NCBI GenBank assembly: GCA_965637545.1
Contig: OZ281501.1
Coordinates: 3,472,001-3,536,000 of the forward strand
Source: Phallusia mammillata
Lineage: Eukaryota
DNA length: 64,000 bases
Direction: 5' to 3'
Part shown: positions 1 through 64,000 of the stretch, piece after piece
Layout: every line of letters starts with the position of its first letter
Position numbering within the stretch: position 1 is the first letter of the stretch
Notes under the pieces: model-generated
Databases searched by the model: none
What the model was told of the DNA's origin: nothing
Seen by the model: the letters and a program-made list of their open reading frames with translations, nothing else
Translations under genes and position numbers: made by a program

Positions 1-71
1 TTGTCATTAATTAACTATGTATAGTTATGTAATGGCACATATACTTCCATTTATCAACTGTTCGCTTAGAA

Positions 72-652
72 CAGTGGTTCTCAAACTTTTTTGACCGCGA
101 CCCAAATCTGAGTTTTATGAACATCTCATGACCCAAGCCTCAATTTCGAGGCCATGTTGTCGCCGCATAGGAGTCTGCCCATGTCAAAATGGCTGCAGGT
201 TTAACGAGTTCGATTCGACAATACTAAATTACACAACACACATTGTGGCTTTGCAGCACAATAATCATTGATAGAAGTGAATCCCAAATCTAAAAATGTT
301 TCCTTGTACGAATACTTACTCATCCTCAACCGCTAACTGTTACATCTCCGCGTTCAGTTTCGCATGATTAACTTGTCCTATTATTTGCCGTGCTATGACG
401 TAACAATCGCCATGTGCGTAACAGTAAAATTGGAAGGCTATTGTCAGTATGTTGCAATGATTAGTTCATTTTACTGTACAACGTGGTCAAGTGAGGGGAC
501 TTTACTACTACTACTACATTAAGTAAATTCGTTTGTCTTTACTTAATGCAGTAATAGTTCGTTTTGGAAGAATTGAACCACCATTACGCGACCCATTTTT
601 TGACCCTGCGCGACCCATGTTTGGGTCGCGACCCATACTTTGAGAACCACTG
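72..652. mobile_element. Non-autonomous hAT (Charlie-like) MITE, 581 bp, in an RGS3-like intron
   Basis: TIRs CAGTGGTTCTCAAA (72) and TTTGAGAACCACTG (652). Perfect 8-bp TSD GCTTAGAA at 64-71 and 653-660. No transposase ORF. Confidence 0.92.
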
Positions 653-696
653 GCTTAGAACTGTGTATATTTCAGAAGAGCAGACATTACATTTAC

Positions 697-3600
697 CTCT
701 CTTGGTGCCTCCTCTGCAATATATTTAGAGAAAATACGGAACGCAAGTTTGTCAAACTTCTTCGCTTCCTTGTATTCCTCAACATCGATCCAAAAGTCCA
801 AATTTTCGTCACTGAACTCCAAGGCAAGGAATTTGCGGAATGACGTCACTGATTCTGAAAGGTCAAATCAAGGTTAAGTGCGATGTCAATTTCTTGAGGA
901 GAAAGTTGCCAAATGTAATATTTTAATAAACTGAAGAGTGCAATAAACAAAGATAGCTGATTTACCTTTCGATTTGAGAACTTTGAGAAGGGATGTTTCC
1001 AACGTAACAGGTTTTTCAGTCACTGTTTTTGTGCTGGACTTTTTTCGGCTTTCGACCGTCGATTTTTTGGAAAGAAGGGATCGCCACATTGCCCTAGAAA
1101 AAGAAATTCAAAGTTAAATAACCAATCTAAAACTATAATTTTATTTTTGCTTTTGAAACCTAAACTTACCGCCGGGGCTTGGTGCTAAAAAAGTCAGTGG
1201 CATCAACAAACTCAGTAGATGACGTGTGTAATTCGTCATAGATGACGTCATTGTTTCTGAAGTCATTAAACTTGAGACCTTTCCTCGGGGTTGTCGGGTC
1301 GCCGATGGAATGACGTCCAGCCTTTCGTCGTCTTGTCATCGGTGTCGCCAGAGCGTCGGCGTCAAACTTCTTGCGTTTGGAGAGGCGAAACGCGCCCAGG
1401 CGTGAGAGTCGAGATTTTTGTTGATTTGCGAAGTACACGTCTGACGTGCATAAGCTGATCGTCGAACCGTGACCGTCACGTGATTTGAATATCTCGCCTA
1501 GCTGCTTCATGGCGTTTTTCTTGTTTGCACATTTTGAGTCAGAATCGATGATGTTCTCCTATTAAAAAACAACATGACGTCATTAAATCATACACATGAC
1601 GTCACCATTATTTACGTCATAAACTTGCCGATATTGCATTATTTACACAGAACGGCTGAGGATTTAATACCTTTTTCTCGATTTTGCTTTTTAGCGGATC
1701 AAGGAGAATATTAAGGAGAGACGGTTTCGGCTTTTTGATTGGCTGAGCGTTGCACGTGATCTCGTCGAGAGCCTTGAAGTCCTCGTCGTCAATGATGTGA
1801 AAACTGGGTGAAAGGGTGAAGTCGTCCCAACAGTTAGGGGTCACTTGGGGTGACGTTGAGTGCAGGACGGATGGTGGTGGGGTCGATAAGCTCAACATAG
1901 CGTGGGGTTGGATCACAGAATCACTTTGAAATTTTCGAATCGGAGTTTTTGGTGATTCGAATCTAACCAGGGATCTTTGACGTTCAACCTTGCGCGGTTT
2001 ACGGAATGATCTTCGTACCGATATACGGCGCTTCGTTGATTTTCGACTCAAAGGTGTTAATGCAGATTTATGCAAATCTGTTGACAAAAAATTGTTTGTT
2101 ATTTTTTGTGCAAAACTTGGTAAAACACAAACTACACGTTTTTGCACCGTTATTGCATAAAAAAACTAATTTTCTGTCATTTTTTTAAAATCGTGACATA
2201 GAATTAGAAATGACATCTTTTCTGAAAAATACACAGCAAAGTTTTTTCTGACAAATACACAGTTATAACAGCAAACTGCCTCAAAGTTTTGTTATTTATG
2301 TTAGAATAGTTGAACAACAACTAGTCCAATACGTCTACACTACATTCACGCTAAAGTCAAGTAAGTGTGATTTCCAAGCCCCCGCTGCTTATATACATCT
2401 TATCAGGCAAACTGACTTCCCATAATCAAACGATAGCGCTATGTGGCGACGTTGCAAAGCAAACGGCGGCAAGTGTTTATGAGCCCCAAGTTAGAAACAC
2501 TTTTGGTTATCAGGCCGGTGTCCTTATCTGCCGCCTAACTGAATGCTTGGCGGCTGAGAGCCAATATTCAAGTTATGTGCTATTAATATTGCCGACCGCG
2601 TATTGCGAAACAATGGGAGTTTATATGTGCATTGTTGTGTAGCGATATTGTTGCGGCCAAAGCCACGGTAATTGGCGACAAAAGGGTTAAATAAATGGCG
2701 AGCTATTGTTTAAAAATTTAACTAGGCAACTATAGACTGAATACATTTGCATGTTAACTACATTGACTCCATGGATAAATAACGGCAAAGCACAAGCGTT
2801 AGTGAGAAAATGTATTAAGTTCATTAGGCTAACTCAGTGGTTCTCAAACTGTGCGTCGCGACGCCCTGGTGCGTCGTTTCAATTTTCCAAGGGCGTCGCA
2901 AAAAAGTTTTGTTTCGTGGCTTTTTGTTGTTGTATCAATAAACCCGACTTTAATAATAAGTTTCCTCATTAACTTTTATTTGCTGGTGCGTCGCAAGTCC
3001 AGAAAAACTTGTCCAGGGGCGTCGCAGCAAAAAACGTTTGAGAACCACTGGGCTAACTGAAACTCATTTACCTTCGAGAGATCTTAATGAGATTTGCAGC
3101 ATATCGTTTGGTGACTTCGAACATTGCAATCTTGAGCAATTGCCGTTTGTTGTTGGCATATCCTTGCCGGGCTTGGAAAATTGAAACTCCTCAGCTACAA
3201 TGTAACACAAAAATTGTTAACAACTATCAAAGGTAAATCTACAAAGACACCAAAACAAAATAGATATTTTAGATCAAACACACAAGATTTCTTATCGGCA
3301 ACGGAAATTAGAAGTCGACTCGGAAGAAATTTAGTGGCCGTGTTGAATTTGCTTTCCACTCGACAAGATAAATGAAGGTGTTGTTATCACATTTGCGAGT
3401 TTGTTTCAAGTTGCCACGCAACGAAACATACGATAACGGAAAATCTAATCAAAGGTTTACGTAGCAACGCCAACACAACTGTGTCTATATTACATATTTA
3501 AGCAAATTTGTTTAGTGGTCCTTAGGTAAAACTGAGTTGAAAGTTCGGAACAGGCTTTTGGAGTAGGCTTCGGTCTTTAGTTCAAAGGTGACTTGGGCCT

Positions 3601-6600
3601 AACTTTCCATTTGTATTATATGTTAACGTTTGTTAATACAACGTATAGGCCGAATTTAAGCCCAATTTTAGGCCAACCTACAAATCTAAAGAAACATGCT
3701 ACAAAATGTTTCTAACCATGTGACGTACCTTCTGATGACGACGCTGTGACGTGGTTTGTGTTCAAACGAGATCGTTTAGCTCTTCGCAGATAATTCCTTG
3801 ACTCTTGTACTATCACATAACCCCCGAGTTCACTACTCTTGCTGCAAGCTTGTCGGGTGAATCTGCAACTTCGGCGCCGAGATTTATCGACACAAACATT
3901 CCTTGACCCTTGTGGAGACACTTGGCAACGTTCAGGCATACCAGAACTCATAGCGTCACTTATGTTGTTGTTCTTATGGGTGATGGTTTTGAAATCTATA
4001 TATATATTGATGAGGTTAACAATTGTAAGACTTAGGAGTAGGTTTGTGGCTTATATACTGATCTTGGACTGGACCTTTTTTCGGAAAAGCAAATATGCGA
4101 TGTTTGTTAAAATCTCCTTTGTTACAATTAGCGTATTTAAAGTTCCTATTGTCGTAAAGCGAGCCGGAACAATAGGGGGATACTTCGATTGGTCATTGTT
4201 TGGTCACGCGACTGGACAATGGCCTTCCGATTAATTTGCGAACAGACCAATTGTCTCGCACAGCGGGCTGGCCAAGTCCATTGTCTGGCACGAGATGTTT
4301 ACCTGAAACTTCGCTGTAATGACGTAACAAAGGTTTGTGACGTGTTATGGAGCTTCTTGGACCGCGTGTCTTTGTGTGATCCTGAAAATTAGACAAATTA
4401 ACAAAGTTGTTGAGGAAGTTTTTATTGTTTTGCGACACAATGGCTAGGAATTAATAGCAGCTCCGTAAATGTTGCAAATAGCGTTCATTACTGTTCAAAC
4501 ATATTGCAAAGTTATTTGTTTGTATCCTAAAAACTAAAAATGACAACTTTATTTTACAAACCACAAAAACCTCAACCTAATGTTAAAACTTTTTTGTTAT
4601 ATTTTTGGTAAACAAACAAAAACTTTAAGGCAGTAAAAAAATAAAGTCAAGACTTGTTCAATTTTTGCAAGATATGCTTTTGAACAATAGTAACAACAAA
4701 CAACACCTCTTGTTTTGTTCGCAGACTTTGTGTCCGAGATATCACAGACGACTGTGGGGATATGACGTCACGGTCGGAAGTTAACACGTCTTCGCTCGGT
4801 GACGCTGAAAAGTTGAAATCGGTAAATTTTTAAATAAGTAAATGTGGAAATTTTTCACACTTTTAAAACTTGGAAAAACCAAAGTTTTACAGTTTACTAT
4901 ACTATACTATACTATACGTACCATACTATATTACGTTTTACGTCTAAAATTACAAGTGGAGTTTAAAGCAAGTGTAACAAGATTTGTCACAAAAATATAT
5001 ATGTATATTACACATTTTCGAAATGCGAGGCACGTTTTTAGAAAAACAAATGTTATTCACTTTGAGTTAATATTTGTTTCAACGCGCTACACTTTATTTT
5101 TAGTAACACGACATTTTTGTTTTACGCATTACATACCGAAATCTTTCTTCAGCATTAGATGTTTTCTTTTTCCAAGGGACTTTCCCAACAAGCAGTACCA
5201 TCCTTCAGTGGACTAAACACAGAAAACATAATTCAGAACCTTCTTTTTTTAGAATAATAACCTGTTTTTTGCACATTGAAATTTTACAATGATTTGAGGT
5301 AAGACTTTGAACCTTCATAGGTTGTGTTATTGTTCTCATTTAAACCAAGTTGATTACCTGTTGTTTTGAAAGTAACTTGCTTACGCCGAAACTCATCCAA
5401 CCAAGTTTGTCGGGAAATAATGGTTCGTCGTGTTTAAGACAAACACAGAACAATAATCGATGTCCGTCAGATCTTTCTGGTGTGTCACTGTATAAAAAAG
5501 GACTTTTTCAAATGTGCACAAGGCGGACCAAATAGAAATAATTTTGTCATGTCAAGTTAAATAAATAGACTAAAAAGTTTCCTCATCAATGACTGCGATT
5601 TCTAAGTCGATTCAGACATTTTTGAATCGGGTTGAGGCTTCATTAAAAAAACGGACTTCACGCTGAGCCACAGTAGTGTCATAATTTTACTTTGGTTAAT
5701 CTAAGTTTTATGCTTAATTTTTATTTAAAGAATAACTTAATAGTTTGGGCCGAGTTTGGGAAATACAATTTCGCTAACAATTTAGCATGATAGTTGCTTT
5801 TAATAAATGTATATAGTTTACTACAGTTTTAGAAAATAAGCATTGCAGAAAATATTGCAAATAATTTGAAAAGCTGGTTAAGGTAGCATACGAAATAATG
5901 ACATCACTTACAAATGCAATGTTTCATCGAACGTAATCACAGATGACGTCACAGGAACAGGGTTGGTCTGAAAACGAGTTTTTCCCCCGGCAAAAGTTTC
6001 CATGGTTACCTGGCCAAATAAATAAGGAAATCATTTTTTTTTCAGATTCAACTAACTTAATACAAAAAAATTATATCACAAAATTTAACGTTTAGATGAA
6101 AAACGTTAGAAAAAATAAAACGTTTAGAATTATAAAAATCATAATATACAGTATTTTCGACAAAATTTACAGTTTAGATTATAAAACTGTAATTTCCAAA
6201 TTACATTGCCAAAATTAAACGTTCAATATAATGCACCATACGTATTTCAAATAACCTTTAGAAGAAATAAAACTTTAGTTACCTTCACAATGACAGACGA
6301 AAGAGCGAGGAATTGTGGATGCAATCCGCCCAGTTTCGAAACTGTAACCGATATTTGTCTTTCATCACTTGAAATGATGACGTGAATGACACCTACATCA
6401 TAAATATAATCTTTTTAACATCTATTCTTAACGACCGTTTTATAAGTAACATATTTCTCACAAACCTGTCATTCTCACTGCCAAGCCAATAAGTCAGTTA
6501 TATATATTCTGTATGTGTTGAAGACAAACGCAGTTTTCCTAACCAAGAAGATCGCATTTCAACTTCAATTTAAGTTATACTTTTTACAAGCGTTATCGCA

Positions 6601-8573
6601 TCTTCAACATTAACAATGTGAGGCAAAGAAACTTTTTTAACTTGGTTAAAAAAGTTGACCAGTTCCGTGATCGAAAAAAGATTTCCCTAAGTTGTATGTT
6701 ACATGTAAATGACGTCATACAGTGCTTTGTGACGCGACAGGCGTTGGACTGATTAAAAATCTGTTGTATTGTTATTTGGCCCTGCGAGACTATGAAGCAA
6801 CATGTGCTTATGTCGTAACAATGACACCGCTTGATAGCTGTTCCTAATCCGCCCGTACCTTGCAGAGAAATTGTGGCTGGAAATATTGTAATTGTTTGCA
6901 GCTGTGCATTGATTTAGTATTAATGGAATTAAGTCTTACAACAGTTGCATAAACGGCCAATGCGGATTAACCGAAGCGGTTTACTCAAAAGTCGAATAAA
7001 ATCGCACCAAAAGCTGTTTGTTTGTATACATTGCATCAATTTAACAAAAGTCTTAGAATTTAGACTTTGGTACATTCTTTTGCTTACAGTATATGTAGTA
7101 TATACATACTATACTGTTCTATTGTTTAAGACACCTGAAAAATCTACATAATTTTGAATAGTCTTTTTCAAATTGACAAGGAATTTGTTTTGCGCCTAGT
7201 GCTTGTATAATGGCGTGTGTTTCACACAAGAATATAGGTCTTTGGTGTGAAAAAATATTTTTGAAAACAATTGATCGTAAAAGACGTTTGTGACCAAATA
7301 TGCTTTGCACCAAATTAGCTAATTCGTAGAATTATAAACATAAGTGTAGTCCAGTTAAAACAAAAATGGAAAATCTCTTTGATTTGGCTGCACACTCCTG
7401 GTATATAACATGTCCCTGCAGTAGGCCACCAAAGCATTTAGGTGAGCCCCATGGCTATTGAAACATGTACTGATTTATAACGATAAAAGCTTAACATGTC
7501 CCTGCAGTAGGCCACCAAAGCATTTAGGTGAGCCCCATGGCTATTGAAACATGTACTGATTTATAACGATAAAAGCTGTGTTGTGTTTTCTACAATGGGA
7601 AAACGCGGTTTTCATTCTACAGTTGTAAAGCTTTTTCATATTTGTTGCATTTGGTGTTAAAAAACAATTTTATGAAATATTTTACCCACAGATCCAAATA
7701 ATTCGGTAACCAGTAGTTTTAGATGCAAAGCGAATTTAATTCTAAAACTTGCATATTTATTTTATGAAACGTGGTTTCACCTCGGCTTCGCCCATGTGTT
7801 ACATGAGAAACATATTGATGCTCAATCTGTCTTTGTTTTGGGAACAAACTTCCTCTCGAAGTCCGTTGACTGTAAGTTCTGCAATAAAACGCATCCAAAA
7901 TCAATAAAACAACATAATACAAACTATAAGGGAGTTTAAACTACAGTTGTTATCAAAGTTTTCAGTTCGATTGGACCAGTTCGTACTAAAACAAGTAAAC
8001 GTTAGTATAAAAGAACTTTCATGAAAGATTTTGTGTCACAGTGCAGTTTGTGACGCCACAAAGAGTTTCGAGTATGGTCTCCTTTTCCATGACAAATTTA
8101 AAACTTTACAACAGACAAACGATTATAGCGGCTGTCCTCATAAACAAACAAAATTATTGGTTTTGTGTTACCTATATTGTCACATTCTGAGTTTAAGGCG
8201 AGCCTCTAGGTTTGTTAAATATGAAGTTAGTGCAAATGGTTGCAATAAACAGGCCTTAAATTTTGTGTTTGATGTACTAATGCATTACCCTAAGCAAAAA
8301 TGGCGGTTTCTAAATATGTTTTAAATTCGATACAGCTGACTTCGCAAAGCTGTGTTAAAAAAAACCCTAAGATAAAACTGTGTCTATTAAAAAAAACTAC
8401 ATTTTAGAATCGCTGCTAAATTAAATAATAACAAAATACATTATACAAGAAAAACAAATTAACCTCATCACTGACGCCGATTTCGGTGAATCTCCTTCCG
8501 ATGATGACGAAGTATATTCGTTCCAGCGTCTTGAAAACGATTCCAGAACGTCTTTGTTTGTGACGCACGACAT
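697..8573 (-). CDS. RGS3: RGS3-like regulator of G-protein signalling (C2 domain plus C-terminal RGS domain); the last RGS exon lies before the window start
   Basis: Phase-consistent exons: 8573-8464 (MSCVTNK..), 7878-7781, 6392-6283, 6009-5912, 5487-5358, 5212-5137, 4804-4707, 4381-4303, 3995-3729, 3194-3072, 2077-1671 (or -1629), 1558-1170, 1093-966, 854-697. C2 segment HRLLFCVC..LGWMSFGVSKLLSKQQSTEGWYCLLGKSLGKRKHL resembles human RGS3 C2 (RLLVTVW..IGCMSFGVKSLL..SGWYYLLGEHLGRTKHL). RGS box FRKFLALEFSDENLDFWIDVEEYK..IFSKYIAEEAPRE. The middle low-complexity exons are less certain. Confidence 0.8.
2835..3050. mobile_element. hAT-type MITE, 216 bp
   Basis: TIRs CAGTGGTTCTCAAAC and GTTTGAGAACCACTG. 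Perfect TSD GGCTAACT at 2827-2834 and 3051-3058. Confidence 0.92.
7406..7577. repeat. Perfect 86-bp x2 direct tandem duplication (intronic)
   Basis: 7406-7491 is identical to 7492-7577 (TAACATGTCCCTGCAGTAGG...GATAAAAGCT). Confidence 0.9.
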
Positions 8574-11500
8574 GTCGACTATTGCGTAATAACTAAACTG
8601 CGAATGCTACTGACAAGGTAATCAATACCTAAAGAGGAAATTCATGAATTAGTAACAAATAATTGGAACCGTTAATTACGCTGCAAACCTTCTGCTAGTG
8701 TTATTCATATTTAATGTTATGTAGAATTAGGGAAAAACTACTAGTTAATACTATATTTTAAAATATTGTTCCTTATTTTGTATTGCTGATCAATTTTTTT
8801 GTATTACCAGCCTGCTATATATTTGCTTTTTGTAACGTTTTAAATTTTAGATTTTGAAACGTTGGTTTACGAAGCAAAAGTTCTGATGAAAAAAAAACGT
8901 CTGCTATGTTTTTAACTGTTCTTAATTACATAAGTTAGTTTCTGACAAAGTAGTTATTAGTGTTGGTTTGTATGAAAACTCTTTATCTTTCATACTTCTT
9001 TATTTTAATACATCCACGATGCTATTTCAACTTTAATTATTAGACCACAACTTGTGTATGTCGGTAAAACTAATATAGCAATACAAAGTAAACATTTTCA
9101 AAAACTTGAGAACTACTTTTCTTGCATCACCACTAACACTATACCACTGTACAGCAGTAATATAAAGCTTTAAAACTAAAACAAACTTCGTTCCTAAAAC
9201 AACACACACAGCAATTAAAACACGTCGCAAAATGTAAGCCTCGCTGTTTCTCATATCACTTCAAAAGCGTTTTTCTTCGGCCCTTAGAGTAATCAGCGCA
9301 AGAAATGCAAGCAAGTTGAAAAACCATGCCGTGAAATTTAGAGTCAATCAAGCATCGTGTGTTTTTATTAGTGAGACGCTGCGTTTTTCGTGGCGTTCAT
9401 TCACGGGTTGTTTGCATTGCAACGCCGACTAATCCGGTTAATTTGAGATCGACAAACAATGAGTTTGTTGGCAAAGGCAAGCAGTGTGATCCTTGTTACG
9501 CCATTTAATCGTGTTTCGCTTAATTTTGTTCGATTGCGTCTTGATTCGTTAAGGTCAACCGGGTTGTCTCAGGAACTTCCCATCTGTCAAATGCAGTTTT
9601 ACATCATTTTTAAATCTGATTTTCGAGTTTTGTTATTTTTTGTACAACAATCAAATGCATTGAAATGCTGGAAAAAGCCAGATTTTGCTAATATTTTTTA
9701 AAGCGTGCTCATTTTTGATTTGTTTTCTGTAAAACGTTGGTATATATCTCATACTATTGTAAAGCAGTTTATGTACGGCACCGTAGCTTAAAAAAACCTT
9801 AAATGAAACATTAACATTCAGTGATAAAAATCATTTGTTAACTTACCAAATTTTAAAAGTTACCAAAATACTTTTAAACTTTTGCAAGTGTCGCACATTT
9901 CGTTTACAATAATGCTCTAGGTAATATTATTTATCCCGTATCTGACATATCTGACAACCCTAATATTTATCACAACTAATTTGCTTGTATATGTAAATAG
10001 CGATAAACACACGATAAAACAAAAACGCTTTAATGATGCAGTAATGGTTTGAGCATTGAGTGTGGCAAGACCTGATGTGTCAAAATCCTAAAAACACAGT
10101 TAAATACGAAGCATGCAAACGTTTATGATTAGATTGACTAGAAAAAGTTGAGTTGAGTTTATTTCGCTTGGTGAAAGAAAACATAGCGACACAATTGCAC
10201 TAAAACAACCACAAACCTGAAATAGCTGCACAACGTTAAAACGTTATGAAGCGCAAAACAGTGGAAGGCACAATTTGTGGATTATGTCTTAACTTGCTGC
10301 AGCTAAACAGTCCATTAATAAAACGTCTTTAAGATTTCAGCAAATGTCAATCAAGCAGCGGAAATACAGTGAAAGGTAATTACGTCCAATTAGTTTATAG
10401 TGGCTCCATAAAATCTCGCAATGACCCGGTCATCCCAAATCGCCAAGGACATCCTCTATCGCTTTGTTTCCCAACTTTTGTGATGTTGTCACCCGCTGCT
10501 TGCGTACCAGGAAATAATGACAAACTTTCCTTCCTTTGTCATAACTAAACAAACACTCTAGCTCAATGGCCAAGAAGGTTAACTAATAGGGTAAGTTATC
10601 GGCAAAATTAAGGGTAAGTTCATTGATAATAACTGCTAACTAAACAGGTTAAGTTATGGACAAAATTGCTATACACGTAGTGAAAGTTTTACATATGTTA
10701 ATTGCAGCATGTTTCACGTATATAAATATATGCAGAAATAAAAAGATTTTATTTACAACACGCTTCACACTTTTGTTAAAGAAGCGTATGGGTAAAAGTT
10801 TTCGCGTAAATGATTGCACTGTTTGTTACAGTCCAGTTCTGCGAAATTCTTATGCAATGTCCAGTTCTGCGAAACGGAAAAGTTTTGAACAGCCTGTTTA
10901 CTACTTACAATTCTGGCGCTTGTATGTCAACAATCTCATGTCACAATGCTGTTTGAGTGTTAATTACTTCCTAAAGTATTTTGTGCTGAACCACTGAGTC
11001 AGAGCTGTAAGTCGAGCCGATTCGGGCCAGATTTTTCGGATCTAAGTTTGAGCAAAATGAATTTGATTCGAACCTGACTTCACACTCGGTCCATTTGTGC
11101 CACAATTTTATCAACTTTTGGACATTTAATTGAGCCTTCAGGTTTTGGGCTTCTACTTTGAGGTTCCTATTTACAACTGTACATTGGCTATATCGTCACC
11201 TTAATAAAGAATCTGTTCGTCCAATTCGGCTCATACTGGGCTATACTTTTTGTAATACCAAATACACACTCAGTCAAATTTGTGCTATAATTTGGTTACT
11301 TTACGGGCGTAATTGGGGTTTTGTTTCACAAAAACTTCTTAGGGCCTGGTTTCAGACTTGTACGTCAGAGTTCTTTCTGCACTTATTGTCACCTCACCAA
11401 TCAAAAACCTATTTGTCAAATTCAGCATCTGGATTAGGGACTTTTTGCAATGCCAGACACAGTGTTGCTTGTTTACCAACAATGTTGCAGTAAGTAGGAA

Positions 11501-12400
11501 CCCAGGTTCGTAAGAAATGAATCAACCAACAGCCAGTGCCAATACGAAATAATTTAATGACCGATTTTTGTAAAAAAACAAAATCAATTCAAATGCCCAT
11601 AATCAGATCAGTACTAAGGATTAGTTAACGGTTGGACTGAAGATCTCACGTGAGAAAATCTTTCAACAAACAAGATGTGTTTGTTCAAGATATAGTAAAC
11701 GAACAAACTGTTTGGTACACAGGTAATTAGAGTCGTTATTCTTTGTGCAAATAACCTGTAGTGCTTCTTTGTTTATCAGAACAGTAAGAGTCAAAACAGA
11801 CCCCGAACAATTTCGCCTTTATTGTAAAAAATCCCAAAGTGCTGGGCAGAGTTTCGATCAGCATTTAAACCAAAATCATTAAACACCAAGGCCTTTTGAG
11901 TCTTGAATAAAACTTCGTCTTTATATTATAGTACATCTAAAAATCTTTAGAAAAGTCAAAGAAAAACTGACGGATGCAACAAACCTAAACAGTTTTTTTA
12001 ATGTTGGCAAAAATGGCAAACAGAAGATATTTTAAAACTCATATAGCAGAAAAACGTATACTTAACTTGCAATGTTATGTTTGCGTTTTTAAATGTGTTC
12101 TTTTCCAATGCTGGGAAAACACTGCAAGAATCCTTCGTCTTTCATTAGGAATCACTAAACACAACCAATTCTCCTATAGGTTTCTGCCGTGTGGCAATGT
12201 TGTTAAACATTATTGCTTAATAACGTCGTATGTCAACAGAATATGTGTCTTGTCTGATTATTGCGTTGAGCCCTTATAAAGGCTTGCATTGAGATACAAA
12301 AAAGTTTGTTTTGGAAATCTGTTTCAATATCACGTCATTTTTCATATTTTAATCTCGCAGTAGTTAGATAATCACAAACAAGTTTCTCGAACAAGATTAA

Positions 12401-12560
12401 GTGGTGTTTAGTGGTGTTTCGTGGTGTTTCGTGGTGTTTTGTGGTGTTTCGTGGTGTTTCGAGGTGTTTAGTGATATTAAGTGGCGTTTAGTGATGTTTC
12501 GTGGTATTTAGTGATGTTTTGTGGTGTTTAGTGGTGCTTGGTGGTGTTTAGTGGTGTTTC
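12401..12560. repeat. 10-bp minisatellite, (GTGGTGTTTN) x16
   Basis: Sixteen in-register, slightly degenerate GTGGTGTTT(A/C/T) units. Confidence 0.9.
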
Positions 12561-14627
12561 AATGTAACTTATTCAAGGATTTTGAAACCTACTACCGGTT
12601 TTGGTGATTTTCCGCACACGTATTGTTTATGATTTTTGCAATAAATCGAAAAATTAAACTAGGTTATGCCACTTTACAAATAGACAGGGTTCTGGACGCA
12701 GTATTAGAAAAAAATTTCAGAATTCCCAAGTTAGGGTTAAACCTAAGTTATAAGAACCGAAACTATTGCTAAAATCCTCGCGTTTTAGTTTTACCGTTCC
12801 GGTTTTCTATTTGTGTATAACTTTTCGATTTTATCTGTAAGGTAGCAATGCAGAAAAATACTAAAAGATTCCCTAATGAAAGTTACTTACGTTCATTTTT
12901 TACGGTAAAGAGAGGCATTGAACAGAATTTGTTAATTTGAAGAGAAATCGATTGGTTAGGGCCGTAAATCTTAACCAACAGTCGAAAAACACGATTTGAG
13001 TACATTTTTATCCTCAGTGCCAGTTATAAGGCTAGGTTAAGGTAGCATACCTGTTGGCCAATTTTAAGATTTTAATTTTGTTTTTACGTGCAATGGCGAT
13101 TTAAACCAAAAGTCTATACAATTGGGTGAAGGTTAATGGATTTTTTTAAAACCCCGTGTGTGAGGGAAACTCTTTTAAATCATACTTGAAATTAAGCACA
13201 CTTTTCTAACTCGAGTGGACCGTTTTAGAGGCATTTTGCAATCTGTCATGTTTTTTTTACTCTCAATCAGGGCAAACGATTCACGTAGTTGACTTAACAT
13301 GCAGGATATTGACGTGTTGCAAACAGATACATCCAAATGAATAGAATTTCATTAACGGTGGTTCAAAATTAAATGGTTTTAGCCTAAATTGAATTTAAAA
13401 CGGTCTACAATACCCCTTGCGAAACAATCCCTCAATGGTTTGCGATTTCGGGATAATAAGGAAAAGGTCGCAAGACATTTGGCTTGGAAACTCTGTGGAC
13501 AAAACGGTCGCATTTCTTTATTGTCGTTTATGCAGTGGAAAAGAGAAACACGTAACCTTATACCCAGCTGTGGGTATTCCACGGCAGGAAATTATTTACA
13601 TAGAGACAGACTGGCATTACCGATTTCATTGAAATACCGTTCAAGGCCCTTCTGAATGGCCTTTGCTATTTGAACAAAAATCCACGGAAAACCGTATTCG
13701 CCACATCTTTGTTGACAGGTTAAATCATATGTCCTTCCTTATAGTAACTCGAACCAACTCTTCAAGCGGAGAGATGACTTGATTTGCTACACTAGTCTAT
13801 TTGATAGACATATCTTTGACAGCTCTCTGGATTACATACCTCTGTGTGGTTTGAGCATGCTATTGATGATGTCTTAACAAACAGGAAGCATACATTTGAC
13901 AGGCTTATATTAGCGTACAAATTACTTGGAAAGGCCAAATTACGAAAAAGCGTTGTTTGCCTGTTCATAGCTTAAAGCGCTGAACCAATAATGCTTAACG
14001 ATAGGGCAGCCGACAGTTCAATTAGCTCAATTGTTCAACTGGGTGGTTAAGTTTTTTAAGGTTTGTTTTCGTTTTGTTTAATGTTGTTTTACTCAATGGT
14101 CGTCTGCATGTAATTGTTATTGTATTTGAAGGCCGTTCTCAAAAAGTCGCAAATCCATTTGAAACGTTTTGTAGAATATATTTGAAATATTTAGATACAT
14201 TTAGATATTGGCAAGTATCTTCTTACTAAAAGTGTGCTTCATCCGTTCTCAACAGGCTATTTTAAAATTGCTGCAATTGTTCTAAACTTAGAGAGACAAT
14301 GTTTACAAGTAGGGTGTTTTTGGCAGGTTTTTCTTGATGCATATTTAGCTTTCAAGACGTGCGTATAAACCACAATCGACAAACGAATGCGGTAATGCAA
14401 GAGGTTGTGTTTATAATGTGGTTTGAAGGATTTGCGTGCGAAATATCTAAAGGGATTTTTCACGTTTTGTTAGACAATTTAAATAGACTGGGCCCAACCA
14501 TACAGAGTCACAGTTTACGTTAAAATATCTTAGGCTAGGTCAGGCGCAATATAACCAAAGTTGAGGAACAAACGCTTTGAGTAAAGTTTCTTTACACTTT
14601 GCCAAATTGGTAAGAAACTTCGTAAGT

Positions 14628-15123
14628 CAGGGGTGTCCAACACGTGTCACGCGTGCTAAAAGTGGCACGCAGAGCATTTGAAAATGGCACGCAAGTTTTT
14701 GCACATTCAGATGGTAAACATTAGGATTTGTCAGGCAATTAATATTTTTCTATTGATTTTTTTTGGCCTTTATTCTAACTTCAGTAAAGATGATCAGTAT
14801 CAAGGTTACACAAATCCATTAATTAAATTGGTCGTTTTTAGACTCGATCAGTTTACTTTTAGGCGTTTGAAACTGTCGAATTCTTGTTCATTTCGGGCCT
14901 TTATGCTGTCGTATTATATTCCATGTTATGGATTCTGCGCTTTAATTACATGGCATGCTATAAATAGTTTCTGGAGTATCATAAACATGTTTACTCGCGT
15001 TTGACAACTTTTCTACCGTTAAGACGTTTAAGACATGGTTTGGAAAAAGTACCAAACGTTGGCACGCGAGTATATTTTAAAACCTAGATTGGCACGGCGG
15101 TGCTTTCGAGTTAGACACCCCCG
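14628..15123. mobile_element. hAT-type MITE, 496 bp (unit 1)
   Basis: TIR CAGGGGTGTCCAAC ... GTTAGACACCCCCG (2 mismatches). TSD TCGTAAGT / ATGTAAGT. Unit 3 has the empty site with a single ATGTAAGT (~30708-30715). Confidence 0.88.
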
Positions 15124-15947
15124 ATGTAAGTAATATTTTCAGTGATTGGTGTAATTCGACACAAAATACTTGTTTGCAAGTGAAAATAACAATAACTAGT
15201 GCTGTTAAGCGCAATTATGTTCTTATGTCTCACACCAGATACGTTTGCTATATACCGCTTTCGCGAATATTTAAAACGTAATTTGTGTAAAATTGCTGAC
15301 GGTTTGGGCTATTAAGGTTGGGATGAGGTTTTATAATAAAAATAACAATAAAATCAACCTTAAAACTTAGTTCCTATAACGTTAAATTTAGTTTTTAACC
15401 ATAACCTAGCCTCAATGTTAATTTAAATACCCGCGCTCTTTAGGCCATCTATCGGTATTTAGCAAACCTTTCTACTGTGAGTTATCGTGTTAGTAGCTCT
15501 ACCGTGTTTTACCCTTTGCTGCAAAATGATTTCTGTGGGCCATGTTTCATGTTTACCGTTTTGCGCAAATACGTTGGTCTTGTGGAATTTTGTTATTGAC
15601 CTTTTGTTGATTTTATTATGACGTATAGTTACGTAACACACCACTCATTTGTGTATCATAGATTTGCGCTCCCTACAAAATCGAACCAGTGGCAAATTGA
15701 ATATTACGAGTTATAAATATAACTTAAGAGTTTTTCGGTTTCAACGAAATGGTGTAAAAATGTTGGGCAAAGCCGAAAGTACGGACAATTCAAAACTATT
15801 CAACAAGCATCATCCCTTTCACACTTACATTAGCAATAAAAAGTGTTATGTGACTCAGAAGGGATGATTTGTTGAAATATTCGTAATAAGTCTACATAAC
15901 TATATCTATTATATCGTTATTGTTTATGCAAAAATAAATTTTTTCAG

Positions 15948-16044
15948 CTTCAGAGAGATTTTTTAACTGCTTAAGTATTTGCTTTGATTCGGACCAAGAA
16001 ACGAACGATTTTTTCAATCCGAGAAACGGAGGATTTATTCTCAG
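15948..16044 (+). other. Putative non-coding 5' UTR exon of GPCR copy 1 (equivalents ~23747-23843 and ~31184-31284)
   Basis: TTTTCAG acceptor and GTGAGC donor are retained in all three units, including the diverged unit 3. A second acceptor, TATTTTAG, lies immediately before the signal-peptide ATG. Confidence 0.4.
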
Positions 16045-16333
16045 GTGAGCTATTTTAAACACGACTGTGGTAGTATAGAACTATAATTCAATAGAAAAAA
16101 CATCACTTTGCCGTAACGCAATGTCTACTCTAGGAGTTTATATCATATATTAGTGTAAAAATGTGAAGTAAATCCTGCTCGCAAAATGTCACTTTAAGTA
16201 AAAACGAATACAAGACTATGTTTACCAGAAATACACACAGAGATGCGCCAAAGTTCTAATGGGATTCATTTAGATTGTTTTTGCTTGGTAATAACGGGTT
16301 AATAAATGCTTATTTGTTTGTTCTATTTTAGCA

Positions 16334-19300
16334 ATGAAGATGAATTGGAGTACACTCTTTCTTATCAGCTTATTGTTTGGGGTTCTAAACGCAGCAACAG
16401 AAACTTCATCTAAACTGACTGATCAGAAAGGTATTTGCGACTGTGTATGTGTAAAGTTGTTGTTGTTGTTTGAATTGTGGCTCGTTTTAGTAGGCGCTAA
16501 AATCTTGTCATCATAAATTAGGCTATATGGTTTTGGCTGAATAATTTGGCGCGCCTGACCCATATACAGACATACAAACTCGGTGTTAATTCTTTTGCAA
16601 TAAATTGTGTTAAAATGTTTACCTTTATCAATTGCCAAAATAAAGTCCCGAACGAAATTATGTTGCAGTTGATGCCCAAAAATAAGAACAATGTTAAAAT
16701 CGACCAAACTTTTAAAATATACGAGTGTATGTTGAAAATATATTCGTTAAATTTACCTCTAAAATTACATTAATTTTTCTTTTTTAGGTGATTTATGCAA
16801 CGGTCCATACGACATTATCACGTGCACTTGTCCAGATACCATGTTTAGCTGCGCATGCAGAGAAATTGGTAAATGCAAATGGGGATCTGGGTGCATCCCA
16901 ACAGTATGGCGATACGACAGCATCAATCACTGTGGCGAGTGGAGCGATGAAATAAACTGTCTCCCTGAGGACATCTTCTGCGCATGCGCAAACACCTCTG
17001 AAGGATGCGGTACGGGACGGAAGTGCTACACCAAAGATGAACGCTGCGATGGTAGAGCAGATTGTCATGATGGAAGTGACGAAATGAACTGCACTTGCAG
17101 CTCTGATCAGGTCCCTTGTGAAGGTTACGGTTACGTTGACTCAGTTGCAACACCGTGCATTCATTACACATATATAAACAACAATTACAACGATTGTGGA
17201 GATTGGGGAGACGAACCGAACCTAACTTGCCCAGAGGAGGATTTCAAATGCGATTGTTTTGGCAACGATGACTGTTATGAAGGGTGTGTGGCAAGCGACT
17301 CGAAATGCAATGGTATTCTAGACTGTAGTGACGAAAGTGATGAACGTAACTGCCCGTGTCCTGACAGTACGTTTCGATGTCCATGCGCAAATGCTCTAAC
17401 ATGCCCATTTTCGCCTTGCTATCCTGAAACTTGGCGTTGTAACGGAAGGGGAGACTGTGGTGATTGGAGTGATGAATTAAACTGCACTTGCAAGTCAGAG
17501 CAGTTTGCTTGTGATTGCTACGCCAACCCCGCGACTTGTACAACCAAGCAAGGTTGTATTAGTTTGTCTAAAAGGTGCGACGGTAATCCAGACTGCCAGG
17601 ATGGGGAGGATGAACTGAACTGTACGTGTGACATGTATCAATGCGCTTGTTTTGATAAAAAGTGTTATCCCAATGGATGCATTTCTGTAAATCAGGAGTG
17701 CAACGGCTTTAACGACTGTGGAGACTGGAGCGACGAAGTTAATTGCGACGATATGGCAAAAACTTTCCAGTGCTTGTCTTGCAAGGACAATTGTAGCATC
17801 GAAAATCACCAGCGCATAGAACAGTCACAAGTTTGCAATGGAAAAGCTGATTGTGCTGACGCTAGCGATGAAGCCATCTGCGACTGCAACAATGCTGCCA
17901 GTATTTTGCAATGTGATAACGGAGGTTGCATTCCTGATCGTTGGATTCAGGGAATACTCAATTACTGTAATCTTGGAGGTAACCCAGCTTGTAAAAGGAC
18001 AAACGCGTGGTGTGGCTCAGCTCCTATCTCGATTTGGGATTGCACAGGTCCTTTGGAATTGTTATCATCTATTAACGCAATGCGTATATATGGACATAAA
18101 TGTTCCAGTACAAATCCGGTTTGTGTTGAAAAATGGAGAATTGTCAGTAATCATAGCCAAGAATGTGATGGGCTTTTCCAGTGTGAAGACGGATCGTTTA
18201 TTAACAACCGCTTCTTTTGTGACGTCAACAATGACGTTGATGCTTCTTGTAATGACGACAGCGATGAACTTTGCGGTGGCTTCGGTTTTCAGTGTGCTGG
18301 TCCAAGCAGGAAGGCAGTTTGCATATTACCACAGGCCAATGTTTACGATTCTGAGGCTCAATGTTCTGACCGATCCGATCTTTGCTTCGAAAATGGCGAG
18401 TTTCGGTGTTTTCAATGCTTGGACAAAAAGTTGATTATCTCGCCCAAGCAAGTATGCGACGGTGTAGTCAATTGCTACGATATGTCCGACGAATGCTTAT
18501 GCGCAAACACAACAATCTGCGACGAACTAAGAGGATCATGCTCCCGCAATGAAATTCGCTGTAACGATAACTGTGTTGACATGGGAACAACGCTTTGTAA
18601 TTCATCAGTTGATTGCAGCGGTTTGAACACAAAGTACTGCAGTTGCCATCAAGGTGCAGGCGAAACCATGACATGCAACACTGGAAAGGATCTTAAAATA
18701 GCGCTAAAATGTGACGGGAACCCTGAATGTCTCTTATTTGAGGACGAATGTGAAGCATGTGCACAACCAGCCGCATTTTGTGACCATCCTTGCGTCAATG
18801 AAATCAGAGACATGTGGAAAAACCACCAACAGACAAGCGACGTACGGTTTTGTGACGGCTTGGTTGAGGAGATTTACGGCACCAAACATACTCGAGACTG
18901 TCCTCTTGCGGGGGAACAATTCTGTAACGCGTCTCGTTTTTACTGCATGCGTGCGGATCCTTTAAGCGTTAGTATAAGCATCAATGAAGTGTGCGACGGA
19001 AAAAATGACTGTGACGACGGTTCAGACGAGGAACAGTCACTGTGCAAGGAGTATGTAATGCTATGCGCTGATGGAGAGAAAAACATATCCAAATTACGCG
19101 AGTGCGATGGTGTGTTTGACTGTAAAGATCTTTCGGACGAATCTAAGCAACTCTGCAGCAAAAAACGTTTCGTTTGTGCTTCAGGCAACGTTTTCTCTAT
19201 CGAGATTTCTTTGCTGGAAGACGGAAAGCCGGACTGCGAAGATGGAAGTGACGAATGTGTTTCTCTCTTCTCAGACCGCTACGAAATGATTTCTTCTTCA

Positions 19301-20434
19301 CTATTTCGGGCGTGTTTCTGGATAATGGGGTTTACCGCCTTGCTCGGAAATGCGGCTGTATTCACATCTACAATCAATTTTCTGCTCACCACCAACGCCG
19401 TGCCCAACACCACAAAATGCGCAAACATGTTCATTTTAAACCTTTCTATCGCTGATTTCCTAATGGGGGTATATCTTATAAGCATTGTGTCTGTCGGTGT
19501 AACGTTTCAGGGTGAATATTGTGCTCATGACAAAGTATGGAGGTCAAGTCCTACCTGTTCCCGTTTAGGCGCATTAGCAATTGTCTCTTCTGAGGCATCC
19601 GCATTTACTATGACAGCAATGACCACATATCGATTTATTTCAGTTTACCAACCGTTTACAGCAAAACACATGGACTTTCGTAAAGTAACAGCATTGTCAA
19701 CAGTGACTGCTTGGGGGCTGGCTGGATTACTTGGAGCAGTGCCTCTTTTCAAATCCAAAATCGAGTATTTTCAATGGGACATTTGGTTTCCAAACTATTT
19801 CTTTGGTAAGCAAGTAGTGGAAGTTAAATCTATGATTGGTTTGGCAAAGAAAATCTCAAACTCAACATTGAGCAGCTGGGTAGAGTCAAAACATGTTATT
19901 TCTGAATCCTTTCCGGGTTCAATACGAGGCGAGTTTGGTTATTACGGAGAAACAAGCGTCTGTATGCCGCGCCTGTTTGCCACTTCGAATCAAGGGGCTT
20001 GGGAATATTCGACGTTTATCATCACAATTAACTTTGTTATGTTTCTTTACGTGTTCTTTGTTTACGCCTTCATTTACAAGGAAGGAAACAGAATGAGCCA
20101 ATACCGAAATTCAGATATTAGCGTGAAAATGCAAAAACGCATTTTTCGGCTCATACTGACAGATTTTTGTTGCTGGATTCCTATTTGCATCATGGGGTAT
20201 CTCAGTGTATTTGGTGTAGAAATGCCACCCGATGCTTATGTTGCTAGTGCATGTATTTTGCTACCAATTAACAGTGCAATTAATCCTATGTTGTACTCCA
20301 GAGTCATTGGACAAAGAATAGCGAAATCTAAGCGCTATTTAAGCCAAAAAACGTCTTACACACTGAACTACGTCAGGGGCAATAGCTCATCTAAAACACA
20401 ATCGTCGGTTAAAATTGAGCTTGAAACCCCTTAA
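16334..20434 (+). CDS. LDLa-repeat class A GPCR (LGR/RXFP-like 7TM, no LRR), copy 1, ~1247 aa
   Basis: Exon 16334-16430 encodes signal peptide MKMNWSTLFLISLLFGVLNA; phase-1 intron; exon 16788-20434. About 14 clear and up to ~18 LDLa-like modules (CDG..DC.D.SDE), then 7 TM helices with motifs LLGN, LNLSIADFLMGVYL, W..S..C, SSEAS, SVCMP, TDFCCWIP, LPINSAINP.LY. Confidence 0.93.
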
Positions 20435-20910
20435 AAGCAGATGGAAGTGTTGTAAGCACAATTAGTCCAAAACATCATAAAGCTAGGGCGACTAATGTAG
20501 TGTTTGCCTACTGTTGTTTTGGTGCTATGACTAGGTTTTTCTGCGTTTGTATGCATGTACAATTTTTCAGAAAAGTCTTCATTGACCACATACATTTTTT
20601 CAGCAAAGTTCGATTTGTTTGGTACTTTTTAACTAAGTTTAAAAATTTGCAACGTTTTTTTTGTACAAACTGTTTCCGTGGGTCATTTTATTCACATATG
20701 TGTAATTATTTCCTGAAGTTTTTGCGCAATGTATGCTGTAAAAATTCTGAATTCTGTATTTGTTGTGTACATTGTTTTCACAGTTATAAACCAAGCGTTT
20801 GTAATGAAACTGTAGTCTCTGAAACTTTAAAGGATAATTCGTGGTCTTTAAAACATTTTTCTAAACTATTGCAATTTTATCAGACATTAGACAAATTACT
20901 TTTCCGTAAA

Positions 20911-20916
20911 AATAAA
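20911..20916 (+). terminator. Candidate AATAAA poly(A) signal of GPCR copy 1 (equivalents 28697-28702 and 36579-36584)
   Basis: AATAAA ~480 nt after the stop codon, conserved in all three units. AT-rich background lowers confidence. Confidence 0.35.
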
Positions 20917-21181
20917 GTAGAGACATGAAAAACAAAACTATCGGAATTATATTTTTTTTTCCGTAACTATAAGCTTAGCTCATGACAACGGGAAATATAA
21001 GGGGATTTTTTGGCACGATTTTTAAAATCTGCTATTGTTATTTGTTTATCTTTTTTACTATAACGAAACAAACAATTTTCGGGGAAAACGCATGAAAGAC
21101 TATAGTATCAGTGTTGCATAACAACCCGTCTTCACATTTAAACACTAGAGGAATTTAGTGGACTGGATTTAATCAGTTAAC

Positions 21182-21512
21182 ATGGAAAACACACATAAGG
21201 TATTTATTTCTCAAATTTTATGTTTGCAAATTAAATTATTTAATATTTCAAGCCAGAACTAAAGGGGTAATGATAGTGCAAGTTTATTAATCTCCGTTAT
21301 ACTAAACACCTTAAAACTTTTATCATATTATTATTTAAGGCATGTGGAGTACTAAAAATCTAAAAAAACTAAAATGTAATTTTTTTTGAAAATAAGCATC
21401 ATTTAAACATTTCTTGTTGATTATATGTTGTCAAAGTAAAATGACTGTTTTAATCTTTGATTAGCTGTCCCTTGATGTTGATCTAAATGAGGATTTGCTT
21501 GATTACGGTTGA
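21182..21512 (+). pseudogene. Truncated 5' duplicate of MAD2L1BP (exon 1 plus the start of exon 2), unit 1
   Basis: ATGGAAAACACACATAAG|GT at 21182-21199, acceptor GATTAG at 21464, then LSLDVDLNEDLLDYG* running across the array junction. Confidence 0.85.
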
Positions 21513-22426
21513 AATTGAGTTCACTTTTCTAACTCGAATAAACCGCTATTGAGGCATTTTGCAATATGTCATGTTTTGACTTGATTTGCTACACTAGTCT
21601 ATTTGATAGACATATCTTTGACAGCTCTTTGGATTACAGACCTCTGTGTTGTTTGAGCATGCTGTTGATGATGTCTTAACAAACAGGAAGCATACATTTG
21701 ACAGGCTTATATTAGCGCACAAATTACTTGGAAAGGCCAAATTACGAAAAAGCGTTGTTTGCCTGTTGATAGCTTAAAGCGCTAAACCAATAATGCTTAC
21801 CGATAGGGCAGCCGACAGTTCAATTAGCATAATTGTTCAACTGGGTGGTTAAGTTTTTTAAGGTTTGTTTTCGTTTTGTTTAATGTTGTTTTACTCAATG
21901 GTCGTCTGCATGTTGTTATTGTATTTGAAGGCCGTTTTCAAAAAGTCGCAAATCCGTTTGAAACGTTTTGTAGAATATATTTGAAATGTTTAGATACATT
22001 TAGATATTGGCAAGTATCTTCTTACTAAAAGTGTGCTTCATCCGTTCTCAACAGGCTATTTTAAAATTGTTGCAATTGTTCTAAACTTAGAGAGACAATG
22101 TTTACAAATAGGGTGTTTTTGGCAGGTTTTTCTTGATGCATATTTAGCTTTCAAGACGTGCGTATAAACCACAATCGACAAACGAATGCGGTAATGCAAA
22201 AGGTTGTGTTTATAATGTGGTTTGAAGGATTTGCGTGCAAAATATCTAAAGGGATTTTTCACGTTTTGTTAGACAATTTAAATAGACTGGGCCCAACCAT
22301 ACAGAGTCACAGTTTACGTTAAAATATCTTAGGCTAGGTCAGGCGCAATATAACCAAAGTTGAGGAACAAACGCTTTGAGTAAAGTTTCTTTACACTTTG
22401 CCAAATTGGTAAGAAACTTCGTAAGT

Positions 22427-22922
22427 CAGGGGTGTCCAACACGTGTCACGCGTGCCAAAAGTGGCACGCAGAGCATTTGAAAATGGCACGCAAGTTTTTG
22501 CACATTCAGATGGTAAACATTAGGATTTGTCAGGCAATTAATATTTTTCTATTGATTTTTTTTGGTCTTTATTCTAACTTCAGTAAAGATGATCAGTATC
22601 AAGGTTACACAAATCCATTAATTAAATTGGTCGTTTTTAGACTCGATCAGTTTACTTTTAGGCGTTTGAAACTGTCGAATTCTTGATCATTTCGGGCCTT
22701 TATGCTGTCGTATTATATTCCATGTTATGGATTCTGCGCTTTAATTACATGGCATGCTATAAATAGTTTCTGGAGTATCATAAACATGTTTACTCGCGTT
22801 TGACAACTTTTCTACCGTTAAGACGTTTAAGACATGGTTTGGAAAAAGTACCAAACGTTGGCACGCGAGTATATTTTAAAACCTAGATTGGCACGGCGGT
22901 GCTTTCGAGTTAGACACCCCCG
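22427..22922. mobile_element. hAT-type MITE, 496 bp (unit 2; duplicated copy of 14628-15123)
   Basis: Same TIRs, TSD and position as in unit 1. Confidence 0.88.
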
Positions 22923-24132
22923 ATGTAAGTAATATTTTCAGTGATTGGTGTAATTCGACACAAAATACTTGTTTGCAAGTGAAAATAACAATAACTAGTG
23001 CTGTTAAGCGCAATTATGTTCTTATGTCTCACACCAGATACGTTTGCTATATACCGCTTTCGCGAATATTTAAAACGTAATTTGTGTAAAAATGATGACG
23101 GTTTGGGCTATTAGGGTTGGGATGAGGTTTTATAATAAAAATAACAATAAAATCAACCTTAAAACTTAGTTCCTATAACGTTAAATTTAGTTTTTAACCA
23201 TAACCTAGCCTCAATGTTAATTTAAATACCCGCGCTCTTTAGGCCATCTATCGGTATTTAGCAAACCTTTCTACTGTGAGTTATCGTGTTAGTAGCTCTA
23301 CCGTGTTTTACCCTTTGCTGCAAAATGATTTCTGTGGGCCATGTTTCATGTTTACCGTTTTGCGCAAATACGTTGGTCTTGTGGAATTTTGTTATTGACC
23401 TTTTGTTGATTTTATTATGACGTACAGTTACGTAACACACCACTCATTTGTGTATCATAGATTTGCGCTTCCTACAAAATCGAACCAGTGGCAAATTGAA
23501 TATTACGAGTTATAAATATAACTTAAGAGTTTTTCGGTTTCAACGAAATGGTGTAAAAATGTTGGGCAAAGCCGAAAGTACGGACAATTCAAAACTATTC
23601 AACAAGCATCATCCCTTTCACACTTACATTAGCAATAAAAAGTGTTATGTGACTCAGAAGGGATGATTTGTTGAAATATTCGTAATAAGTCTACATAACT
23701 ATATCTATTATATCGTTATTGTTTATGCAAAAATAACTTTTTTCAGCTTCAGAGAGATTTTTTAACTGCTTAAGTATTTGCTTTGATTCGGACCAAGAAA
23801 CGAACGATTTTTTCAATCCGAGAAACAGAGGATTTATTCTCAGGTGAGCTATTTTAAACACGACTGTGGTAGTATAGAACTATAATTCAATAGAAAAAAC
23901 ATCACTTTGCCGTAACGCAATGTCTACTCTAGGAGTTTATATCATATATTAGTGTAAAAATGTGAAGTAAATCCTGCTCGCAAAATGTCACTTTAAGTAA
24001 AAACGAATACAAGACTATGTTTACCAGAAATACACACAGAGATGCGCCAAAGTTCTAATGGGATTCATTTAGATTGTTTTTGCTTGGTAATAACGGGTTA
24101 ATAAATGCTTATTTGTTTGTTCTATTTTAGCA

Positions 24133-27100
24133 ATGAAGATGAATTGGAGTACACTCTTTCTTATCAGCTTATTGTTTGGGGTTCTAAACGCAGCAACAGA
24201 AACTTCATCTAAACTGACTGATCAGAAAGGTATTTGCGACTGTGTATGTGTAAAGTTGTTGTTGTTGTTTGAATTGTGGCTCGTTTTAGTAGGCGCTAAA
24301 ATCTTGTCATCATAAATTAGGCTATATGGTTTTGGCTGAATAATTTGGCGCGCCTGACCCATATACAGACATACAAACTCGGTGTTAATTCTTTTGCAAT
24401 AAATTGTGTTAAAATGTTTACCTTTATCAATTGCCAAAATAAAGTCCCGAACGAAATTATGTTGCAGTTGATGCCCAAAAATAAGAACAATGTTAAAATC
24501 GACCAAACTTTTAAAATATACGAGTGTATGTTGAAAATATATTCGTTAAATTTACCTCTAAAATTACATTATTTTTTCTTTTTTAGGTGATTTATGCAAC
24601 GGTCCATACGACATTATCACGTGCACTTGTCCAGATACCATGTTTAGCTGCGCATGTAGAGAAATTGGTAAATGCAAATGGGGTTCTGGGTGCATCCCAA
24701 CAGTATGGCGAAACGACAGCATCAATCACTGTGGCGAGTGGAGCGATGAAATAAACTGTCTCCCTGAGGACATCTTCTGCGCATGCGCAAACACCTCTGA
24801 AGGATGCGGTTCGGGACGGAAGTGCTACACCAAGGATGAACGCTGCGATGGTAGTGCAGATTGTCATGATGGAAGTGACGAAATGAACTGCACTTGCAGC
24901 TCTGATCAGGTCCCTTGTGAAGGTTACGGTTACGTTGACTCAGTTGCAACACCGTGCATTCATTACACATATATAAACGACAATTACAACGATTGTGGAG
25001 ATTGGGGAGACGAACCGAACCTAACTTGCCCAGAGGAGGATTTCAAATGCGATTGTTTTGGCAACGATGACTGTTATGAAGGGTGTGTGGCAAGCGATTT
25101 GAAATGCAACCATATTCCAGACTGTAGTGACGGAAGTGATGAACGTAACTGCCCGTGTCCTGACAGTACGTTTCGATGTCCATGCGCAAATGCTCTAACA
25201 TGCCCATTTTCGCCTTGCTATCCTGAAACTTGGCGTTGTAACGGAAGGGGAGACTGTGGTGATTGGAGTGATGAATTAAACTGCACTTGCAAGTCAGAGC
25301 AGTTTGCTTGTGATTGCTACGCCAACCCCGCGACTTGTACAACCAAGCAAGGTTGTATTAGTTTGTCTAAAAGGTGCGACGGTAATCCAGACTGCCAGGA
25401 TGGGGAGGATGAACTGAACTGTACGTGTGACATGTATCAATGCGCTTGTTTTGATAAAAAGTGTTATCCCAATGGATGCATTTCTGTAAATCAGCAGTGC
25501 AACGGCTTTAACGACTGTGGAGACTGGAGCGACGAAGTTAATTGCGACGATATGGCAAAAACTTTCCAGTGCTTGTCTTGCAAGGACAATTGTAGCATCG
25601 AAAATCACCAGCGCATAGAACAGTCACAAGTTTGCAATGGAAAAGCTGATTGTGCTGACGCTAGCGATGAAGCCATCTGCGACTGCAACAATGCTGCCAG
25701 TATTTTGCAATGTGATAACGGAGGTTGCATTCCTGATCGTTGGATTCAGGGAATACTCAATTACTGTAATCTTGGAGGTAACCCAGCTTGTAAAAGGACA
25801 AACGCGTGGTGTGGCTCAGCTCCTATCTCGATTTGGGATTGCACAGGTCCTTTGGAATTGTTATCATCTATTAACGCAATGCGTATATATGGACATAAAT
25901 GTTCCAGTACAAATCCGGTTTGTGTTGAAAAATGGAGAATTGTCAGTAATCCAAGCCAAGAATGTGATGGGCTTTTCCAGTGTGAAGACGGATCGTTTAT
26001 TAACAACCGCTTCTTTTGTGACGTCAACAATGACGTTGGTGCTTCTTGTAATGACGACAGCGATGAACTTTGCGGTGGCTTCGGTTTTCAGTGTGCTGGT
26101 CCAAGCAGGAAGGCAGTTTGCATATTACCACAGGCCAATGTTTACGATTCTGAGGCTCAATGTTCTGACCGATCCGATCTTTGCTTCGAAAATGGCGAGT
26201 TTCGGTGTTTTCAATGCTTGGACAAAAAGTTGATTATCTCGCCCAAGCAAGTATGCGACGGTGTAGTCAATTGCTACGATATGTCCGACGAATGCTTATG
26301 CGCAAACACAACAATTTGCGACGAACTAAGAGGATCATGCTCCCGCAATGAAATTCGCTGTAACGATAACTGTGTTGACATGGGAACAACGCTTTGTAAT
26401 TCATCAGTTGATTGCAGCGGTTTGAACACAAAGTACTGCAGTTGCCATCAAGGTGCAGGCGAAACCATGACATGCAACACTGGAAAGGATCTTAAAATAG
26501 CGCTAAAATGTGACGGGAACCCTGAATGTCTCTTATTTGAGGACGAATGTGAAGCATGTGCACAACCAGCCGCATTTTGTGACCATCCTTGCGTCAATGA
26601 AATCAGAGACATGTGGAAAAACCACCAACAGACAAGCGACGTGCGGTTTTGTGACGGCTTGGTTGAGGAGATTTACGGCACCAAACATACTCGAGACTGT
26701 CCTCTTGCGGGGGAACAATTCTGTAACGCGTCTCGTTTTTACTGCATGCGTGCGGATCCTTTAAGCGTTAGTATAAGCATCAATGAAGTGTGCGACGGAA
26801 AAAATGACTGTGACGACGGTTCAGACGAGGAACAGTCACTGTGCAAGGAGTATGTAATGCTATGCGCTGATGGAGAGAAAAACATATCCAAATTACGCGA
26901 GTGCGATGGTGTGTTTGACTGTAAAGATCTTTCGGACGAATCTAAGCAACTCTGCAGCAAAAAACGTTTCGTTTGTGCTTCAGGCAACGTTTTCTCTATC
27001 GAGATTTCTTTGCTGGAAGACGGAAAGCCGGACTGCGAAGATGGAAGTGACGAATGTGTTTCTCTCTTCTCAGACCGCTACGAAATGATTTCTTCTTCAC

Positions 27101-28233
27101 TATTTCGGGCGTGTTTCTGGATAATGGGGTTTACCGCCTTGCTCGGAAATGCGGCTGTATTCACATCTACAATCAATTTTCTGCTCACCACCAACGCCGT
27201 GCCAAACACCACAAAATGCGCAAACATGTTCATTTTAAACCTTTCTATCGCTGATTTCCTAATGGGGGTATATCTTATAAGCATTGTGTCTGTCGGTGTA
27301 ACGTTTCAGGGTGAATATTGTGCTCATGACAAAGAATGGAGGTCAAGTCCTACCTGTTCCCGTTTAGGCGCATTAGCAATTGTCTCTTCTGAGGCATCCG
27401 CATTTACTATGACAGCAATGACCACATATCGATTTATCTCAGTTTACCAACCGTTTACAGCAAAACACATGGACTTTCGTAAAGTAACAGCATGGTCAAC
27501 AGTGACGGCTTGGGGGTTCGCTGGATTACTTGGAGCAGTGCCTCTTTTCAAATCCAAAATCGAGTATTTTCAATGGGACATTTGGTTTCCAAACTATTTC
27601 TTTGGTAAGCAAGTAGTGGAAGTTAAATCTATGATTGGTTTGGCAAAGAAAATCTCAAACTCAACATTGAGCAGCTGGGTAGAGTCAAAACATGTTATTT
27701 CTGAATCCTTTCCGGGTTCAATACGAGGCGAATTTGGTTATTACGGAGAAACAAGCGTCTGTATGCCGCGCCTGTTTGCCACTTCGAATCAAGGGGCTTG
27801 GGAATATTCGACGTTTATCATCACAATTAACTTTGTTATGTTTCTTTACGTGTTCTTTGTTTACGCCTTCATTTACAAGGAAGGAAACAGAATGAGCCAA
27901 TACCGAAATTCAGATATTAGCGTGAAAATGCAAAAACGCATTTTTCGGCTCATACTGACAGATTTTTGTTGCTGGATTCCTATTTGCATCATGGGGTATC
28001 TCAGTGTATTTGGTGTAGAAATGCCACCCGATGCTTATGTTGCTAGTGCATGTATTTTGCTACCAATTAACAGTGCAATTAATCCTATGTTGTACTCCAG
28101 AGTCATTGGACAAAGAATAGCGAAATCTAAGCGCTATTTAAGCCGAAAAACGTCTTACACACTAAACTACGTCAGGGGTAATAACTCATCTAAAACACAA
28201 TCGTCGGTTAAAATTGAGCTTGAAACCCCTTAA
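24133..28233 (+). CDS. LDLa-repeat class A GPCR, copy 2, ~1247 aa
   Basis: Exons 24133-24229 and 24587-28233; intact frame; differs from copy 1 at about 17 residues. Confidence 0.93.
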
Positions 28234-28960
28234 AAGCAGATGGAAGTGTTGTAAGCACAATAAGCCCAAAACATTACAAAATTAAGGCGAATAATGTAGT
28301 GTTTGCCTACTGTTGTTTTGGTGCAATGACTAGGTTTCCATATTTTTAATAAAAAGCCTTTATTAACTACAAACATGCTTCAGCAATAAAATTCGATTTG
28401 TTTGATACTTTGTTACTAAGTTTAAAAATTTGCAATGTATTTTTTTGTACAAACTGTTTCCGTGGGTCATTTTATTCACATATGTGTACTTCATTTGCTG
28501 AAAGTTTGTGCGCAATGTATGCTGTAAAAATTCTGTTTTCTGTATTTGTTGTGTACATTGTTACCACAGTTTTGAAACAAGCGTTTGTACTGAAAGTGTG
28601 TAGTCTCCGATTCTTTTAGGTATAATTTGTGGCCTTTAAGACATTTTTGAAATATCGCAATATTATCAGACATTAGAGAACTTACTTTTCCGTAAAAATA
28701 AAGTGGAGACATGAAAAACAAAACTATCGGAATTATAATATCTTTGCGGTAACTATAAGCTTAGCTCATGACAACGGGAAATATAAGGGGATTTTTTGGC
28801 ACGATTTTTAAAATCTGCCATTGTTATTTGTTTATCTTATAACGAAACAAAAAGATTTCGGGGAAAACGCATAAAAACTATACTATCAGTGTTGCGAAAC
28901 AACCCGTTATCGCATTTTAAACTCTAGAGGAATTTAGTGGAGTGGATTTAATTAGTTAAC

Positions 28961-29290
28961 ATGGAAAACACACATGAGGTATTTATTTCTCAAATTTTAT
29001 GTTTGTAAATTAAATTATTTAATATTTCAAGCCAGAACTAAAGGGGTAATGATAGTGCAAGTTTATTAACCTCCATTATACTAAACACCTTAAAACTTTT
29101 ATCATATTATTATTTAAGGCATGTGGAGTACTAAAATTCTTAAAAAAATTAAAATGTATTTTTTTGAAAATAAGCATCATTTAAACGTTTCTTGTTGATT
29201 ATATGTTGTAAAAATGAAATGACTGTTTTAATCTTTGATTAGCTGTTCCTTAATGTTGATCTAAATGAGGATTTGCTTGATTACGGTTGA
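28961..29290 (+). pseudogene. Truncated 5' duplicate of MAD2L1BP, unit 2
   Basis: MENTHE|GT at 28961-28978, acceptor at 29242, then LFLNVDLNEDLLDYG*. Confidence 0.85.
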
Positions 29291-31516
29291 AATTGAGTTC
29301 ACTTTTATAACTCGAAAGAACCGCTATTGAAGCATTTTGTAATATGTCATGTTTTTTCCTCTGCTCATTCTGGGCAAACGGATCAATTACTTGACTTTAC
29401 ATGCAGAAAATTGACGTGTTGCAAACAGATACATCCAAATGAATAGAATTTCATTTATGGCCGTTATAAATTAAATGGTTTTAGTCTAAATTGAATTTGA
29501 AACCGTTTACAATATCCCTTGCAAAACAATCCCTCAATGGATTGCGTTTTCGGGATAATAGGAAAAGGTCGCAAGACATTTGACCTGGAAACCCTGTGGA
29601 CAAAACGGTCGAATTTCTTTATTGTCGTTTATGCAGTGGAAAATAGAAACGCGTAACCTTATACCCAGCTATGGGTTTTTCACGACAGGAAAATCTTTAC
29701 ATGGAGACAGGCTGACATTAGCGCTTTCCTTGAAATACCGTTCAAGACCCGCCCGAATGGCCTTTGCTATTTGAGCAAAAATCTACAGAAAACCGTATTC
29801 GCCAACTGTGTTGACAGGTGGAATCATATGTCCTTCCTTAAGAGTAACTCGAATAAACTCTTAAGTGTAGTGATGGCTTGATGTGCTACACTAGTCTATT
29901 TGATAGACATATCTTTGACAGCTCTCTGGATTACAGACCTCTGTGCGGTTTGAGCATGCTATTGATGATGTCTTAGCAAACAGGAAGCTTGCATTCGACA
30001 AGCTTATATATAAGCTATATTGGCGCACAAATTACTTGGAAGGGCCAAATTACGAAAAATTGTTGTTTGCCTGTTTATAGCTTAAAGCGCTAAACCAATA
30101 ATGCTTAACGATAGGGCAGCCGACAGGTTCAACTGTTTGGTTAAGTTTTATAATGTTTGTGTTCGTTTTGTTTGACAGTTGTTTACTCAATGGTCGCATG
30201 CATTGTTTTCATTGTATTTGAAAGCCGTTTTCAAAAAGTCGCAAATCAATTTGAAACGTTTTTTAGAATATTTTTGAAATATGTATGTACACTCAGATAT
30301 TGCCTAGTATCTTTTTGCTAAAAGTGTGCTTCATCTGTTTCAAAACCGCGCCATTGCTCAATGGGCTATTTTTTAAATAGTTGCAATTGTTATAAAACTA
30401 GAGAGACAGTGTTCGCTTAGGGTGTTTTTAAGCGGTTTTTCTTAATGCATATTTAGCTTTTAAGACGTACGTATAAACCACAATCGACATACGTACGTGG
30501 TAATGCAAGAGGTTATGTTTGTAATGTGGCTTGAAGGATTTGCGTGCAAAATATCTAAAGGGTTTTTCCACGTTTTGTTAGACCATTTAAATAGACTTGG
30601 CCCAACCATGCAGAGTCGCAGTTTACGTTAAAATATCGTAGGCGAGGTCAGGTGCAATATAACTTTGATTAGAGTTTCTTTACACTTTGCCAAAATGGTA
30701 AGAAAAAATGTAAGTAATATGTTCAGTGACAGGTGTAATTCGATAAAAAACATGTGAGTTATCGTGCTAGTAGCTCCGCCGTGTTTTACCCTTTGCTGCT
30801 ATATATGATTTCTGTGGGGAATATTTCATGTTTACCGTTTTGCGCAAATGCGTTGGTCCTGTGGAATTTTGTTATTGACCTTCTGTTGATTTTATTATGA
30901 CGTACAGTTACGTAACAAACCGCGAAGTTGTGTATCAAAAGTTTGTGCTCCCCACAAAATCTGACCAGTGGCAAATGGAATATTACGAGTTATAAATATA
31001 ACTTAAGAGTCGTTTTTTGGGTTTCAAATGAATGGTGCAAAATTGTTGGGCGTTGCCAAAAGACCGGACCATTTAAAGGTGTTATGTGACTCAGAAGGGA
31101 TGATTTGTTGAAATAATCGTAATAAGTCCACATAACTATATCTATTATATTTTTATTGTTTATGCAAAAATAACTTTTTCCAGCTTTAGAGAGATTTTTT
31201 TTAACTGCTAAAGTGTTTGCTTTGATTCGGACTAAGAAAAGGACGATTTTTTCAATCCAAGAAACCAAGAGAAATCATTTTTGGGTGAGCTAATTTAAAA
31301 CACGACTGTGGAAGTATAGAAATGCAATTCAATAGAAAATAAAATCATGTTGGCGTAACTCAATGCGTTTCTAGGGATTTATATCATACATTAATGTGAA
31401 AATTTGGAGTAAGTCCTTATCGCAAAATGCCACTTTAAGTAAAAAATAATACAAGACAAAGTTTACGGGAAACACACACAGAGACGCGCCAAAGTTAAAA
31501 TGCGATTCATTTAGAT

Positions 31517-31940
31517 CAGTGGTTCCCAAACTTTTTCATATTTTTTTCAAAACGGTCCCTTTGCCATTATTTCGAGGGCTCGCGGTCCTTAAGCCTAAAT
31601 GTGTATTTCATAAAAAACGAATATTGATTGCAGGATTTTAGTTAGTTATGCAAAATTGCACATAACAATCATCTAAAGACAGCACGTGACATCACAAACA
31701 GGACAAAAAACATTACAATTGTGCGCGAACAATTGCTTTTTTGATAGTTGTCATTCAATAAAGGCCATTGTTTAGCAATGGAGACAGTCGATTCTCAATT
31801 CTACTTTGATTTAAACTTATTTAGTGGCACAATTACTGACGCCAAATAAGATTATAGAATTTCTTCAACCGCTTCGCGGTCCCTCCAAAATTGCCTCACG
31901 GACCCCTAAAGGACCGCGGACCCCAGTTTGGGAACCGCTG
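31517..31940. mobile_element. hAT-type MITE, 424 bp, specific to unit 3
   Basis: TIRs CAGTGGTTCCCAAACT ... AGTTTGGGAACCGCTG. Perfect TSD ATTTAGAT. Units 1 and 2 have the empty site (CATTTAGATTGTT, ~16268 and ~24067). Confidence 0.95.
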
Positions 31941-32012
31941 ATTTAGATTGTTTTTGCATGGTTATAACGGGTTAATAAATGCTTATTTGTTTGTTCCATT
32001 TTAGCAACAAAG

Positions 32013-35000
32013 ATGAATTGGAGAACACACTTCCTTATCTGCCTATTGTTTGGGGTTCTAAACGAAGCAACAGAAACTTCGCCTAAGTTGACAGATCAGA
32101 AAGGTAATTGCGACTGTGTATGTGTAAAGTTGTTTAAACTCGAGGCTCGCTTTGGTGAGCTATAGGTGGCTCTATTTTCATGTCACCATAAATTATATAG
32201 TTTTGGCCGAATAGTTCGGGGCGCCTGACCCATATACAGACATACAAACACCGTGTTATTTTTTTACAATAAATTGTGTTAAAATGTTTACCTTTACCAA
32301 TTGCCAAAATAAAATCGAGAAAAATTAGTTGTGTTGCAGTTGTTGCCAAAAGTTAAAATAATGTTAAAATCAACAAACGTTCAAAATATACTGGTGTATG
32401 GGGAAAATATATTCGTTAAATTTACCTCTAAATTTACTTGATTATTTTTCTCTTGACAGGTGATTTATGCAACGGTCCATACGACAATATCACGTGCACT
32501 TGTCCGGATACCATGTTTAGCTGCGCATGCAGAGAAATTGGTAAATGCAAATGGGGATCTGGGTGCATCCCAACAGTATGGCGAAGTGACAGCATCAATC
32601 ACTGTGGCGAGTGGAGCGATGAAATAAACTGTCTCCCTGAGGACATCTTCTGCGCATGCGCAAACACCTCTGAAGGATGCGGTACGGGACGGAAGTGCTA
32701 CACCAAGCATGAACGCTGCGATGGTAGTGCGGATTGTCATGATGGAAGTGACGAAATGAACTGCACTTGCAGCTCTAAACAGGTCCCTTGTGAAGGTTAC
32801 GGATACGTTGACTCAGTTACAACACCGTGCATTGATTACACATATATAAACGACAATTACAACGATTGTGGAGATTGGGGAGACGAGCTGAACCTAACTT
32901 GCCCAGAGGAGGATTTCAAATGCGATTGTTATGGCAAAGATGACTGTTATAAAGGGTGTGTGGCAAGCGACTCGAAATGCAACCATATTCCAGACTGTAG
33001 TGACGGAAGTGATGAACGTAACTGTCCGTGTCCTGACAGTACGTTTCGATGTCCATGCGCAAATGCTCTAACATGCCCATTTTCGCCTTGCTATCCTGAA
33101 ACTTGGCGTTGTAACGGAAGGGGAGACTGTGGTGATTGGAGTGATGAATTAAACTGCACTTGCAAGTCAGAGCAGTTTGCTTGTGATTGCTACGCCAACC
33201 CCGCGACTTGTACAACCAAGCAAGGTTGTATTAGTTTGTCTAAAAGGTGCGACGGTAATCCAGACTGCCAGGATGGTGAGGATGAACTGAACTGTACGTG
33301 TGACATGTATCAATGCGCTTGTTTTGATAAAAAGTGTTATCCCAATGGATGCATTTCTGTAAATCAGCAGTGCAACGGCTTTAACGACTGTGGAGACTGG
33401 AGCGACGAAGTTAATTGCGACGATATGGCAAAAACTTTCCAGTGCTTGTCTTGCAAGGACAATTGTAGCATCGAAAATCACCAGCGCATAGAACAGTCAC
33501 AAGTTTGCAATGGAAAAGCTGATTGTGCTGACGCTAGCGATGAAGCCATCTGCGACTGCAACAATGCTGCCAGTATTTTGCAATGTGATAACGGAGGTTG
33601 CATTCCTGATCGTTGGATTCAGGGAATACTCAATTACTGTAATCTTGGAGGTAACCCAGCTTGTAAAAGGACAAACGCGTGGTGTGGCTCAGCTCCTATC
33701 TCGATTTGGGATTGCACAGGTCCTTTGGAATTGTTATCATCTATTAACGCAATGCGTATATATGGACATAAATGTTCCAGTACAAATCCGGTTTGTGTTG
33801 AAAAATGGAGAATTGTCAGTAATCATAGCCAAGAATGTGATGGGCTTTTCCAGTGTGAAGACGGATCGTTTATTAACAACCGCTTCTTTTGTGACGTCAA
33901 CAATGACGTTGATGCTTCTTGTAATGACGACAGCGATGAACTTTGCGGTGGCTTCGGTTTTCAGTGTGCTGGTCCAAGCAGGAAGGCAGTTTGCATATTA
34001 CCACAGGCCAATGTTTACGATTCTGAGGCTCAATGTTCTGACCGATCCGATCTTTGCTTCGAAAATGGCGAGTTTCGGTGTTTTCAATGCTTGGACAAAA
34101 AGTTGATTATCTCGCCCAAGCAAGTATGCGACGGTGTAGTCAATTGCTACGATATGTCCGACGAATGCTTATGCGCAAACACAACAATCTGCGACGAACT
34201 AAGAGGATCATGCTCCCGCAATGAAATTCGCTGTAACGATAACTGTGTTGACATGGGAACAACGCTTTGTAATTCATCAGTTGATTGCAGCGGTTTGAAC
34301 ACAAAGTACTGCAGTTGCCATCAAGGTGCAGGCGAAACCATGACATGCAACACTGGAAAGGATCTTAAAATAGCGCTAAAATGTGACGGGAACCCTGAAT
34401 GTCTCTTATTTGAGGACGAATGTGAAGCATGTGCACAACCAGCCGCATTTTGTGACCATCCTTGCGTCAATGAAATCAGAGACATGTGGAAAAACCACCA
34501 ACAGACAAGCGACGTGCGGTTTTGTGACGGCTTGGTTGAGGAGATTTACGGCACCAAACATACTCGAGACTGTCCTCTTGCGGGGGAACAATTCTGTAAC
34601 GCGTCTCGTTTTTACTGCATGCGTGCGGATCCTTTAAGCGTTAGTATAAGCATCAATGAAGTGTGCGACGGAAAAAATGACTGTGACGACGGTTCAGACG
34701 AGGAACAGTCACTGTGCAAGGAGTATGTAATGCTATGCGCTGATGGAGAGAAAAACATATCCAAATTACGCGAGTGCGATGGTGTGTTTGACTGTAAAGA
34801 TCTTTCGGACGAATCTAAGCAACTCTGCAGCAAAAAACGTTTCGTTTGTGCTTCAGGCAACGTTTTCTCTATCGAGATTTCTTTGCTGGAAGACGGAAAG
34901 CCGGACTGCGAAGATGGAAGTGACGAATGTGTTTCTCTCTTCTCAGACCGCTACGAAATGATTTCTTCTTCACTATTTCGGGCGTGTTTCTGGATAATGG

Positions 35001-36136
35001 GGTTTACCGCCTTGCTCGGAAATGCGGCTGTATTCACATCTACAATCAATTTTCTGCTCACCACCAACGCCGTGCCCAACACCACAAAATGCGCAAACAT
35101 GTTCATTTTAAACCTTTCTATCGCTGATTTCCTAATGGGGGTATATCTTATAAGCATTGTGTCTGTCGGTGTAACGTTTCAGGGTGAATATTGTGCTCAT
35201 GACAAAGAATGGAGGTCAAGTCCTACCTGTTCCCGTTTAGGCGCATTAGCAATTGTCTCTTCTGAGGCATCCGCATTTACTATGACAGCAATGACCACAT
35301 ATCGATTTATCTCAGTTTACCAACCGTTTACAGCAAAACACATGGACTTTCGTAAAGTAACAGCATGGTCAACAGTGACGGCTTGGGGGTTCGCTGGATT
35401 ACTTGGAGCAGTGCCTCTTTTCAAATCCAAAATCGAGTATTTTCAATGGGACATTTGGTTTCCAAACTATTTCTTTGGTAAGCAAGTAGTGGAAGTTAAA
35501 TCTATGATTGGTTTGGCAAAGAAAATCTCAAACTCAACATTGAGCAGCTGGGTAGAGTCAAAACATGTTATTTCTGAATCCTTTCCGGGTTCAATACGAG
35601 GCGAATTTGGTTATTACGGAGAAACAAGCGTCTGTATGCCGCGCCTGTTTGCCACTTCGAATCAAGGGGCTTGGGAATATTCGACGTTTATCATCACAAT
35701 TAACTTTGTTATGTTTCTTTACGTGTTCTTTGTTTACGCCTTCATTTACAAGGAAGGAAACAGAATGAGCCAATACCGAAATTCAGATATTAGCGTGAAA
35801 ATGCAAAAACGCATTTTTCGGCTCATACTGACAGATTTTTGTTGCTGGATTCCTATTTGCATCATGGGGTATCTCAGTGTATTTGGTGTAGAAATGCCAC
35901 CCAATGCTTATGTTGCTAGTGCATGTATTTTGCTACCAATTAACAGTGCAATTAATCCTATGTTGTACTCCAGAGTCATTGGACAAAGAATAGCGAAATC
36001 TAAGCGCTATTTAAGCCGAAAAACGTCTTACACACTGAACTACGTCAGGGGTAATAGCTCATCTAAAACACAATCGTCGGTTAAAATTGAGCTTGAAACC
36101 CCTCAAAACAGATGGAAGTGTTGTAAGCACAATTAG
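32013..36136 (+). CDS. LDLa-repeat class A GPCR, copy 3, ~1255 aa
   Basis: Exon 32013-32103 (MNWRTHFLICLLFGVLNEATETSPKLTDQK) and exon 32460-36136. The first ATG is lost. The stop is replaced by CAA, adding QNRWKCCKHN. Confidence 0.92.
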
Positions 36137-36851
36137 TCCAAAACATCATAAATCTAGGGCGATTAATGTAGTATTTGCCTACTGTTGTTTTGGTGGTATA
36201 ACTAGGTTTTTCTGCGTTTGTATGCATGTACAATTTTTCAGAAAAGTCTTCATTGACCACATACATTTTTTCAGCAAAGTTCGATTTGTTTGGTACTTTT
36301 TAACTAAGTTTAAAAATTTGCAATGTTTTTTTTGTACAAACTGTTTCCATGGGTCATTTTATTCACATATGTGTGCATCATTTGCTGAAAGTTTGTGCGC
36401 AATGTATGCTGTAAAAATTCTGTTTTCTGTATTTGTTGTGTACATTGTTACCACAGTTTTGAAACAAGCGTTTGTACTGAAAGTCTGTAGTCTCTTTTAG
36501 GTATAATTTGTGGCCTTTAAGACATTTTTTGAAATATCGCAATATTATCAGACATTAGACAACTTACTTTTCCGTAAAAATAAAGATGAGACATGAAAAA
36601 CAAACTATCGGAATTATAATATCTTTTCCGTAACTATAAGCTTAGCTCATGACAACGGGAAATATAAGGGGATTTTTTGGCACGATTTTTAAAATCTGCT
36701 ATTGTTATTTGTTTATCTTTTTTACTATAACGAAACAAACAATTTTCGGGGAAAACGCATGAAAAACTATAGTATCAGTGTTGCATAACAACCCGTCTTC
36801 ACATTTAAACACTAGAGGAATTTAGTGGACTGGACTTAATCAGTTAACAAC

Positions 36852-39199
36852 ATGGAAAACACACATAAGGTATATTTTTCTTAAGTTTTAGGCTGGTAAA
36901 TAAAATTATTTAAACTTTTAAGCCAGAACTAAAGGGATTTATAGTACAAGTTTATTAATCTTTATTATACTAAACACTTTAAAAAAATTTTGTTATTAGT
37001 ATTTAAGGCATGTGGAGAACTACATTCTAAAAAAAAACTAAAATGTGATTTTTGTTGAAAATAAGCATCATTTAAACGTTTCTTGTTGATTATATGTTGT
37101 CAAAATTTAATGACTGTTTTAATCTTTGATTAGCTGTCCCTTGATGTTGATCTAAATGAGGATTTGTTTGATATTACAAGCTCATTGGTCATAGAATTTA
37201 TGAATTTGTTGATGTATTTTCGAGGTCAAATTCCGTCACCGACACAAATCCTAAAAAGGCACATAAGAGGTAGGCAAGCCAATACACAAAATATGACAAC
37301 GCAAAGCTATGCAGTTTTGCTGTAATAATTGGTTGTGTTCGGTGATTTTTTGTTAAATAAAAGTAAATTTTACTGGTAGTTAAGTAGAACCAATTGTAGT
37401 TTTCATGCATGTCAAATCTTTGATCACAATTGTTTTCAGACAGTTTCACACAAATTGATTGCAAAAAGAGCAGGTACTGTGCCATTTTTTACTGTTCTTT
37501 GTTTGGTTTAAATCAAGTATCTAGCGCAGCTTGTGACTTATCATTTAGGGTGAAACTAAAGGCCATCAAAAACCAAGAAAAGTGTCAACTATGTTTGAAA
37601 CAATTTGATGAAATAAAGGAGCAAGTTAATAACTCTTTAAAGTTTTGTGACAATTTTGAAGCTGTGTTAATAATGGGCTCCACTCCAGTTTCTGTCAAAG
37701 AGGTATATTCCATCAAAGTTAACCCACCTAAAGGTACGTGAAAAAAAAGGCACCAGAAAAACTATTTTTACACTTATAATATACTTAAAACTTTGCATAT
37801 TTTTTTAATTGGTCACATGATAATTAATTGTACTTGGCAATTCATATGGGATTATTGGGCAATTGCAATGTTTATTAAAAAAACAAAAAAATGTTATGTT
37901 CAAAATAAAATACTGTATTACATAAAAAAGTTTATTTCTAATATAGTTTTTGTTTTCTTATTTAAAAAAAACATTGTCAGACTAATATCTATACACACAG
38001 TTATGAATGTACTTTTGTTATTAGACTTTAAATCTTGCTCTCAAAAGTTGCCAACAGCAGCCAAAATTCAGCAGTACACCAACAAACTAAATTTGCTGCT
38101 TATGCAAGTATCTTCCTCGTTTAAGAAAGAGTTAAGGTGCACCAAAAACATCTTACTCATAAAAGGAAAGCGAAAACTTGCAGGAGAGTCACTTAAACCC
38201 TGGGAAAATTTCAAGTAAAACTCAAATTACATATTTCAAGAACAATGTTATTAAAATAGCAAAGTTAAAAAATAAATTTGTTCTCAAAGACTGCAAAATT
38301 AGAAGTGTGTTTAAATTAGGGCTAAATACATCTATTTTGCAGATTTTTGAAAAAACGCCACATGATGCACTTGAATATTGACTTGCAAGCACCAAGTCAA
38401 TATCTTCAATCGCCATTTCACACTAATACACTGTTTAACATCAACCAAGCTTCAAAAATTAAAGTGAGTTTAAGGGTAGAATGACATCTTTACGGACATT
38501 TTCAGTAAGCTACCCACCTTGGGCCAAGCACTATAATGTCTATACATATATTTAATGGTCACCAATCACAACCAAGAATTAAATTAGCTGGTCACATTGC
38601 AAACTGTTTTGACCTCGGTTTTATCAGTGCAGTTGGTGACAAGATATTGGCTACACAGGCTAGTCTAGCCAGTCTAAGGCACTGACGTTTGTTATGACTA
38701 ACAGGCCAAAAAGCCAAGTATGTCACTTGCGAATGCCACAACTGGGCATAAAGAGTGGGACTGGATTCAAAATACCTTGTTACCAGTTGGTTTAAAAACA
38801 GCGTACAGATTACATGTTAACACATCCGCGTATTGCTTTTGAAGTACTAAACCGTTTATTTTTTACTACCATGATAGACGACGCTGAACTAATTAAAAAC
38901 ACAATATTAATCAACCAGTGTACGTATTATCACAGAAACGACGAAGTTATAGCGCCTTTGAAGTCGCCGAGCTGGTTTCACCAACGTGCAACGAATCCTG
39001 CAATGCCCAGTTCAACGAACAAGGCTTACCGTTACCCAGTAACAACATCTTACCATCAAGTCGTAGACACTCGCTACCTATGCATTGGACCACAGAGCGA
39101 AGCCAGGATGTGGAAGACCCTGACATAGACGTTGCACTTTCTGGTGATGATACCATCTGGTTCGAAATTCCTGTGGCGATTAGGGGATTCAAGTTTTAG
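36852..39199 (+). CDS. MAD2L1BP: p31comet / MAD2L1-binding protein, ~340 aa
   Basis: Exons 36852-36869, 37134-37269, 37440-37733, 38025-38214, 38343-38463, 38936-39199 (1023 nt, all phases consistent). Motifs LLMYFRGQIP (human IMYQRQQLP), KCQLCL..VLIMGSTPVSVKEVY (KCQQAL..LILLGGNALSPKEFY) and DTIWFEIPVAIRGFK (DYIWFQAPVTFKGFR). Confidence 0.85.
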
Positions 39200-40287
39200 A
39201 ATTATGTTTCGTTTTTATTACTTTGTGCGTTGCATGTTGGATTTGTGTCATTTTATTGTTTATCAAAGGCATTTTATGTGCTTGGTCTCAAAATTGACGT
39301 ATATTTTCCTTATGTTTTGCGTTTGTATTTTGTTTTTGCGCTTGCATTTCTATTTATATAGACTGGTACAGTACAGTTTAATTCGCAAATGGAACAATAT
39401 TGATAAGTAAAAAATCATCAGGAGGTGGGTTTTAACCGACAATCAATGTTTGTCTTTTGGGGCTTTTTTGCATTAAATACCTTTGACAAACATTTGGTCA
39501 GGGTTTCTCTTTAGGAAATGATCTAAAACTGTATCGTGGCGAATGTGGTTTCCCGTGGATTTTTTTTTTCAAAAATGACAATAGGCCTTGAACTGTAGTT
39601 CAAGGAAATCGCTAATGTCAGCCAGCCTCTTATGTCAAGATTTTCCCCAATGAAAAAACAACAACTGGATGTAAGGTTGCCTTGTTCTTCTAACCGAAGT
39701 GTAAAGGACAATGTAGACATGTGACTCTGGTAGTCGTGAACTGAATCTTATTTCAAGGTTTCTAATGTCCCACGCCGCGCTTTGGAAAATCAACAGCTAA
39801 GGGACATCGCAAGCCTCCTAAAATTCAGTTAGGACCAAAGTCAATTATAAAACTGTTTTGAATCGCCAAAGCAAAATCAACGAAAAGAAATTGATTGGAG
39901 TTTTCACAAAGACGTTGATTTTATTTGTCTAATCTAAAAACAGGCAATTGACAAGTGAAAACTAGAGATTGCACATCTATACACAAACTAGCGGAAGCCA
40001 CACTTTTAAAGCTATAGTAGCTAAGTAACAACTTTTGTATGAGTTCACAGTACTCAAATAATCTTTGGTAATTTGGCAAATGCACATTTTCTACCACAAA
40101 AACAGCTAGGCTGGATTTGACCAGTCAGTAGATTAGAATAGATGACAGGTTATTGTTTCCAAGATACTTTACAAGACCCTTTTTCGCATTTGTTAACTAC
40201 ATGATCGCATTTGTTAACTTCAAAGCTATCTACAAAAAAAAACAGTTAATTAAAGGTTGTGCAAAATATTCATTTGCTGTTCAGCAT

Positions 40288-43200
40288 CTAATTTCCATGC
40301 AGCTTTTTGAGACGTTGAAATTCCCTCAAACGAAGAGCATTGATGCGAATAAACCCTTGGGCATCTCGGGGCTGATAATCACCAGCAACATCCATGCTGT
40401 GTAAACAAAATGAAGTTATGTTATACGGAAGTTGCATATAAGGTAGATTGTTATCAGACATGATTCTATTTGAATAAGGTACTGAAGATGCCATATATAT
40501 ATTCCATGTAAATTCATTCACCGATTTTGTCACTTGAAAACATTTTCCAATGTTAGTCATTGCAAGTCGTGTAGGCCAACTTAGCTAAAGTCGTGTAACT
40601 TGCATTAACCACAAAACGCAACCAAAACACCTTAACCTGAGTCAAGTTAACTAAATAAGTTTTAGCTGAATATCTAGAATTGTATAGGTACAATGACCTG
40701 AACCTAAAATCATTCAACGGTTAGTACATTTTAGACCGACTGAGTAGGTTCAAAGGCTTTTTATGGTTTGTTGGGCTGATATAATTGTCAACAAGACACT
40801 TTCTTCTCTTTAAACCAGAGTTGTCAGGCCGGGTTCTGGCTTTGGTATTTTTTCAAACGGGTTTGATTAGGGTCTGGCCTAATATTCTGAGTCAGTATTT
40901 TTTTTAAATATATATTACGCAACCAATAGCTGGCTGCTGAACTTAACCTAATGTCCAACAGCCCTAAAACGTATTGTTTAGGTTGTTGTCCGTTCTGGAA
41001 GACTTCTTTATTATCGGCCAGTCATCAAAAACTTTCGGGACTAAACAGGCTTTTTTAAAAACGACTCGGGTTCGTGCCAGACTTCGAGCTTGTACTTTGA
41101 GGTTCGGGCTTATATACTTTCGGGTTCGTACCGGGTTTGAGGCTTAAACTCTAGGGGTCGAGTCCGGGTTTCGGGCTTATATTGAAGGTTTGGGTAGCAG
41201 GTTTTGGGCACGCTAACAACTTGGCCTTGGACACGTCCGAAAAACAGTTTTTGAAACAGACAGGAATCATACACACCTGACAAGTTCCTGGTTGTACAGG
41301 GATTGGTCTGATTCCCTTCCAGTGATCATAATGTTGCCCTTGTACAATTTAAGGTGGACTGTTCCTGAAACACCTTCTTGACTTTTGGCAATACAACCTC
41401 TTGTGTATTCACATTCCGGGCTGTACCACTTGCCTTTGGTGACACAAATTTGCAATCGTAAAAACAACAACAAATTTCAAATCGATTGTATGAAATTGTA
41501 ATTGTAGGTAAAAGTCGGTAGAGCTACTAACACCATAACTTACGTCAGCCGCACATTTAGCTAATTTTTGATAGGTGGCGCAGGAGCGGAATTATTTTTT
41601 AGCGGCTAAAGAGGGGTAGGGCTGGGAAGTCAGGTTTTAAATTTTTTACATTATAAGCTAAATTTTAGAGTTAGTTTCAATGAATTTTCAATGATAACAC
41701 CTAACCCCAACCCCAATAGCCCTAACCGTCAGCATATTTTGAGATACTGTTTTCAATAGGACTTTGTGCTTCGCGCCACCTATCGAAAATTAGCTAAATG
41801 TACGACTGACGTGAGTTATGGTGTTATTAGACTTTCCGTAAAAGTCAAGTATAAAAGTTATGTAAATCATACCTTCATACACTTGTGTTGAAAACTGTAC
41901 AGAAAGGTACTCCTTGAGTCGTCTGATCTCCTTATCCATGGTTAGCAGTTCCAGGTCTTCGTGAGCATCAAGCAACACGCTTCCACCAGGAGTTTCGTAA
42001 CAACCCCGCGACTTCATACCGATGAAACGGTTTTCGACGATGTCTATGCGCCCGACTCCATGCTTCCCTCTAGCGGGACAAACGATTAAATCGTTAGGTT
42101 TTAAAAAATATGCAGGTTTAAACAGTTTATTAAACAGAAATTGTTAGTGTTTTTCAATTTTCGAATTGATAAATGCAACAAAACTACGTCACCAAGATAA
42201 TTACGCAATTAAAAATACCAATTATAAATTCCCATGTCCAACAGTTGCGTAGACCTACTGTTGAAATATATGTGGTTGGAACTTTTTCACACAAAATGAG
42301 TCGGCAAAACTGCTTTATTTACCGCAAGTACACACAACACCTGCCACATTATGTGCTCTCATATCTCACTTTAAAGACAGCCACCTCAGCATATCAGAAA
42401 CGGCCAATACTAACACTTGAGTTCGCCCTAAAGCAAACACAATGACGCAACGCAATACACAAGGGTCAAAAGGTTTTGGCAGACGTTTTACCCCCGAAGA
42501 AATGATTAACAAAGCACCATTGAAAAAACTGAATAGCGGTTAGCCGTTGAAGTACCCGAAACTTGAGAAATAATAAAGAAATCATTCTAAATGTAAATGT
42601 AGTGTTAGAATCGGGGTTTTTGTTCAGACATTCAGCACTTGATGGAAATCTAAATAAACAATTTTCACTAAAGTACAGTACACCATTTTTTAAATTTATG
42701 CCCCTTGGTAAATTCCTACACCTGTCAGCGTGCTCTTGTCATGCGTATAAACACCTGCGATTTGCACTTCAATGACTTTTAGGGGTTCCAAGCAGCAGCA
42801 GTATAATCTATAATAGAACTGGTCTTAAAAGTCTTTATGTTTTTCTCTTTTGCTGAGGCCTTTAGTACGTGTCAATTTTAGTAGCAAACAGTAAATGGTT
42901 TCAAACAGTGGTACATTTAAAGTTTACTCACGTGCTCGTTTTTTTGCGACAGTTGTTCCAAATGTAAGGTTTCGTTGTGACCACGAACGGAACTACCGCG
43001 CACGCTTGTCATTATTGCTGACCAAGTAAAAAATGTTGCCCTTTCACGAATGTTTTGGGAGCATTTGTTGCACATTTTAAGTCAAGAATATTTGGGGCTT
43101 ATTATGCAAACTACACTAAAATATTTATTACTCCTGTTGAAATCACCTGAAGCCCCGATCTAGTCAGGCGTTTTGAACATAATACAAATAAACAATTATG

Positions 43201-46200
43201 GTGGAGACTGTATGCAAAACAGTTGTAACTAGAGCCACATTTTCGAGAAAACGTTTTTGTAATTGCCTTCCGTTAAAATTCGTAAAATTTGACATATGTT
43301 GTAAAATGGTTAAAACTGGCGGACATATGGTCAGTGTATATTTCGCCTTTTAATCATCTGTTTGCAAGGATCATATTACTGTACTACAGTTTTAAAATGG
43401 TTAACTTTAAGCCTTTGCATTAACTGTGCATATGCCAACAGTATCGTATTACTGGTTGACATATTGTGAATTGCCTCGGTCCGTTATCAGCCATGTCTAT
43501 AATAAAAGTAGAATATGTATTCTTTCTAGAACATCCAGACAACTCTCAAAATTTTAAGACAACTTTTTAATTTTGGCGAATTTAGGTCCAGTAAATATAT
43601 CCAGTTTAGGCCTTGACCCTCTAAATATTGTTATTTAGAAGTCTGATACATTATCTTTGCAATCAACTTACGCAATTTTGTTCAGGTACAGGAAAAGTTC
43701 CAAGGCGCCGGTCACTTTTGCCCCGTCGTCTTTGTTGGTAACGGAGATGGGTATTCCCCCTTCGAAGTAGATCGAAAGACGTTCAGGTTTGTCTGGTGCC
43801 TTTTCGGGGTCACAGGTCATGGTATACATGTCGCTGCGACTTTCAGTGTTTGGGTCTTCTAACATGCCAGCTTCGTAACTGCAAGGAAAACCAACGCGGT
43901 TAAATACCAGTACCAGATGGCACTATGTTTCGGCTTTGAGCTTAAATAATACCAATGTTTTACTACAAAATCATTTCAGTTGAATTGGGATTAGTTTACA
44001 TGAAAAAGCACCGAGCCAATAAATGATAAGCTGCAGACGGTGCACACTGTTTCGACATATAAGGTCTCATTAGACTAGTTCAGTTGGTGACGAGAGATCG
44101 GTCGTATTTGCTTGTGTAGCCATACGATTCGTTTGCTTGGTAAAAAAACACAGCGACATAAATTCACTGAATAATCATCAAGCCGTGAATAGCTGTGCAA
44201 CGTTCAGAAGATATGGAGTGCAAAATGGTGGAGTATCATGGCTGAACAAGCTGCAGCTGCAAGGTTCAATGAACCGTTATGTTGTGAGAGGCCACGGATG
44301 ATTAAGTTTGGCTCACTGCGAAACTGAAACTGGGGAATAACGTTGGTAAGACGAGTCAAGGGGGCTCTAGAAACAAACCATCCCTGCTAAAGTCAACCAC
44401 AAAAAGGAATCCTGTCGCATTGTTTCAAGCGCCAAAACATTGAACAAAAACACAAATTTTATGTTTTTTGTTTGTTTACAACTAATTTGCAGTGGTTAGT
44501 TTAAAAGACAGCTTTTTTGTAATGATGAAAAACAGCTAACAAAATCAAAACTTGTTTAATCTGCGTTCTAAAACAGAACAACCTGAAATATGCATTTTGT
44601 ATCCCTAACACCTGTTAGTATTTTGGGTTTACAGTGGCTGTGTGCAAATAAGGGATTGTTGCCTTATGACATACGGAAATTTTAAACAATGTTCGAATTA
44701 CATAAGCCTTATGTAATTCGAACATTGTTTAAAATTTCCGTTTAGTTTAGGGAGATGCAAGGATTTTACAGCACAACCGATAAAATACCAGACTAAAATG
44801 ATCCAAATAAAAGTCCTGAAAAATATTGTTTCAATCGATCATTGTTTAATTATGGTCCACCAAAAGTGTTTATATCAACAGCCAGTAAAGGCAATGATGC
44901 GATGTGGCTGTCAGGGCACCCTAACTATCAACTGCAAAAGTACCACTCAACTGATACAAAAAGATCACAGCTTAATCTGCAATATCAACAGTTATGCTTA
45001 TAAGACCCATTGTACCCAGAAACTGTTTTTTGTGATGGCTGGCAGCAATAAGGCGTTTTACTCTTTCAGGCTAGCATGGTATCCTCTGTGGATATCAAAT
45101 TTAACAAAGTAGTAGCTGATCTGCATGATTATATCTACTACCTGTTAAAGTTTTATCTCAATCCATTAAACATTTCATGGCAAAAAAGTGTGGACAAAAT
45201 GCAGGGAAGAAAACAAACTAAATTGAAAATGTATATATCTCATTCAAAAAGAGGACCAATAACAAAGTTTTGCTAGATGAATCAGTACATCATTATACTT
45301 CTATACCTGATGTGCATTAAGTTGTCATCCATGCTCCATGGGTCACTTTTTGATGCCTTGATTGGAATATTATTGGCCGCCGCATACTCCATCAGATCAT
45401 TCCTGCCATTAAACCTCGCCAAGAACTCATCCTCCCTCCAAGGAGCGATAATTTGCACCCCGGGATACAAAGCATAGCAGGCAATCTCAAATCTTACTTG
45501 GTCATTTCCCTAACAAAAACATTGTGAACATATCAGTATAAAAGCATGAAGCCATTAAATAATATTTAGACAGTATACACTATTTCAAAGTCTCTTCAGT
45601 GCTGCTGGTGACAAGACTTGGGTAGCAGGGGCTAGAGTAGCTACATTACGGTACTCTATTTTATTGTAAGTAATAGGCTAAAAAGCCAAGCCTTACCAAA
45701 TTTCCATTGCCCTTGTCCATATGATCAATGTTTTTTCTACAGCTTACTAATTATGAACACGATTTGGGTAAAATAATTACAAAAATTATTTTCAATAAAA
45801 CATGTCTAAAATTTTTTATATACCTTTCCTGTAGCTCCGTGAGAAATGTATTTTGCACCTTCCAATTTTGCTCTTTCAATCATGTTTCTTGCGATGCAGG
45901 GGCGGGCCAATGCAGTTCCCATGGGATAACGGCCTTCATATTTAGCATTGGCTTGCAATCCAGGCCAAATGAAATCCTCCACAAATTCTTTTTTGCAGTC
46001 ACACACAAATGCCTGTCAAAAATTTTAAAATCACAATTTTTTTAAAGAGCAGACAATGAGAAAAATTTGAATCAAACTAGTATGTATGTCTTCGATGGAA
46101 TATCAAACAAATTTTAATGTTAAGATGACAAAAGACTAATGTTTTGATACAACAAGATCTGTTTACCTTTTCTGCTCCAAGCTTTAAGGCTTTTGCCTTT

Positions 46201-46440
46201 GCTGCTTCGAAATCTTCTTCTTGACCAACATCAGCCTAAATAAAAAAGATATGTTGTTGAGCCTTGAATCTGGTGGCACCATAAACACACAGCTTAAATG
46301 TATATAATTACAAGTACTATAAAAGTTAATAAACTTACTTGAAATGTAACAACTTTGTAGCCCTTTTCAATGAGCCACACAAGAATGCAAGAAGTATCCA
46401 ATCCGCCACTGTAGGCAAGAACAACTGTGTCCTTGGACAT
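40288..46440 (-). CDS. ASS1: Argininosuccinate synthase, 410 aa
   Basis: Exons 46440-46339, 46235-46167, 46012-45824, 45509-45307, 43878-43672, 42069-41873, 41433-41277, 40396-40288 (1233 nt). Motifs [74 protein letters not shown]. Confidence 0.97.
41521..41835. mobile_element. Non-autonomous element with long (~60 bp) imperfect inverted termini; family also at ~62523-62827, ~15290-15503, ~23089-23302, ~56095-56290
   Basis: ACATTTAGCTAATTTTTGATAGGTGGCGC (41553) pairs with GCGCCACCTATCGAAAATTAGCTAAATGT (41801), extended by TAACACCATAACT / AGTTATGGTGTTA. A related element at 62.5 kb shares the GTGTTAGTAGCTCTAC end and internal GGTTAGGG-like motifs. Superfamily not assigned. Confidence 0.7.
44673..44741. 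repeat. Perfect palindrome with 34-bp arms and a 1-nt spacer, in ASS1 intron 4
   Basis: ACGGAAATTTTAAACAATGTTCGAATTACATAAG-C-CTTATGTAATTCGAACATTGTTTAAAATTTCCGT. Confidence 0.95.
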
Positions 46441-47121
46441 TTTTTTGGATGAATGGCAAAGATGAATTAGCAAAAAATAATAATGTTAGGATAACTTAAA
46501 AATCAATAAATAAAGTTAACTTATGCAAACATAAAATAACTGAACTGTTTTAATATATATATTGAATTATTTTTAGGATTGTTTTTGTAAAAATAATGAC
46601 TTTAAAACAACTGAAAAACAACAAAAAACAGAATTTTGTGTGGTTGTGGTTTTTGCTGACATTATCAGCAAAAGGATTGCAATTAACTTTGTACACACAT
46701 AGTTCTGTTTTAAAGGAAACACTTCAGTTCAAACACCAGACAAATGTTTACTTAGACGGTCAACAACTATCTGTATCGAAGCAACAAAGGCCGTTCAATG
46801 ACACTTTAAACCCTAAACATCTTAAGCAGCACTCCATTTCAAAAACAAAGACAATAATAGAAGTAAGAGTCGGTAATTGCACTTAAAGATGTTGAAATTG
46901 CCAGGCAGTGCTAAAATCAAGGAAATTAGTTCAAGAAAAGTTGTGAACCTTTTGAAAGTAAAGTTAAGGAAAAATGCTTTTAAGGAAATTTGAGCCAATT
47001 TTTTTCAGAATTGGCCTTAGTAAATTTTGTAGTACCAAAATTAATTGAATTCCAAAGTTTTTGTTAAAAAATTAGGTTCAACAATTTAATAAACTGGCTT
47101 GATATTACTATAGCAATTAAA

Positions 47122-50100
47122 ATGGGTAATTCCTGTTGTATTGCTAAGCACAAGCAAGACTTAAATGAACTTTCTCCAGAAGTATTGAAGCAAAGAAAAG
47201 ACAAAAGATATTCAATCAAAACAAACAACTATGCAGAAAATATAATAAAAAATACAAGTTCAAAACCCAAGCAAAATACAAAGAGTGAGATTAAAGAAAT
47301 TAAGCAAACCAAGGCGTTACAATCAGGAAAACTAACAGACAATCCAGGAAACAGAGAAAAACAAAAACTTAAACAAGGCTTGAAGAAGAAAAAACTTCAA
47401 AAAAGAAAAACTCAGCGCAAAGTTGCAAAAAGTTGTTCAACAACATCAGGCAGTGAAATCACAACGAAGCAGTGTTGGAAAAATGAATCAAAGAAAACTT
47501 CTGATAATCAACATCATGACACAGTTCGAGGATGGGAACAACAAGAACTAAGGTATTCATATTCACATACGTACACGAACAAAACTTACCTCTTCCAATG
47601 AAGATTTTTTAACCAATATTGTACCAGTTAAATGTTATGTAAATAAAATTATAACAATAATAAATGTTTATTGCGTAAATGTCAATGCAAAGCATTTTTA
47701 ATCTTGCAAAATCTCTGAAAAAATCTCATAAATTCTCGTATTTGCTTAGATTGCAAGCGGAATACAAAACTGCAACAGAAAATATTCGGAACTGTCTGCG
47801 CGCTGAACAACGAGCAAAAGCGGAAACGGAAACGTGGCGTGCAGTTCTCGAACGAATTTCCCGCGATCATCGACAAAAGTTGTTTCGCCATGCATATGTT
47901 TTGCGCACTAAACTGCGACGCGCCGAAAACTTGTTATCCTTCTACGAAGTGCGAGCTAGAAATGTGCAGACCACAAATGGCAAACTGAAAAGTACGTGAA
48001 CCATTTATAATAACAATTATTTGTTGATTTAGACCACAGGAACGACTCTCAATCAAGTGCCCATTGTGGGTACATTAAGGAGTGTGAACTGATAAACTTC
48101 CAGCCCACTAATACCCAGAAAAAGTTGATTATTAACTTGATTTTCCCGCAACGCCATTCTAGCGGCTAAAGGGGTTTCGCGGCCATGTTTTATTGTGGGA
48201 AATACCCTTTGTGGTTTTCGGTTTTGTTTGCGCGTTTGTGTCAGCACTTTTGGGAGTTGAATGTGTCAAGCACACACAACCTTTTGACCTGTAGGCAGTG
48301 GTGGGATTCAGTCGGTTCGTTGGTTCTATAGAACCGTCTCACGAAATTTTATGAGATCGGCGAACCGGTTAGCATTACTGGTTACTGTCAATAGACTTTT
48401 TGTAACATAACCGGCAGAAAAATATGACTTTTGTAATCTAACTGGCTGACAAAAAAATGAATCCCACCACTGCCTGTAGGCACCACGACATATTTCCGCT
48501 AGTTGAAGTTAACATTAATTTTGCTTAACTTACAAAAAAAACCTGTTAATGGTAATTGAGTACTGCTTCTGTGGTAGATGTCTAAAATGGCGTTTTAATA
48601 AGTTTTATGACAAAAGGGCACGCCAGTCAACCTTTGTGCAACAATACATAAACCCTACGTATGACTTAACTTGTTCAAACTCAGGATTCCTGAAAGTTAA
48701 ACAAAGTTGTAAAACTTTTTCACACTGCAATGATGATATGGCGTTTTAAGATCATAAAGCGGCCATTGTAACACCCAATAGGGTTCAGTGGACAAAGAGA
48801 TTTGAATGCAGTTAGGCCGAACGTAGCCTACACTTGAAAAGTATTGTGTTTTTAATTTTTATCACGTCACTAACAATTCGAACTAATAAGCGACCTCTAT
48901 TTTGAACAAATATACAACTTTTCATTTGTTTCAATAATTATATAATAACTTACTAAACATAACATAAAACCACACTAGATCATAGCAAAGTGTTTTATAT
49001 ATACTTTGGATCATAGTAGCCTACACCAGGCCCTTCGAAGGCGTTATACATAACCAACCTACGCCTTGCCAAATGGGAATGCTTGGTGGCTGACTGATCC
49101 AGTACAACGCCTTCAATGGGCCTGGCGTACTATGACTTATATATGAGTGTGCCGTGATCGCTGGTCTGCATGAACGCTTTAGGGCTGGTCCCAGTCATGA
49201 ATGTTCGTCTTAACTAAAACCATACTTTTTGTGTTTAATGAGATGACCATACAACTGTTCGCTAGCCACCTTTAATCAAATGGTTATAAATATAGTCAAA
49301 AGTAGAGTAATGTTCCGATGTAGCGAACCACAGTTATAAAACAAGTATTATAGCATAAATCCAAATGGGTTATAAACAGCACATCATCTTTTTTCAGGTC
49401 TTATCGATAAAATGAAGACTGATACAAAAGCAATCAGAGACGAAAGTGAAAGGAGAAGATTAAACACGAAAAACAACCTTGACAACAAAGTCGGAAACCT
49501 GCTAAAAGAACTGGAAAGACTAAAAATAAAGTTTAACAACGTTTCTCCATCTTACCAATCCCAAGAACATAGATTTAGCATTGCCACAACTGCAGGAATT
49601 TTACCGTACAACTCCGCAAGTAAAAAAAGCATTCAGAAAATCAAACCAGCACCATTTGTGACAGCCTATTCTAGACACTGCAACCTTCGTGCTTTACATC
49701 CAAAACACGATCGAAAAACGTATACCTCAGATGTACCGCGTTACCCAAAGCTTCGCACGCAACATATGGACTTATACGAACCCACAAAACCGGAACGTTT
49801 GTCGCAGAAAGCAGTCTTCATAGCCACGCGGCTCTCTAGCGACGTTTCGTGTTTGTCAGTTTCACCTTTTCCTCGAATCGAAAGTGATTTCTCACATAAA
49901 ACCAACGCCACGTCAGAATCTGAGCTTATCAATCTTCGCAGTGACGTAGGAAAGACGTCATCACCGTCGAGCGGTTTTTCCGGAAATTCTTTTTCGTTTC
50001 GTCAAACACACGAAGATGCTTCATCGGTCTCGCCGAATTACGTCACACTTGTCAACGACAGAAAAGATGTGACGTCACTGTATGAAACGCGTAAGCAAAA

Positions 50101-50149
50101 TTCCTCTAATCGTCGAACTAACAAGACACACGTGACAAGGTATTGCTGA
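47122..50149 (+). CDS. Uncharacterised protein with an N-terminal acylation motif (MGNSCC), Lys-rich region, coiled coil and Ser-rich tail, ~474 aa
   Basis: Phase-consistent exons 47122-47552, 47750-47991, 49398-50149. A further exon via the donor near 50140 is possible. No family recognised. Confidence 0.6.
48296..48472. mobile_element. hAT-type MITE, 177 bp
   Basis: Perfect 15-bp TIR CAGTGGTGGGATTCA / TGAATCCCACCACTG. Perfect TSD CCTGTAGG. Confidence 0.93.
49102..49192 (+). repeat. Dispersed short repeat (possibly SINE-derived); inverted copy at 53852-53941, fragment at ~56641-56672
   Basis: GTACAACGCCTTCAATGGGCCTGGCGTACTATG...GGGCTGGTCCC aligns with the reverse complement of 53852-53941. 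No A/B boxes were confidently seen. Confidence 0.6.
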
Positions 50150-50189
50150 TGTACTGATCAAGCTGTACAGGAAAAATATTTGTTTAAAT

Positions 50190-50508
50190 CAGGGGTGGGC
50201 AACCTGCGGCCCACGGGCCACATGCGGCCCATTGATTAAAGTTGTGCAGCCCGCAGAGACACTTGAATTTCAAGTGTACTGGCAAACGAGTCCAATTATT
50301 ATATTTTTTTAGCAGATTACTGTGCCCGCGGTGCTATTTTTTGCGACCTGACAATATGCTGCTAGAATCAAATGCGAATTTTACTTGTAGCAAGGCATTT
50401 TTGGTATGCAACAAAGTAAAATCACTTTGTGTAATATAAAGGTGCGGCCCGCGATCTAATCATCGCAATTGTATTTGGCCCCACAGTAACAAAAGTTGCC
50501 CACCCCTG
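50190..50508. mobile_element. hAT-type MITE, 319 bp
   Basis: TIRs CAGGGGTGGGCAAC / GTTGCCCACCCCTG. Perfect TSD GTTTAAAT. Confidence 0.93.
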
Positions 50509-51305
50509 GTTTAAATGTTCAACTAATAAACTGAATGTTATAAATTTTGTGTTAAAGGTCAAGTGGTAACCATGGAGACAAAACATCAAGGTCACTGCCG
50601 TGTGCCAGTAAGGAGAAGAGAACGCGCATTTTGAAGACACAGCCAGCTACATATTCAATTTACAGGCGATGAAAATCATTCGAATGCTGTTAATGGTTTG
50701 AAATTACCATCAAGCTTAAAGACTCGCACAGACTACCAAATGGGCAATAGAATGCCAAATGGGCCACTGTATTCATTTTCCTTTCGAGTTCAACCAATAG
50801 GAACACCAACACACACTTTTTTTGTCAACAACCGTCGGCCTTTTGCTGTATTCTGTACCTCCAGCGCCACCACAAAAGCTACTGATTTTTATTTGCAAGA
50901 AAAAAACGTAAAAAAAATCTATTAAACTGAAAATGTGCTGAACATTTTTCATCATAGAGATCAGAAAGGTCATTTCTCCTCACGAAAATCCATCACATAG
51001 AAAACATTTGCTTTGGGATCTTTGAGATAAATTCGATCAGTTTGGGCTGTTTCTGTCGGATATTACTAAACTTAAAGTACAATCAACTCATATGGTGAAA
51101 TAACGATCATGTAGAAATCACGATAAACAATGAATACGCTAATAAAAAACGACTTTTTTCCTTTTTATACACATCTTAAGTCAATTATTTGATCAAACAA
51201 AAAAAAATTAAAAACACACTAAAGTTTAACAGTATTTACAACAACATACAATCTAAACACAGTGTTTTGTGGTGTAATATATGTTTAAAAGTCAAAAACT
51301 CATTT

Positions 51306-54300
51306 TTATCGTCGAATCATTTTCCCTGCGTCGTTTTGATTCCATGTTGTTCTTGGCTTAAGTCTTGTAGTGCGGAATGGTGTTGGAGAGTAAAGGTCGT
51401 TTACATTCAGTTTTTCAACTTCTTCGATCATAAATCGGGTCTAAGATTACATATATTGGCTTTATGACTTTTAAATGCAGCCAACGAAATTTATTTTTTG
51501 TGAGCGTGCCTTTTTACCGACAGTGTTTCAAAAACCAAAAAAGAAACACATTTTAAGAACATTTATTAAACAAACCATGGCTTTCGACTTTTTTGCGTGT
51601 CGTTTTAGCAACATTTACCGCATTAAATTAAAAACACGGGTAGGCCAAATCCAGAAAAATATGATCAACGAGTGACCTTTTCTCTGTTAAATGACATCAA
51701 AATGCTGAACAAATTTTTGGTAAAAGTCAAATGTATACCTTTGTGTTTAGTGTTTTGTGTTTTTGTACGCAACTCAAAATAAAAATTTTATGTCAGAAAT
51801 CAATCGCAAAAATGTGTTGTTTTAATTATGTCAATAACCATCTGCAAAACTGTGAATTAAAATTTGTCAATGTTTCAGTTAAGATGAACATCAATCCATA
51901 ACTGGGATCAGCCGATGCGTCTATGCAGTGGGTCAATGTTTCAGCACTTAGTCATTCAATTTGCTAAAAATGTTGCAAATCAACAAAACCATGTACTTAC
52001 AAAGACATAGAACATAGAGAGGCCGTTGCTTAACGCTTGTACGTTCTGAATGTCGAAGGGTTCAATCATGTATTTAGCCTGATTGGCTTGCTCAAATGTA
52101 ATGTTCCTTGGGTCAATATCCATGATTTGTCTGCGAATACTTTCACGACCTGTGCGACCCATCAGTGCCTGAATGTCAGTCCATTCCTGAAAAAAAATAT
52201 GTAGATGATTTTTGCAACTGGAACAAACTAGTATTTGCCTAGTATAGCTAACAGAACATGTAGTTTCAGAGTTGTACGTCAGGCCGCTTTTTTTGTTGGG
52301 CTTGGGTTTGGGTTTCCGCCGGGTTAGAACCTAGGTTTAACTGTCCACCTAATATTTAACTTTGCTACATTTGCCCTGTAATTTCACCTTCTTTGTACGA
52401 TTGTACATGCGCATAGGGTGTGCATTAATTTGTTGCAAACAGCCGTATATTCCATAGGCATAGATCATATTGGTACGCCTGTCCACAGAATTAGTTATGT
52501 TGGTAAAACAAGCTTTTGTGCCTAATTCAGACTTTAAAAAGGTATAGAGATTTGGACCAGGTTTCGGACTTCTGGTTCGTTACATGTGGACTAAAAGTTA
52601 GACCCCATTATTACAACTCGTGGTTTTGGTCTGATGTCATTTTCAACACTAACAAGGGTTTAATTTCTTTTCGCTACACAAGATGCAGATACGTGCAGTT
52701 GCTTTAAGTTAGACAATCTGAAATTACTAACCTCTAAATCATAAGCCTTGTATCCAAGTATTAGGTAAACTGCCGTCATTACTTCATGTACGCCTGCTGG
52801 TGGGCTACCATAGCTTCGGATCTCAGAGACTTCACTTTGTTTCAAGTTAAGCACATTTGTGCGGGCCTGCAAACCAAAAATTTCTCCCCGTATGAATTAG
52901 TTGTTCCGTGACTATCTTCGTCTCACATGCACAATTTGCGATCACATGCACAATTATATTAATGTAACAATAAATATTAAACATTTTCAGTCTGACCGAC
53001 TTTCGGACGAAAAAAAATAATGTTACGCTACAACAATTCAAATGAGAATTAATGATTTTCATTAGAACAAAACTTTTTTGAAATGGTATTGTGAAGATCA
53101 CATTAAAAATTGCCCATATTTTTCAATTTTTTGGTGTTTGTATTAAAGTTACGTGTCAGAACATTAAAATGAGGTTTGAAATTTTAAACTTATACGCATA
53201 CTGTAAAACATTTTTTGTCCACAGTTAAGCAAGATAAAACATTTAGCAATTAATGTGCATTCAATGTAGGCAATTATATAAATTTATTGGTTTTCGGTGT
53301 ACGTATTTAAATTAAGCAAACTGTATAAATAACAACAAACAAAGGCAGCAATAACAATTATAATAAATTACGGTGCGAACAAATTACTGTCCCCACCTCT
53401 TCGACCATGTCCAATTCCGCCTTCATCCTTTTAGCTCTCTTTACCTCAACCGGGAGGTCAAACTCATAACCCCGGTCACGCACGACATCTAGTGTACGTG
53501 TTACCAGATCGTAATCGCGATTCAAAACGGACTGTTCCAAATCTGACGCAAAAACGCAAAGTAAGTGACGTCATCGATTTGTGACGTCATTGATATGCGA
53601 CGTCATCGTTCTGTGACGTCATCACACACGGGTACTTACCCCCCTTGCACCGATATACGTCCAGCATACGATCGATGGTGGCCTGATCGTAACCTTTCAG
53701 ACTCTTCAGCTCAATGACGATTTTTTCCACCGCCTCCATATTGTTTTTGTCAATTGCCAATTTCAATCTTTCCATTAGACTCTGCAAATAAGTTTACGCG
53801 TATCACAGAAAGTTTAAAGGTATCAGATAAGATGAACATGAATATTAAACCGGGATCAGCCCTTGATGAAGCGTCAGACCAGCGACCACGGTACACTCAT
53901 ATGTAAATTATAGTACGCCAGGCCTATTAAAGGCGTTGTACCTAATCTAGCCGGCCTTCCATGCATTTTCACTATAGATTACTGAATAAATGTTTACTTT
54001 TTTTCTATATTTTTTTAGCATTTCACGAATATAGTCAGCAAGTTGTGTAATACGGTTTTATACTGCGTTGACTTAAAACTGCCGAACAATCTTACTTCTA
54101 TTTTCCTCAGATCTTGAAGCATAACTTCGGCACTTTGCAATTCAACCGACAAATCGTTGGTAAAGTTTCGCTTTTTTACTTCAAAAATCGAACGTTCCAA
54201 ATAACGAATGTTACGACGTTCCTCAGAATAGCTTAAACCTACAAAATGTAAGCGGAAAAGTAATTAGGTGGGGCAGATCTATCACGTTAAACGCTGTTTG

Positions 54301-57300
54301 AAATGTACATGAACAATGACACCAGAGTTGCAAGCGGGGCTGAAACTGGAAACCTGACCAGAAAGTACAAGTCCGAGATCCGGCATGACTTACAACTATG
54401 ATATGCACAACACATCTAAAACAACATTTAAGTTTCCCAAGTAAACGTTAAAGTAAGAAATTATTTTTGTGATGATTTCAAAAATATTTTATTTGAAAAT
54501 GACTCATCACGGGACTATTACTTTAAGTGCGGAAACTTTGGATGTTTGTGTTTATTCATTGTAACTTAACGAAATTTTCGGATTTTCGCGCACATTGTGT
54601 TTTTGTAGCCGTTATGAAAAATCAGTCGAACGTCAAACCGGGCTTTCAGGCTTATTTTGAATAAACGGGCTTGATTCGGTCCTGACTTATAACTCGGCAC
54701 CATTTTTGCCGCAATTTCGCCACCTTTCGTGCATAATTTTGGCTTTGTTAAAAAATGGTTTTGGATTTGGTCTTGTACTTTTGGGTTCGGGGCCTAATTT
54801 CGGGCCTGCTTATAACTTTGCGTTACCATATCACACTGAAAAAAAGCAAAATCTTATCACCAAAAATGATTTTTGCAACCAATCCTAACCCACCGTCTTT
54901 GCATTGATGTAAACTCAACAGACGTTCTCCCCTTATAACATCACCGTCTGTATCAACAAGATTCAAGTCGTGGAATTTGTCCAGGGCCATTGCAACTCCA
55001 GTGACGTCATCTTTCGTTAGAGCGATTCGAAGTTGTTTGCGTACAAGGGTTTCATCGCTGGCTGGGTTTTCATGTCTAAAAACACATTGTTTTTACTAAA
55101 AAGGTAAATGCTTACTTATACAGTTAAACACAACTACAGTTGGGCAAAAAACGCAATGAAAAATGTACAATGAAAATATGATCAAAACACATGTGATCAC
55201 GATAATTTTGCTTTCTGCTACTGGACGATATGAGCACATTCGCGCAATAAAATTTATTGTGCAAGGCACTGATTGTATTGGTTAACTTTGTTTTTAAACC
55301 TAGCATGTTCCCTTTGGTATAACGTGACCCCCTAAAGATTAAAAAAGCCTAAAATGTATCAATTTTTCGTTTTTCTTCTTTTGCAGTTATGAGTCCGGGT
55401 TATGGGAAAATATGGCACTTTAAAGTTATTAACTTGAAATACTTTTTTGACTATTTTCTGGGGCGAAATTATATGCTAAAAATTGTTAAAACTAAGATCG
55501 AAATAAAGACGCAAGTTAAAACTAGGAGTTTTGATACCAATCATTAATTTTTTCGACGCTGTCCATCAAAATAAGAAAACATCCTAGAAATATTGATGAT
55601 ATTGCAGTCATATTCATAAGCAACAGTGAATTTAATGTCTGAATCAAGAAGGTTTAATTGCTAAAAACATATTTGAACCTCATACCCTTTGATAAGAACC
55701 TCATCCATTTCTTTCCTCTCGTCTTTCTAAAAACAAAAAGTTATTTCACAGTTACACAATACATTTGCCACACCCCCAAAAATGTATACCTTAGCCGCGC
55801 CCACCAAATTCTCGCGTCGTGTGAACCAATAGTAAGCGAGCGCGATTATGATGCCACAAACGAATATGAGACAAGCGAAAACAATGCCAGCAATCTCTCC
55901 ATCACTGAGGCCACGTGCTGGTATTACTGCTACTGTAGTATCAGTTGAGTTAGGACTTGTTGTTGTAGCTTCAGTGGTTGTCGCCTGAACAGTTGTGGTA
56001 GGAGCTTTGGAAAAAATAACATTTGGTCAATGGAAATTCTATTACAAACTAAAGTAAAAACCCCCATCAGACTAAGTTTGATAAATACCAATGGATGGCG
56101 CGAAGAGCATTTGTGAAAATTTAAAAGCAAATTGTGTGAAAATGCAGACGGTTAGGGTTGGAGTGAGGCATTAGAAAATAATAACAATAAAACCAAATTA
56201 TAAATTTAGTCCCTAATGTTAAATTTATCAGTCTCAGTGTTTATTCAAATATTTGTCCCCTTTACGCCATCTACTGGTGCTTAGCAAACTTTGTTTTTTC
56301 TTATGTAGCTTATGATCTAGGGATGTTCAACTTTTCGAAATTCCACGACTGCATCACAACTTGTGATTTCTATTATCTTACGTGTATATCCGATCTGGAC
56401 AACAAATGCTGCAGTACCAGCTGAAGTTCCTTCCACTGAAAAGTAGACGTTTGTATCAGCTTGTGTGATGTTCAGCATAAACGTTGTAGTCGCACCAGGA
56501 GCTGTTACCGTGAATCTGTACAAAAACGTTGTCATGTGAAAAACAATACTAATATTTTAAACCAACATATACATTTTAGCTTAATACTAGGCTAGTCTAT
56601 GCCTTGCCATATTGAAATGCTTAATGACCGACTGATTCGGTATGGCGTCTTCAATAGGTCTGGCGTACTATGATTTAAATAAGATACTAATGATGCTGTT
56701 AAAGCAAAATACATACACATAGCCTATGTACGTACAGCCCATACCTACATGCAGCCTCGGTTGATCCGGCCAAAATAATTGTCCGGAATAGGCGAAGAAC
56801 CGGATTAACCGATTTTGATTAGTCAATGCCTTACTATCACATTACAAATTATTTGCACTTAGGCGAAGATGCGGATTAATCGAAACCGGTTTAACCGAAG
56901 TTTACTGTGTATCAATCTTATTGACGACTGAGGTAATGCTATATTTGACCTTAAATCTACATGTGAAAGAAATTAAAGCTGTTGTTTTCACTTGGACGTA
57001 CAGAAAATCGTGCAGAGCCGAAGTTGGCGTTTCCACTGTGGTTGAAAAGTAACAATTTGCAGTCCCGGATGTTGTGAAGAAGCTGACCGAAGTGGGAATC
57101 GATAAAACGACTTCGAACGTCTGAGACTGTCCCTGAGAGAGGTTTCCTTGTATTGAGATGTTGGTGCTAACGGTTACTTGCACTGCAATAGAAGGTTTGT
57201 TTTGTGTAGATTTAAGTGGTAAACTGGATATTGAAAAATGCAAGCATATAACACAAGGTTGGTGCTTTGGAAAATCGAATTTTTATGTAACGACTCTGCT

Positions 57301-60300
57301 CAGAAGATCAACAACCGTAATTTAGTGTTAAAAACATATCCCTAACCTCATATCCTGCAAGTAGACAATATGCCTAAAAAGCTTTTGGTGAAAAAATATA
57401 ACATAATCTTTATGTTACTACATCCCTTTAACCAATCTTTTGTTGTTGTTTAAAAAAAAAAAAAACTATCAAACTTTTTGGTGATAAACCAAAAGCAGTA
57501 TCTAGACTAGACAAAAACTAAGTTTCTACATAAACTAAGCTTAGTTTGGTCAAAAGGAAAAAAAAACTTATGTCTAACTTTTGTCAAAAGCATAAAACTT
57601 ACAAAGAATATGAAAACTCGACACGACTTGTAAAGCGGCTATTGTTCAGCCTTTTTGCAACGAATTAAACCCTTACCTTCACAAATGGATTCTTTCAAGG
57701 TGGTGATTATTGCGGATAAAGCGGCGGCATTTGCCACAAGAATAGCATGAGTTGTTGAGTTGTAGGTCGCTAGATTACTTAGTTCGCTCTGATCAAATAA
57801 GAAAACGGTTTAGAAACTGAAAAATTGTTGCTACAAACGATGCCTTGTTACCTGGTTAATTTTGTTGGTGTATCCGACAGCAATGACGTCAGTTTGGGCC
57901 GCTGCAGCAAGCATAAGAGGAATTGCGGTTGAATCTTCGCTGGATTGTTGCGTAATAATAACTATTAACTGCAAACAAACATACAGGCTAACGAGATTGC
58001 ATTTTTAAGTTGCTTTGAACGCTACTTTCTATACAGAAATGATTTTATTTGTACATTCTCAATCGTATCGATTCCCGTATTACTGAAGGTAAATGTGTAA
58101 TGCGACCTCTATATAATGTGACATTTACATAAAACTTCTAGAAGTTGGTGTATTATAATAAACTGACTTGTTATTTTATGTATTTAATGAGAGGTGTTAT
58201 TGTCATAACGATAAAATCATGAAGGTTAACTAACTACTTCTCAGTGTTTTTTTGCCATTTGTGTGACCTTTTAAGCTATTGGTTCCCAACATCTTTGGAC
58301 GAATTCCTTTCTTAACAATTTAAAACATTTTCATTCCTCCCTAATGTGCTACGTAGTAGATGGTAAACAACACAAAGATCATTTAAAATTGGATATTTTT
58401 CAACTTCACGTGTCATAATCCCAAAGCTTAAGTGTCTTTTTACAAATCACATGGATAAATTAAGATAAATTCCTCCCCTCAAGATTTAATTTTCGGAGGA
58501 ATTCATCCCGGTTGGAAACCACTGTTTTAAGTAATATTATTGCTAACCTTTCCCACGCCTTGCTCAGGTCCTCGATCCGTCGAAAACATCGCAAGTGAAT
58601 GAGTGATTGCAATCCCAGTCAATACCGAGGCAGAAGCTTGTTTCGTTAAACCATCAACAACGGACGAAACAACTGTAGTGTTTCCGCCTGAAGTTAACTC
58701 CAGTACCCTCTGCAAGACAACCGGAAGTATGACGCATGTTAATGACGTAACGCATGACGTCATAGCAAACCTCTTGGATTCCGGAGAATTGAAGAATGCC
58801 AAATCGCGTTTGGTCGTTGCTGATGTCAAAAAACGAAATGACGTCACGTATTGTCGATTTTACTTGAGCGAAATCGGCGTCGCTTATAACGGATGAGCTG
58901 TCCACCATAAATACGACGTCACGTTGGCTGTACGGACATGCTACAGTATATAACATAATATTATTAATTGGTGATTGAAGGAATTGAGGGGATATAGTAA
59001 AACAAATGTAACTCACTGGTGGGTAATTCGTTGACCAAGGCAGTGAAATTTGCTAGGGTTATAGGAGGTGATTCAGAATAGAAATAAAAACCCCAAACAT
59101 CAAACTAAAAAGTGCACAACATATATAATAGTTACCTTAAAAAGGCAAAGATACCTTTAAAAGTGTAGTTTAGGTTTCAGTTTTCTATGTTAATCTTTCA
59201 AAAACAAATATAACAGTGATATTAAAACGCATACTTAGATTTTGTTTAGCTGTATGGACATGACAACTTTTCAAAACCATCTGTTCTACATTTGTCTTGA
59301 TAAACCGATCTCAGCTTGCTGTTAAAAGCTTGTAAAATTAGACACCTTTGCTGAACATGCTCGTTCAGAAAGCTACGTTGTCAATGTACAATACGAGTTA
59401 GATTTGGTAGGCAATGTCTTTTCATGCGACGTGCATAGGCCAAGTAATGAAACAACAATCCAAATATAGTTAATCAGTCAAAATTATTACCTGCTGCGAA
59501 ACACTGTCACTAATTACGGTGCTTTGAGATTCCCCGTATGCGAGAAGAAGTCTTGCAGCAAGTGCCGAATACAAAGGTATATTTAAATCTGTGTACACCA
59601 CATTGGCCCAGTTGATTGCAAATGCAGTTTGGATTTCATCATAAAAGGAAGAAACGTTGAATGTTTCGGCGTTAATTTGGTCGAAGTTGCCTTCATCAAT
59701 CTGCAGAAAACATGTACTGGCTGAGAATAGGCTTTGACAGCGGGATTGCAAAAACCTAAGGGAAGAAATTTACTTTGATTTGTACGTGCGGTTTGTAAAT
59801 ATAGACTGTAGCTCTGAAAAAAAAATAACCAGTGAATTGGTAAAACGCCAAAGTGATCTTTTTGTGTGCATCTATTATGTAGTCTATTTGGAAGGAATTA
59901 CAATGTTTTGAATTGTGAAGTTAGAAATTCATCGACCATCTTAAATTTCACCTTCCATATTCCACCATCTCCAAGCGTTTCGCCGTCTCTTGTTTCTACA
60001 TAAGCTAGACGTCGAAGCATTTCATGATCAGGTGGAAAAATGGCTAAAAGAAAAAAGCTGTTATCACGTTTTTGTTATAAACGCTATTAAGTTTAAAATC
60101 ATCAACAGAAAGTTTGCAGCCATTTTCTAGGTTTCAGCAATTGCTATTGGTAACATTTTTGAAAATTAACGTATCTTTCTTATTGTTGCTAAGTATTATT
60201 TGAACCAAAATCACTTTGCATTTATTATGGCAGAAATGTTGGGCGAAAAAAATATACGCGGCAAGTGCATGGCATATCCCAGACCAGAGTGGTTCAAGAC

Positions 60301-60759
60301 TGGGAGGTTGGCAAGCATTTGTGGCCGAAAAAGGAGAAAAGCTCCTGTATTAAAGGCTGAATTTGCTGTTTTTATCGACATGTTTTAAGGCCCAAATGTT
60401 ATTTAAAAAATCAGCGCGTTTATATGGTCAAAAAGCGCGAAAAATATATTGTTATTTTTAGGGATCAGTCACCTGTTTTCAGCAGGCAGAAATTGTTTGC
60501 GGCCCGCGGACCAGGGTTTTGACCACCCTGTAGTTTTACCTAGGAAACTTATTCTTTGCTTCCAATTCTACCTTGCAACTTATTCTTTTGTCAGATGTAT
60601 GCTTGTACAACTATCTTTAAACTTACCAGCATCTTGAATGAGTTCAACGCATCGTACAACAACGGATTTTCCAAAGGCATTCGGCTGTAAGGTTAAATCC
60701 GTTTGTGAGGCAACAGAGCTAATAAAAAACAATAGAGACAGAACAGGCCACACTACCAT
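51306..60759 (-). CDS. Type I membrane protein, ~907 aa: signal peptide, lysozyme-like domain, VWA, beta-sandwich, Thr-rich stalk, TM, helical repeats, dynein-stalk/MTBD-like domain
   Basis: 19 phase-consistent exons totalling 2724 nt: 60759-60627, 60043-59952, 59700-59491, 59104-59017, 58940-58771, 58709-58548, 57968-57852, 57788-57677, 57182-57002, 56515-56382, 56004-55790, 55726-55686, 55075-54894, 54238-54096, 53781-53640, 53542-53397, 52866-52732, 52186-52001, 51440-51306. Signal MVVWPVLSLLFFISSVAS; VWA RDVVFMVDSS..TRFGILQFS; TM IAGIVFACLIFVCGIIIALAYYWF followed by TRR. Confidence 0.75.
58277..58524. mobile_element. Degenerate hAT-type MITE, 248 bp
   Basis: TATTGGTTCCCAAC ... GTTGGAAACCACTG. 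TSD TTTTAAGC / TTTTAAGT (7 of 8 match). Confidence 0.7.
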
Positions 60760-62083
60760 CCCTATTGTCTTGTTGTTTTCTTTGAACTTGCTACTCAAGG
60801 CAAAGGGTATTCAATTCTGTGTCTGTAAAAGCAAATATTTCAGTTGCTATACGCATAAATACAAGTTATTATCTGTTACAAAAGTTATCTTATAATAATT
60901 AACTTGTACAAAACTCATCTTATATGACACAGATGCTAAGCAGTAGGCTACTTTCATACTTTTTGGTACTGTTAAATTACATTTTCCCAGCGATGTATGC
61001 CTTGCCTAACTATAAATCCAAACTGAACACTATTTTATTAGAATTCTGGTCGCAACAGCGGGGCAACCATTCATTGACCGTTAATCCAAAATTACAGGTC
61101 TTGGTTAGCAACTGAATAGCAAATTTAGGTCCAAACAAGACACAATTCCTATTCTATGCTTACAGAAAATTGTCCCTTTTCACGCGAGGACACTGTACGT
61201 AATCATGCTATCCGTTTTCTATGCCAAGCTATTGATCCACAATGAAATTTGATCGCGAGAAATTTATTTATGTGACAATGTTGCGACAGCAAGGCTAAAC
61301 AGTCAACTGGTCAGCGTGTACTCCGGTCAAAGAATGACTACTTCTTTTCTTACCAGTCAAGCTATGTTTACAGTGCTGACAGTAAAAATTACTCGATGTT
61401 TGGATTCATAGCTGTTAAAATCTTGCAGGCCATAAAATTTTCTAATCTGTAACTGTCCTTACAGACCAACTGGTGTAGGCTACTTGAGTTTAAAGACAAA
61501 CAACTTGGATTTTCAAAAGTACTGTCCCATATTAACTCCCAACCAATGCAACCTAAAAAACACAAACAACTGGCCAACTGCTTTTTTACAAAACATTATC
61601 GCTTGACTTGATCCAATATTCAGGTTCGAGTATAATGTTTAAATCTGAAACAAGGCTTTTGTTATATCACCTGCTCTTATCTGTAATTCTAAAGGAGCAA
61701 GTATAGGTTTGTTTTTAAATTACAAAACTTCTTTGAAGCTGTGCGTGAGAGCGCTTCTTTGTTGTACAGAAGTGTGGAACAAAACATGACGAAACAATTC
61801 TAGAACGAATAAAAAGTGATTGTTCCCAAACAATGGATAACAACCAAACGATTCTTAAAGCAGCATTTTGTTCTCTGTTTCACTTTAAATCCTGCATTAT
61901 TTTTTCCCCGTTTTGATAAACAAATAATTCAAACCAATAAACAAACTTTATTGTAATTATTCTCTCAAGCTTAGAATGACGTCATCGTCAAATTATGACG
62001 TCATTCCATCGCAGGGTTGACTTTGAGACAAGCTTCAACCCCAGACGAGTATATTTTTGGCCAAAAGACGATTGGACCCTTTA

Positions 62084-63964
62084 TTAAACTTCGGTTGTTT
62101 CGCCGACTTTGAAACGTACAAAGTCGTGAACCTGCAAAGAGTTAAACTGCAGCCAATGTGCGACTGACACGTCACTTTCGAGCAAAAACGGTTGTTTTAG
62201 CAACTCATCACTATTTTCGTCCGACGGCAAAACTGTGTATGAGACTGTTTCTTCAGTATTTTTGCTGCCATCTTCTTCTTGGTTGGCTTGTTGATTTTCG
62301 TTTCCATCAGCAGCAGTTACGTTATTTTCGACAGAGCTATCTTTTTCAGCCGTGGTGTTATTGATATCTTCACTAATGATGTCATTTTCCATTTGCGAAA
62401 GTGAGCTCTTCGGCACTTGAATGGTGACAGGTTCTAAGATTATTTTTTGGGTTATTTAGTAGATATGAGGCTAAAGACATTTCTTGGCTTATGCAAATTA
62501 AAAAAATGCTTTTAGCAGAAATCTACACCATACCTCACTGCAGACCTACATTTAGCTAATTCCCGATAGGTAGCGCAAAGAGCACTTTACCCATTTAAAA
62601 CGATATATCTCCAAAAAGGCTCACGGTTAGGGCTATTAGGGTCGGGGTAAGGTATAAGCATTTAAAAATTCAATAAAACTAGCAGTAGAACTTAGTTTCT
62701 AATGTAATATGTTCAAAAACTTACCTACTATCCCTACCCCTCTTTAGATGCTAAATTAATAATTCTGCTTTTTGCGCCACTTATCAAAAATTAGCTCAAT
62801 GTGGGTCTGCCTTGAGGTATGGTGTTAGTAGCTCTACCGCTTTTAAGAAGCAACTCAATATATGCTGGAACGGTGCATGTTTATTCCATTTTTTCAGTTT
62901 GGCCAAATAGAAAATATATCCAGCAATAATTGGTATTCGACCTTTTACACTGATCTCTATGTACTGTTTAGTAAATTTTTGTTGCGAAACAAATGTTTCT
63001 GCTACATGCCTATACGAAAAACAGGGTTTATGATTCTAGAATTCGATTTGGACAAACATTTTCTTGGTCTCAATGTTAAAAAAAGTTAATTGCTTATTGC
63101 GAATTAAATACTTATAACGCTTGACGTACCATGATTTGCAAATTGCAAAAAAATCGACAAAATATACATACTAGGTGAAGTTCCAATTGAAGTGGGTTGC
63201 ATTCCAACAATGTGTTGAGCAAGCTGTGTACCTCTCAGTTTAAACATCTTTTGTGACATGGCTTCATCTATGAAACACACAGATTACTAAACACATATAT
63301 TGATTGGTGACAAACAATGTATTGTACCATCCCCAGTTTTGGAATATGCAATTATGGACCCGTATCCACCAAAAAGTGGATTTGCAATTCTTTTTGCAAC
63401 TAACATGCTTGGATGTAGGTAATAAGCCAGGGATTGTTCCGGTGGTGGTGAGAGAATTGTAACACGTCTGACAATAATGTTTTCTTTTAATTTTCCTGCA
63501 AAAATATAACATGTAAATATTGAATACAACAATTTAGAGCAAAAATGTTTTCAGCAAATTTGTGGTAGCTAAACACTTACAAAAATGTTTGTTTAGACAA
63601 GTGGTTCTCAAACTTTGTGACACAATGCCATTGGACACCATTTTCCAAATGGGGAAAAATAAAGCATTTTTTCTATTTCTAAAAAAACTTAACCAAAGAA
63701 AAGACTTCTTATATATGTCAGTGATTTTTTGATCAGTGATGTGATAAAAGTCCAACCAACATCTCCAAAGGTGCAGTTTGATTGAAGTTTGAAAACCACT
63801 ATTTTGGCAGTTTCCTTTAATAACAATACACTACACGAAACTTTGGCAAGACAACAAGCTAGCCAGTAATATATCATACCTATAGTAAGTGCAATCAAAT
63901 CCTTTATGCTTCTCTGCTGGTCAGGTATTTGTAAATTTAAGATGTCATCTGAACTAATTGAGAA
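62084..63964 (-). CDS. TSFM: Mitochondrial elongation factor Ts, 3' four exons (5' part beyond the window end)
   Basis: Exons 63964-63880, 63495-63328, 63267-63172, 62433-62084. Motifs SIKDLIALTIGKLKENIIVRR, FGGYGSII, LAQHIVGMQPTSIG, LLKQPFLL, VHDFVRFKVGE match mitochondrial EF-Ts ([45 protein letters not shown]). Confidence 0.88.
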
Positions 63965-64000
63965 CTGCAAGAAAAAATCACATAAACAAACTTTTTTGCA

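Follow-up and report, generated by a model that had tools for sequence, protein, structure and literature searches.

What are the three genes that follow one another on the forward strand of this Phallusia mammillata contig, within the 64-kb stretch analysed here (the window), and what kind of receptor do they encode? They are members of the tunicate LDLRR-GPCR family, orphan receptors related to the LGRs that carry LDLa repeats and lack leucine-rich repeats (LRRs): they combine LDLa modules, no LRR and an INSL3/relaxin-receptor-like 7TM domain, they group with the Ciona members, and their nearest proteins outside this genome are Ciona LDLa-7TM proteins with 48% identity in the 7TM. The receptor family itself is already known, having been described in Ciona (Kamesh, Aradhyam & Manoj 2008, BMC Evol Biol 8:129; PMC2396169), and the first-pass annotation of this DNA was correct in pointing to LRR-less LDLa GPCRs from Ciona as orphans. 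What is new is the presence of about 140 family loci in this genome, the existence of ctenophore relatives that have a long second extracellular loop (ECL2) in common with them, and a strongly conserved two-module core. Taken together, we consider it likely that the locus holds three tandem LDLRR-GPCR paralogues in which some 16-19 LDLa-type modules are joined through a 14-residue hinge to a signalling rhodopsin-class 7TM, operated by a hinge/ECL2 switch.

Tandem units, transcripts and copy divergence

The window contains three direct repeat units of about 7.8 kb, each with one gene on the + strand (Table 1), and no runs of N interrupt its 64 kb. The P. mammillata protein P0121 matches this genome with 98% identity. 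Every gene has three exons: one for the 5'UTR; one of 32 codons for the signal peptide, the translation of which begins with a signal-peptide-like N-terminus (a hydrophobic core, then a small-residue site); and one of 3.65 kb that encodes the whole ectodomain and the 7TM. All GT/AG splice sites are preserved in three of three copies, and the three exon-3 frames, of 1214 codons each, are without a stop, so that the earlier description of all copies as intact holds. The exon coordinates of copy 2 are those of copy 1 plus 7799.

Table 1. Positions of the repeat units, exons and protein regions, numbered within the window
Feature	Coordinates	Strand	Remarks
Repeat unit 1	~13186-20985	+	Direct repeat holding gene copy 1
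Copy 1 5'UTR exon	15949..16044 (5' end approximate)	+	At least 96 nt; X2 RNA contig; donor GT at 16045
Copy 1 exon 2	16332..16430	+	ATG 16334; 32 codons + 1 base; translation; spliced on both sides in X2 contig
Copy 1 intron 2	16431..16787	+	357 nt, GT..AG, phase 1
Copy 1 exon 3	16788..20434	+	Open frame, 1214 codons + stop; mature ectodomain, hinge, 7TM, tail; Pfam LDLa + 7tm_1
Copy 1 LDLa-type module array	16790..19258	+	12 solid + 4 weak + 3 unrecognised Cys-rich segments (19 in all)
Copy 1 conserved two-module core	18278..18502	+	Modules 12-13, residues 497-571
Copy 1 membrane-proximal LDLa trio + 14-residue hinge	18902..19300	+	Pfam E 2e-6, 2e-6, 7e-8
Copy 1 rhodopsin-class 7TM, LGR type	19301..20299	+	Intact microswitches; Pfam, PDB searches, Foldseek
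Copy 1 ECL2 region	19742..20014	+	88 residues; ends in C-M-P-R-L-F
Repeat unit 2	~21577-28786	+	Direct repeat holding gene copy 2
Copy 2 5'UTR exon	23748..23843	+	By homology; 99.5% identity with copy 1
Copy 2 exon 2	24131..24229	+	ATG 24133; identical to copy 1
Copy 2 exon 3	24587..28233	+	Intact, 1214 codons; private bases seen in RNA contigs
Repeat unit 3	~29287-36667	+	Direct repeat holding gene copy 3
Copy 3 5'UTR exon	31185..31284	+	By homology, ~87% identity; donor GT preserved
Copy 3 exon 2	32005..32103	+	First ATG -> ACA; ATG 32013 usable as start, 30 codons
Copy 3 exon 3	32460..36136	+	Intact; stop TAA>CAA + 1-nt deletion, giving 10 extra codons

Expression, on which the first-pass annotation had staked its proposal, is evident from RNA contigs of two runs, X1 and X2, which are confined to exons at a low depth of 3-5. 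In an X2 contig, the three exons are linked precisely at the GT..AG sites; it comprises 96 nt 5' of copy 1 exon 2, matching the window from 16013 on, and its joint at 16428|16786 (cut +2) skips the 357 nt of intron 2. Contigs of both runs carry bases found only in copy 2, at the sites homologous to 17299, 17301, 18153, 18154 and 18240, and the X2 RNA has in addition a single base, homologous to 20231, that is found only in copy 3. Thus, at least one copy is transcribed and spliced, with copy 2 as the best match (copy 1 is not separable from copy 2), and copy 3 is probably transcribed too. Intron 2 of copy 1 also harbours a short, very-high-copy repeat (16547-16578), at which the depth in run X5 reaches 123,720 as against about 950 elsewhere.

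The copies have not diverged evenly. Copy 3 shares 85-88% identity with copies 1 and 2 in exon 2, in the intron and in the DNA upstream, whereas across exon 3 the identity is 95.5%, 99.8% and 99.0%; this near-identity of exon 3 against introns and flanks at 85-88% points to gene conversion among the copies. Identity between copies 1 and 2 is 99.4-100% upstream and in the intron, 97.5% over modules 1-4, and 87.6% over the 3' flank. Amino-acid differences are concentrated in modules 1-4, with a dN/dS of 0.36-0.58 there, because synonymous differences cluster in the same place, and the overall dN/dS of 0.3-0.4 among the three copies says little about selection, since gene conversion is at work. 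The first-pass annotation had spoken of an expanding family, which is apt for the genome as a whole; the triplet, however, with its homogenised exon 3, is no fresh diversification.

LDLa array, hinge and transmembrane domain

The protein of copy 1 matches Pfam Ldl_recept_a with E=2e-56 and 7tm_1 with E=7e-19, values at which neither match is due to chance. Counting modules by a piecewise scan of the ectodomain against Ldl_recept_a yields 12 solid ones at E<=5e-4 (7 above the curated cut-off and 5 with E between 5e-5 and 4e-4) and 4 weak ones (E 0.014-0.39), with zero match to this family in two stretches of the exon-3 product, residues 362-450 and 654-706. The total is therefore 12 solid modules, 16 detectable ones or 19 Cys-rich segments, about 3 of them unrecognised, in an ectodomain with 111 cysteines in 837 residues; the triplicated GPCR claimed at first pass stands, but its count of up to ~18 LDLa modules is softer than it appeared. 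With the last module ending at residue 823 and TM1 starting at about residue 838, a gap of 14 residues remains, close to the ~15 originally given. The absence of LRRs noted at the same time is likewise borne out: strict and loose regular expressions find 0 matches in all copies, and Pfam detects no LRR family in the window protein or 26 relatives in a scan that does detect the LRRs of RXFP1, a GRL101-like protein and an LRR-LGR of the same genome. Modules 1-7 resemble one another most and also vary most in number among paralogues. Across the tunicate family, no part of the protein is as well conserved as modules 12-13, which show 72-82% identity to 20 paralogues versus 54% for the 7TM, and this core is found in Ciona, Phallusia and other ENA members and is missing from the ctenophore protein.

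The 7TM belongs to the rhodopsin class (family A), by its 7tm_1 profile and its activation microswitches: 35 of 35 or 33 of 35 members share D2.50, R3.50, C-W-x-P, N-P-x-x-Y and Y5.58 unchanged, and the TM3-ECL2 disulfide cysteines are invariant across 35 divergent members. The DRY motif reads [FY]-R-[LF], with F/Y rather than D/E at position 3.49. Within this class, the affinity is to the LGRs, as RXFP1 is matched at 3e-28 in a phmmer search of the PDB (5e-8 for the best non-LGR) and at 3e-39 in a profile search (2e-10), and Foldseek ranks 1-31 are exclusively LGRs. In a 7TM tree with two non-LGR outgroups, LGRs and LDLa receptors form a supergroup supported at 98/95, a grouping that had been named beforehand as the test of the RXFP/LGR-type assignment; the LGR part of that assignment survives in the searches, the fold and the tree, but nesting within RXFP does not, as a 100/100 branch divides the LRR-less receptors from RXFP1, the GPHR and the GRL101-like receptors. 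The tunicate clade, which includes named Ciona, Styela and Phallusia proteins, is supported by 94/97 and 99/96 in two trees, and the triplet, which has no one-to-one Ciona orthologue, forms an early branch (98/90) with a long stem beside the main radiation of this genome. By sequence, profile, fold and phylogeny, the 7TM is thus LGR-like and lies in an LRR-less LDLa-GPCR clade of its own outside RXFP.

Two elements next to the helix bundle stand out. The hinge motif E-M-I is invariant in 35 of 35 family members, and its M-I aligns with the hydrophobic pair Leu402/Leu403 of RXFP1 just before TM1. ECL2 spans 88 residues, compared with 26-33 in RXFP1 and GPHR, and the motif at its end keeps the form C-x-P-R without exception in 35 members. 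In LGRs, the ECL2 motif is C-hydrophobic-P-hydrophobic (10.1101/2022.01.22.477343); here it reads C-[MLV]-P-R, which preserves the pattern at positions one to three and has an invariant Arg at position four. This fourth position, the second hydrophobic one of the LGR motif, corresponds to Leu566 of RXFP1, where L566D abolishes signalling, and mutagenesis has established that the RXFP1 hinge and ECL2 elements with which the family motifs align are needed for signalling. With Arg in place of Leu566, the switch may work differently in this family. An AF2 model renders the ECL2 insertion as two helices with modest confidence (tip pLDDT <50); docking of an LDLa module on the helix bundle is not demonstrable in this model, the mid-ectodomain of which is unusable.

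A proposed switch and competing readings

How might such a receptor work? The protein would be a signalling GPCR, in keeping with the G-protein microswitches held invariant across the family. The distal LDLa modules, variable in number and sequence, could capture a protein ligand via the calcium-caged acidic pocket that binds basic side chains, and the conserved proximal modules, together with the hinge (E-M-I) and ECL2 (C-M-P-R-L-F), would relay binding to the helix bundle as a switch to which the ECL2/hinge switch of RXFP1 and further LGRs is presumably homologous. In RXFP1, the LDLa module is needed for activation and the LRRs for autoinhibition; in the receptors described here, the autoinhibiting LRR domain might have been replaced by LDLa modules and the family-specific 60-residue ECL2 insertion. 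Because RXFP1 needs both parts, a natural LRR-less relative is useful for the study of communication between LDLa and 7TM.

The most serious competitor to a signalling receptor, though an improbable one, is an endocytic, scavenger or decoy receptor, whose LDLa array would internalise or clear cargo as in LDLR or LRP and whose 7TM would act as an anchor, an arrestin-driven internaliser or a constitutively active domain. The strong profile matches of the array to the ligand-binding repeats of LRP2, VLDLR and LDLR, the loss of D/E from the DRY motif, and the constitutive activity of LRR-stripped RXFP1 at ~70% of maximum, in view of a family without LRRs, all speak for it; however, the invariance of the other microswitches, the TM3-ECL2 cysteines and the hinge and ECL2 motifs in 35 members would be costly for a mere anchor, and Pfam finds neither an EGF/YWTD propeller nor a cytoplasmic NPxY-type uptake module. 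Far less credible still is a receptor for relaxin/insulin-like peptide hormones that works like RXFP1/2 or GRL101: while among solved structures the 7TM matches RXFP1 best and has the hydrophobic hinge pair and the C-x-P of ECL2 in common with it, the LRR domain, the seat of the relaxin site in RXFP1, is missing, a 100/100 branch separates the 7TM from RXFP1, some 140 paralogues are far above the needs of any hormone system, and the Ciona study also concluded against this function (PMC2396169). We give least credence to an assembly artefact from collapsed or expanded haplotypes, or to dead recent duplicates yet to decay. In favour of these readings, the upstream DNA and the intron are 99.4-100% identical between copies 1 and 2, gene conversion could keep dead copies intact-looking for some time, and in copy 3 both the first ATG and the stop codon are gone. 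Against them, the divergence between the units is mosaic (97.5% identity over modules 1-4 and 87.6% over the 3' flank between copies 1 and 2, 85-88% in the flanks of copy 3), copy-specific variants occur side by side in DNA contigs of two other runs, the spliced RNA contigs carry copy-2 and copy-3 bases, there are zero stops in 3 x 1214 codons, and copy 3 retains a usable in-frame ATG, its stop change merely adding 10 residues.

For a signalling receptor of the kind we favour, the ligands could be lipoproteins, microbial products or cationic proteins and the role immune or chemosensory, by analogy and from Ciona ESTs that report LDLRR-GPCR expression in blood cells/haemocytes (PMC2396169). A bolder proposal, which we regard as possible but rather unlikely as a whole, is that the ~140-gene repertoire is a diversified recognition system (immune, chemosensory or self/non-self) in which ligands of cationic-protein, lipoprotein or microbial origin are recognised by the variable distal LDLa modules, RXFP-like ECL2/hinge signalling follows, and the lineage is ancient and shared with ctenophores. 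If so, the long-ECL2, LRR-less LDLa-GPCRs would not be a tunicate invention.

In the closest invertebrate relatives of vertebrates, this family ranks with the largest expansions of GPCRs; it has been orphan since 2008, and the locus offers a clean, expressed and fully resolved gene model for it. The comparison of about 35 members highlights the invariant hinge motif, the ECL2 motif with its invariant Arg, the 60-residue ECL2 insertion and the two-module core conserved better than the 7TM.

Relation to known receptor systems

Where do these receptors stand among known systems? With the LDLR/LRP/VLDLR arrays they have calcium-cage LDLa modules in long tandem arrays in common, including strong profile matches, but they possess seven helices instead of one and no EGF/YWTD propeller, and in many of their modules there is either an additional C-x-C pair, for 8 Cys in all, or no third and fourth Cys. 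We also considered membership in the LDLR family of endocytic receptors and rejected it, as Pfam finds only LDLa, overlapping LDLa-like families and 7tm_1.

RXFP1/RXFP2 (type C1 LGRs) resemble them in the 7TM, for which they are the best relative of solved structure, in an LDLa module in the ectodomain, in the hydrophobic hinge pair adjoining TM1, and in the ECL2 stretch G-Y-Y-G...C-x-P. The receptors described here differ in lacking LRRs and the arrangement of a single LDLa plus linker, in an ECL2 about 60 residues longer with Arg at the Leu566 position, in a 7TM that the 100/100 branch sets apart in another clade, and in having their coding sequence in one exon. GRL101 of Lymnaea and the GRL101-like receptors (type C2 LGRs) likewise join multiple LDLa modules to an LGR-type 7TM, but place LRRs between the two (checked for one Littorina protein), have a short ECL2 and fall on the opposite side of the same branch. 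Several members of the tunicate family carry the database name 'GRL101-like'. Membership in the type C LGRs (RXFP1/2, GRL101) was rejected: no LRR lies between LDLa and 7TM, and the 7TM is related, not nested.

The ctenophore 'GRL101-like' proteins of Bolinopsis microptera and Mnemiopsis leidyi, uncharacterised database entries, resemble the present receptors in having LDLa and 7TM without LRRs, a long ECL2 of 100 residues, and a similar proximal module and hinge. Their best non-ctenophore matches are tunicate members, and they share a clade with the tunicate family, on a very long branch, a placement that reflects either common descent or attraction. They differ in having few LDLa modules, no modules 12-13 core, and the ECL2 motif C-L-H-K-L-F.

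Closest are the LDLRR-GPCRs of Ciona, which have in common with the present genes the tandem LDLa modules set directly on an INSL3/relaxin-receptor-like 7TM without LRRs, the lineage-specific expansion, orphan status and tunicate origin, the gene structure (a 32-codon signal exon followed by a single large exon) and its tandem arrangement, and the core of modules 12-13. They differ in scale: 16-19 modules are present here versus 1-10 in the 2008 Ciona models, and about 140 loci versus 14-15 confirmed and 14 'LGR-like' ones (PMC2396169). This family size and the ctenophore relatives, if confirmed, would alter the 2008 picture of a small, tunicate-specific innovation.

Gene structure and transcription of the triplet

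Three direct repeat units of ~7.8 kb each lie in the window, which is free of N runs, and each unit holds one gene on the forward strand. In each, a very long open frame runs for 1197-1232 codons from the first in-frame start, and alignment of the copies upstream of it reveals a short stretch of conserved coding sequence, hydrophobic at its N-terminus, after which come a GT and, ~357 nt on, an AG. A contig from the public run X2 joins positions 16428|16786 of the window, equal to 16430|16788 after a 2-nt ambiguity, with the skipped 357 nt bounded by GT..AG; it extends 96 nt 5' of exon 2, matching the window from 16013 and ending at 16044 before a GTGAGC donor. This splice joint and the 5' extension give a gene of three exons. 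Every GT/AG site is retained across copies 1-3. In copy 3 the first ATG is gone but the second, at 32013, remains, and loss of the stop (TAA>CAA) adds 10 codons. The exons of each gene were searched separately.

Positions of the features in the window
Feature	Position	Strand	Detail
Copy 1, 5'UTR exon	~15949-16044	+	X2 contig
Copy 1, exon 2	16332-16430	+	ATG 16334, 32 codons, phase 1
Copy 1, intron 2, repeat fragment	16547-16578		same place in the other copies
Copy 1, exon 3	16788-20434	+
Copy 2, all three exons	copy 1 coordinates +7799	+
Copy 3, exons	31185-31284, 32005-32103, 32460-36136	+

The RNA contigs, of depth 3-5, come from X1 and X2, two runs of one study, of which X2 supplied the spliced contig. 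They cover exonic parts only, bar the short repeat in intron 2; the runs X5 and X6 are DNA, as introns and flanks are covered there. The repeat fragment is of very high copy number, with a summed contig depth of ~124,000 in X5 against ~950 around it, it also occurs in the RNA-like runs, and contigs leave it into GGGATTCGTCC-like sequence. Among the RNA contigs, five bases are private to copy 2 and one to copy 3, and copy 1 is indistinguishable where covered; the assignment of contigs to a copy is thus a probable one, given that the sequenced individuals may differ from the assembled one. tRNA and Rfam scans of the window returned no matches, nor did the ORFs flanking the array match Pfam. A genome search with PF06581 (p31comet) was silent, and so were its controls.

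Ectodomain and transmembrane domain

What kind of receptor do these genes encode? On the protein, Pfam recognizes Ldl_recept_a (E=2e-56) and 7tm_1 (E=7e-19), with no other match of note. When the ectodomain was cut into 19 Cys-rich segments and each was scanned against Pfam, seven scored above the curated cut-off, five more reached E values of 5e-5 to 4e-4 and four were weak; residues 362-450 and 654-706 (exon-3 product numbering) drew no LDLa recognition in this segment-wise scan. The up to ~18 LDLa modules of the first-pass annotation are therefore an upper reading, with 12 modules solid and 16 detectable. An additional C-x-C brings many of the N-terminal modules to eight cysteines, and the last three modules have four; modules 1-7 are the most alike among themselves, which fits internal duplication. 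In the middle of the ectodomain, residues 362-710 were modelled by AF2 with a pLDDT of 40.6. Modules 12-13 (18278-18502 in copy 1, with the equivalent place in copies 2 and 3) make up a two-module core whose conservation among paralogues exceeds that of the 7TM (72-82% versus 54% identity to the triplet). The core occurs in all tunicate members examined, among them those of Ciona and Phallusia, and in members from the ENA assemblies.

Two further features that had been read from the sequence are borne out. The last module, placed ~15 residues from TM1, ends 14 residues before it, and the absence of leucine-rich repeats holds for all three copies, in which neither strict nor loose LRR patterns match; the same Pfam scan detected the repeats in its positive controls, namely turtle RXFP1, a Littorina GRL101-like protein and an LRR-bearing LGR of the P. 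mammillata genome.

Against solved structures, the 7TM sequence matches RXFP1 (3e-28), TSHR (1e-21), LHCGR (4e-17) and LGR4 (5e-7), with a best non-LGR match of 5e-8, and a family profile likewise finds RXFP1 (3e-39), TSHR (3e-30) and LGR4 (3e-14), with the non-LGR figure at 2e-10. Modelled by AF2, the last three modules and the 7TM (pLDDT 65.9; helices 75-88, ECL2 tip <50) retrieve LGR-family chains at all of ranks 1-31 in Foldseek. For one paralogue, feature matches in the ESM Atlas were to generic rhodopsin GPCRs and thus uninformative, and its structure matches to GRL101-like and LGR4/5 clusters serve as a lead only. Trees were computed under LG+C20+F+G4, with named outgroups from a homology search started with a ctenophore relative. 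A 100/100 branch separates all LRR-less LDLa-GPCRs from RXFP1, glycoprotein-hormone receptors and LRR-bearing GRL101-like receptors, and an LGR plus LDLa supergroup receives 98/95 in a tree that has two non-LGR rhodopsin receptors of the same genome as outgroups. By these searches and tree branches, the 7TM is LGR-related and is not an RXFP. A grouping away from LGR/RXFP, which would have contradicted the LGR/RXFP-type 7TM proposed at first, was looked for in the phylogeny and not seen.

Elsewhere in the genome, locus L062 (739-2364; contig C4:25770847-25772472 of G000, the source genome) holds a single-exon LGR that bears LRRs, has a short ECL2 and carries the motif C-L-P-K-I-F. As the sister of the LRR-less clade (89/77), it is the closest LRR-bearing relative found.

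Family assignment, size and history

Outside the genome, the closest matches are LDLa+7TM proteins of Ciona intestinalis, with 48% identity over the 7TM, followed by proteins of Phallusia mammillata, Ciona savignyi and Styela clava. One P. mammillata protein has a 98% match in the genome, which places the latter in that species or a very close one. LRR-less LDLa GPCRs have indeed been reported from Ciona as orphans, as first suggested: exactly such an architecture was described there as 'LDLRR-GPCR', with 14-15 members carrying 1-10 LDLa modules, TM regions like those of relaxin receptors and ESTs that came mainly from haemocytes (Kamesh et al., 2008; PMC2396169). In the literature searched, we found no later use of the term. 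A Ciona locus resembles copies 1-3 in having a signal exon of 32 codons, a single large exon and a tandem arrangement. As copies 1-3 have all testable defining features of the tunicate LDLRR-GPCR family and lack the LRRs that define LGRs, we file them in this known, still orphan family. What goes beyond the literature found is the module number, the size of the family in P. mammillata, and ctenophore relatives with a common long ECL2.

A 7TM search of the genome gave 107 scored matches among 532 candidates, all at E<1e-98, with ~90 of the 107 in stop-free frames of 966-1448 codons. A degenerate pattern of 30 nt that represents the TM6 motif, at <=2 mismatches, hit 140 sites, compared with none in the reversed control. 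These counts point to about 140 family loci, far above the 14-30 that the 2008 work gave for Ciona. They lie mostly on contigs C3 (0.3-19 Mb), C5 (1.2-3.1 Mb), C1 (2.1-5.7 Mb) and C6, many of them in tandem arrays with 7-10 kb spacing. All 20 sampled paralogues share the LDLa+7TM architecture without LRRs and are 45-57% identical to the triplet, which forms its own 100/100 clade; this clade has a long stem, and the main radiation is its sister group (98/90).

Two ctenophore proteins, P0207 of Bolinopsis microptera and P0240 of Mnemiopsis leidyi, likewise combine LDLa modules with a 7TM, lack LRRs and group in one clade with the tunicate family. Outside the ctenophores, they match tunicate members best, and LRR-bearing GRL101-like proteins and RXFP1 come after these; a long ECL2 and the pattern of proximal module and hinge are further features in common with the tunicate family. 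Such a clade would reflect either an ancient LRR-less lineage or a long-branch effect.

Metagenome-type assemblies at ENA/JGI (e.g. ERZ25067582, ERZ27241785) contain hundreds of single-ORF family members on contigs of up to 2.5 Mb (proteins P0035-P0120 and P0144-P0239); as these carry the core modules of the tunicate family, they probably represent tunicate genomes that sit unlabelled among public metagenome data. In the Ciona intestinalis locus L055 (AP043567.1, 18067670-18094269), the NCBI model LOC144751251 (protein P0001) seems to omit a 7TM-coding stretch of 87% identity directly after its ectodomain exon (L055:12822-13919). The model takes the 7TM of the next tandem copy instead and may thus be a chimera across two genes.

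Within the triplet, identity varies sharply by region (see the table below), and 7TM alleles are common to copies 2 and 3. Such a mosaic is the mark of gene conversion that is restricted to exon 3. Positive selection on the distal modules was considered and rejected: amino-acid differences cluster in modules 1-4, where dN/dS is 0.36-0.58, because of the conversion mosaic, and synonymous differences cluster there too (dS 0.05-0.08 versus 0.007).

Nucleotide identity among the three copies, by region
Region	Copy 3 vs copies 1/2	Copy 1 vs copy 2
Upstream DNA, exon 2, intron 2	85-88%	99.4-100% (upstream and intron)
Exon 3, modules 1-4	95.5%	97.5%
Exon 3, modules 5-18	99.8%
Exon 3, 7TM	99.0%
3' flank	87-93%	87.6%

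Candidate switch motifs and comparison with RXFP1

Residues that vary little or not at all over 35 members are D2.50, R3.50, C-W-x-P, N-P-x-x-Y and Y5.58, the TM3 and ECL2 cysteines, E-M-I in the hinge before TM1 and C-x-P-R in ECL2. What might these receptors sense? The initial suggestion of lipoproteins, microbial products or cationic proteins is a guess already made by Kamesh et al. (2008; PMC2396169).

For the mode of activation, RXFP1 provides a precedent: Phe564 and Leu566 of its ECL2 plug the orthosteric site and are required for signalling, as are Leu402 and Leu403 of its hinge, and its LRRs autoinhibit, the 7TM alone signalling at ~70% of maximum; the underlying C-hydrophobic-P-hydrophobic motif is common to all LGRs (10.1101/2022.01.22.477343). 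The hinge pair of the triplet, Met833/Ile834 in exon-3 product numbering, and its C-M-P, which holds Met1059, align with these hinge and ECL2 elements. However, the second hydrophobic ECL2 position is an Arg in the triplet family, Arg1061 in the triplet itself, ECL2 has 88 residues in the triplet as opposed to 26-33 in RXFP1 and GPHR, the insertion being predicted by AF2 to form two helices, and the LRRs are absent. From this alignment and these differences we propose three functional parts. The distal, variable modules would bind ligand, and the conserved proximal modules, the hinge and ECL2 would constitute the switch. A putative intramolecular contact of the invariant ECL2 Arg with an LDLa acidic pocket is an attractive idea. 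The ECL2 insertion, the proximal modules or both might supply the restraint that in RXFP1 is given by the LRRs.

Follow-up and report, generated by a model that had tools for sequence, protein, structure and literature searches.

In Phallusia mammillata, a tandem array of three receptor genes carries two truncated copies of the 5′ end of p31comet, one at the end of each of its first two units. We interpret both of these cassettes as relics of a partial gene duplication within an array that has been evolving by gene conversion, and we assign this interpretation a probability of about 0.72. The array lies in a 64,000-nucleotide stretch of contig OZ281501.1 (hereafter the window), and all of the boundaries, exons, cassettes, and flanks located below are on its + strand.

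Architecture of the receptor array

Self-alignment of the window resolves three tandem units of ~7.8–8.3 kb each, at positions 13183–21503, 21504–29281, and 29282–37172, and in each of them lies one receptor gene of the LDLa/7TM type with two exons. The last part of units 1 and 2 is a p31comet cassette, made up of the upstream region, exon 1, intron 1, and the first 13 codons of exon 2; both unit boundaries then cross an identical junction, TAC GGT TGA, into the next unit. This confirms the sequence-only reading, in which each of these units closes on a p31comet 5′ cassette and then reads Tyr-Gly-stop. The novel junction, in which TTGAT is followed by TACGGTTGAAATTGAG, occurs at 21501 and 29279, and the left end of unit 1 lies at 13183. 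In unit 1, the duplicated block has its left boundary at 13183–13260, which starts with TAC, a 3-base match with p31comet exon 2 (37175–37177) at the breakpoint, and the same ~74 bases of the block's left end are found after the exon-2 stubs at both junctions. The duplication breakpoint itself falls at 37172–37177, within exon 2 of the true p31comet gene. A whole-genome DNA search returned the cassette three times and no more, with identities of 100, 91, and 88%; the three matches all stop at one breakpoint. The overall identity between units 1 and 2 is 97.6%, and unit 2 lacks ~515 bases near its start (corresponding to 13260–13775 of unit 1) that are present in units 1 and 3. An Rfam search over 12.5–40 kb found nothing.

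Receptor copy 1, which combines LDLa repeats with a rhodopsin-type 7TM region, occupies 16332–20434 (exon 1, 16332–16430; exon 2, 16788–20434), with a pyrimidine-rich acceptor 2 nt ahead of its ATG at 16334 and an AATAAA at 20911. Copy 2 is found at 24131–28233 (exon 1, 24131–24229; exon 2, 24587–28233; AATAAA, 28697) and copy 3 at 32005–36136 (exon 1, 32005–32103; exon 2, 32460–36136; AATAAA, 36579), the latter having lost the first ATG and kept the second (32013). In each copy, the predicted exon 1 opens at a strong acceptor, TTGTTC(T/C)ATTTTAG followed by CA. A word search with the receptor returned no near-identical public protein, the best match being 41% identical.

Each receptor copy has kept 2.6–3.1 kb of its own upstream flank. 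The 5′ flank of unit 2 (21513–24130), from which the ~515 bases are missing, is 99% identical to that of unit 1 and contains five AATAAA, one ATTAAA, and 48 ATG ahead of the receptor acceptor. The 5′ flank of unit 3 (29291–32004) is only 83–90% identical to those of units 1 and 2, differs by large indels, and carries a hAT-like MITE at 31517–31940 with the target duplication ATTTAGAT. From a stub to the next receptor exon there are 2.6–2.7 kb, with five to six poly(A) signals and ~50 ATGs. The distance from cassette ATG to receptor ATG is 2951 and 3052 bases for copies 2 and 3, in agreement with the earlier claim of a same-strand p31comet start ~3 kb upstream of these two copies.

The parent gene

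The gene at the end of the array is a complete p31comet/MAD2L1BP gene at 36852–39199, with its ATG at 36852 and seven coding exons mapped from a public protein (36852–36869, 37134–37269, 37440–37473, 37549–37733, 38025–38214, 38343–38463, and 38936–39199). That protein, CAB3262224.1 (Phallusia mammillata, 315 aa), was located via the open frame of exon 3 plus exon 4, and all seven of its exons map to 36852–39199 at 97–100% identity. The family assignment rests on this full-length sequence, which matches the Pfam p31comet profile PF06581 over residues 24–206 with a score of 41.8 bits (E = 9.8e-11; cut-off 24.1), bearing out the identity that had been proposed for the downstream gene. Single-exon translations of the gene gave no p31comet match in Pfam, and a phmmer comparison of three exons with PDB sequences gave chance matches only. 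A six-frame search of the whole genome with PF06581 yielded no candidates, its controls being equally silent. CAB3262224.1 had no exact entry in the contig collection, and a word search with the same protein returned only itself.

The parent p31comet is intact and single-copy. Only unit 3 continues into the full gene, as had been claimed, with the remainder of exon 2 through exon 7 present only at 37173–39199. Its upstream region (36585–36851) spans 267 bases from the receptor AATAAA to the ATG and includes a block of ~90 bases around 36627–36700, with TATA-like motifs, that is almost invariant across the three copies.

Anatomy of the truncated cassettes

Cassette 1 begins with an upstream region at 20917–21181, the putative promoter and 5′ UTR, which is 2.7% diverged from that of the true gene. 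Exon 1 (MENTHK; 21182–21199) keeps its GT donor and is followed by intron 1 (21200–21464), which differs from the true intron by 14.8% and from the cassette 2 intron by 3.4%. The exon-2 stub, junction, and stop (21465–21512) consist of 13 codons at 21465–21503, then TAC GGT, and then TGA at 21510–21512; an AATAAA at 21537 lies 25 bases beyond the stop. In cassette 2 (28961–29290), an upstream region at 28703–28960, whose overall divergence from the true one is 7.0%, precedes exon 1 (MENTHE; 28961–28978), intron 1 (28979–29242), and the exon-2 stub (29243–29281), after which TAC GGT leads into TGA at 29288–29290.

Exon 1 reads ATGGAAAACACACATAAG followed by GT at both 21182 in cassette 1 and 36852 in the true gene, and it reads ATGGAAAACACACATGAG followed by GT at 28961 in cassette 2. 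Intron 1 of the true gene lies at 36870–37133, and its acceptor, ending in GATTAG, is kept in all three copies. Both fragments do retain the ATG, donor, and acceptor that the sequence-only reading ascribed to them, and both stubs hold the p31comet upstream region, ATG, and splice donor on the strand of the receptor. When spliced, the stub ORFs would encode 21 aa, MENTHKLSLDVDLNEDLLDYG in cassette 1 and MENTHELFLNVDLNEDLLDYG in cassette 2, each followed by a stop. The reading frame ends two codons past the junction, and the native exon-2 donor is gone.

Divergence and gene conversion across the array

Tandem gene arrays can show concerted evolution by gene conversion and unequal crossing-over. 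The array described here likewise sets near-identical coding sequence beside diverged flanks and contains blocks in which two copies agree and one differs. Most of the receptor coding sequence is 99–100% identical in all three copies, and conversion tracts of ~200–250 bases are observed across the 3′ flanks. In unit 1 coordinates, the copy that differs is unit 2 at 20463–20631, unit 1 at 20707–20956, unit 2 at 20960–21197, and unit 3 at 21204–21510. The stretch at 20960–21197 in cassette 1 is a gene-conversion tract that, we infer, came from unit 3, and the cassette 1 upstream region is ~97% like the true one because of this short tract. The near-invariant block at ~36627–36700 could reflect constraint rather than conversion.

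A mildly unusual feature here is that gene conversion, driven by the receptor array, extends beyond the receptor into the promoter relic of the neighboring gene, so that a dead stub, cassette 1, appears to have regained sequence of the live gene.

In both stubs, intron 1 differs from the true intron by 14.5–14.8%, and the non-coding 5′ flanks are 10–17% diverged; by this comparison, the stub intron diverges as neutral flank does. The four coding differences, K6E, S8F, and D10N (cassette 2) and F18L (shared by both cassettes), are all nonsynonymous. Within the upstream region of cassette 2, divergence reaches 10.7% over the proximal 131 bases, where there are also four indels, including a 7-base deletion, and this putative proximal promoter has decayed. 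As judged from these alignments, the stubs carry no sign of selection.

Proposed origin of the cassettes

The order of events that we infer begins with a tandem segmental duplication that would have taken a block from ~3.1 kb upstream of the receptor to 39–44 bases into p31comet exon 2, with the block ends joined at the 3-base match (TAC). The outcome would have been one truncated p31comet 5′ end left between two receptor copies. Later unequal exchange near the unit start would then have generated a third unit and a second stub. Concerted evolution would have acted since, with one conversion tract overwriting the cassette 1 promoter and exon 1 with sequence from the true gene. The stubs, with 21 codons and then a stop and with the native exon-2 donor gone, would have no protein-coding future.

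Gene fragments left behind by tandem duplications whose ends fall without regard to gene boundaries form a well-described class (Rogers et al. 2017, PLoS Genet, PMC5460883). As in that class, the duplicated block here ends inside a neighboring gene, and a copy of the 5′ end, with upstream region, start codon, and first intron, stands before unrelated sequence while the parent remains intact at the end of the array. The Drosophila cases (PMC5460883) are young, segregating, and RNA-seq-tested, whereas the array described here is old (~15% divergence), comprises three units reshaped by conversion, and is known from sequence. With recruited non-coding sequence and chimeric genes (PMC5460883), the cassettes share the layout of a promoter, ATG, and donor upstream of foreign same-strand sequence. 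They differ from them in that no junction-crossing transcript is found among the RNA contigs of three small runs and the stub ORF stops two codons past the junction, with no downstream donor left to connect the stub with the receptor exons. Counting against a view of the stubs as inert relics is the finding that, in Drosophila yakuba, new transcription of neighboring sequence arose in 30 of 43 comparable cases (PMC5460883).

Transcription and alternative readings

The RNA data are assembled contigs of three small runs (X11, X17, and X18), which carry no strand or start information and, since the true p31comet lies outside the examined stretch, hold no positive control. No contig of these runs falls on 28200–31400, which covers cassette 2, the junction, and ~2 kb behind it, no contig joint links cassette 2 to the receptor acceptor at 32005, and none of the contigs covers receptor exon 1 or p31comet exon 1. 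On receptor exon 2, contigs of run X11 show the bases of unit 2 at 33825, 33826, and 33912. An independent DNA run shows solely those unit-2 letters at the same three positions, and the assembly SNPs are therefore polymorphic or converted rather than copy-diagnostic. The assignment of receptor expression to individual copies by diagnostic SNPs was dropped, the sites not being copy-specific in another individual.

Transcription of cassette 1 is quite possible, as suggested by its ~97% promoter identity, its intact ATG, donor, and acceptor, and the AATAAA 25 bases past its stop. If the 267-base region is the p31comet promoter, cassette 1 may still fire and yield a short spliced transcript that comes to a dead end. 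A transcript of this kind would presumably be noise rather than a regulator of the receptors, which have kept their own flanks.

The sequence-only reading had itself offered an alternative in which p31comet is a promoter-less downstream operon gene and the fragments are inert. Under this view p31comet would be the second cistron of a receptor–p31comet operon, and the stubs would be spare trans-splice and 5′ UTR pieces in the 3′ flanks of the receptors, unable to drive anything. We consider this unlikely. Ascidians do have operons (Satou et al. 2006, NAR, PMC1488885), and the receptor and p31comet lie on the same strand with a short gap of 267 bases from AATAAA to ATG. In Ciona operons, however, the two cistrons abut directly, and the poly(A) site of the first lies at the acceptor of the second (PMC1488885); the 267 intervening bases here disfavor such an arrangement. 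Further arguing against it, no pyrimidine-rich acceptor is found close ahead of the p31comet ATG, and a low-expressed receptor would be an unlikely driver of a cell-cycle gene. In addition, no such receptor is present within 10 kb upstream of p31comet on a contig of a more distant tunicate; another outgroup contig is too short to reach exon 1 or the neighboring genes.

Promoter capture by receptor copies 2 and 3, the central proposal of the earlier reading, finds no support in our data. The missing RNA contigs are a weak negative, coming from contigs only and with no positive control; beyond them, the putative proximal promoter of cassette 2 is decayed and the receptors have kept their own flanks. 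A version of this proposal in which capture is masked by trans-splicing seems improbable to us. In this version, the stub promoters fire and transcription continues for ~2.7 kb into the following unit. With the exon-2 donor of the stub gone, the pyrimidine-rich acceptor 2 nt ahead of each receptor ATG is left unpaired and therefore takes a spliced leader. An operon-like unit would in this way give copies 2 and 3 an expression like that of p31comet, and the mature mRNA would contain no chimeric sequence. The ATG, donor, acceptor, and upstream region kept in both stubs are compatible with such a route, as is the strong acceptor at which each receptor exon 1 begins. Ascidians trans-splice at unpaired acceptors (PMC1488885), and 5′ gene ends moved by tandem duplication often activate adjacent DNA (PMC5460883). 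Against these points, no RNA contig falls on the 2.1 kb of unique sequence from cassette 2 to the MITE, even in the run with receptor contigs. Five to six poly(A) signals intervene, one of them just past the cassette 1 stop, the proximal promoter of cassette 2 is decayed, and a native flank is present at each receptor copy.

The layout does resemble that of SL-resolved ascidian operons (PMC1488885) in its same-strand genes, its setting in a trans-splicing chordate, and a receptor exon that starts at an acceptor near the ATG. Ciona operons have essentially no intercistronic DNA (PMC1488885), unlike the array here, in which the stub–receptor gap is 2.6–2.7 kb with several poly(A) signals and the receptor–p31comet gap is 267 bases. 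Very unlikely, in our estimation, is the birth of an operon by partial gene duplication, in which the stub would serve as a new upstream promoter of cell-cycle or germline type for copies 2 and 3, with the leader trans-spliced and the arrangement upheld by conversion from the live promoter. The related suggestion of chimeric 5′ UTRs with an upstream ORF is likewise without support, given the lost exon-2 donor and the 5–6 poly(A) signals and ~50 ATGs that precede the next receptor exon.

It is highly improbable that the stubs give rise to short spliced polyadenylated RNAs with a role of their own, whether by encoding a 21-aa peptide or by serving as a decoy for, or regulator of, p31comet expression. 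Both stubs do hold an intact 21-codon ORF with both splice sites, and cassette 1 has its AATAAA at 21537 and a promoter 97% identical to the true one. The four of four coding differences that change an amino acid, three of them in cassette 2 alone, nevertheless point to an absence of purifying selection, albeit in small numbers. The last two residues and the stop of the peptide derive from junction sequence, and its 19 shared residues precede the p31comet profile match (residues 24–206). No RNA contig of such a product was found on 28200–31400 among the contigs of the three small runs, which include no positive control. The micropeptide proposed earlier gains no support from an intron 1 diverged at the neutral rate and from coding changes that are nonsynonymous in four of four cases.

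We rejected as extremely doubtful an assembly artefact, for example one that placed alternative haplotypes of a highly heterozygous animal one behind the other. The 97.6% identity of units 1 and 2 does fall in the range of ascidian allelic divergence, but stacked alleles would not produce the fusion of p31comet exon 2 with the left end of the block that is present at both junctions. In addition, the 515-base deletion distinguishes the two junctions, the unit 3 flank is 83–90% identical with its own MITE, the assembly has no additional copies elsewhere, and an independent 2018 DNA sample has contigs on the unit-3-specific flank as well as a contig joint from 29355 to 29877, with GA between, that corresponds to the unit 1-to-2 junction.

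Implications

The stubs are an ordinary by-product of duplication, with no sign of activity found. If the stubs did drive the receptors by leader trans-splicing, they would illustrate a concrete route to tunicate operon-like units, although no finding here points in that direction. Read instead as relics, they provide a clean textbook example, with exact coordinates, of a tandem duplication that ends inside a neighboring gene. For annotation, neither of the 21-codon stubs should be entered as a gene, and the near-identical receptor copies are best regarded as one unit evolving in concert, in which copy-diagnostic SNPs differ between individuals. In principle, a decayed copy could also overwrite the promoter of the live p31comet gene.

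Organization of the receptor array

Self-comparison of the window revealed a tandem triplication comprising unit 1 (13183–21503), unit 2 (21504–29281) and unit 3 (29282–37172); the sequence beyond 37172 is unique, and there are no runs of N in the window. Each of the three units contains one receptor gene of two exons, a short exon 1 with the signal peptide (16332–16430, 24131–24229 and 32005–32103) and a 3.6-kb exon 2 (16788–20434, 24587–28233 and 32460–36136). At least seven LDL-receptor class A modules and a rhodopsin-type 7TM domain are recognized by Pfam in all three copies, and each stop codon is followed by a 3′ UTR of ~480 bases with AATAAA at 20911, 28697 and 36579. Exon 1 opens in every copy at a strong pyrimidine-rich acceptor (TTGTTTGTTCTATTTTAG/CA), 2 nt before the ATG, at 16332, 24131 and 32005, which suggests either an unseen 5′ non-coding exon or a receptor mRNA that is trans-spliced to a leader. 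Exon 1 of receptor copy 3 (32005–32015) has lost its first ATG, with CAATGAAGATG changed to CAACAAAGATG, so that the second ATG, two codons downstream at 32013, must serve as its start. On the minus strand at 658–2165, open frames with RGS-domain-like sequence (…FLALEFSDENLDFWIDVEEYK…) probably belong to the array's closest upstream gene, which has the opposite orientation.

A 424-base element at 31517–31940, found in unit 3 only, lies 64 bases upstream of the receptor 3 exon-1 acceptor. It looks like a hAT-type MITE, given its 16-base terminal inverted repeats (CAGTGGTTCCCAAACT and AGTTTGGGAACCGCTG) and 8-base target duplication (ATTTAGAT). The element is very high-copy, with a DNA contig depth of ~25,000 versus ~12 in its flank, and the RNA contigs that fall on it derive from its other copies. 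A second interspersed repeat is present in receptor intron 1 at 32200–32400, with a DNA contig depth of ~1,550 and RNA contigs in two runs.

The truncated cassettes and the intact p31comet gene

In the same order in all three units, ~267 bases after the receptor AATAAA are followed by p31comet exon 1 (ATGGAAAACACACAT(A/G)AG, then GT) and an intron 1 of ~264 bases that ends ...TTTGATTAG in 3/3 copies. Exon 2 opens CTGTCCCTTGATG...; units 1 and 2 retain only its first 13 codons, beyond which the sequence continues as TAC GGT TGA. The open reading frames of the resulting cassettes, each closed by a stop codon, are MENTHKLSLDVDLNEDLLDYG in cassette 1 (21182–21512, spliced) and MENTHELFLNVDLNEDLLDYG in cassette 2 (28961–29290). 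The 74 bases past the breakpoint are identical at both junctions and correspond to the start of unit 1 (13183–13260). Since TAC is present at 13183 as well as within the complete exon 2 of unit 3 (37175–77), the original joint appears to have formed at this 3-base match. The sequence-only reading had described the units, exon 1, intron 1, the 13-codon remnant of exon 2 and the junction correctly in every checkable particular.

Single exons of the intact seven-exon gene (36852–39199) gave no match in Pfam or PDB sequences, and a six-frame scan of the genome with PF06581 also gave none, the controls of the tool being silent too. When a 1.8-billion-protein representative library was searched with the open frame containing exons 3 and 4, it yielded a 315-aa Phallusia mammillata protein (CAB3262224.1/A0A6F9DG73) that is 97% identical over exon 4 and carries no name beyond "uncharacterized protein LOC100178824". 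Its sequence corresponds to the seven exons read from the window (MENTHK/LSLDV...RHIR/DSFTQ.../...GFKF), and it stood in for the spliced model in full-length searches; it scores 41.8 bits against PF06581, with a cut-off of 24.1. A related tunicate contig retains the exon-2 acceptor, reading LRLDIDTDEDIHDI.... The profile score, the exon match and this contig together identify the gene as p31comet/MAD2L1BP, and the score bears out the name it had received from sequence alone.

Divergence of the cassettes

Intron 1 differs from that of the true gene by 14.8% in cassette 1 and 14.5% in cassette 2, and by 3.4% between the cassettes. The corresponding values are 2.7, 7.0 and 7.8% for the 267-base upstream region, and 1.6, 10.7 (with 4 indels) and 10.7% for its proximal 131 bases. 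In either cassette the upstream region has thus diverged less from the true gene than intron 1 has (Fisher p 4e-7 and 0.007). The low value is due to a conversion tract in cassette 1 and, in cassette 2, to the distal half of the region, which adjoins the receptor poly(A) site needed by every receptor copy. All four coding differences of the stubs from the true gene change a residue (K6E, S8F, D10N and F18L). Neither divergence by segment nor these four differences indicate that the stubs themselves are constrained, with room for doubt left by an almost invariant block of ~90 bases with TATA-like motifs at ~36627–36700.

Transcription and possible function of the cassettes

Contigs from three probable RNA runs (three studies) and one DNA run were placed on 28200–34199, a 6000-base stretch that covers the tail of receptor 2, cassette 2, the junction, the unit-3 flank and the head of receptor 3, at 90% likeness, which admits RNA from cassette 1 and the true gene. 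The RNA contigs lie on the two interspersed repeats (31.5–31.95 kb and 32.2–32.4 kb) and otherwise on receptor exon 2, where one run gave low-depth contigs at 33643–34188. In these three small runs, no RNA contig falls on cassette 2, on the junction or on the 2-kb unique flank, none joins a cassette to a receptor, and none covers the receptor exon 1 acceptor. These absences argue against read-through on an abundant scale and against a long chimeric 5′ UTR. As negative evidence they are weak, as they come from contigs only, from small runs that carry no start or strand information, and from a stretch that excludes the true p31comet gene and so has no positive control.

Read-through from a stub could drive the next receptor and produce a normal-looking, leader-tagged mRNA, because in ascidians the spliced leader goes to acceptors without a paired donor (PMC1488885) and each receptor exon 1 opens at a strong acceptor. 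In Drosophila yakuba, 30/43 comparable 5′-end captures activated adjacent DNA (PMC5460883). Against this, the stub's own exon-2 donor is gone, five to six AATAAA/ATTAAA signals and ~50 ATGs lie between the stub and the next receptor exon, one AATAAA is 25 bases past the cassette 1 stop, and each receptor copy carries 2.6–3.1 kb of its own upstream DNA; we regard such expression as a long shot. The earlier proposal that the stubs may act through promoter capture, chimeric 5′ UTRs or a micropeptide is unsupported, though unrefuted, given the lack of signs of constraint and of RNA contigs on cassette 2, the lost donor and the intervening poly(A) signals.

The fallback offered with it, that p31comet lacks a promoter and is the downstream cistron of an operon, does not fit operons of the Ciona type. 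Whereas these leave no DNA between their cistrons (PMC1488885), the Phallusia p31comet ATG is preceded by 267 bases that lack a good acceptor, and a contig from a more distant tunicate has no receptor of this kind in the 10 kb upstream of p31comet.

The array is very unlikely to be an assembly artefact, in view of the copy number of three, the unit-specific indels and MITE, and a junction contig in an independent DNA run from 2018, which joins 29355 to 29877 with "GA" between and represents the unit 1-to-2 junction including a 515-base deletion. In the whole assembly, a DNA search found exactly three cassette copies, at 100, 91 and 88% identity, both partial ones stopping at the same base. The ~515 bases (13260–13775) are present in units 1 and 3 and absent from the start of unit 2 (21577), and ~900 bases (14555–15476) are present in units 1 and 2 and absent from unit 3. 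Further contigs of the 2018 run match the unit-3-specific flank with few differences.

Gene conversion across the array

Over 3 kb of receptor coding sequence (17391–20391, 25190–28190 and 33063–36063), all three copies are 99–100% identical in 300-base windows, whereas the flanks differ by 10–17%, so that the array is evolving in concert through gene conversion. What coding differences there are, few in number, are placed in the first LDLa modules (16858–17353). In the 5′ flanks, units 1 and 2 are 99% identical and either is only 83–90% identical to unit 3. Sites at which one copy departs from the other two are grouped in clean blocks (unit 1 coordinates), the odd copy being unit 3 at 16262–16834 (70 sites), unit 2 at 20463–20631 (~30 sites), unit 1 at 20707–20956 (~25 sites), unit 2 at 20960–21197 (16 sites) and unit 3 at 21204–21510 (~38 sites). 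The tract at 20960–21197 spans the promoter and exon 1 of cassette 1 and stops at the exon 1/intron 1 border; as unit 2 is still different here, conversion would have run from the true gene to cassette 1.

The simplest account of these blocks would be a history of four steps, in which an old first duplication (~15% divergence at unconstrained sites) was followed by a recent second one that gave rise to units 1 and 2, by homogenization of the coding sequence and by three short tracts of conversion that unit 3 donated to the 3′ flanks of units 1 and 2. At 33825, 33826 and 33912 the assembly has letters that set copy 2 apart from the other two copies, and a 3.3-kb unbranched contig of the 2018 run shows copy-2 letters only, so the alleles at these positions are reassorted among copies or individuals. 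The different distribution of such "diagnostic" sites in another individual fits ongoing conversion, and makes calls of copy-specific expression from diagnostic SNPs, as suggested from the sequence-only reading, unsafe.

The locus is an ordinary relic of partial duplication in a receptor array evolving by gene conversion, and the spill-over of conversion into a neighbour's promoter relic is its sole feature slightly out of the ordinary.

What the first reader, a model, noticed from the sequence alone, without database searches (positions are those of the whole stretch)
51306..60759. Candidate new receptor architecture: lysozyme-like/VWA ectodomain joined through one TM helix to a dynein-stalk microtubule-binding-like cytoplasmic domain
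Seen: 19 exons splice without a frame break through a signal peptide, an enzyme-like N-terminal domain, VWA, a beta-sandwich, a Thr-rich stalk, a TM helix with an RR stop-transfer, helical repeats and a C-terminal domain resembling the dynein stalk head. The ORF track shows only fragments of this gene. Inference: a cell-surface sensor or adhesion protein that could couple recognition of an extracellular glycan or microbe to microtubules. I do not recognise this domain combination from any named family, but could not search to confirm.
Basis: partly seen in the sequence, partly recalled or inferred. Interest (0 to 1): 0.85.

Follow-up and report, generated by a model that had tools for sequence, protein, structure and literature searches.

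The report
Membrane receptor with dynein-type microtubule-binding tail
This is one real, expressed tunicate gene for a single-pass membrane protein whose outside carries a lysozyme-like domain and a VWA domain, and whose inside ends in a motor-less copy of dynein's microtubule-binding domain, a combination I found described in no paper.

Summary
On the minus strand, 19 GT-AG exons (60759 to 51306) give an uninterrupted 907-aa protein. Spliced contigs from three RNA-like runs join the TM exon, the 41-nt microexon and all cytoplasmic exons in one transcript, so the two-gene rival fails. The protein is collinear end to end with 'uncharacterized' proteins of Clavelina (43% identity) and Styela (35%).

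- **Domain order:** signal peptide, unannotated N-domain, VWA with degenerate MIDAS, beta-rich region, Thr-rich stalk, TM helix, four helical repeats, dynein-type MTBD, basic tail.
- **C-terminal module:** it is a true homologue of the dynein MTBD (profile E=1.5e-10, only dyneins hit; AF2 pLDDT 91; Z 14-18).
- **Wider family:** the repeats-plus-MTBD cassette ends many uncharacterised invertebrate proteins, from sponge to amphioxus. Most are TM-anchored or start with an N-myristoylation-type motif. Pfam does not call it at E<=0.01 in eight full-length carriers, and I found no paper on it.
- **Microtubule binding:** this is inferred only. Two of six yeast tubulin salt-bridge residues are kept.
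- **Lysozyme-like N-domain:** fold-level hints only.

The scan noted this only on this same window, not on other DNA.

The parts
60627..60759 (-). Exon 1: start ATG, signal peptide (aa 1-19), start of the N-domain
   Evidence: Hydrophobic N-terminus and GTAAGT donor; collinear with P0090 and P0016
59952..60043 (-). Exon 2: N-domain motif LRRLAYVET.DG...GGIWK, with the putative catalytic-type Glu61
   Evidence: Motif conserved in tunicate and molluscan N-domains (alignment A5); junction set by homology
59491..59700 (-). Exon 3: N-domain core (DLNIPLYSALAARL)
59017..59104 (-). Exon 4: end of the N-domain and linker to the VWA
   Evidence: Found only after comparison with Clavelina and Styela
58771..58940 (-). 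Exon 5: VWA beta1 with degenerate MIDAS (D-S-S-S-V instead of DxSxS)
   Evidence: Pfam VWA E=1.2e-10; comparison with intact DxSxS in P0109 and molluscan proteins
58548..58709 (-). Exon 6: VWA, preceded by a 61-nt intron
57852..57968 (-). Exon 7: VWA (TQQ where TDG is expected)
57677..57788 (-). Exon 8: end of the VWA
   Evidence: The loose end of the RNA contigs at 57184 reads into this exon
57002..57182 (-).
   Evidence: RNA-contig joint 56515/57002; the fold was not tested here
56382..56515 (-). Exon 10: second half of the same region
   Evidence: RNA-contig joints
55790..56004 (-). Exon 11: Thr/Pro-rich stalk, TM helix (aa ~504-526), TRRE stop-transfer
   Evidence: Hydropathy peak 3.06; RNA joints 56004/56382 and 55726/55790
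55686..55726 (-). Exon 12: 41-nt microexon that keeps the frame between the TM exon and the cytoplasmic exons
   Evidence: Joints 55726/55790 (63-nt intron) and 55075/55686 in contigs of X1-X3; the first also in X5
54894..55075 (-). Exon 13: helical repeat R1
   Evidence: RNA joints; AF2 helices; repeat homology
54096..54238 (-). Exon 14: helical repeat R2
53640..53781 (-). Exon 15: helical repeat R3
53397..53542 (-). Exon 16: helical repeat R4 and the CC1-like helix leading into the MTBD
52732..52866 (-). Exon 17: first part of the dynein-type MTBD, from H1 on (EIRSY..PP..V..VM), with Glu771 and Arg773
   Evidence: phmmer against PDB gave 35 hits, all dynein, best E=9.7e-6; Pfam PF12777 E=0.0046, below the cut-off
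52001..52186 (-). Exon 18: rest of the dynein-type MTBD, through H6
   Evidence: HMMER against 1.84e9 proteins gave 88 hits, none of dynein size; covered by the profile match to the whole dynein MTBD
51306..51440 (-). Exon 19: CC2-like helix, basic 30-aa tail (net +5, pI 11.45), stop codon; 3' UTR runs to at least 51249
   Evidence: RNA contigs reach 51249-51278; charge figures

Best explanation
One gene encodes a 907-aa type I membrane protein. Outside the membrane it has an unannotated, probably lysozyme-superfamily N-domain, a VWA domain with a degenerate metal site, a further ectodomain region and a mucin-like stalk. Inside, a rod of four helical repeats (an internal duplication of a two-repeat unit) carries a motor-less homologue of the dynein microtubule-binding domain, followed by a short basic tail. 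The most likely working model is a static tether: the ectodomain holds an extracellular glycan-rich matrix or ligand, and the tail docks the protein, and so the membrane, onto microtubules. There is no AAA ring and only about 25-residue CC1/CC2-like flanks, so binding cannot be nucleotide-gated as in dynein. Shown: gene structure, transcript continuity, topology, domain homologies, and conservation in three other tunicates. Inferred: microtubule binding, ligand type, and the cell-surface rather than organelle location.
For: - **One transcript:** spliced contigs join the TM exon to all cytoplasmic exons. Full-length collinear orthologues exist in Clavelina and Styela.
- **MTBD homology:** the exon 17 search hit only dyneins (E=9.7e-6). 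The family profile A1 hit 73 PDB chains; the 60 listed are dynein heavy chains (one of 4583 aa deposited under a radial-spoke name), best E=1.5e-10, aligned across the whole MTBD.
- **Fold:** the AF2 model of the orthologous tail has pLDDT 91.3. Foldseek gave TM 0.72 and rmsd 2.0 A to the yeast MTBD 6kjo. VIA gave Z 17.9, 17.8, 15.5, 14.1 and 12.4 to dynein stalk/MTBD structures.
- **Interface residues:** the equivalents of yeast H1 residues E3122 and R3124 are E in 22/22 and R/K/H in 22/22 family members, and E771/R773 in the window.
- **Membrane context:** carriers of the cassette are typically membrane-tethered. The tunicate proteins, the amphioxus CLCA-like proteins and a rotifer protein have TM helices. 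Seven soluble carriers start with MGxxxS, the N-myristoylation consensus.
- **Basic tails:** many carriers have a basic tail after the module; the window's is +5.
- **Repeats:** the two repeat pairs are homologous (hhalign 97.2%, E=4e-11).
Against: - Four of the six yeast dynein-tubulin salt-bridge positions are not kept in the window: K3117 is Q, R3152 is T, R3159 is G, R3201 is A.
- The two H3 positions also differ in a real dynein, DNAH6, so that part of the test is weak.
- The window's MTBD core is acidic (net -3, pI 5.05).
- No binding data exist for any family member.
- One carrier combines the cassette with a CARD domain, which would also fit a signalling or oligomerisation role.
- The VWA MIDAS is degenerate.
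- The N-domain's lysozyme relationship is not detectable by sequence.
- Subcellular location is unknown.
Confidence: 0.5

Rival explanations
1. The architecture is as described, but the dynein-derived module no longer binds microtubules. It has been reused as a protein-protein interaction, oligomerisation or signalling platform at the cytoplasmic face of membranes.
For: Only 2 of 6 tubulin salt-bridge residues are kept. The position of R3201 is D/E in 14 of 22 family members and K3117 is Q in 17 of 22. Core charge varies from -5 to +7 and is -3 in the window. The cassette co-occurs with CARD in the amphioxus protein P0063 and with KY-like, EF-hand and CLCA-like modules, a pattern typical of adaptor domains.
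Against: The E and R equivalents of the H1 tubulin contacts are conserved throughout the family. The whole MTBD fold is preserved at high confidence. Basic residues sit one position away from lost contacts in many members: K/R next to R3159 in 20/22 and R before R3201 in 13/22. Basic tails and membrane anchoring fit a membrane-to-polyanion tether.
Confidence: 0.35
2. The ectodomain is an active membrane-bound muramidase or chitinase-type enzyme rather than a binding receptor, and the tail only serves sorting or positioning of the enzyme.
For: The motif has E, about 10-15 residues, then GGIW(K/Q)(I/V), with the Glu kept in the window, Clavelina and all seven molluscan proteins aligned. ESM Atlas structure neighbours include SLT, glucosaminidase and phage tail lysozyme at TM ~0.5. 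At least 25 of the top 50 VIA rows are lysozyme-superfamily enzymes. Secreted relatives carry chitin-binding CBM14 domains.
Against: Styela has Asp at the Glu position. Every structural score is weak: AF2 pLDDT 51, Foldseek E >= 0.6, VIA Z < 5. There is no Pfam or PDB sequence match.
Confidence: 0.25
3. There are two genes, a secreted or TM ectodomain protein and a separate cytoplasmic MTBD protein, falsely joined by the reader.
For: Clavelina has paralogues that stop shortly after the TM helix (P0107, P0108), so TM-only forms exist in the family.
Against: Single contigs in three runs span from exon 6-8 sequence through the TM exon and microexon to the stop codon, with canonical splice ends. 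The frame is kept only through the 41-nt microexon. Annotated Clavelina and Styela proteins have the same fused architecture.
Confidence: 0.02

Closest known systems
Dynein heavy chain microtubule-binding domain (Pfam PF12777 region; PDB 6kjo, 6rzb, 6l4p, 2rr7)
   Same: The whole globular MTBD is alignable: the E-I-R-S..PP..V..VM, W, S and F/W signature positions, and the same fold (rmsd 2.0-2.6 A over ~124 residues). Short antiparallel CC1/CC2-like helices flank it.
   Different: There is no AAA+ ring, linker or long stalk. The protein has 907 aa against more than 4000, and the module sits on a membrane protein. It has a 3-residue insertion with a conserved basic G-K-T-G-K motif. Four of six yeast tubulin contacts differ, and Pfam scores fall below the cut-off in the window.
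Uncharacterised tunicate proteins: Clavelina lepadiformis LOC143468480 (P0090), Styela clava LOC120325398 (P0016), Ciona savignyi H2Z6E4 fragment (P0003), Phallusia mammillata LOC104266065-like (P0006)
   Same: P0090 and P0016 are collinear over the full length with the same domain order (43% and 35% identity). P0003 and P0006 share the C-terminal part.
   Different: Clavelina has an extra disordered juxtamembrane insert and a paralogue with the repeat block triplicated. Phallusia P0006 has the module directly after the TM helix with no repeats. None has a described function.
Amphioxus CLCA-like transmembrane proteins (P0054, P0070)
   Same: Signal peptide, VWA-containing ectodomain, one TM helix, cytoplasmic helical region, and the same C-terminal MTBD cassette.
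   Different: The N-terminal domain is the CLCA metalloprotease-type domain (PF08434), not the lysozyme-like N-domain. The ectodomains are unrelated apart from the VWA.
Molluscan secreted N-domain + VWA + CBM14 proteins (P0129-P0135) and P0109
   Same: Same N-domain (42-50% identity) followed by a VWA domain. The ESM Atlas gives TM 0.85 between the Clavelina N-domain and this cluster.
   Different: They are secreted, with an intact DxSxS MIDAS motif, chitin-binding domains in place of the TM helix, and no cytoplasmic part.
Anthrax toxin receptors ANTXR1/2 (from general knowledge, not tested here)
   Same: Type I receptors with a VWA domain, an Ig-like ectodomain part, one TM helix and a cytoskeleton-linked tail.
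   Different: They have an intact MIDAS, no N-terminal lysozyme-like domain, and a tail that couples to actin rather than through a dynein-type MTBD. No sequence relationship was examined.

Membership tests
Dynein heavy chain | Six AAA+ modules forming the motor ring, plus a linker | tested here: not met
   907-aa protein. Pfam finds only VWA in the orthologue and window exons. No HMMER hit of the family is dynein-sized.
Dynein heavy chain | Globular MTBD fold (H1-H6) with its sequence signature | tested here: met
   Profile E=1.5e-10 over profile positions 9-131. Foldseek TM 0.72 and rmsd 2.0 A. VIA Z 12-18.
Dynein heavy chain | Long (~15 nm) antiparallel coiled-coil stalk linking the MTBD to AAA4/AAA5 | tested here: not met
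   In the AF2 model only a ~25-residue helix precedes the globular part and a ~22-residue helix follows it. Upstream are four helical repeats, not a two-stranded stalk.
Dynein MTBD as a microtubule binder | Tubulin salt-bridge residues (yeast K3117, E3122, R3124, R3152, R3159, R3201; PMC7042235) | tested here: inconclusive
   The window keeps E and R at the 3122 and 3124 positions and has Q, T, G and A at the others. DNAH6 itself lacks the two H3 arginines.
VWA domain (PF00092) | Pfam profile match above the gathering score | tested here: met
   42.3 bits on window exon 5 alone and 92.5 bits on Styela P0016, against a cut-off of 23.8.
VWA domain with a functional MIDAS | DxSxS plus the downstream Thr and Asp metal ligands | tested here: not met
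   The window has D-S-S-S-V and T-Q-Q. Clavelina and Styela also lack the last Ser. Secreted relatives have D-x-S-x-S and T-D-G.
Lysozyme superfamily (GH23 / SLT / goose-type) | Sequence-profile membership | tested here: not met
   No Pfam hit at E<=10. PDB profile searches with A2 and A5 gave no lysozyme.
Lysozyme superfamily (GH23 / SLT / goose-type) | Lysozyme-like alpha-helical fold | tested here: inconclusive
   AF2 pLDDT is only 51. Foldseek's best hits are MltE and a GH23 chitinase at E 0.6-1.4. All VIA scores are Z<5, but at least 25 of 50 top rows are lysozyme-type enzymes. The Atlas model gives TM ~0.5 to SLT and phage lysozyme.
Lysozyme superfamily (GH23 / SLT / goose-type) | Catalytic Glu at the end of the first conserved helix | tested here: inconclusive
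   A Glu (E61, in YVET) is present in the window, Clavelina and the molluscan proteins, but Styela has Asp. Its equivalence to the catalytic Glu is inferred from the motif only.
Type I single-pass membrane protein | Cleavable signal peptide plus one TM helix, with glycosylation sites outside | tested here: met
   Two hydrophobic peaks only, at aa 1-19 and ~504-526. There are 9 N-x-S/T sequons before the TM helix and 2 after it.

The most novel reading that the evidence does not exclude
Invertebrate animals from sponges to amphioxus and tunicates possess an undescribed family of membrane-anchored, motor-less proteins that carry a dynein-derived microtubule-binding domain on a helical-repeat rod and tether membranes or receptors directly to microtubules. 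In tunicates this cassette was fused to a lysozyme-like/VWA ectodomain, giving a transmembrane link between extracellular glycan matrix or microbes and the microtubule cytoskeleton.
Probability: 0.35. Interest if true: 0.85.

Novelty: new variant of a known kind. Interest (0 to 1): 0.72.

Why it matters
The dynein MTBD is normally treated as a part found only in dynein heavy chains. Here the same fold, with family-wide conservation of two tubulin-contact residues, ends many non-motor invertebrate proteins that are mostly membrane-anchored. If it binds microtubules, it defines a new class of membrane-microtubule linkers. It also provides a natural, nucleotide-independent MTBD for studying how the domain recognises tubulin. 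For tunicate biology it proposes a direct route from an extracellular glycan-binding or lysozyme-like module to the microtubule cytoskeleton. If it does not bind microtubules, it is a clear case of a motor part reused for another job. Either result is directly testable with a small recombinant fragment.

Tried and rejected
1. My first 5' model had exon 2 running to 59902, a 40-nt exon at 59813-59774 and a long exon 5 from 59052. It kept the frame but added about 40 residues absent from Clavelina and Styela. I replaced it with the homology-supported model.
2. The two-gene reading is rejected by the spliced contigs.
3. Self-BLAST of the tail found no repeats. Profile-profile comparison did.
4. 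Adding window exons 13-15 and 19 as fragment rows misaligned them onto the wrong repeats (A3). I rebuilt the alignment without them (A4).
5. N-domain searches found no sequence match: Pfam at E<=10 and two PDB profile searches. AF2 with 9 sequences gave a poor model.
6. Six literature searches for a dynein-type MTBD outside dynein, for this architecture, or for hillarin/KY links found nothing relevant. One search also found nothing on the Toxoplasma chain.
7. I looked for paralogues in the window by tblastn and found none.
8. I could not identify the non-dynein-looking chains that fit the model in microtubule complexes (9fqr_Xl, 9ya2_L, 9e5c_2e, 7jrj_I).
Full report
**Gene structure.** The region is AT-rich eukaryotic DNA with only short ORFs.

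Reading the minus strand, the TM exon ends at 55790 with AAG|GTATAC. A 63-nt intron leads to a 41-nt exon (55726-55686), and the next exon starts at 55075. Only this path keeps the frame.

Laying the contigs of four RNA-like runs on 51200-57199 gave single spliced contigs of 1919-2087 nt in X1-X3. These join 51249/51262/51278-51440, 52001-52185, 52731-52865, 53396-53542, 53640-53781, 54096-54236, 54892-55075, 55686-55726, 55790-56004, 56382-56515 and 57002-57184. Every skipped part ends CT..AC, which is GT..AG on the minus strand. The contigs then run on into the exon that ends ...KESICE. Run X5, from a second study, shows 7 of the 10 joints in shorter contigs.

**The 5' half.** My first splice-logic model was corrected after homologues were found. 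The final model has 19 exons and 907 aa. It aligns without gaps at every junction to Clavelina P0090 (43% identity) and Styela P0016 (35%). The 5' half holds 0.22-0.23 of its sampled words in RNA-like runs of two studies, close to the ~0.24 expected if only the eight modelled exons are transcribed. Junctions of exons 1-8 are therefore inferred, not seen.

**Topology and ectodomain.** There are two hydrophobic segments only: aa 1-19 and ~504-526, the second followed by TRRE. Nine N-glycosylation sequons lie before the TM helix and two after it. A 35-residue stretch before the TM helix is 57% Ser/Thr/Pro.

The VWA is certain, but its metal site is degenerate. The window has D-S-S-S-V and T-Q-Q where secreted relatives have D-x-S-x-S and T-D-G. 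Clavelina and Styela have lost the same Ser.

**The N-domain (aa ~20-172).** It has no Pfam or PDB sequence match, even with a 13-sequence profile. It is conserved, with the motif FLRRLAYVET.DG...GGIW(K/Q)I, in tunicates and in secreted molluscan proteins of the form N-domain + VWA + chitin-binding CBM14.

The fold evidence for a lysozyme relationship is consistent but weak:
- The ESM Atlas model of the Clavelina domain has TM ~0.5 to SLT, glucosaminidase and phage tail lysozyme clusters, and 0.7 to small phage proteins.
- My AF2 model is poor (pLDDT 51).
- Foldseek's best rows are MltE and a GH23 chitinase at E 0.6-1.4.
- All VIA scores are Z<5, yet at least 25 of the top 50 rows are lysozyme-superfamily enzymes.

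I rate a lysozyme-type fold at about 0.7 and catalysis as open, since Styela has Asp at the Glu position.

**Cytoplasmic part.** Exon 17 alone hits only dynein heavy chains in the PDB (35 hits, best E=9.7e-6).

Exon 18 searched against 1.84 billion representatives gave 88 hits at E<=1e-3. None is dynein-sized, and the longer ones have the match near their C-terminus.

A 24-row alignment of the module (A1) used as a profile matched 73 PDB chains. The 60 listed are dynein heavy chains (one of 4583 aa is deposited under a radial-spoke name). The best is DNAH6 at E=1.5e-10, aligned over profile positions 9-131, which is the whole MTBD with short stalk flanks.

AF2 on the Clavelina tail with a 26-row alignment gave pLDDT 91.3 and pTM 0.75. 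Structure comparison results were:
- Foldseek's top 35 are nearly all dyneins. Isolated MTBDs fit at TM 0.72 and rmsd 2.0 A (6kjo) and TM 0.65 (6rzb_C).
- VIA gave Z 17.9 (5ayh), 17.8 (3err), 15.5 (8i3j), 14.1 at rmsd 2.6 A over 124 residues (6l4p) and 12.4 (2rr7).

Homology to the dynein MTBD is therefore established. Pfam's PF12777 sees the module only weakly: 14 of 24 members at E<=1, and 16.5 bits against a cut-off of 24 in the window. It was not reported at E<=0.01 for any of eight full-length carriers.

Upstream of the module, four helical repeats form a duplicated two-repeat unit (hhalign 97.2%, E=4e-11).

**A wider family.** The repeats-plus-MTBD cassette ends proteins with several kinds of N-terminus:
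- CLCA-like N-domain + VWA + TM (Branchiostoma).
- KY-like transglutaminase/Ig domains, once with CARD (Branchiostoma and molluscs).
- EF-hand and coiled coil (the sponge Sycon; the sea cucumber Apostichopus protein has coiled coil but no Pfam match).
- Several TM helices (the rotifer Adineta).
- Short N-termini in oyster, clam, chiton, gastropod and coral proteins.

All are named 'uncharacterized' or by their other domains. ESM Atlas neighbours of the tail model are unannotated molluscan clusters.

Seven soluble carriers begin with MGxxxS, the N-myristoyltransferase consensus (general knowledge), and the others listed have TM helices. So the module is usually held at a membrane. No vertebrate, arthropod or nematode protein appeared among the named hits, but I did not test absence.

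**Does it bind microtubules?** Nishida et al. (PMC7042235) list six yeast MTBD residues that form salt bridges with tubulin. I mapped them through the HMMER alignments and counted them in A1.

| Yeast residue | Family (22 members) | Window |
|---|---|---|
| K3117 (H1) | Q in 17/22 | Q766 (the preceding residue, matching K3116, is K765) |
| E3122 (H1) | E in 22/22 | E771 |
| R3124 (H1) | R/K/H in 22/22 | R773 |
| R3152 (H3) | variable | T |
| R3159 (H3) | G in 19/22; the next residue is K/R in 20/22 | G, next residue R |
| R3201 (H6) | D/E in 14/22; R one position earlier in 13/22 | A; Q one position earlier |

DNAH6, a real dynein, also has P and G at the two H3 positions, so those two are poor discriminators. 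The window's MTBD core is acidic (net -3, pI 5.05) and the tail after it is basic (+5).

I put microtubule binding at about one half. The main rival, a repurposed interaction module, gets about one third.

**Literature and earlier notes.** Searches of the paper library for a dynein-type MTBD outside dynein, for this architecture, or for KY/hillarin links returned nothing relevant. This library lacks most subscription journals, so it is not proof of novelty. The scan's earlier notes on this gene, the MTBD-like domain (s1-388525) and the lysozyme-like domain (s1-388546), are on this same window. Nothing was noted on other DNA.

**Verdict.** The gene is a real member of a small tunicate family already present, unnamed, in public protein sets. 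The unusual part is the motor-less dynein MTBD cassette, which defines a broader, apparently undescribed invertebrate family of membrane-anchored proteins.

Noticed in passing
window 53800-53999 (intron between exons 14 and 15): Runs X1 and X2 each hold a second contig that lies only partly here (95-99% alike), with loose ends at 53912-53947. It is possibly a repeated element or an unrelated transcript fragment inside the intron.
   Followed up: no
window 58710-58770 and 55727-55789: There are two mini-introns of 61 and 63 nt, plus one of 97 nt at 53543-53639, beside introns of 300-750 nt. The RNA contigs of X2 and X3 end about 390 nt upstream of 57184, which is at the exon 5/6 boundary next to the 61-nt intron. 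That may reflect intron retention breaking the assembly.
   Followed up: partly
P0106, P0107, P0108 (Clavelina lepadiformis; not in the window): Clavelina has neighbouring paralogues. One has the four-repeat cytoplasmic block present three times before the MTBD (1350 aa). Two stop shortly after the TM helix and lack the cassette.
   Followed up: partly
P0063/P0095/P0096 (Branchiostoma; not in the window): A KY-like protein combines four KY Ig-like domains, a CARD domain and the same C-terminal MTBD cassette. This links the module to a death-fold signalling domain.
   Followed up: no
P0008, P0038, P0044, P0063, P0079, P0083, P0086 (molluscs and amphioxus; not in the window): Seven soluble carriers of the cassette start with MGxxxS, several with Cys at position 3. 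This is the N-myristoylation (and possible palmitoylation) consensus, so they too are probably membrane-tethered.
   Followed up: partly
P0008 (Pinctada imbricata, 1437 aa; not in the window): This protein contains the MTBD module three times, with the start of the KY-like region repeated after each one. It may be three tandem genes merged by the annotator.
   Followed up: no
PDB chains 9fqr_Xl, 9ya2_L, 9e5c_2e, 7jrj_I: Chains from microtubule-bound cryo-EM complexes (bovine sperm doublet, Toxoplasma intraconoidal microtubule, T. brucei doublet, Chlamydomonas radial spoke) fit the tail model at Z 7.6-11.2. I could not tell which proteins they are, or whether they are dyneins.
   Followed up: no
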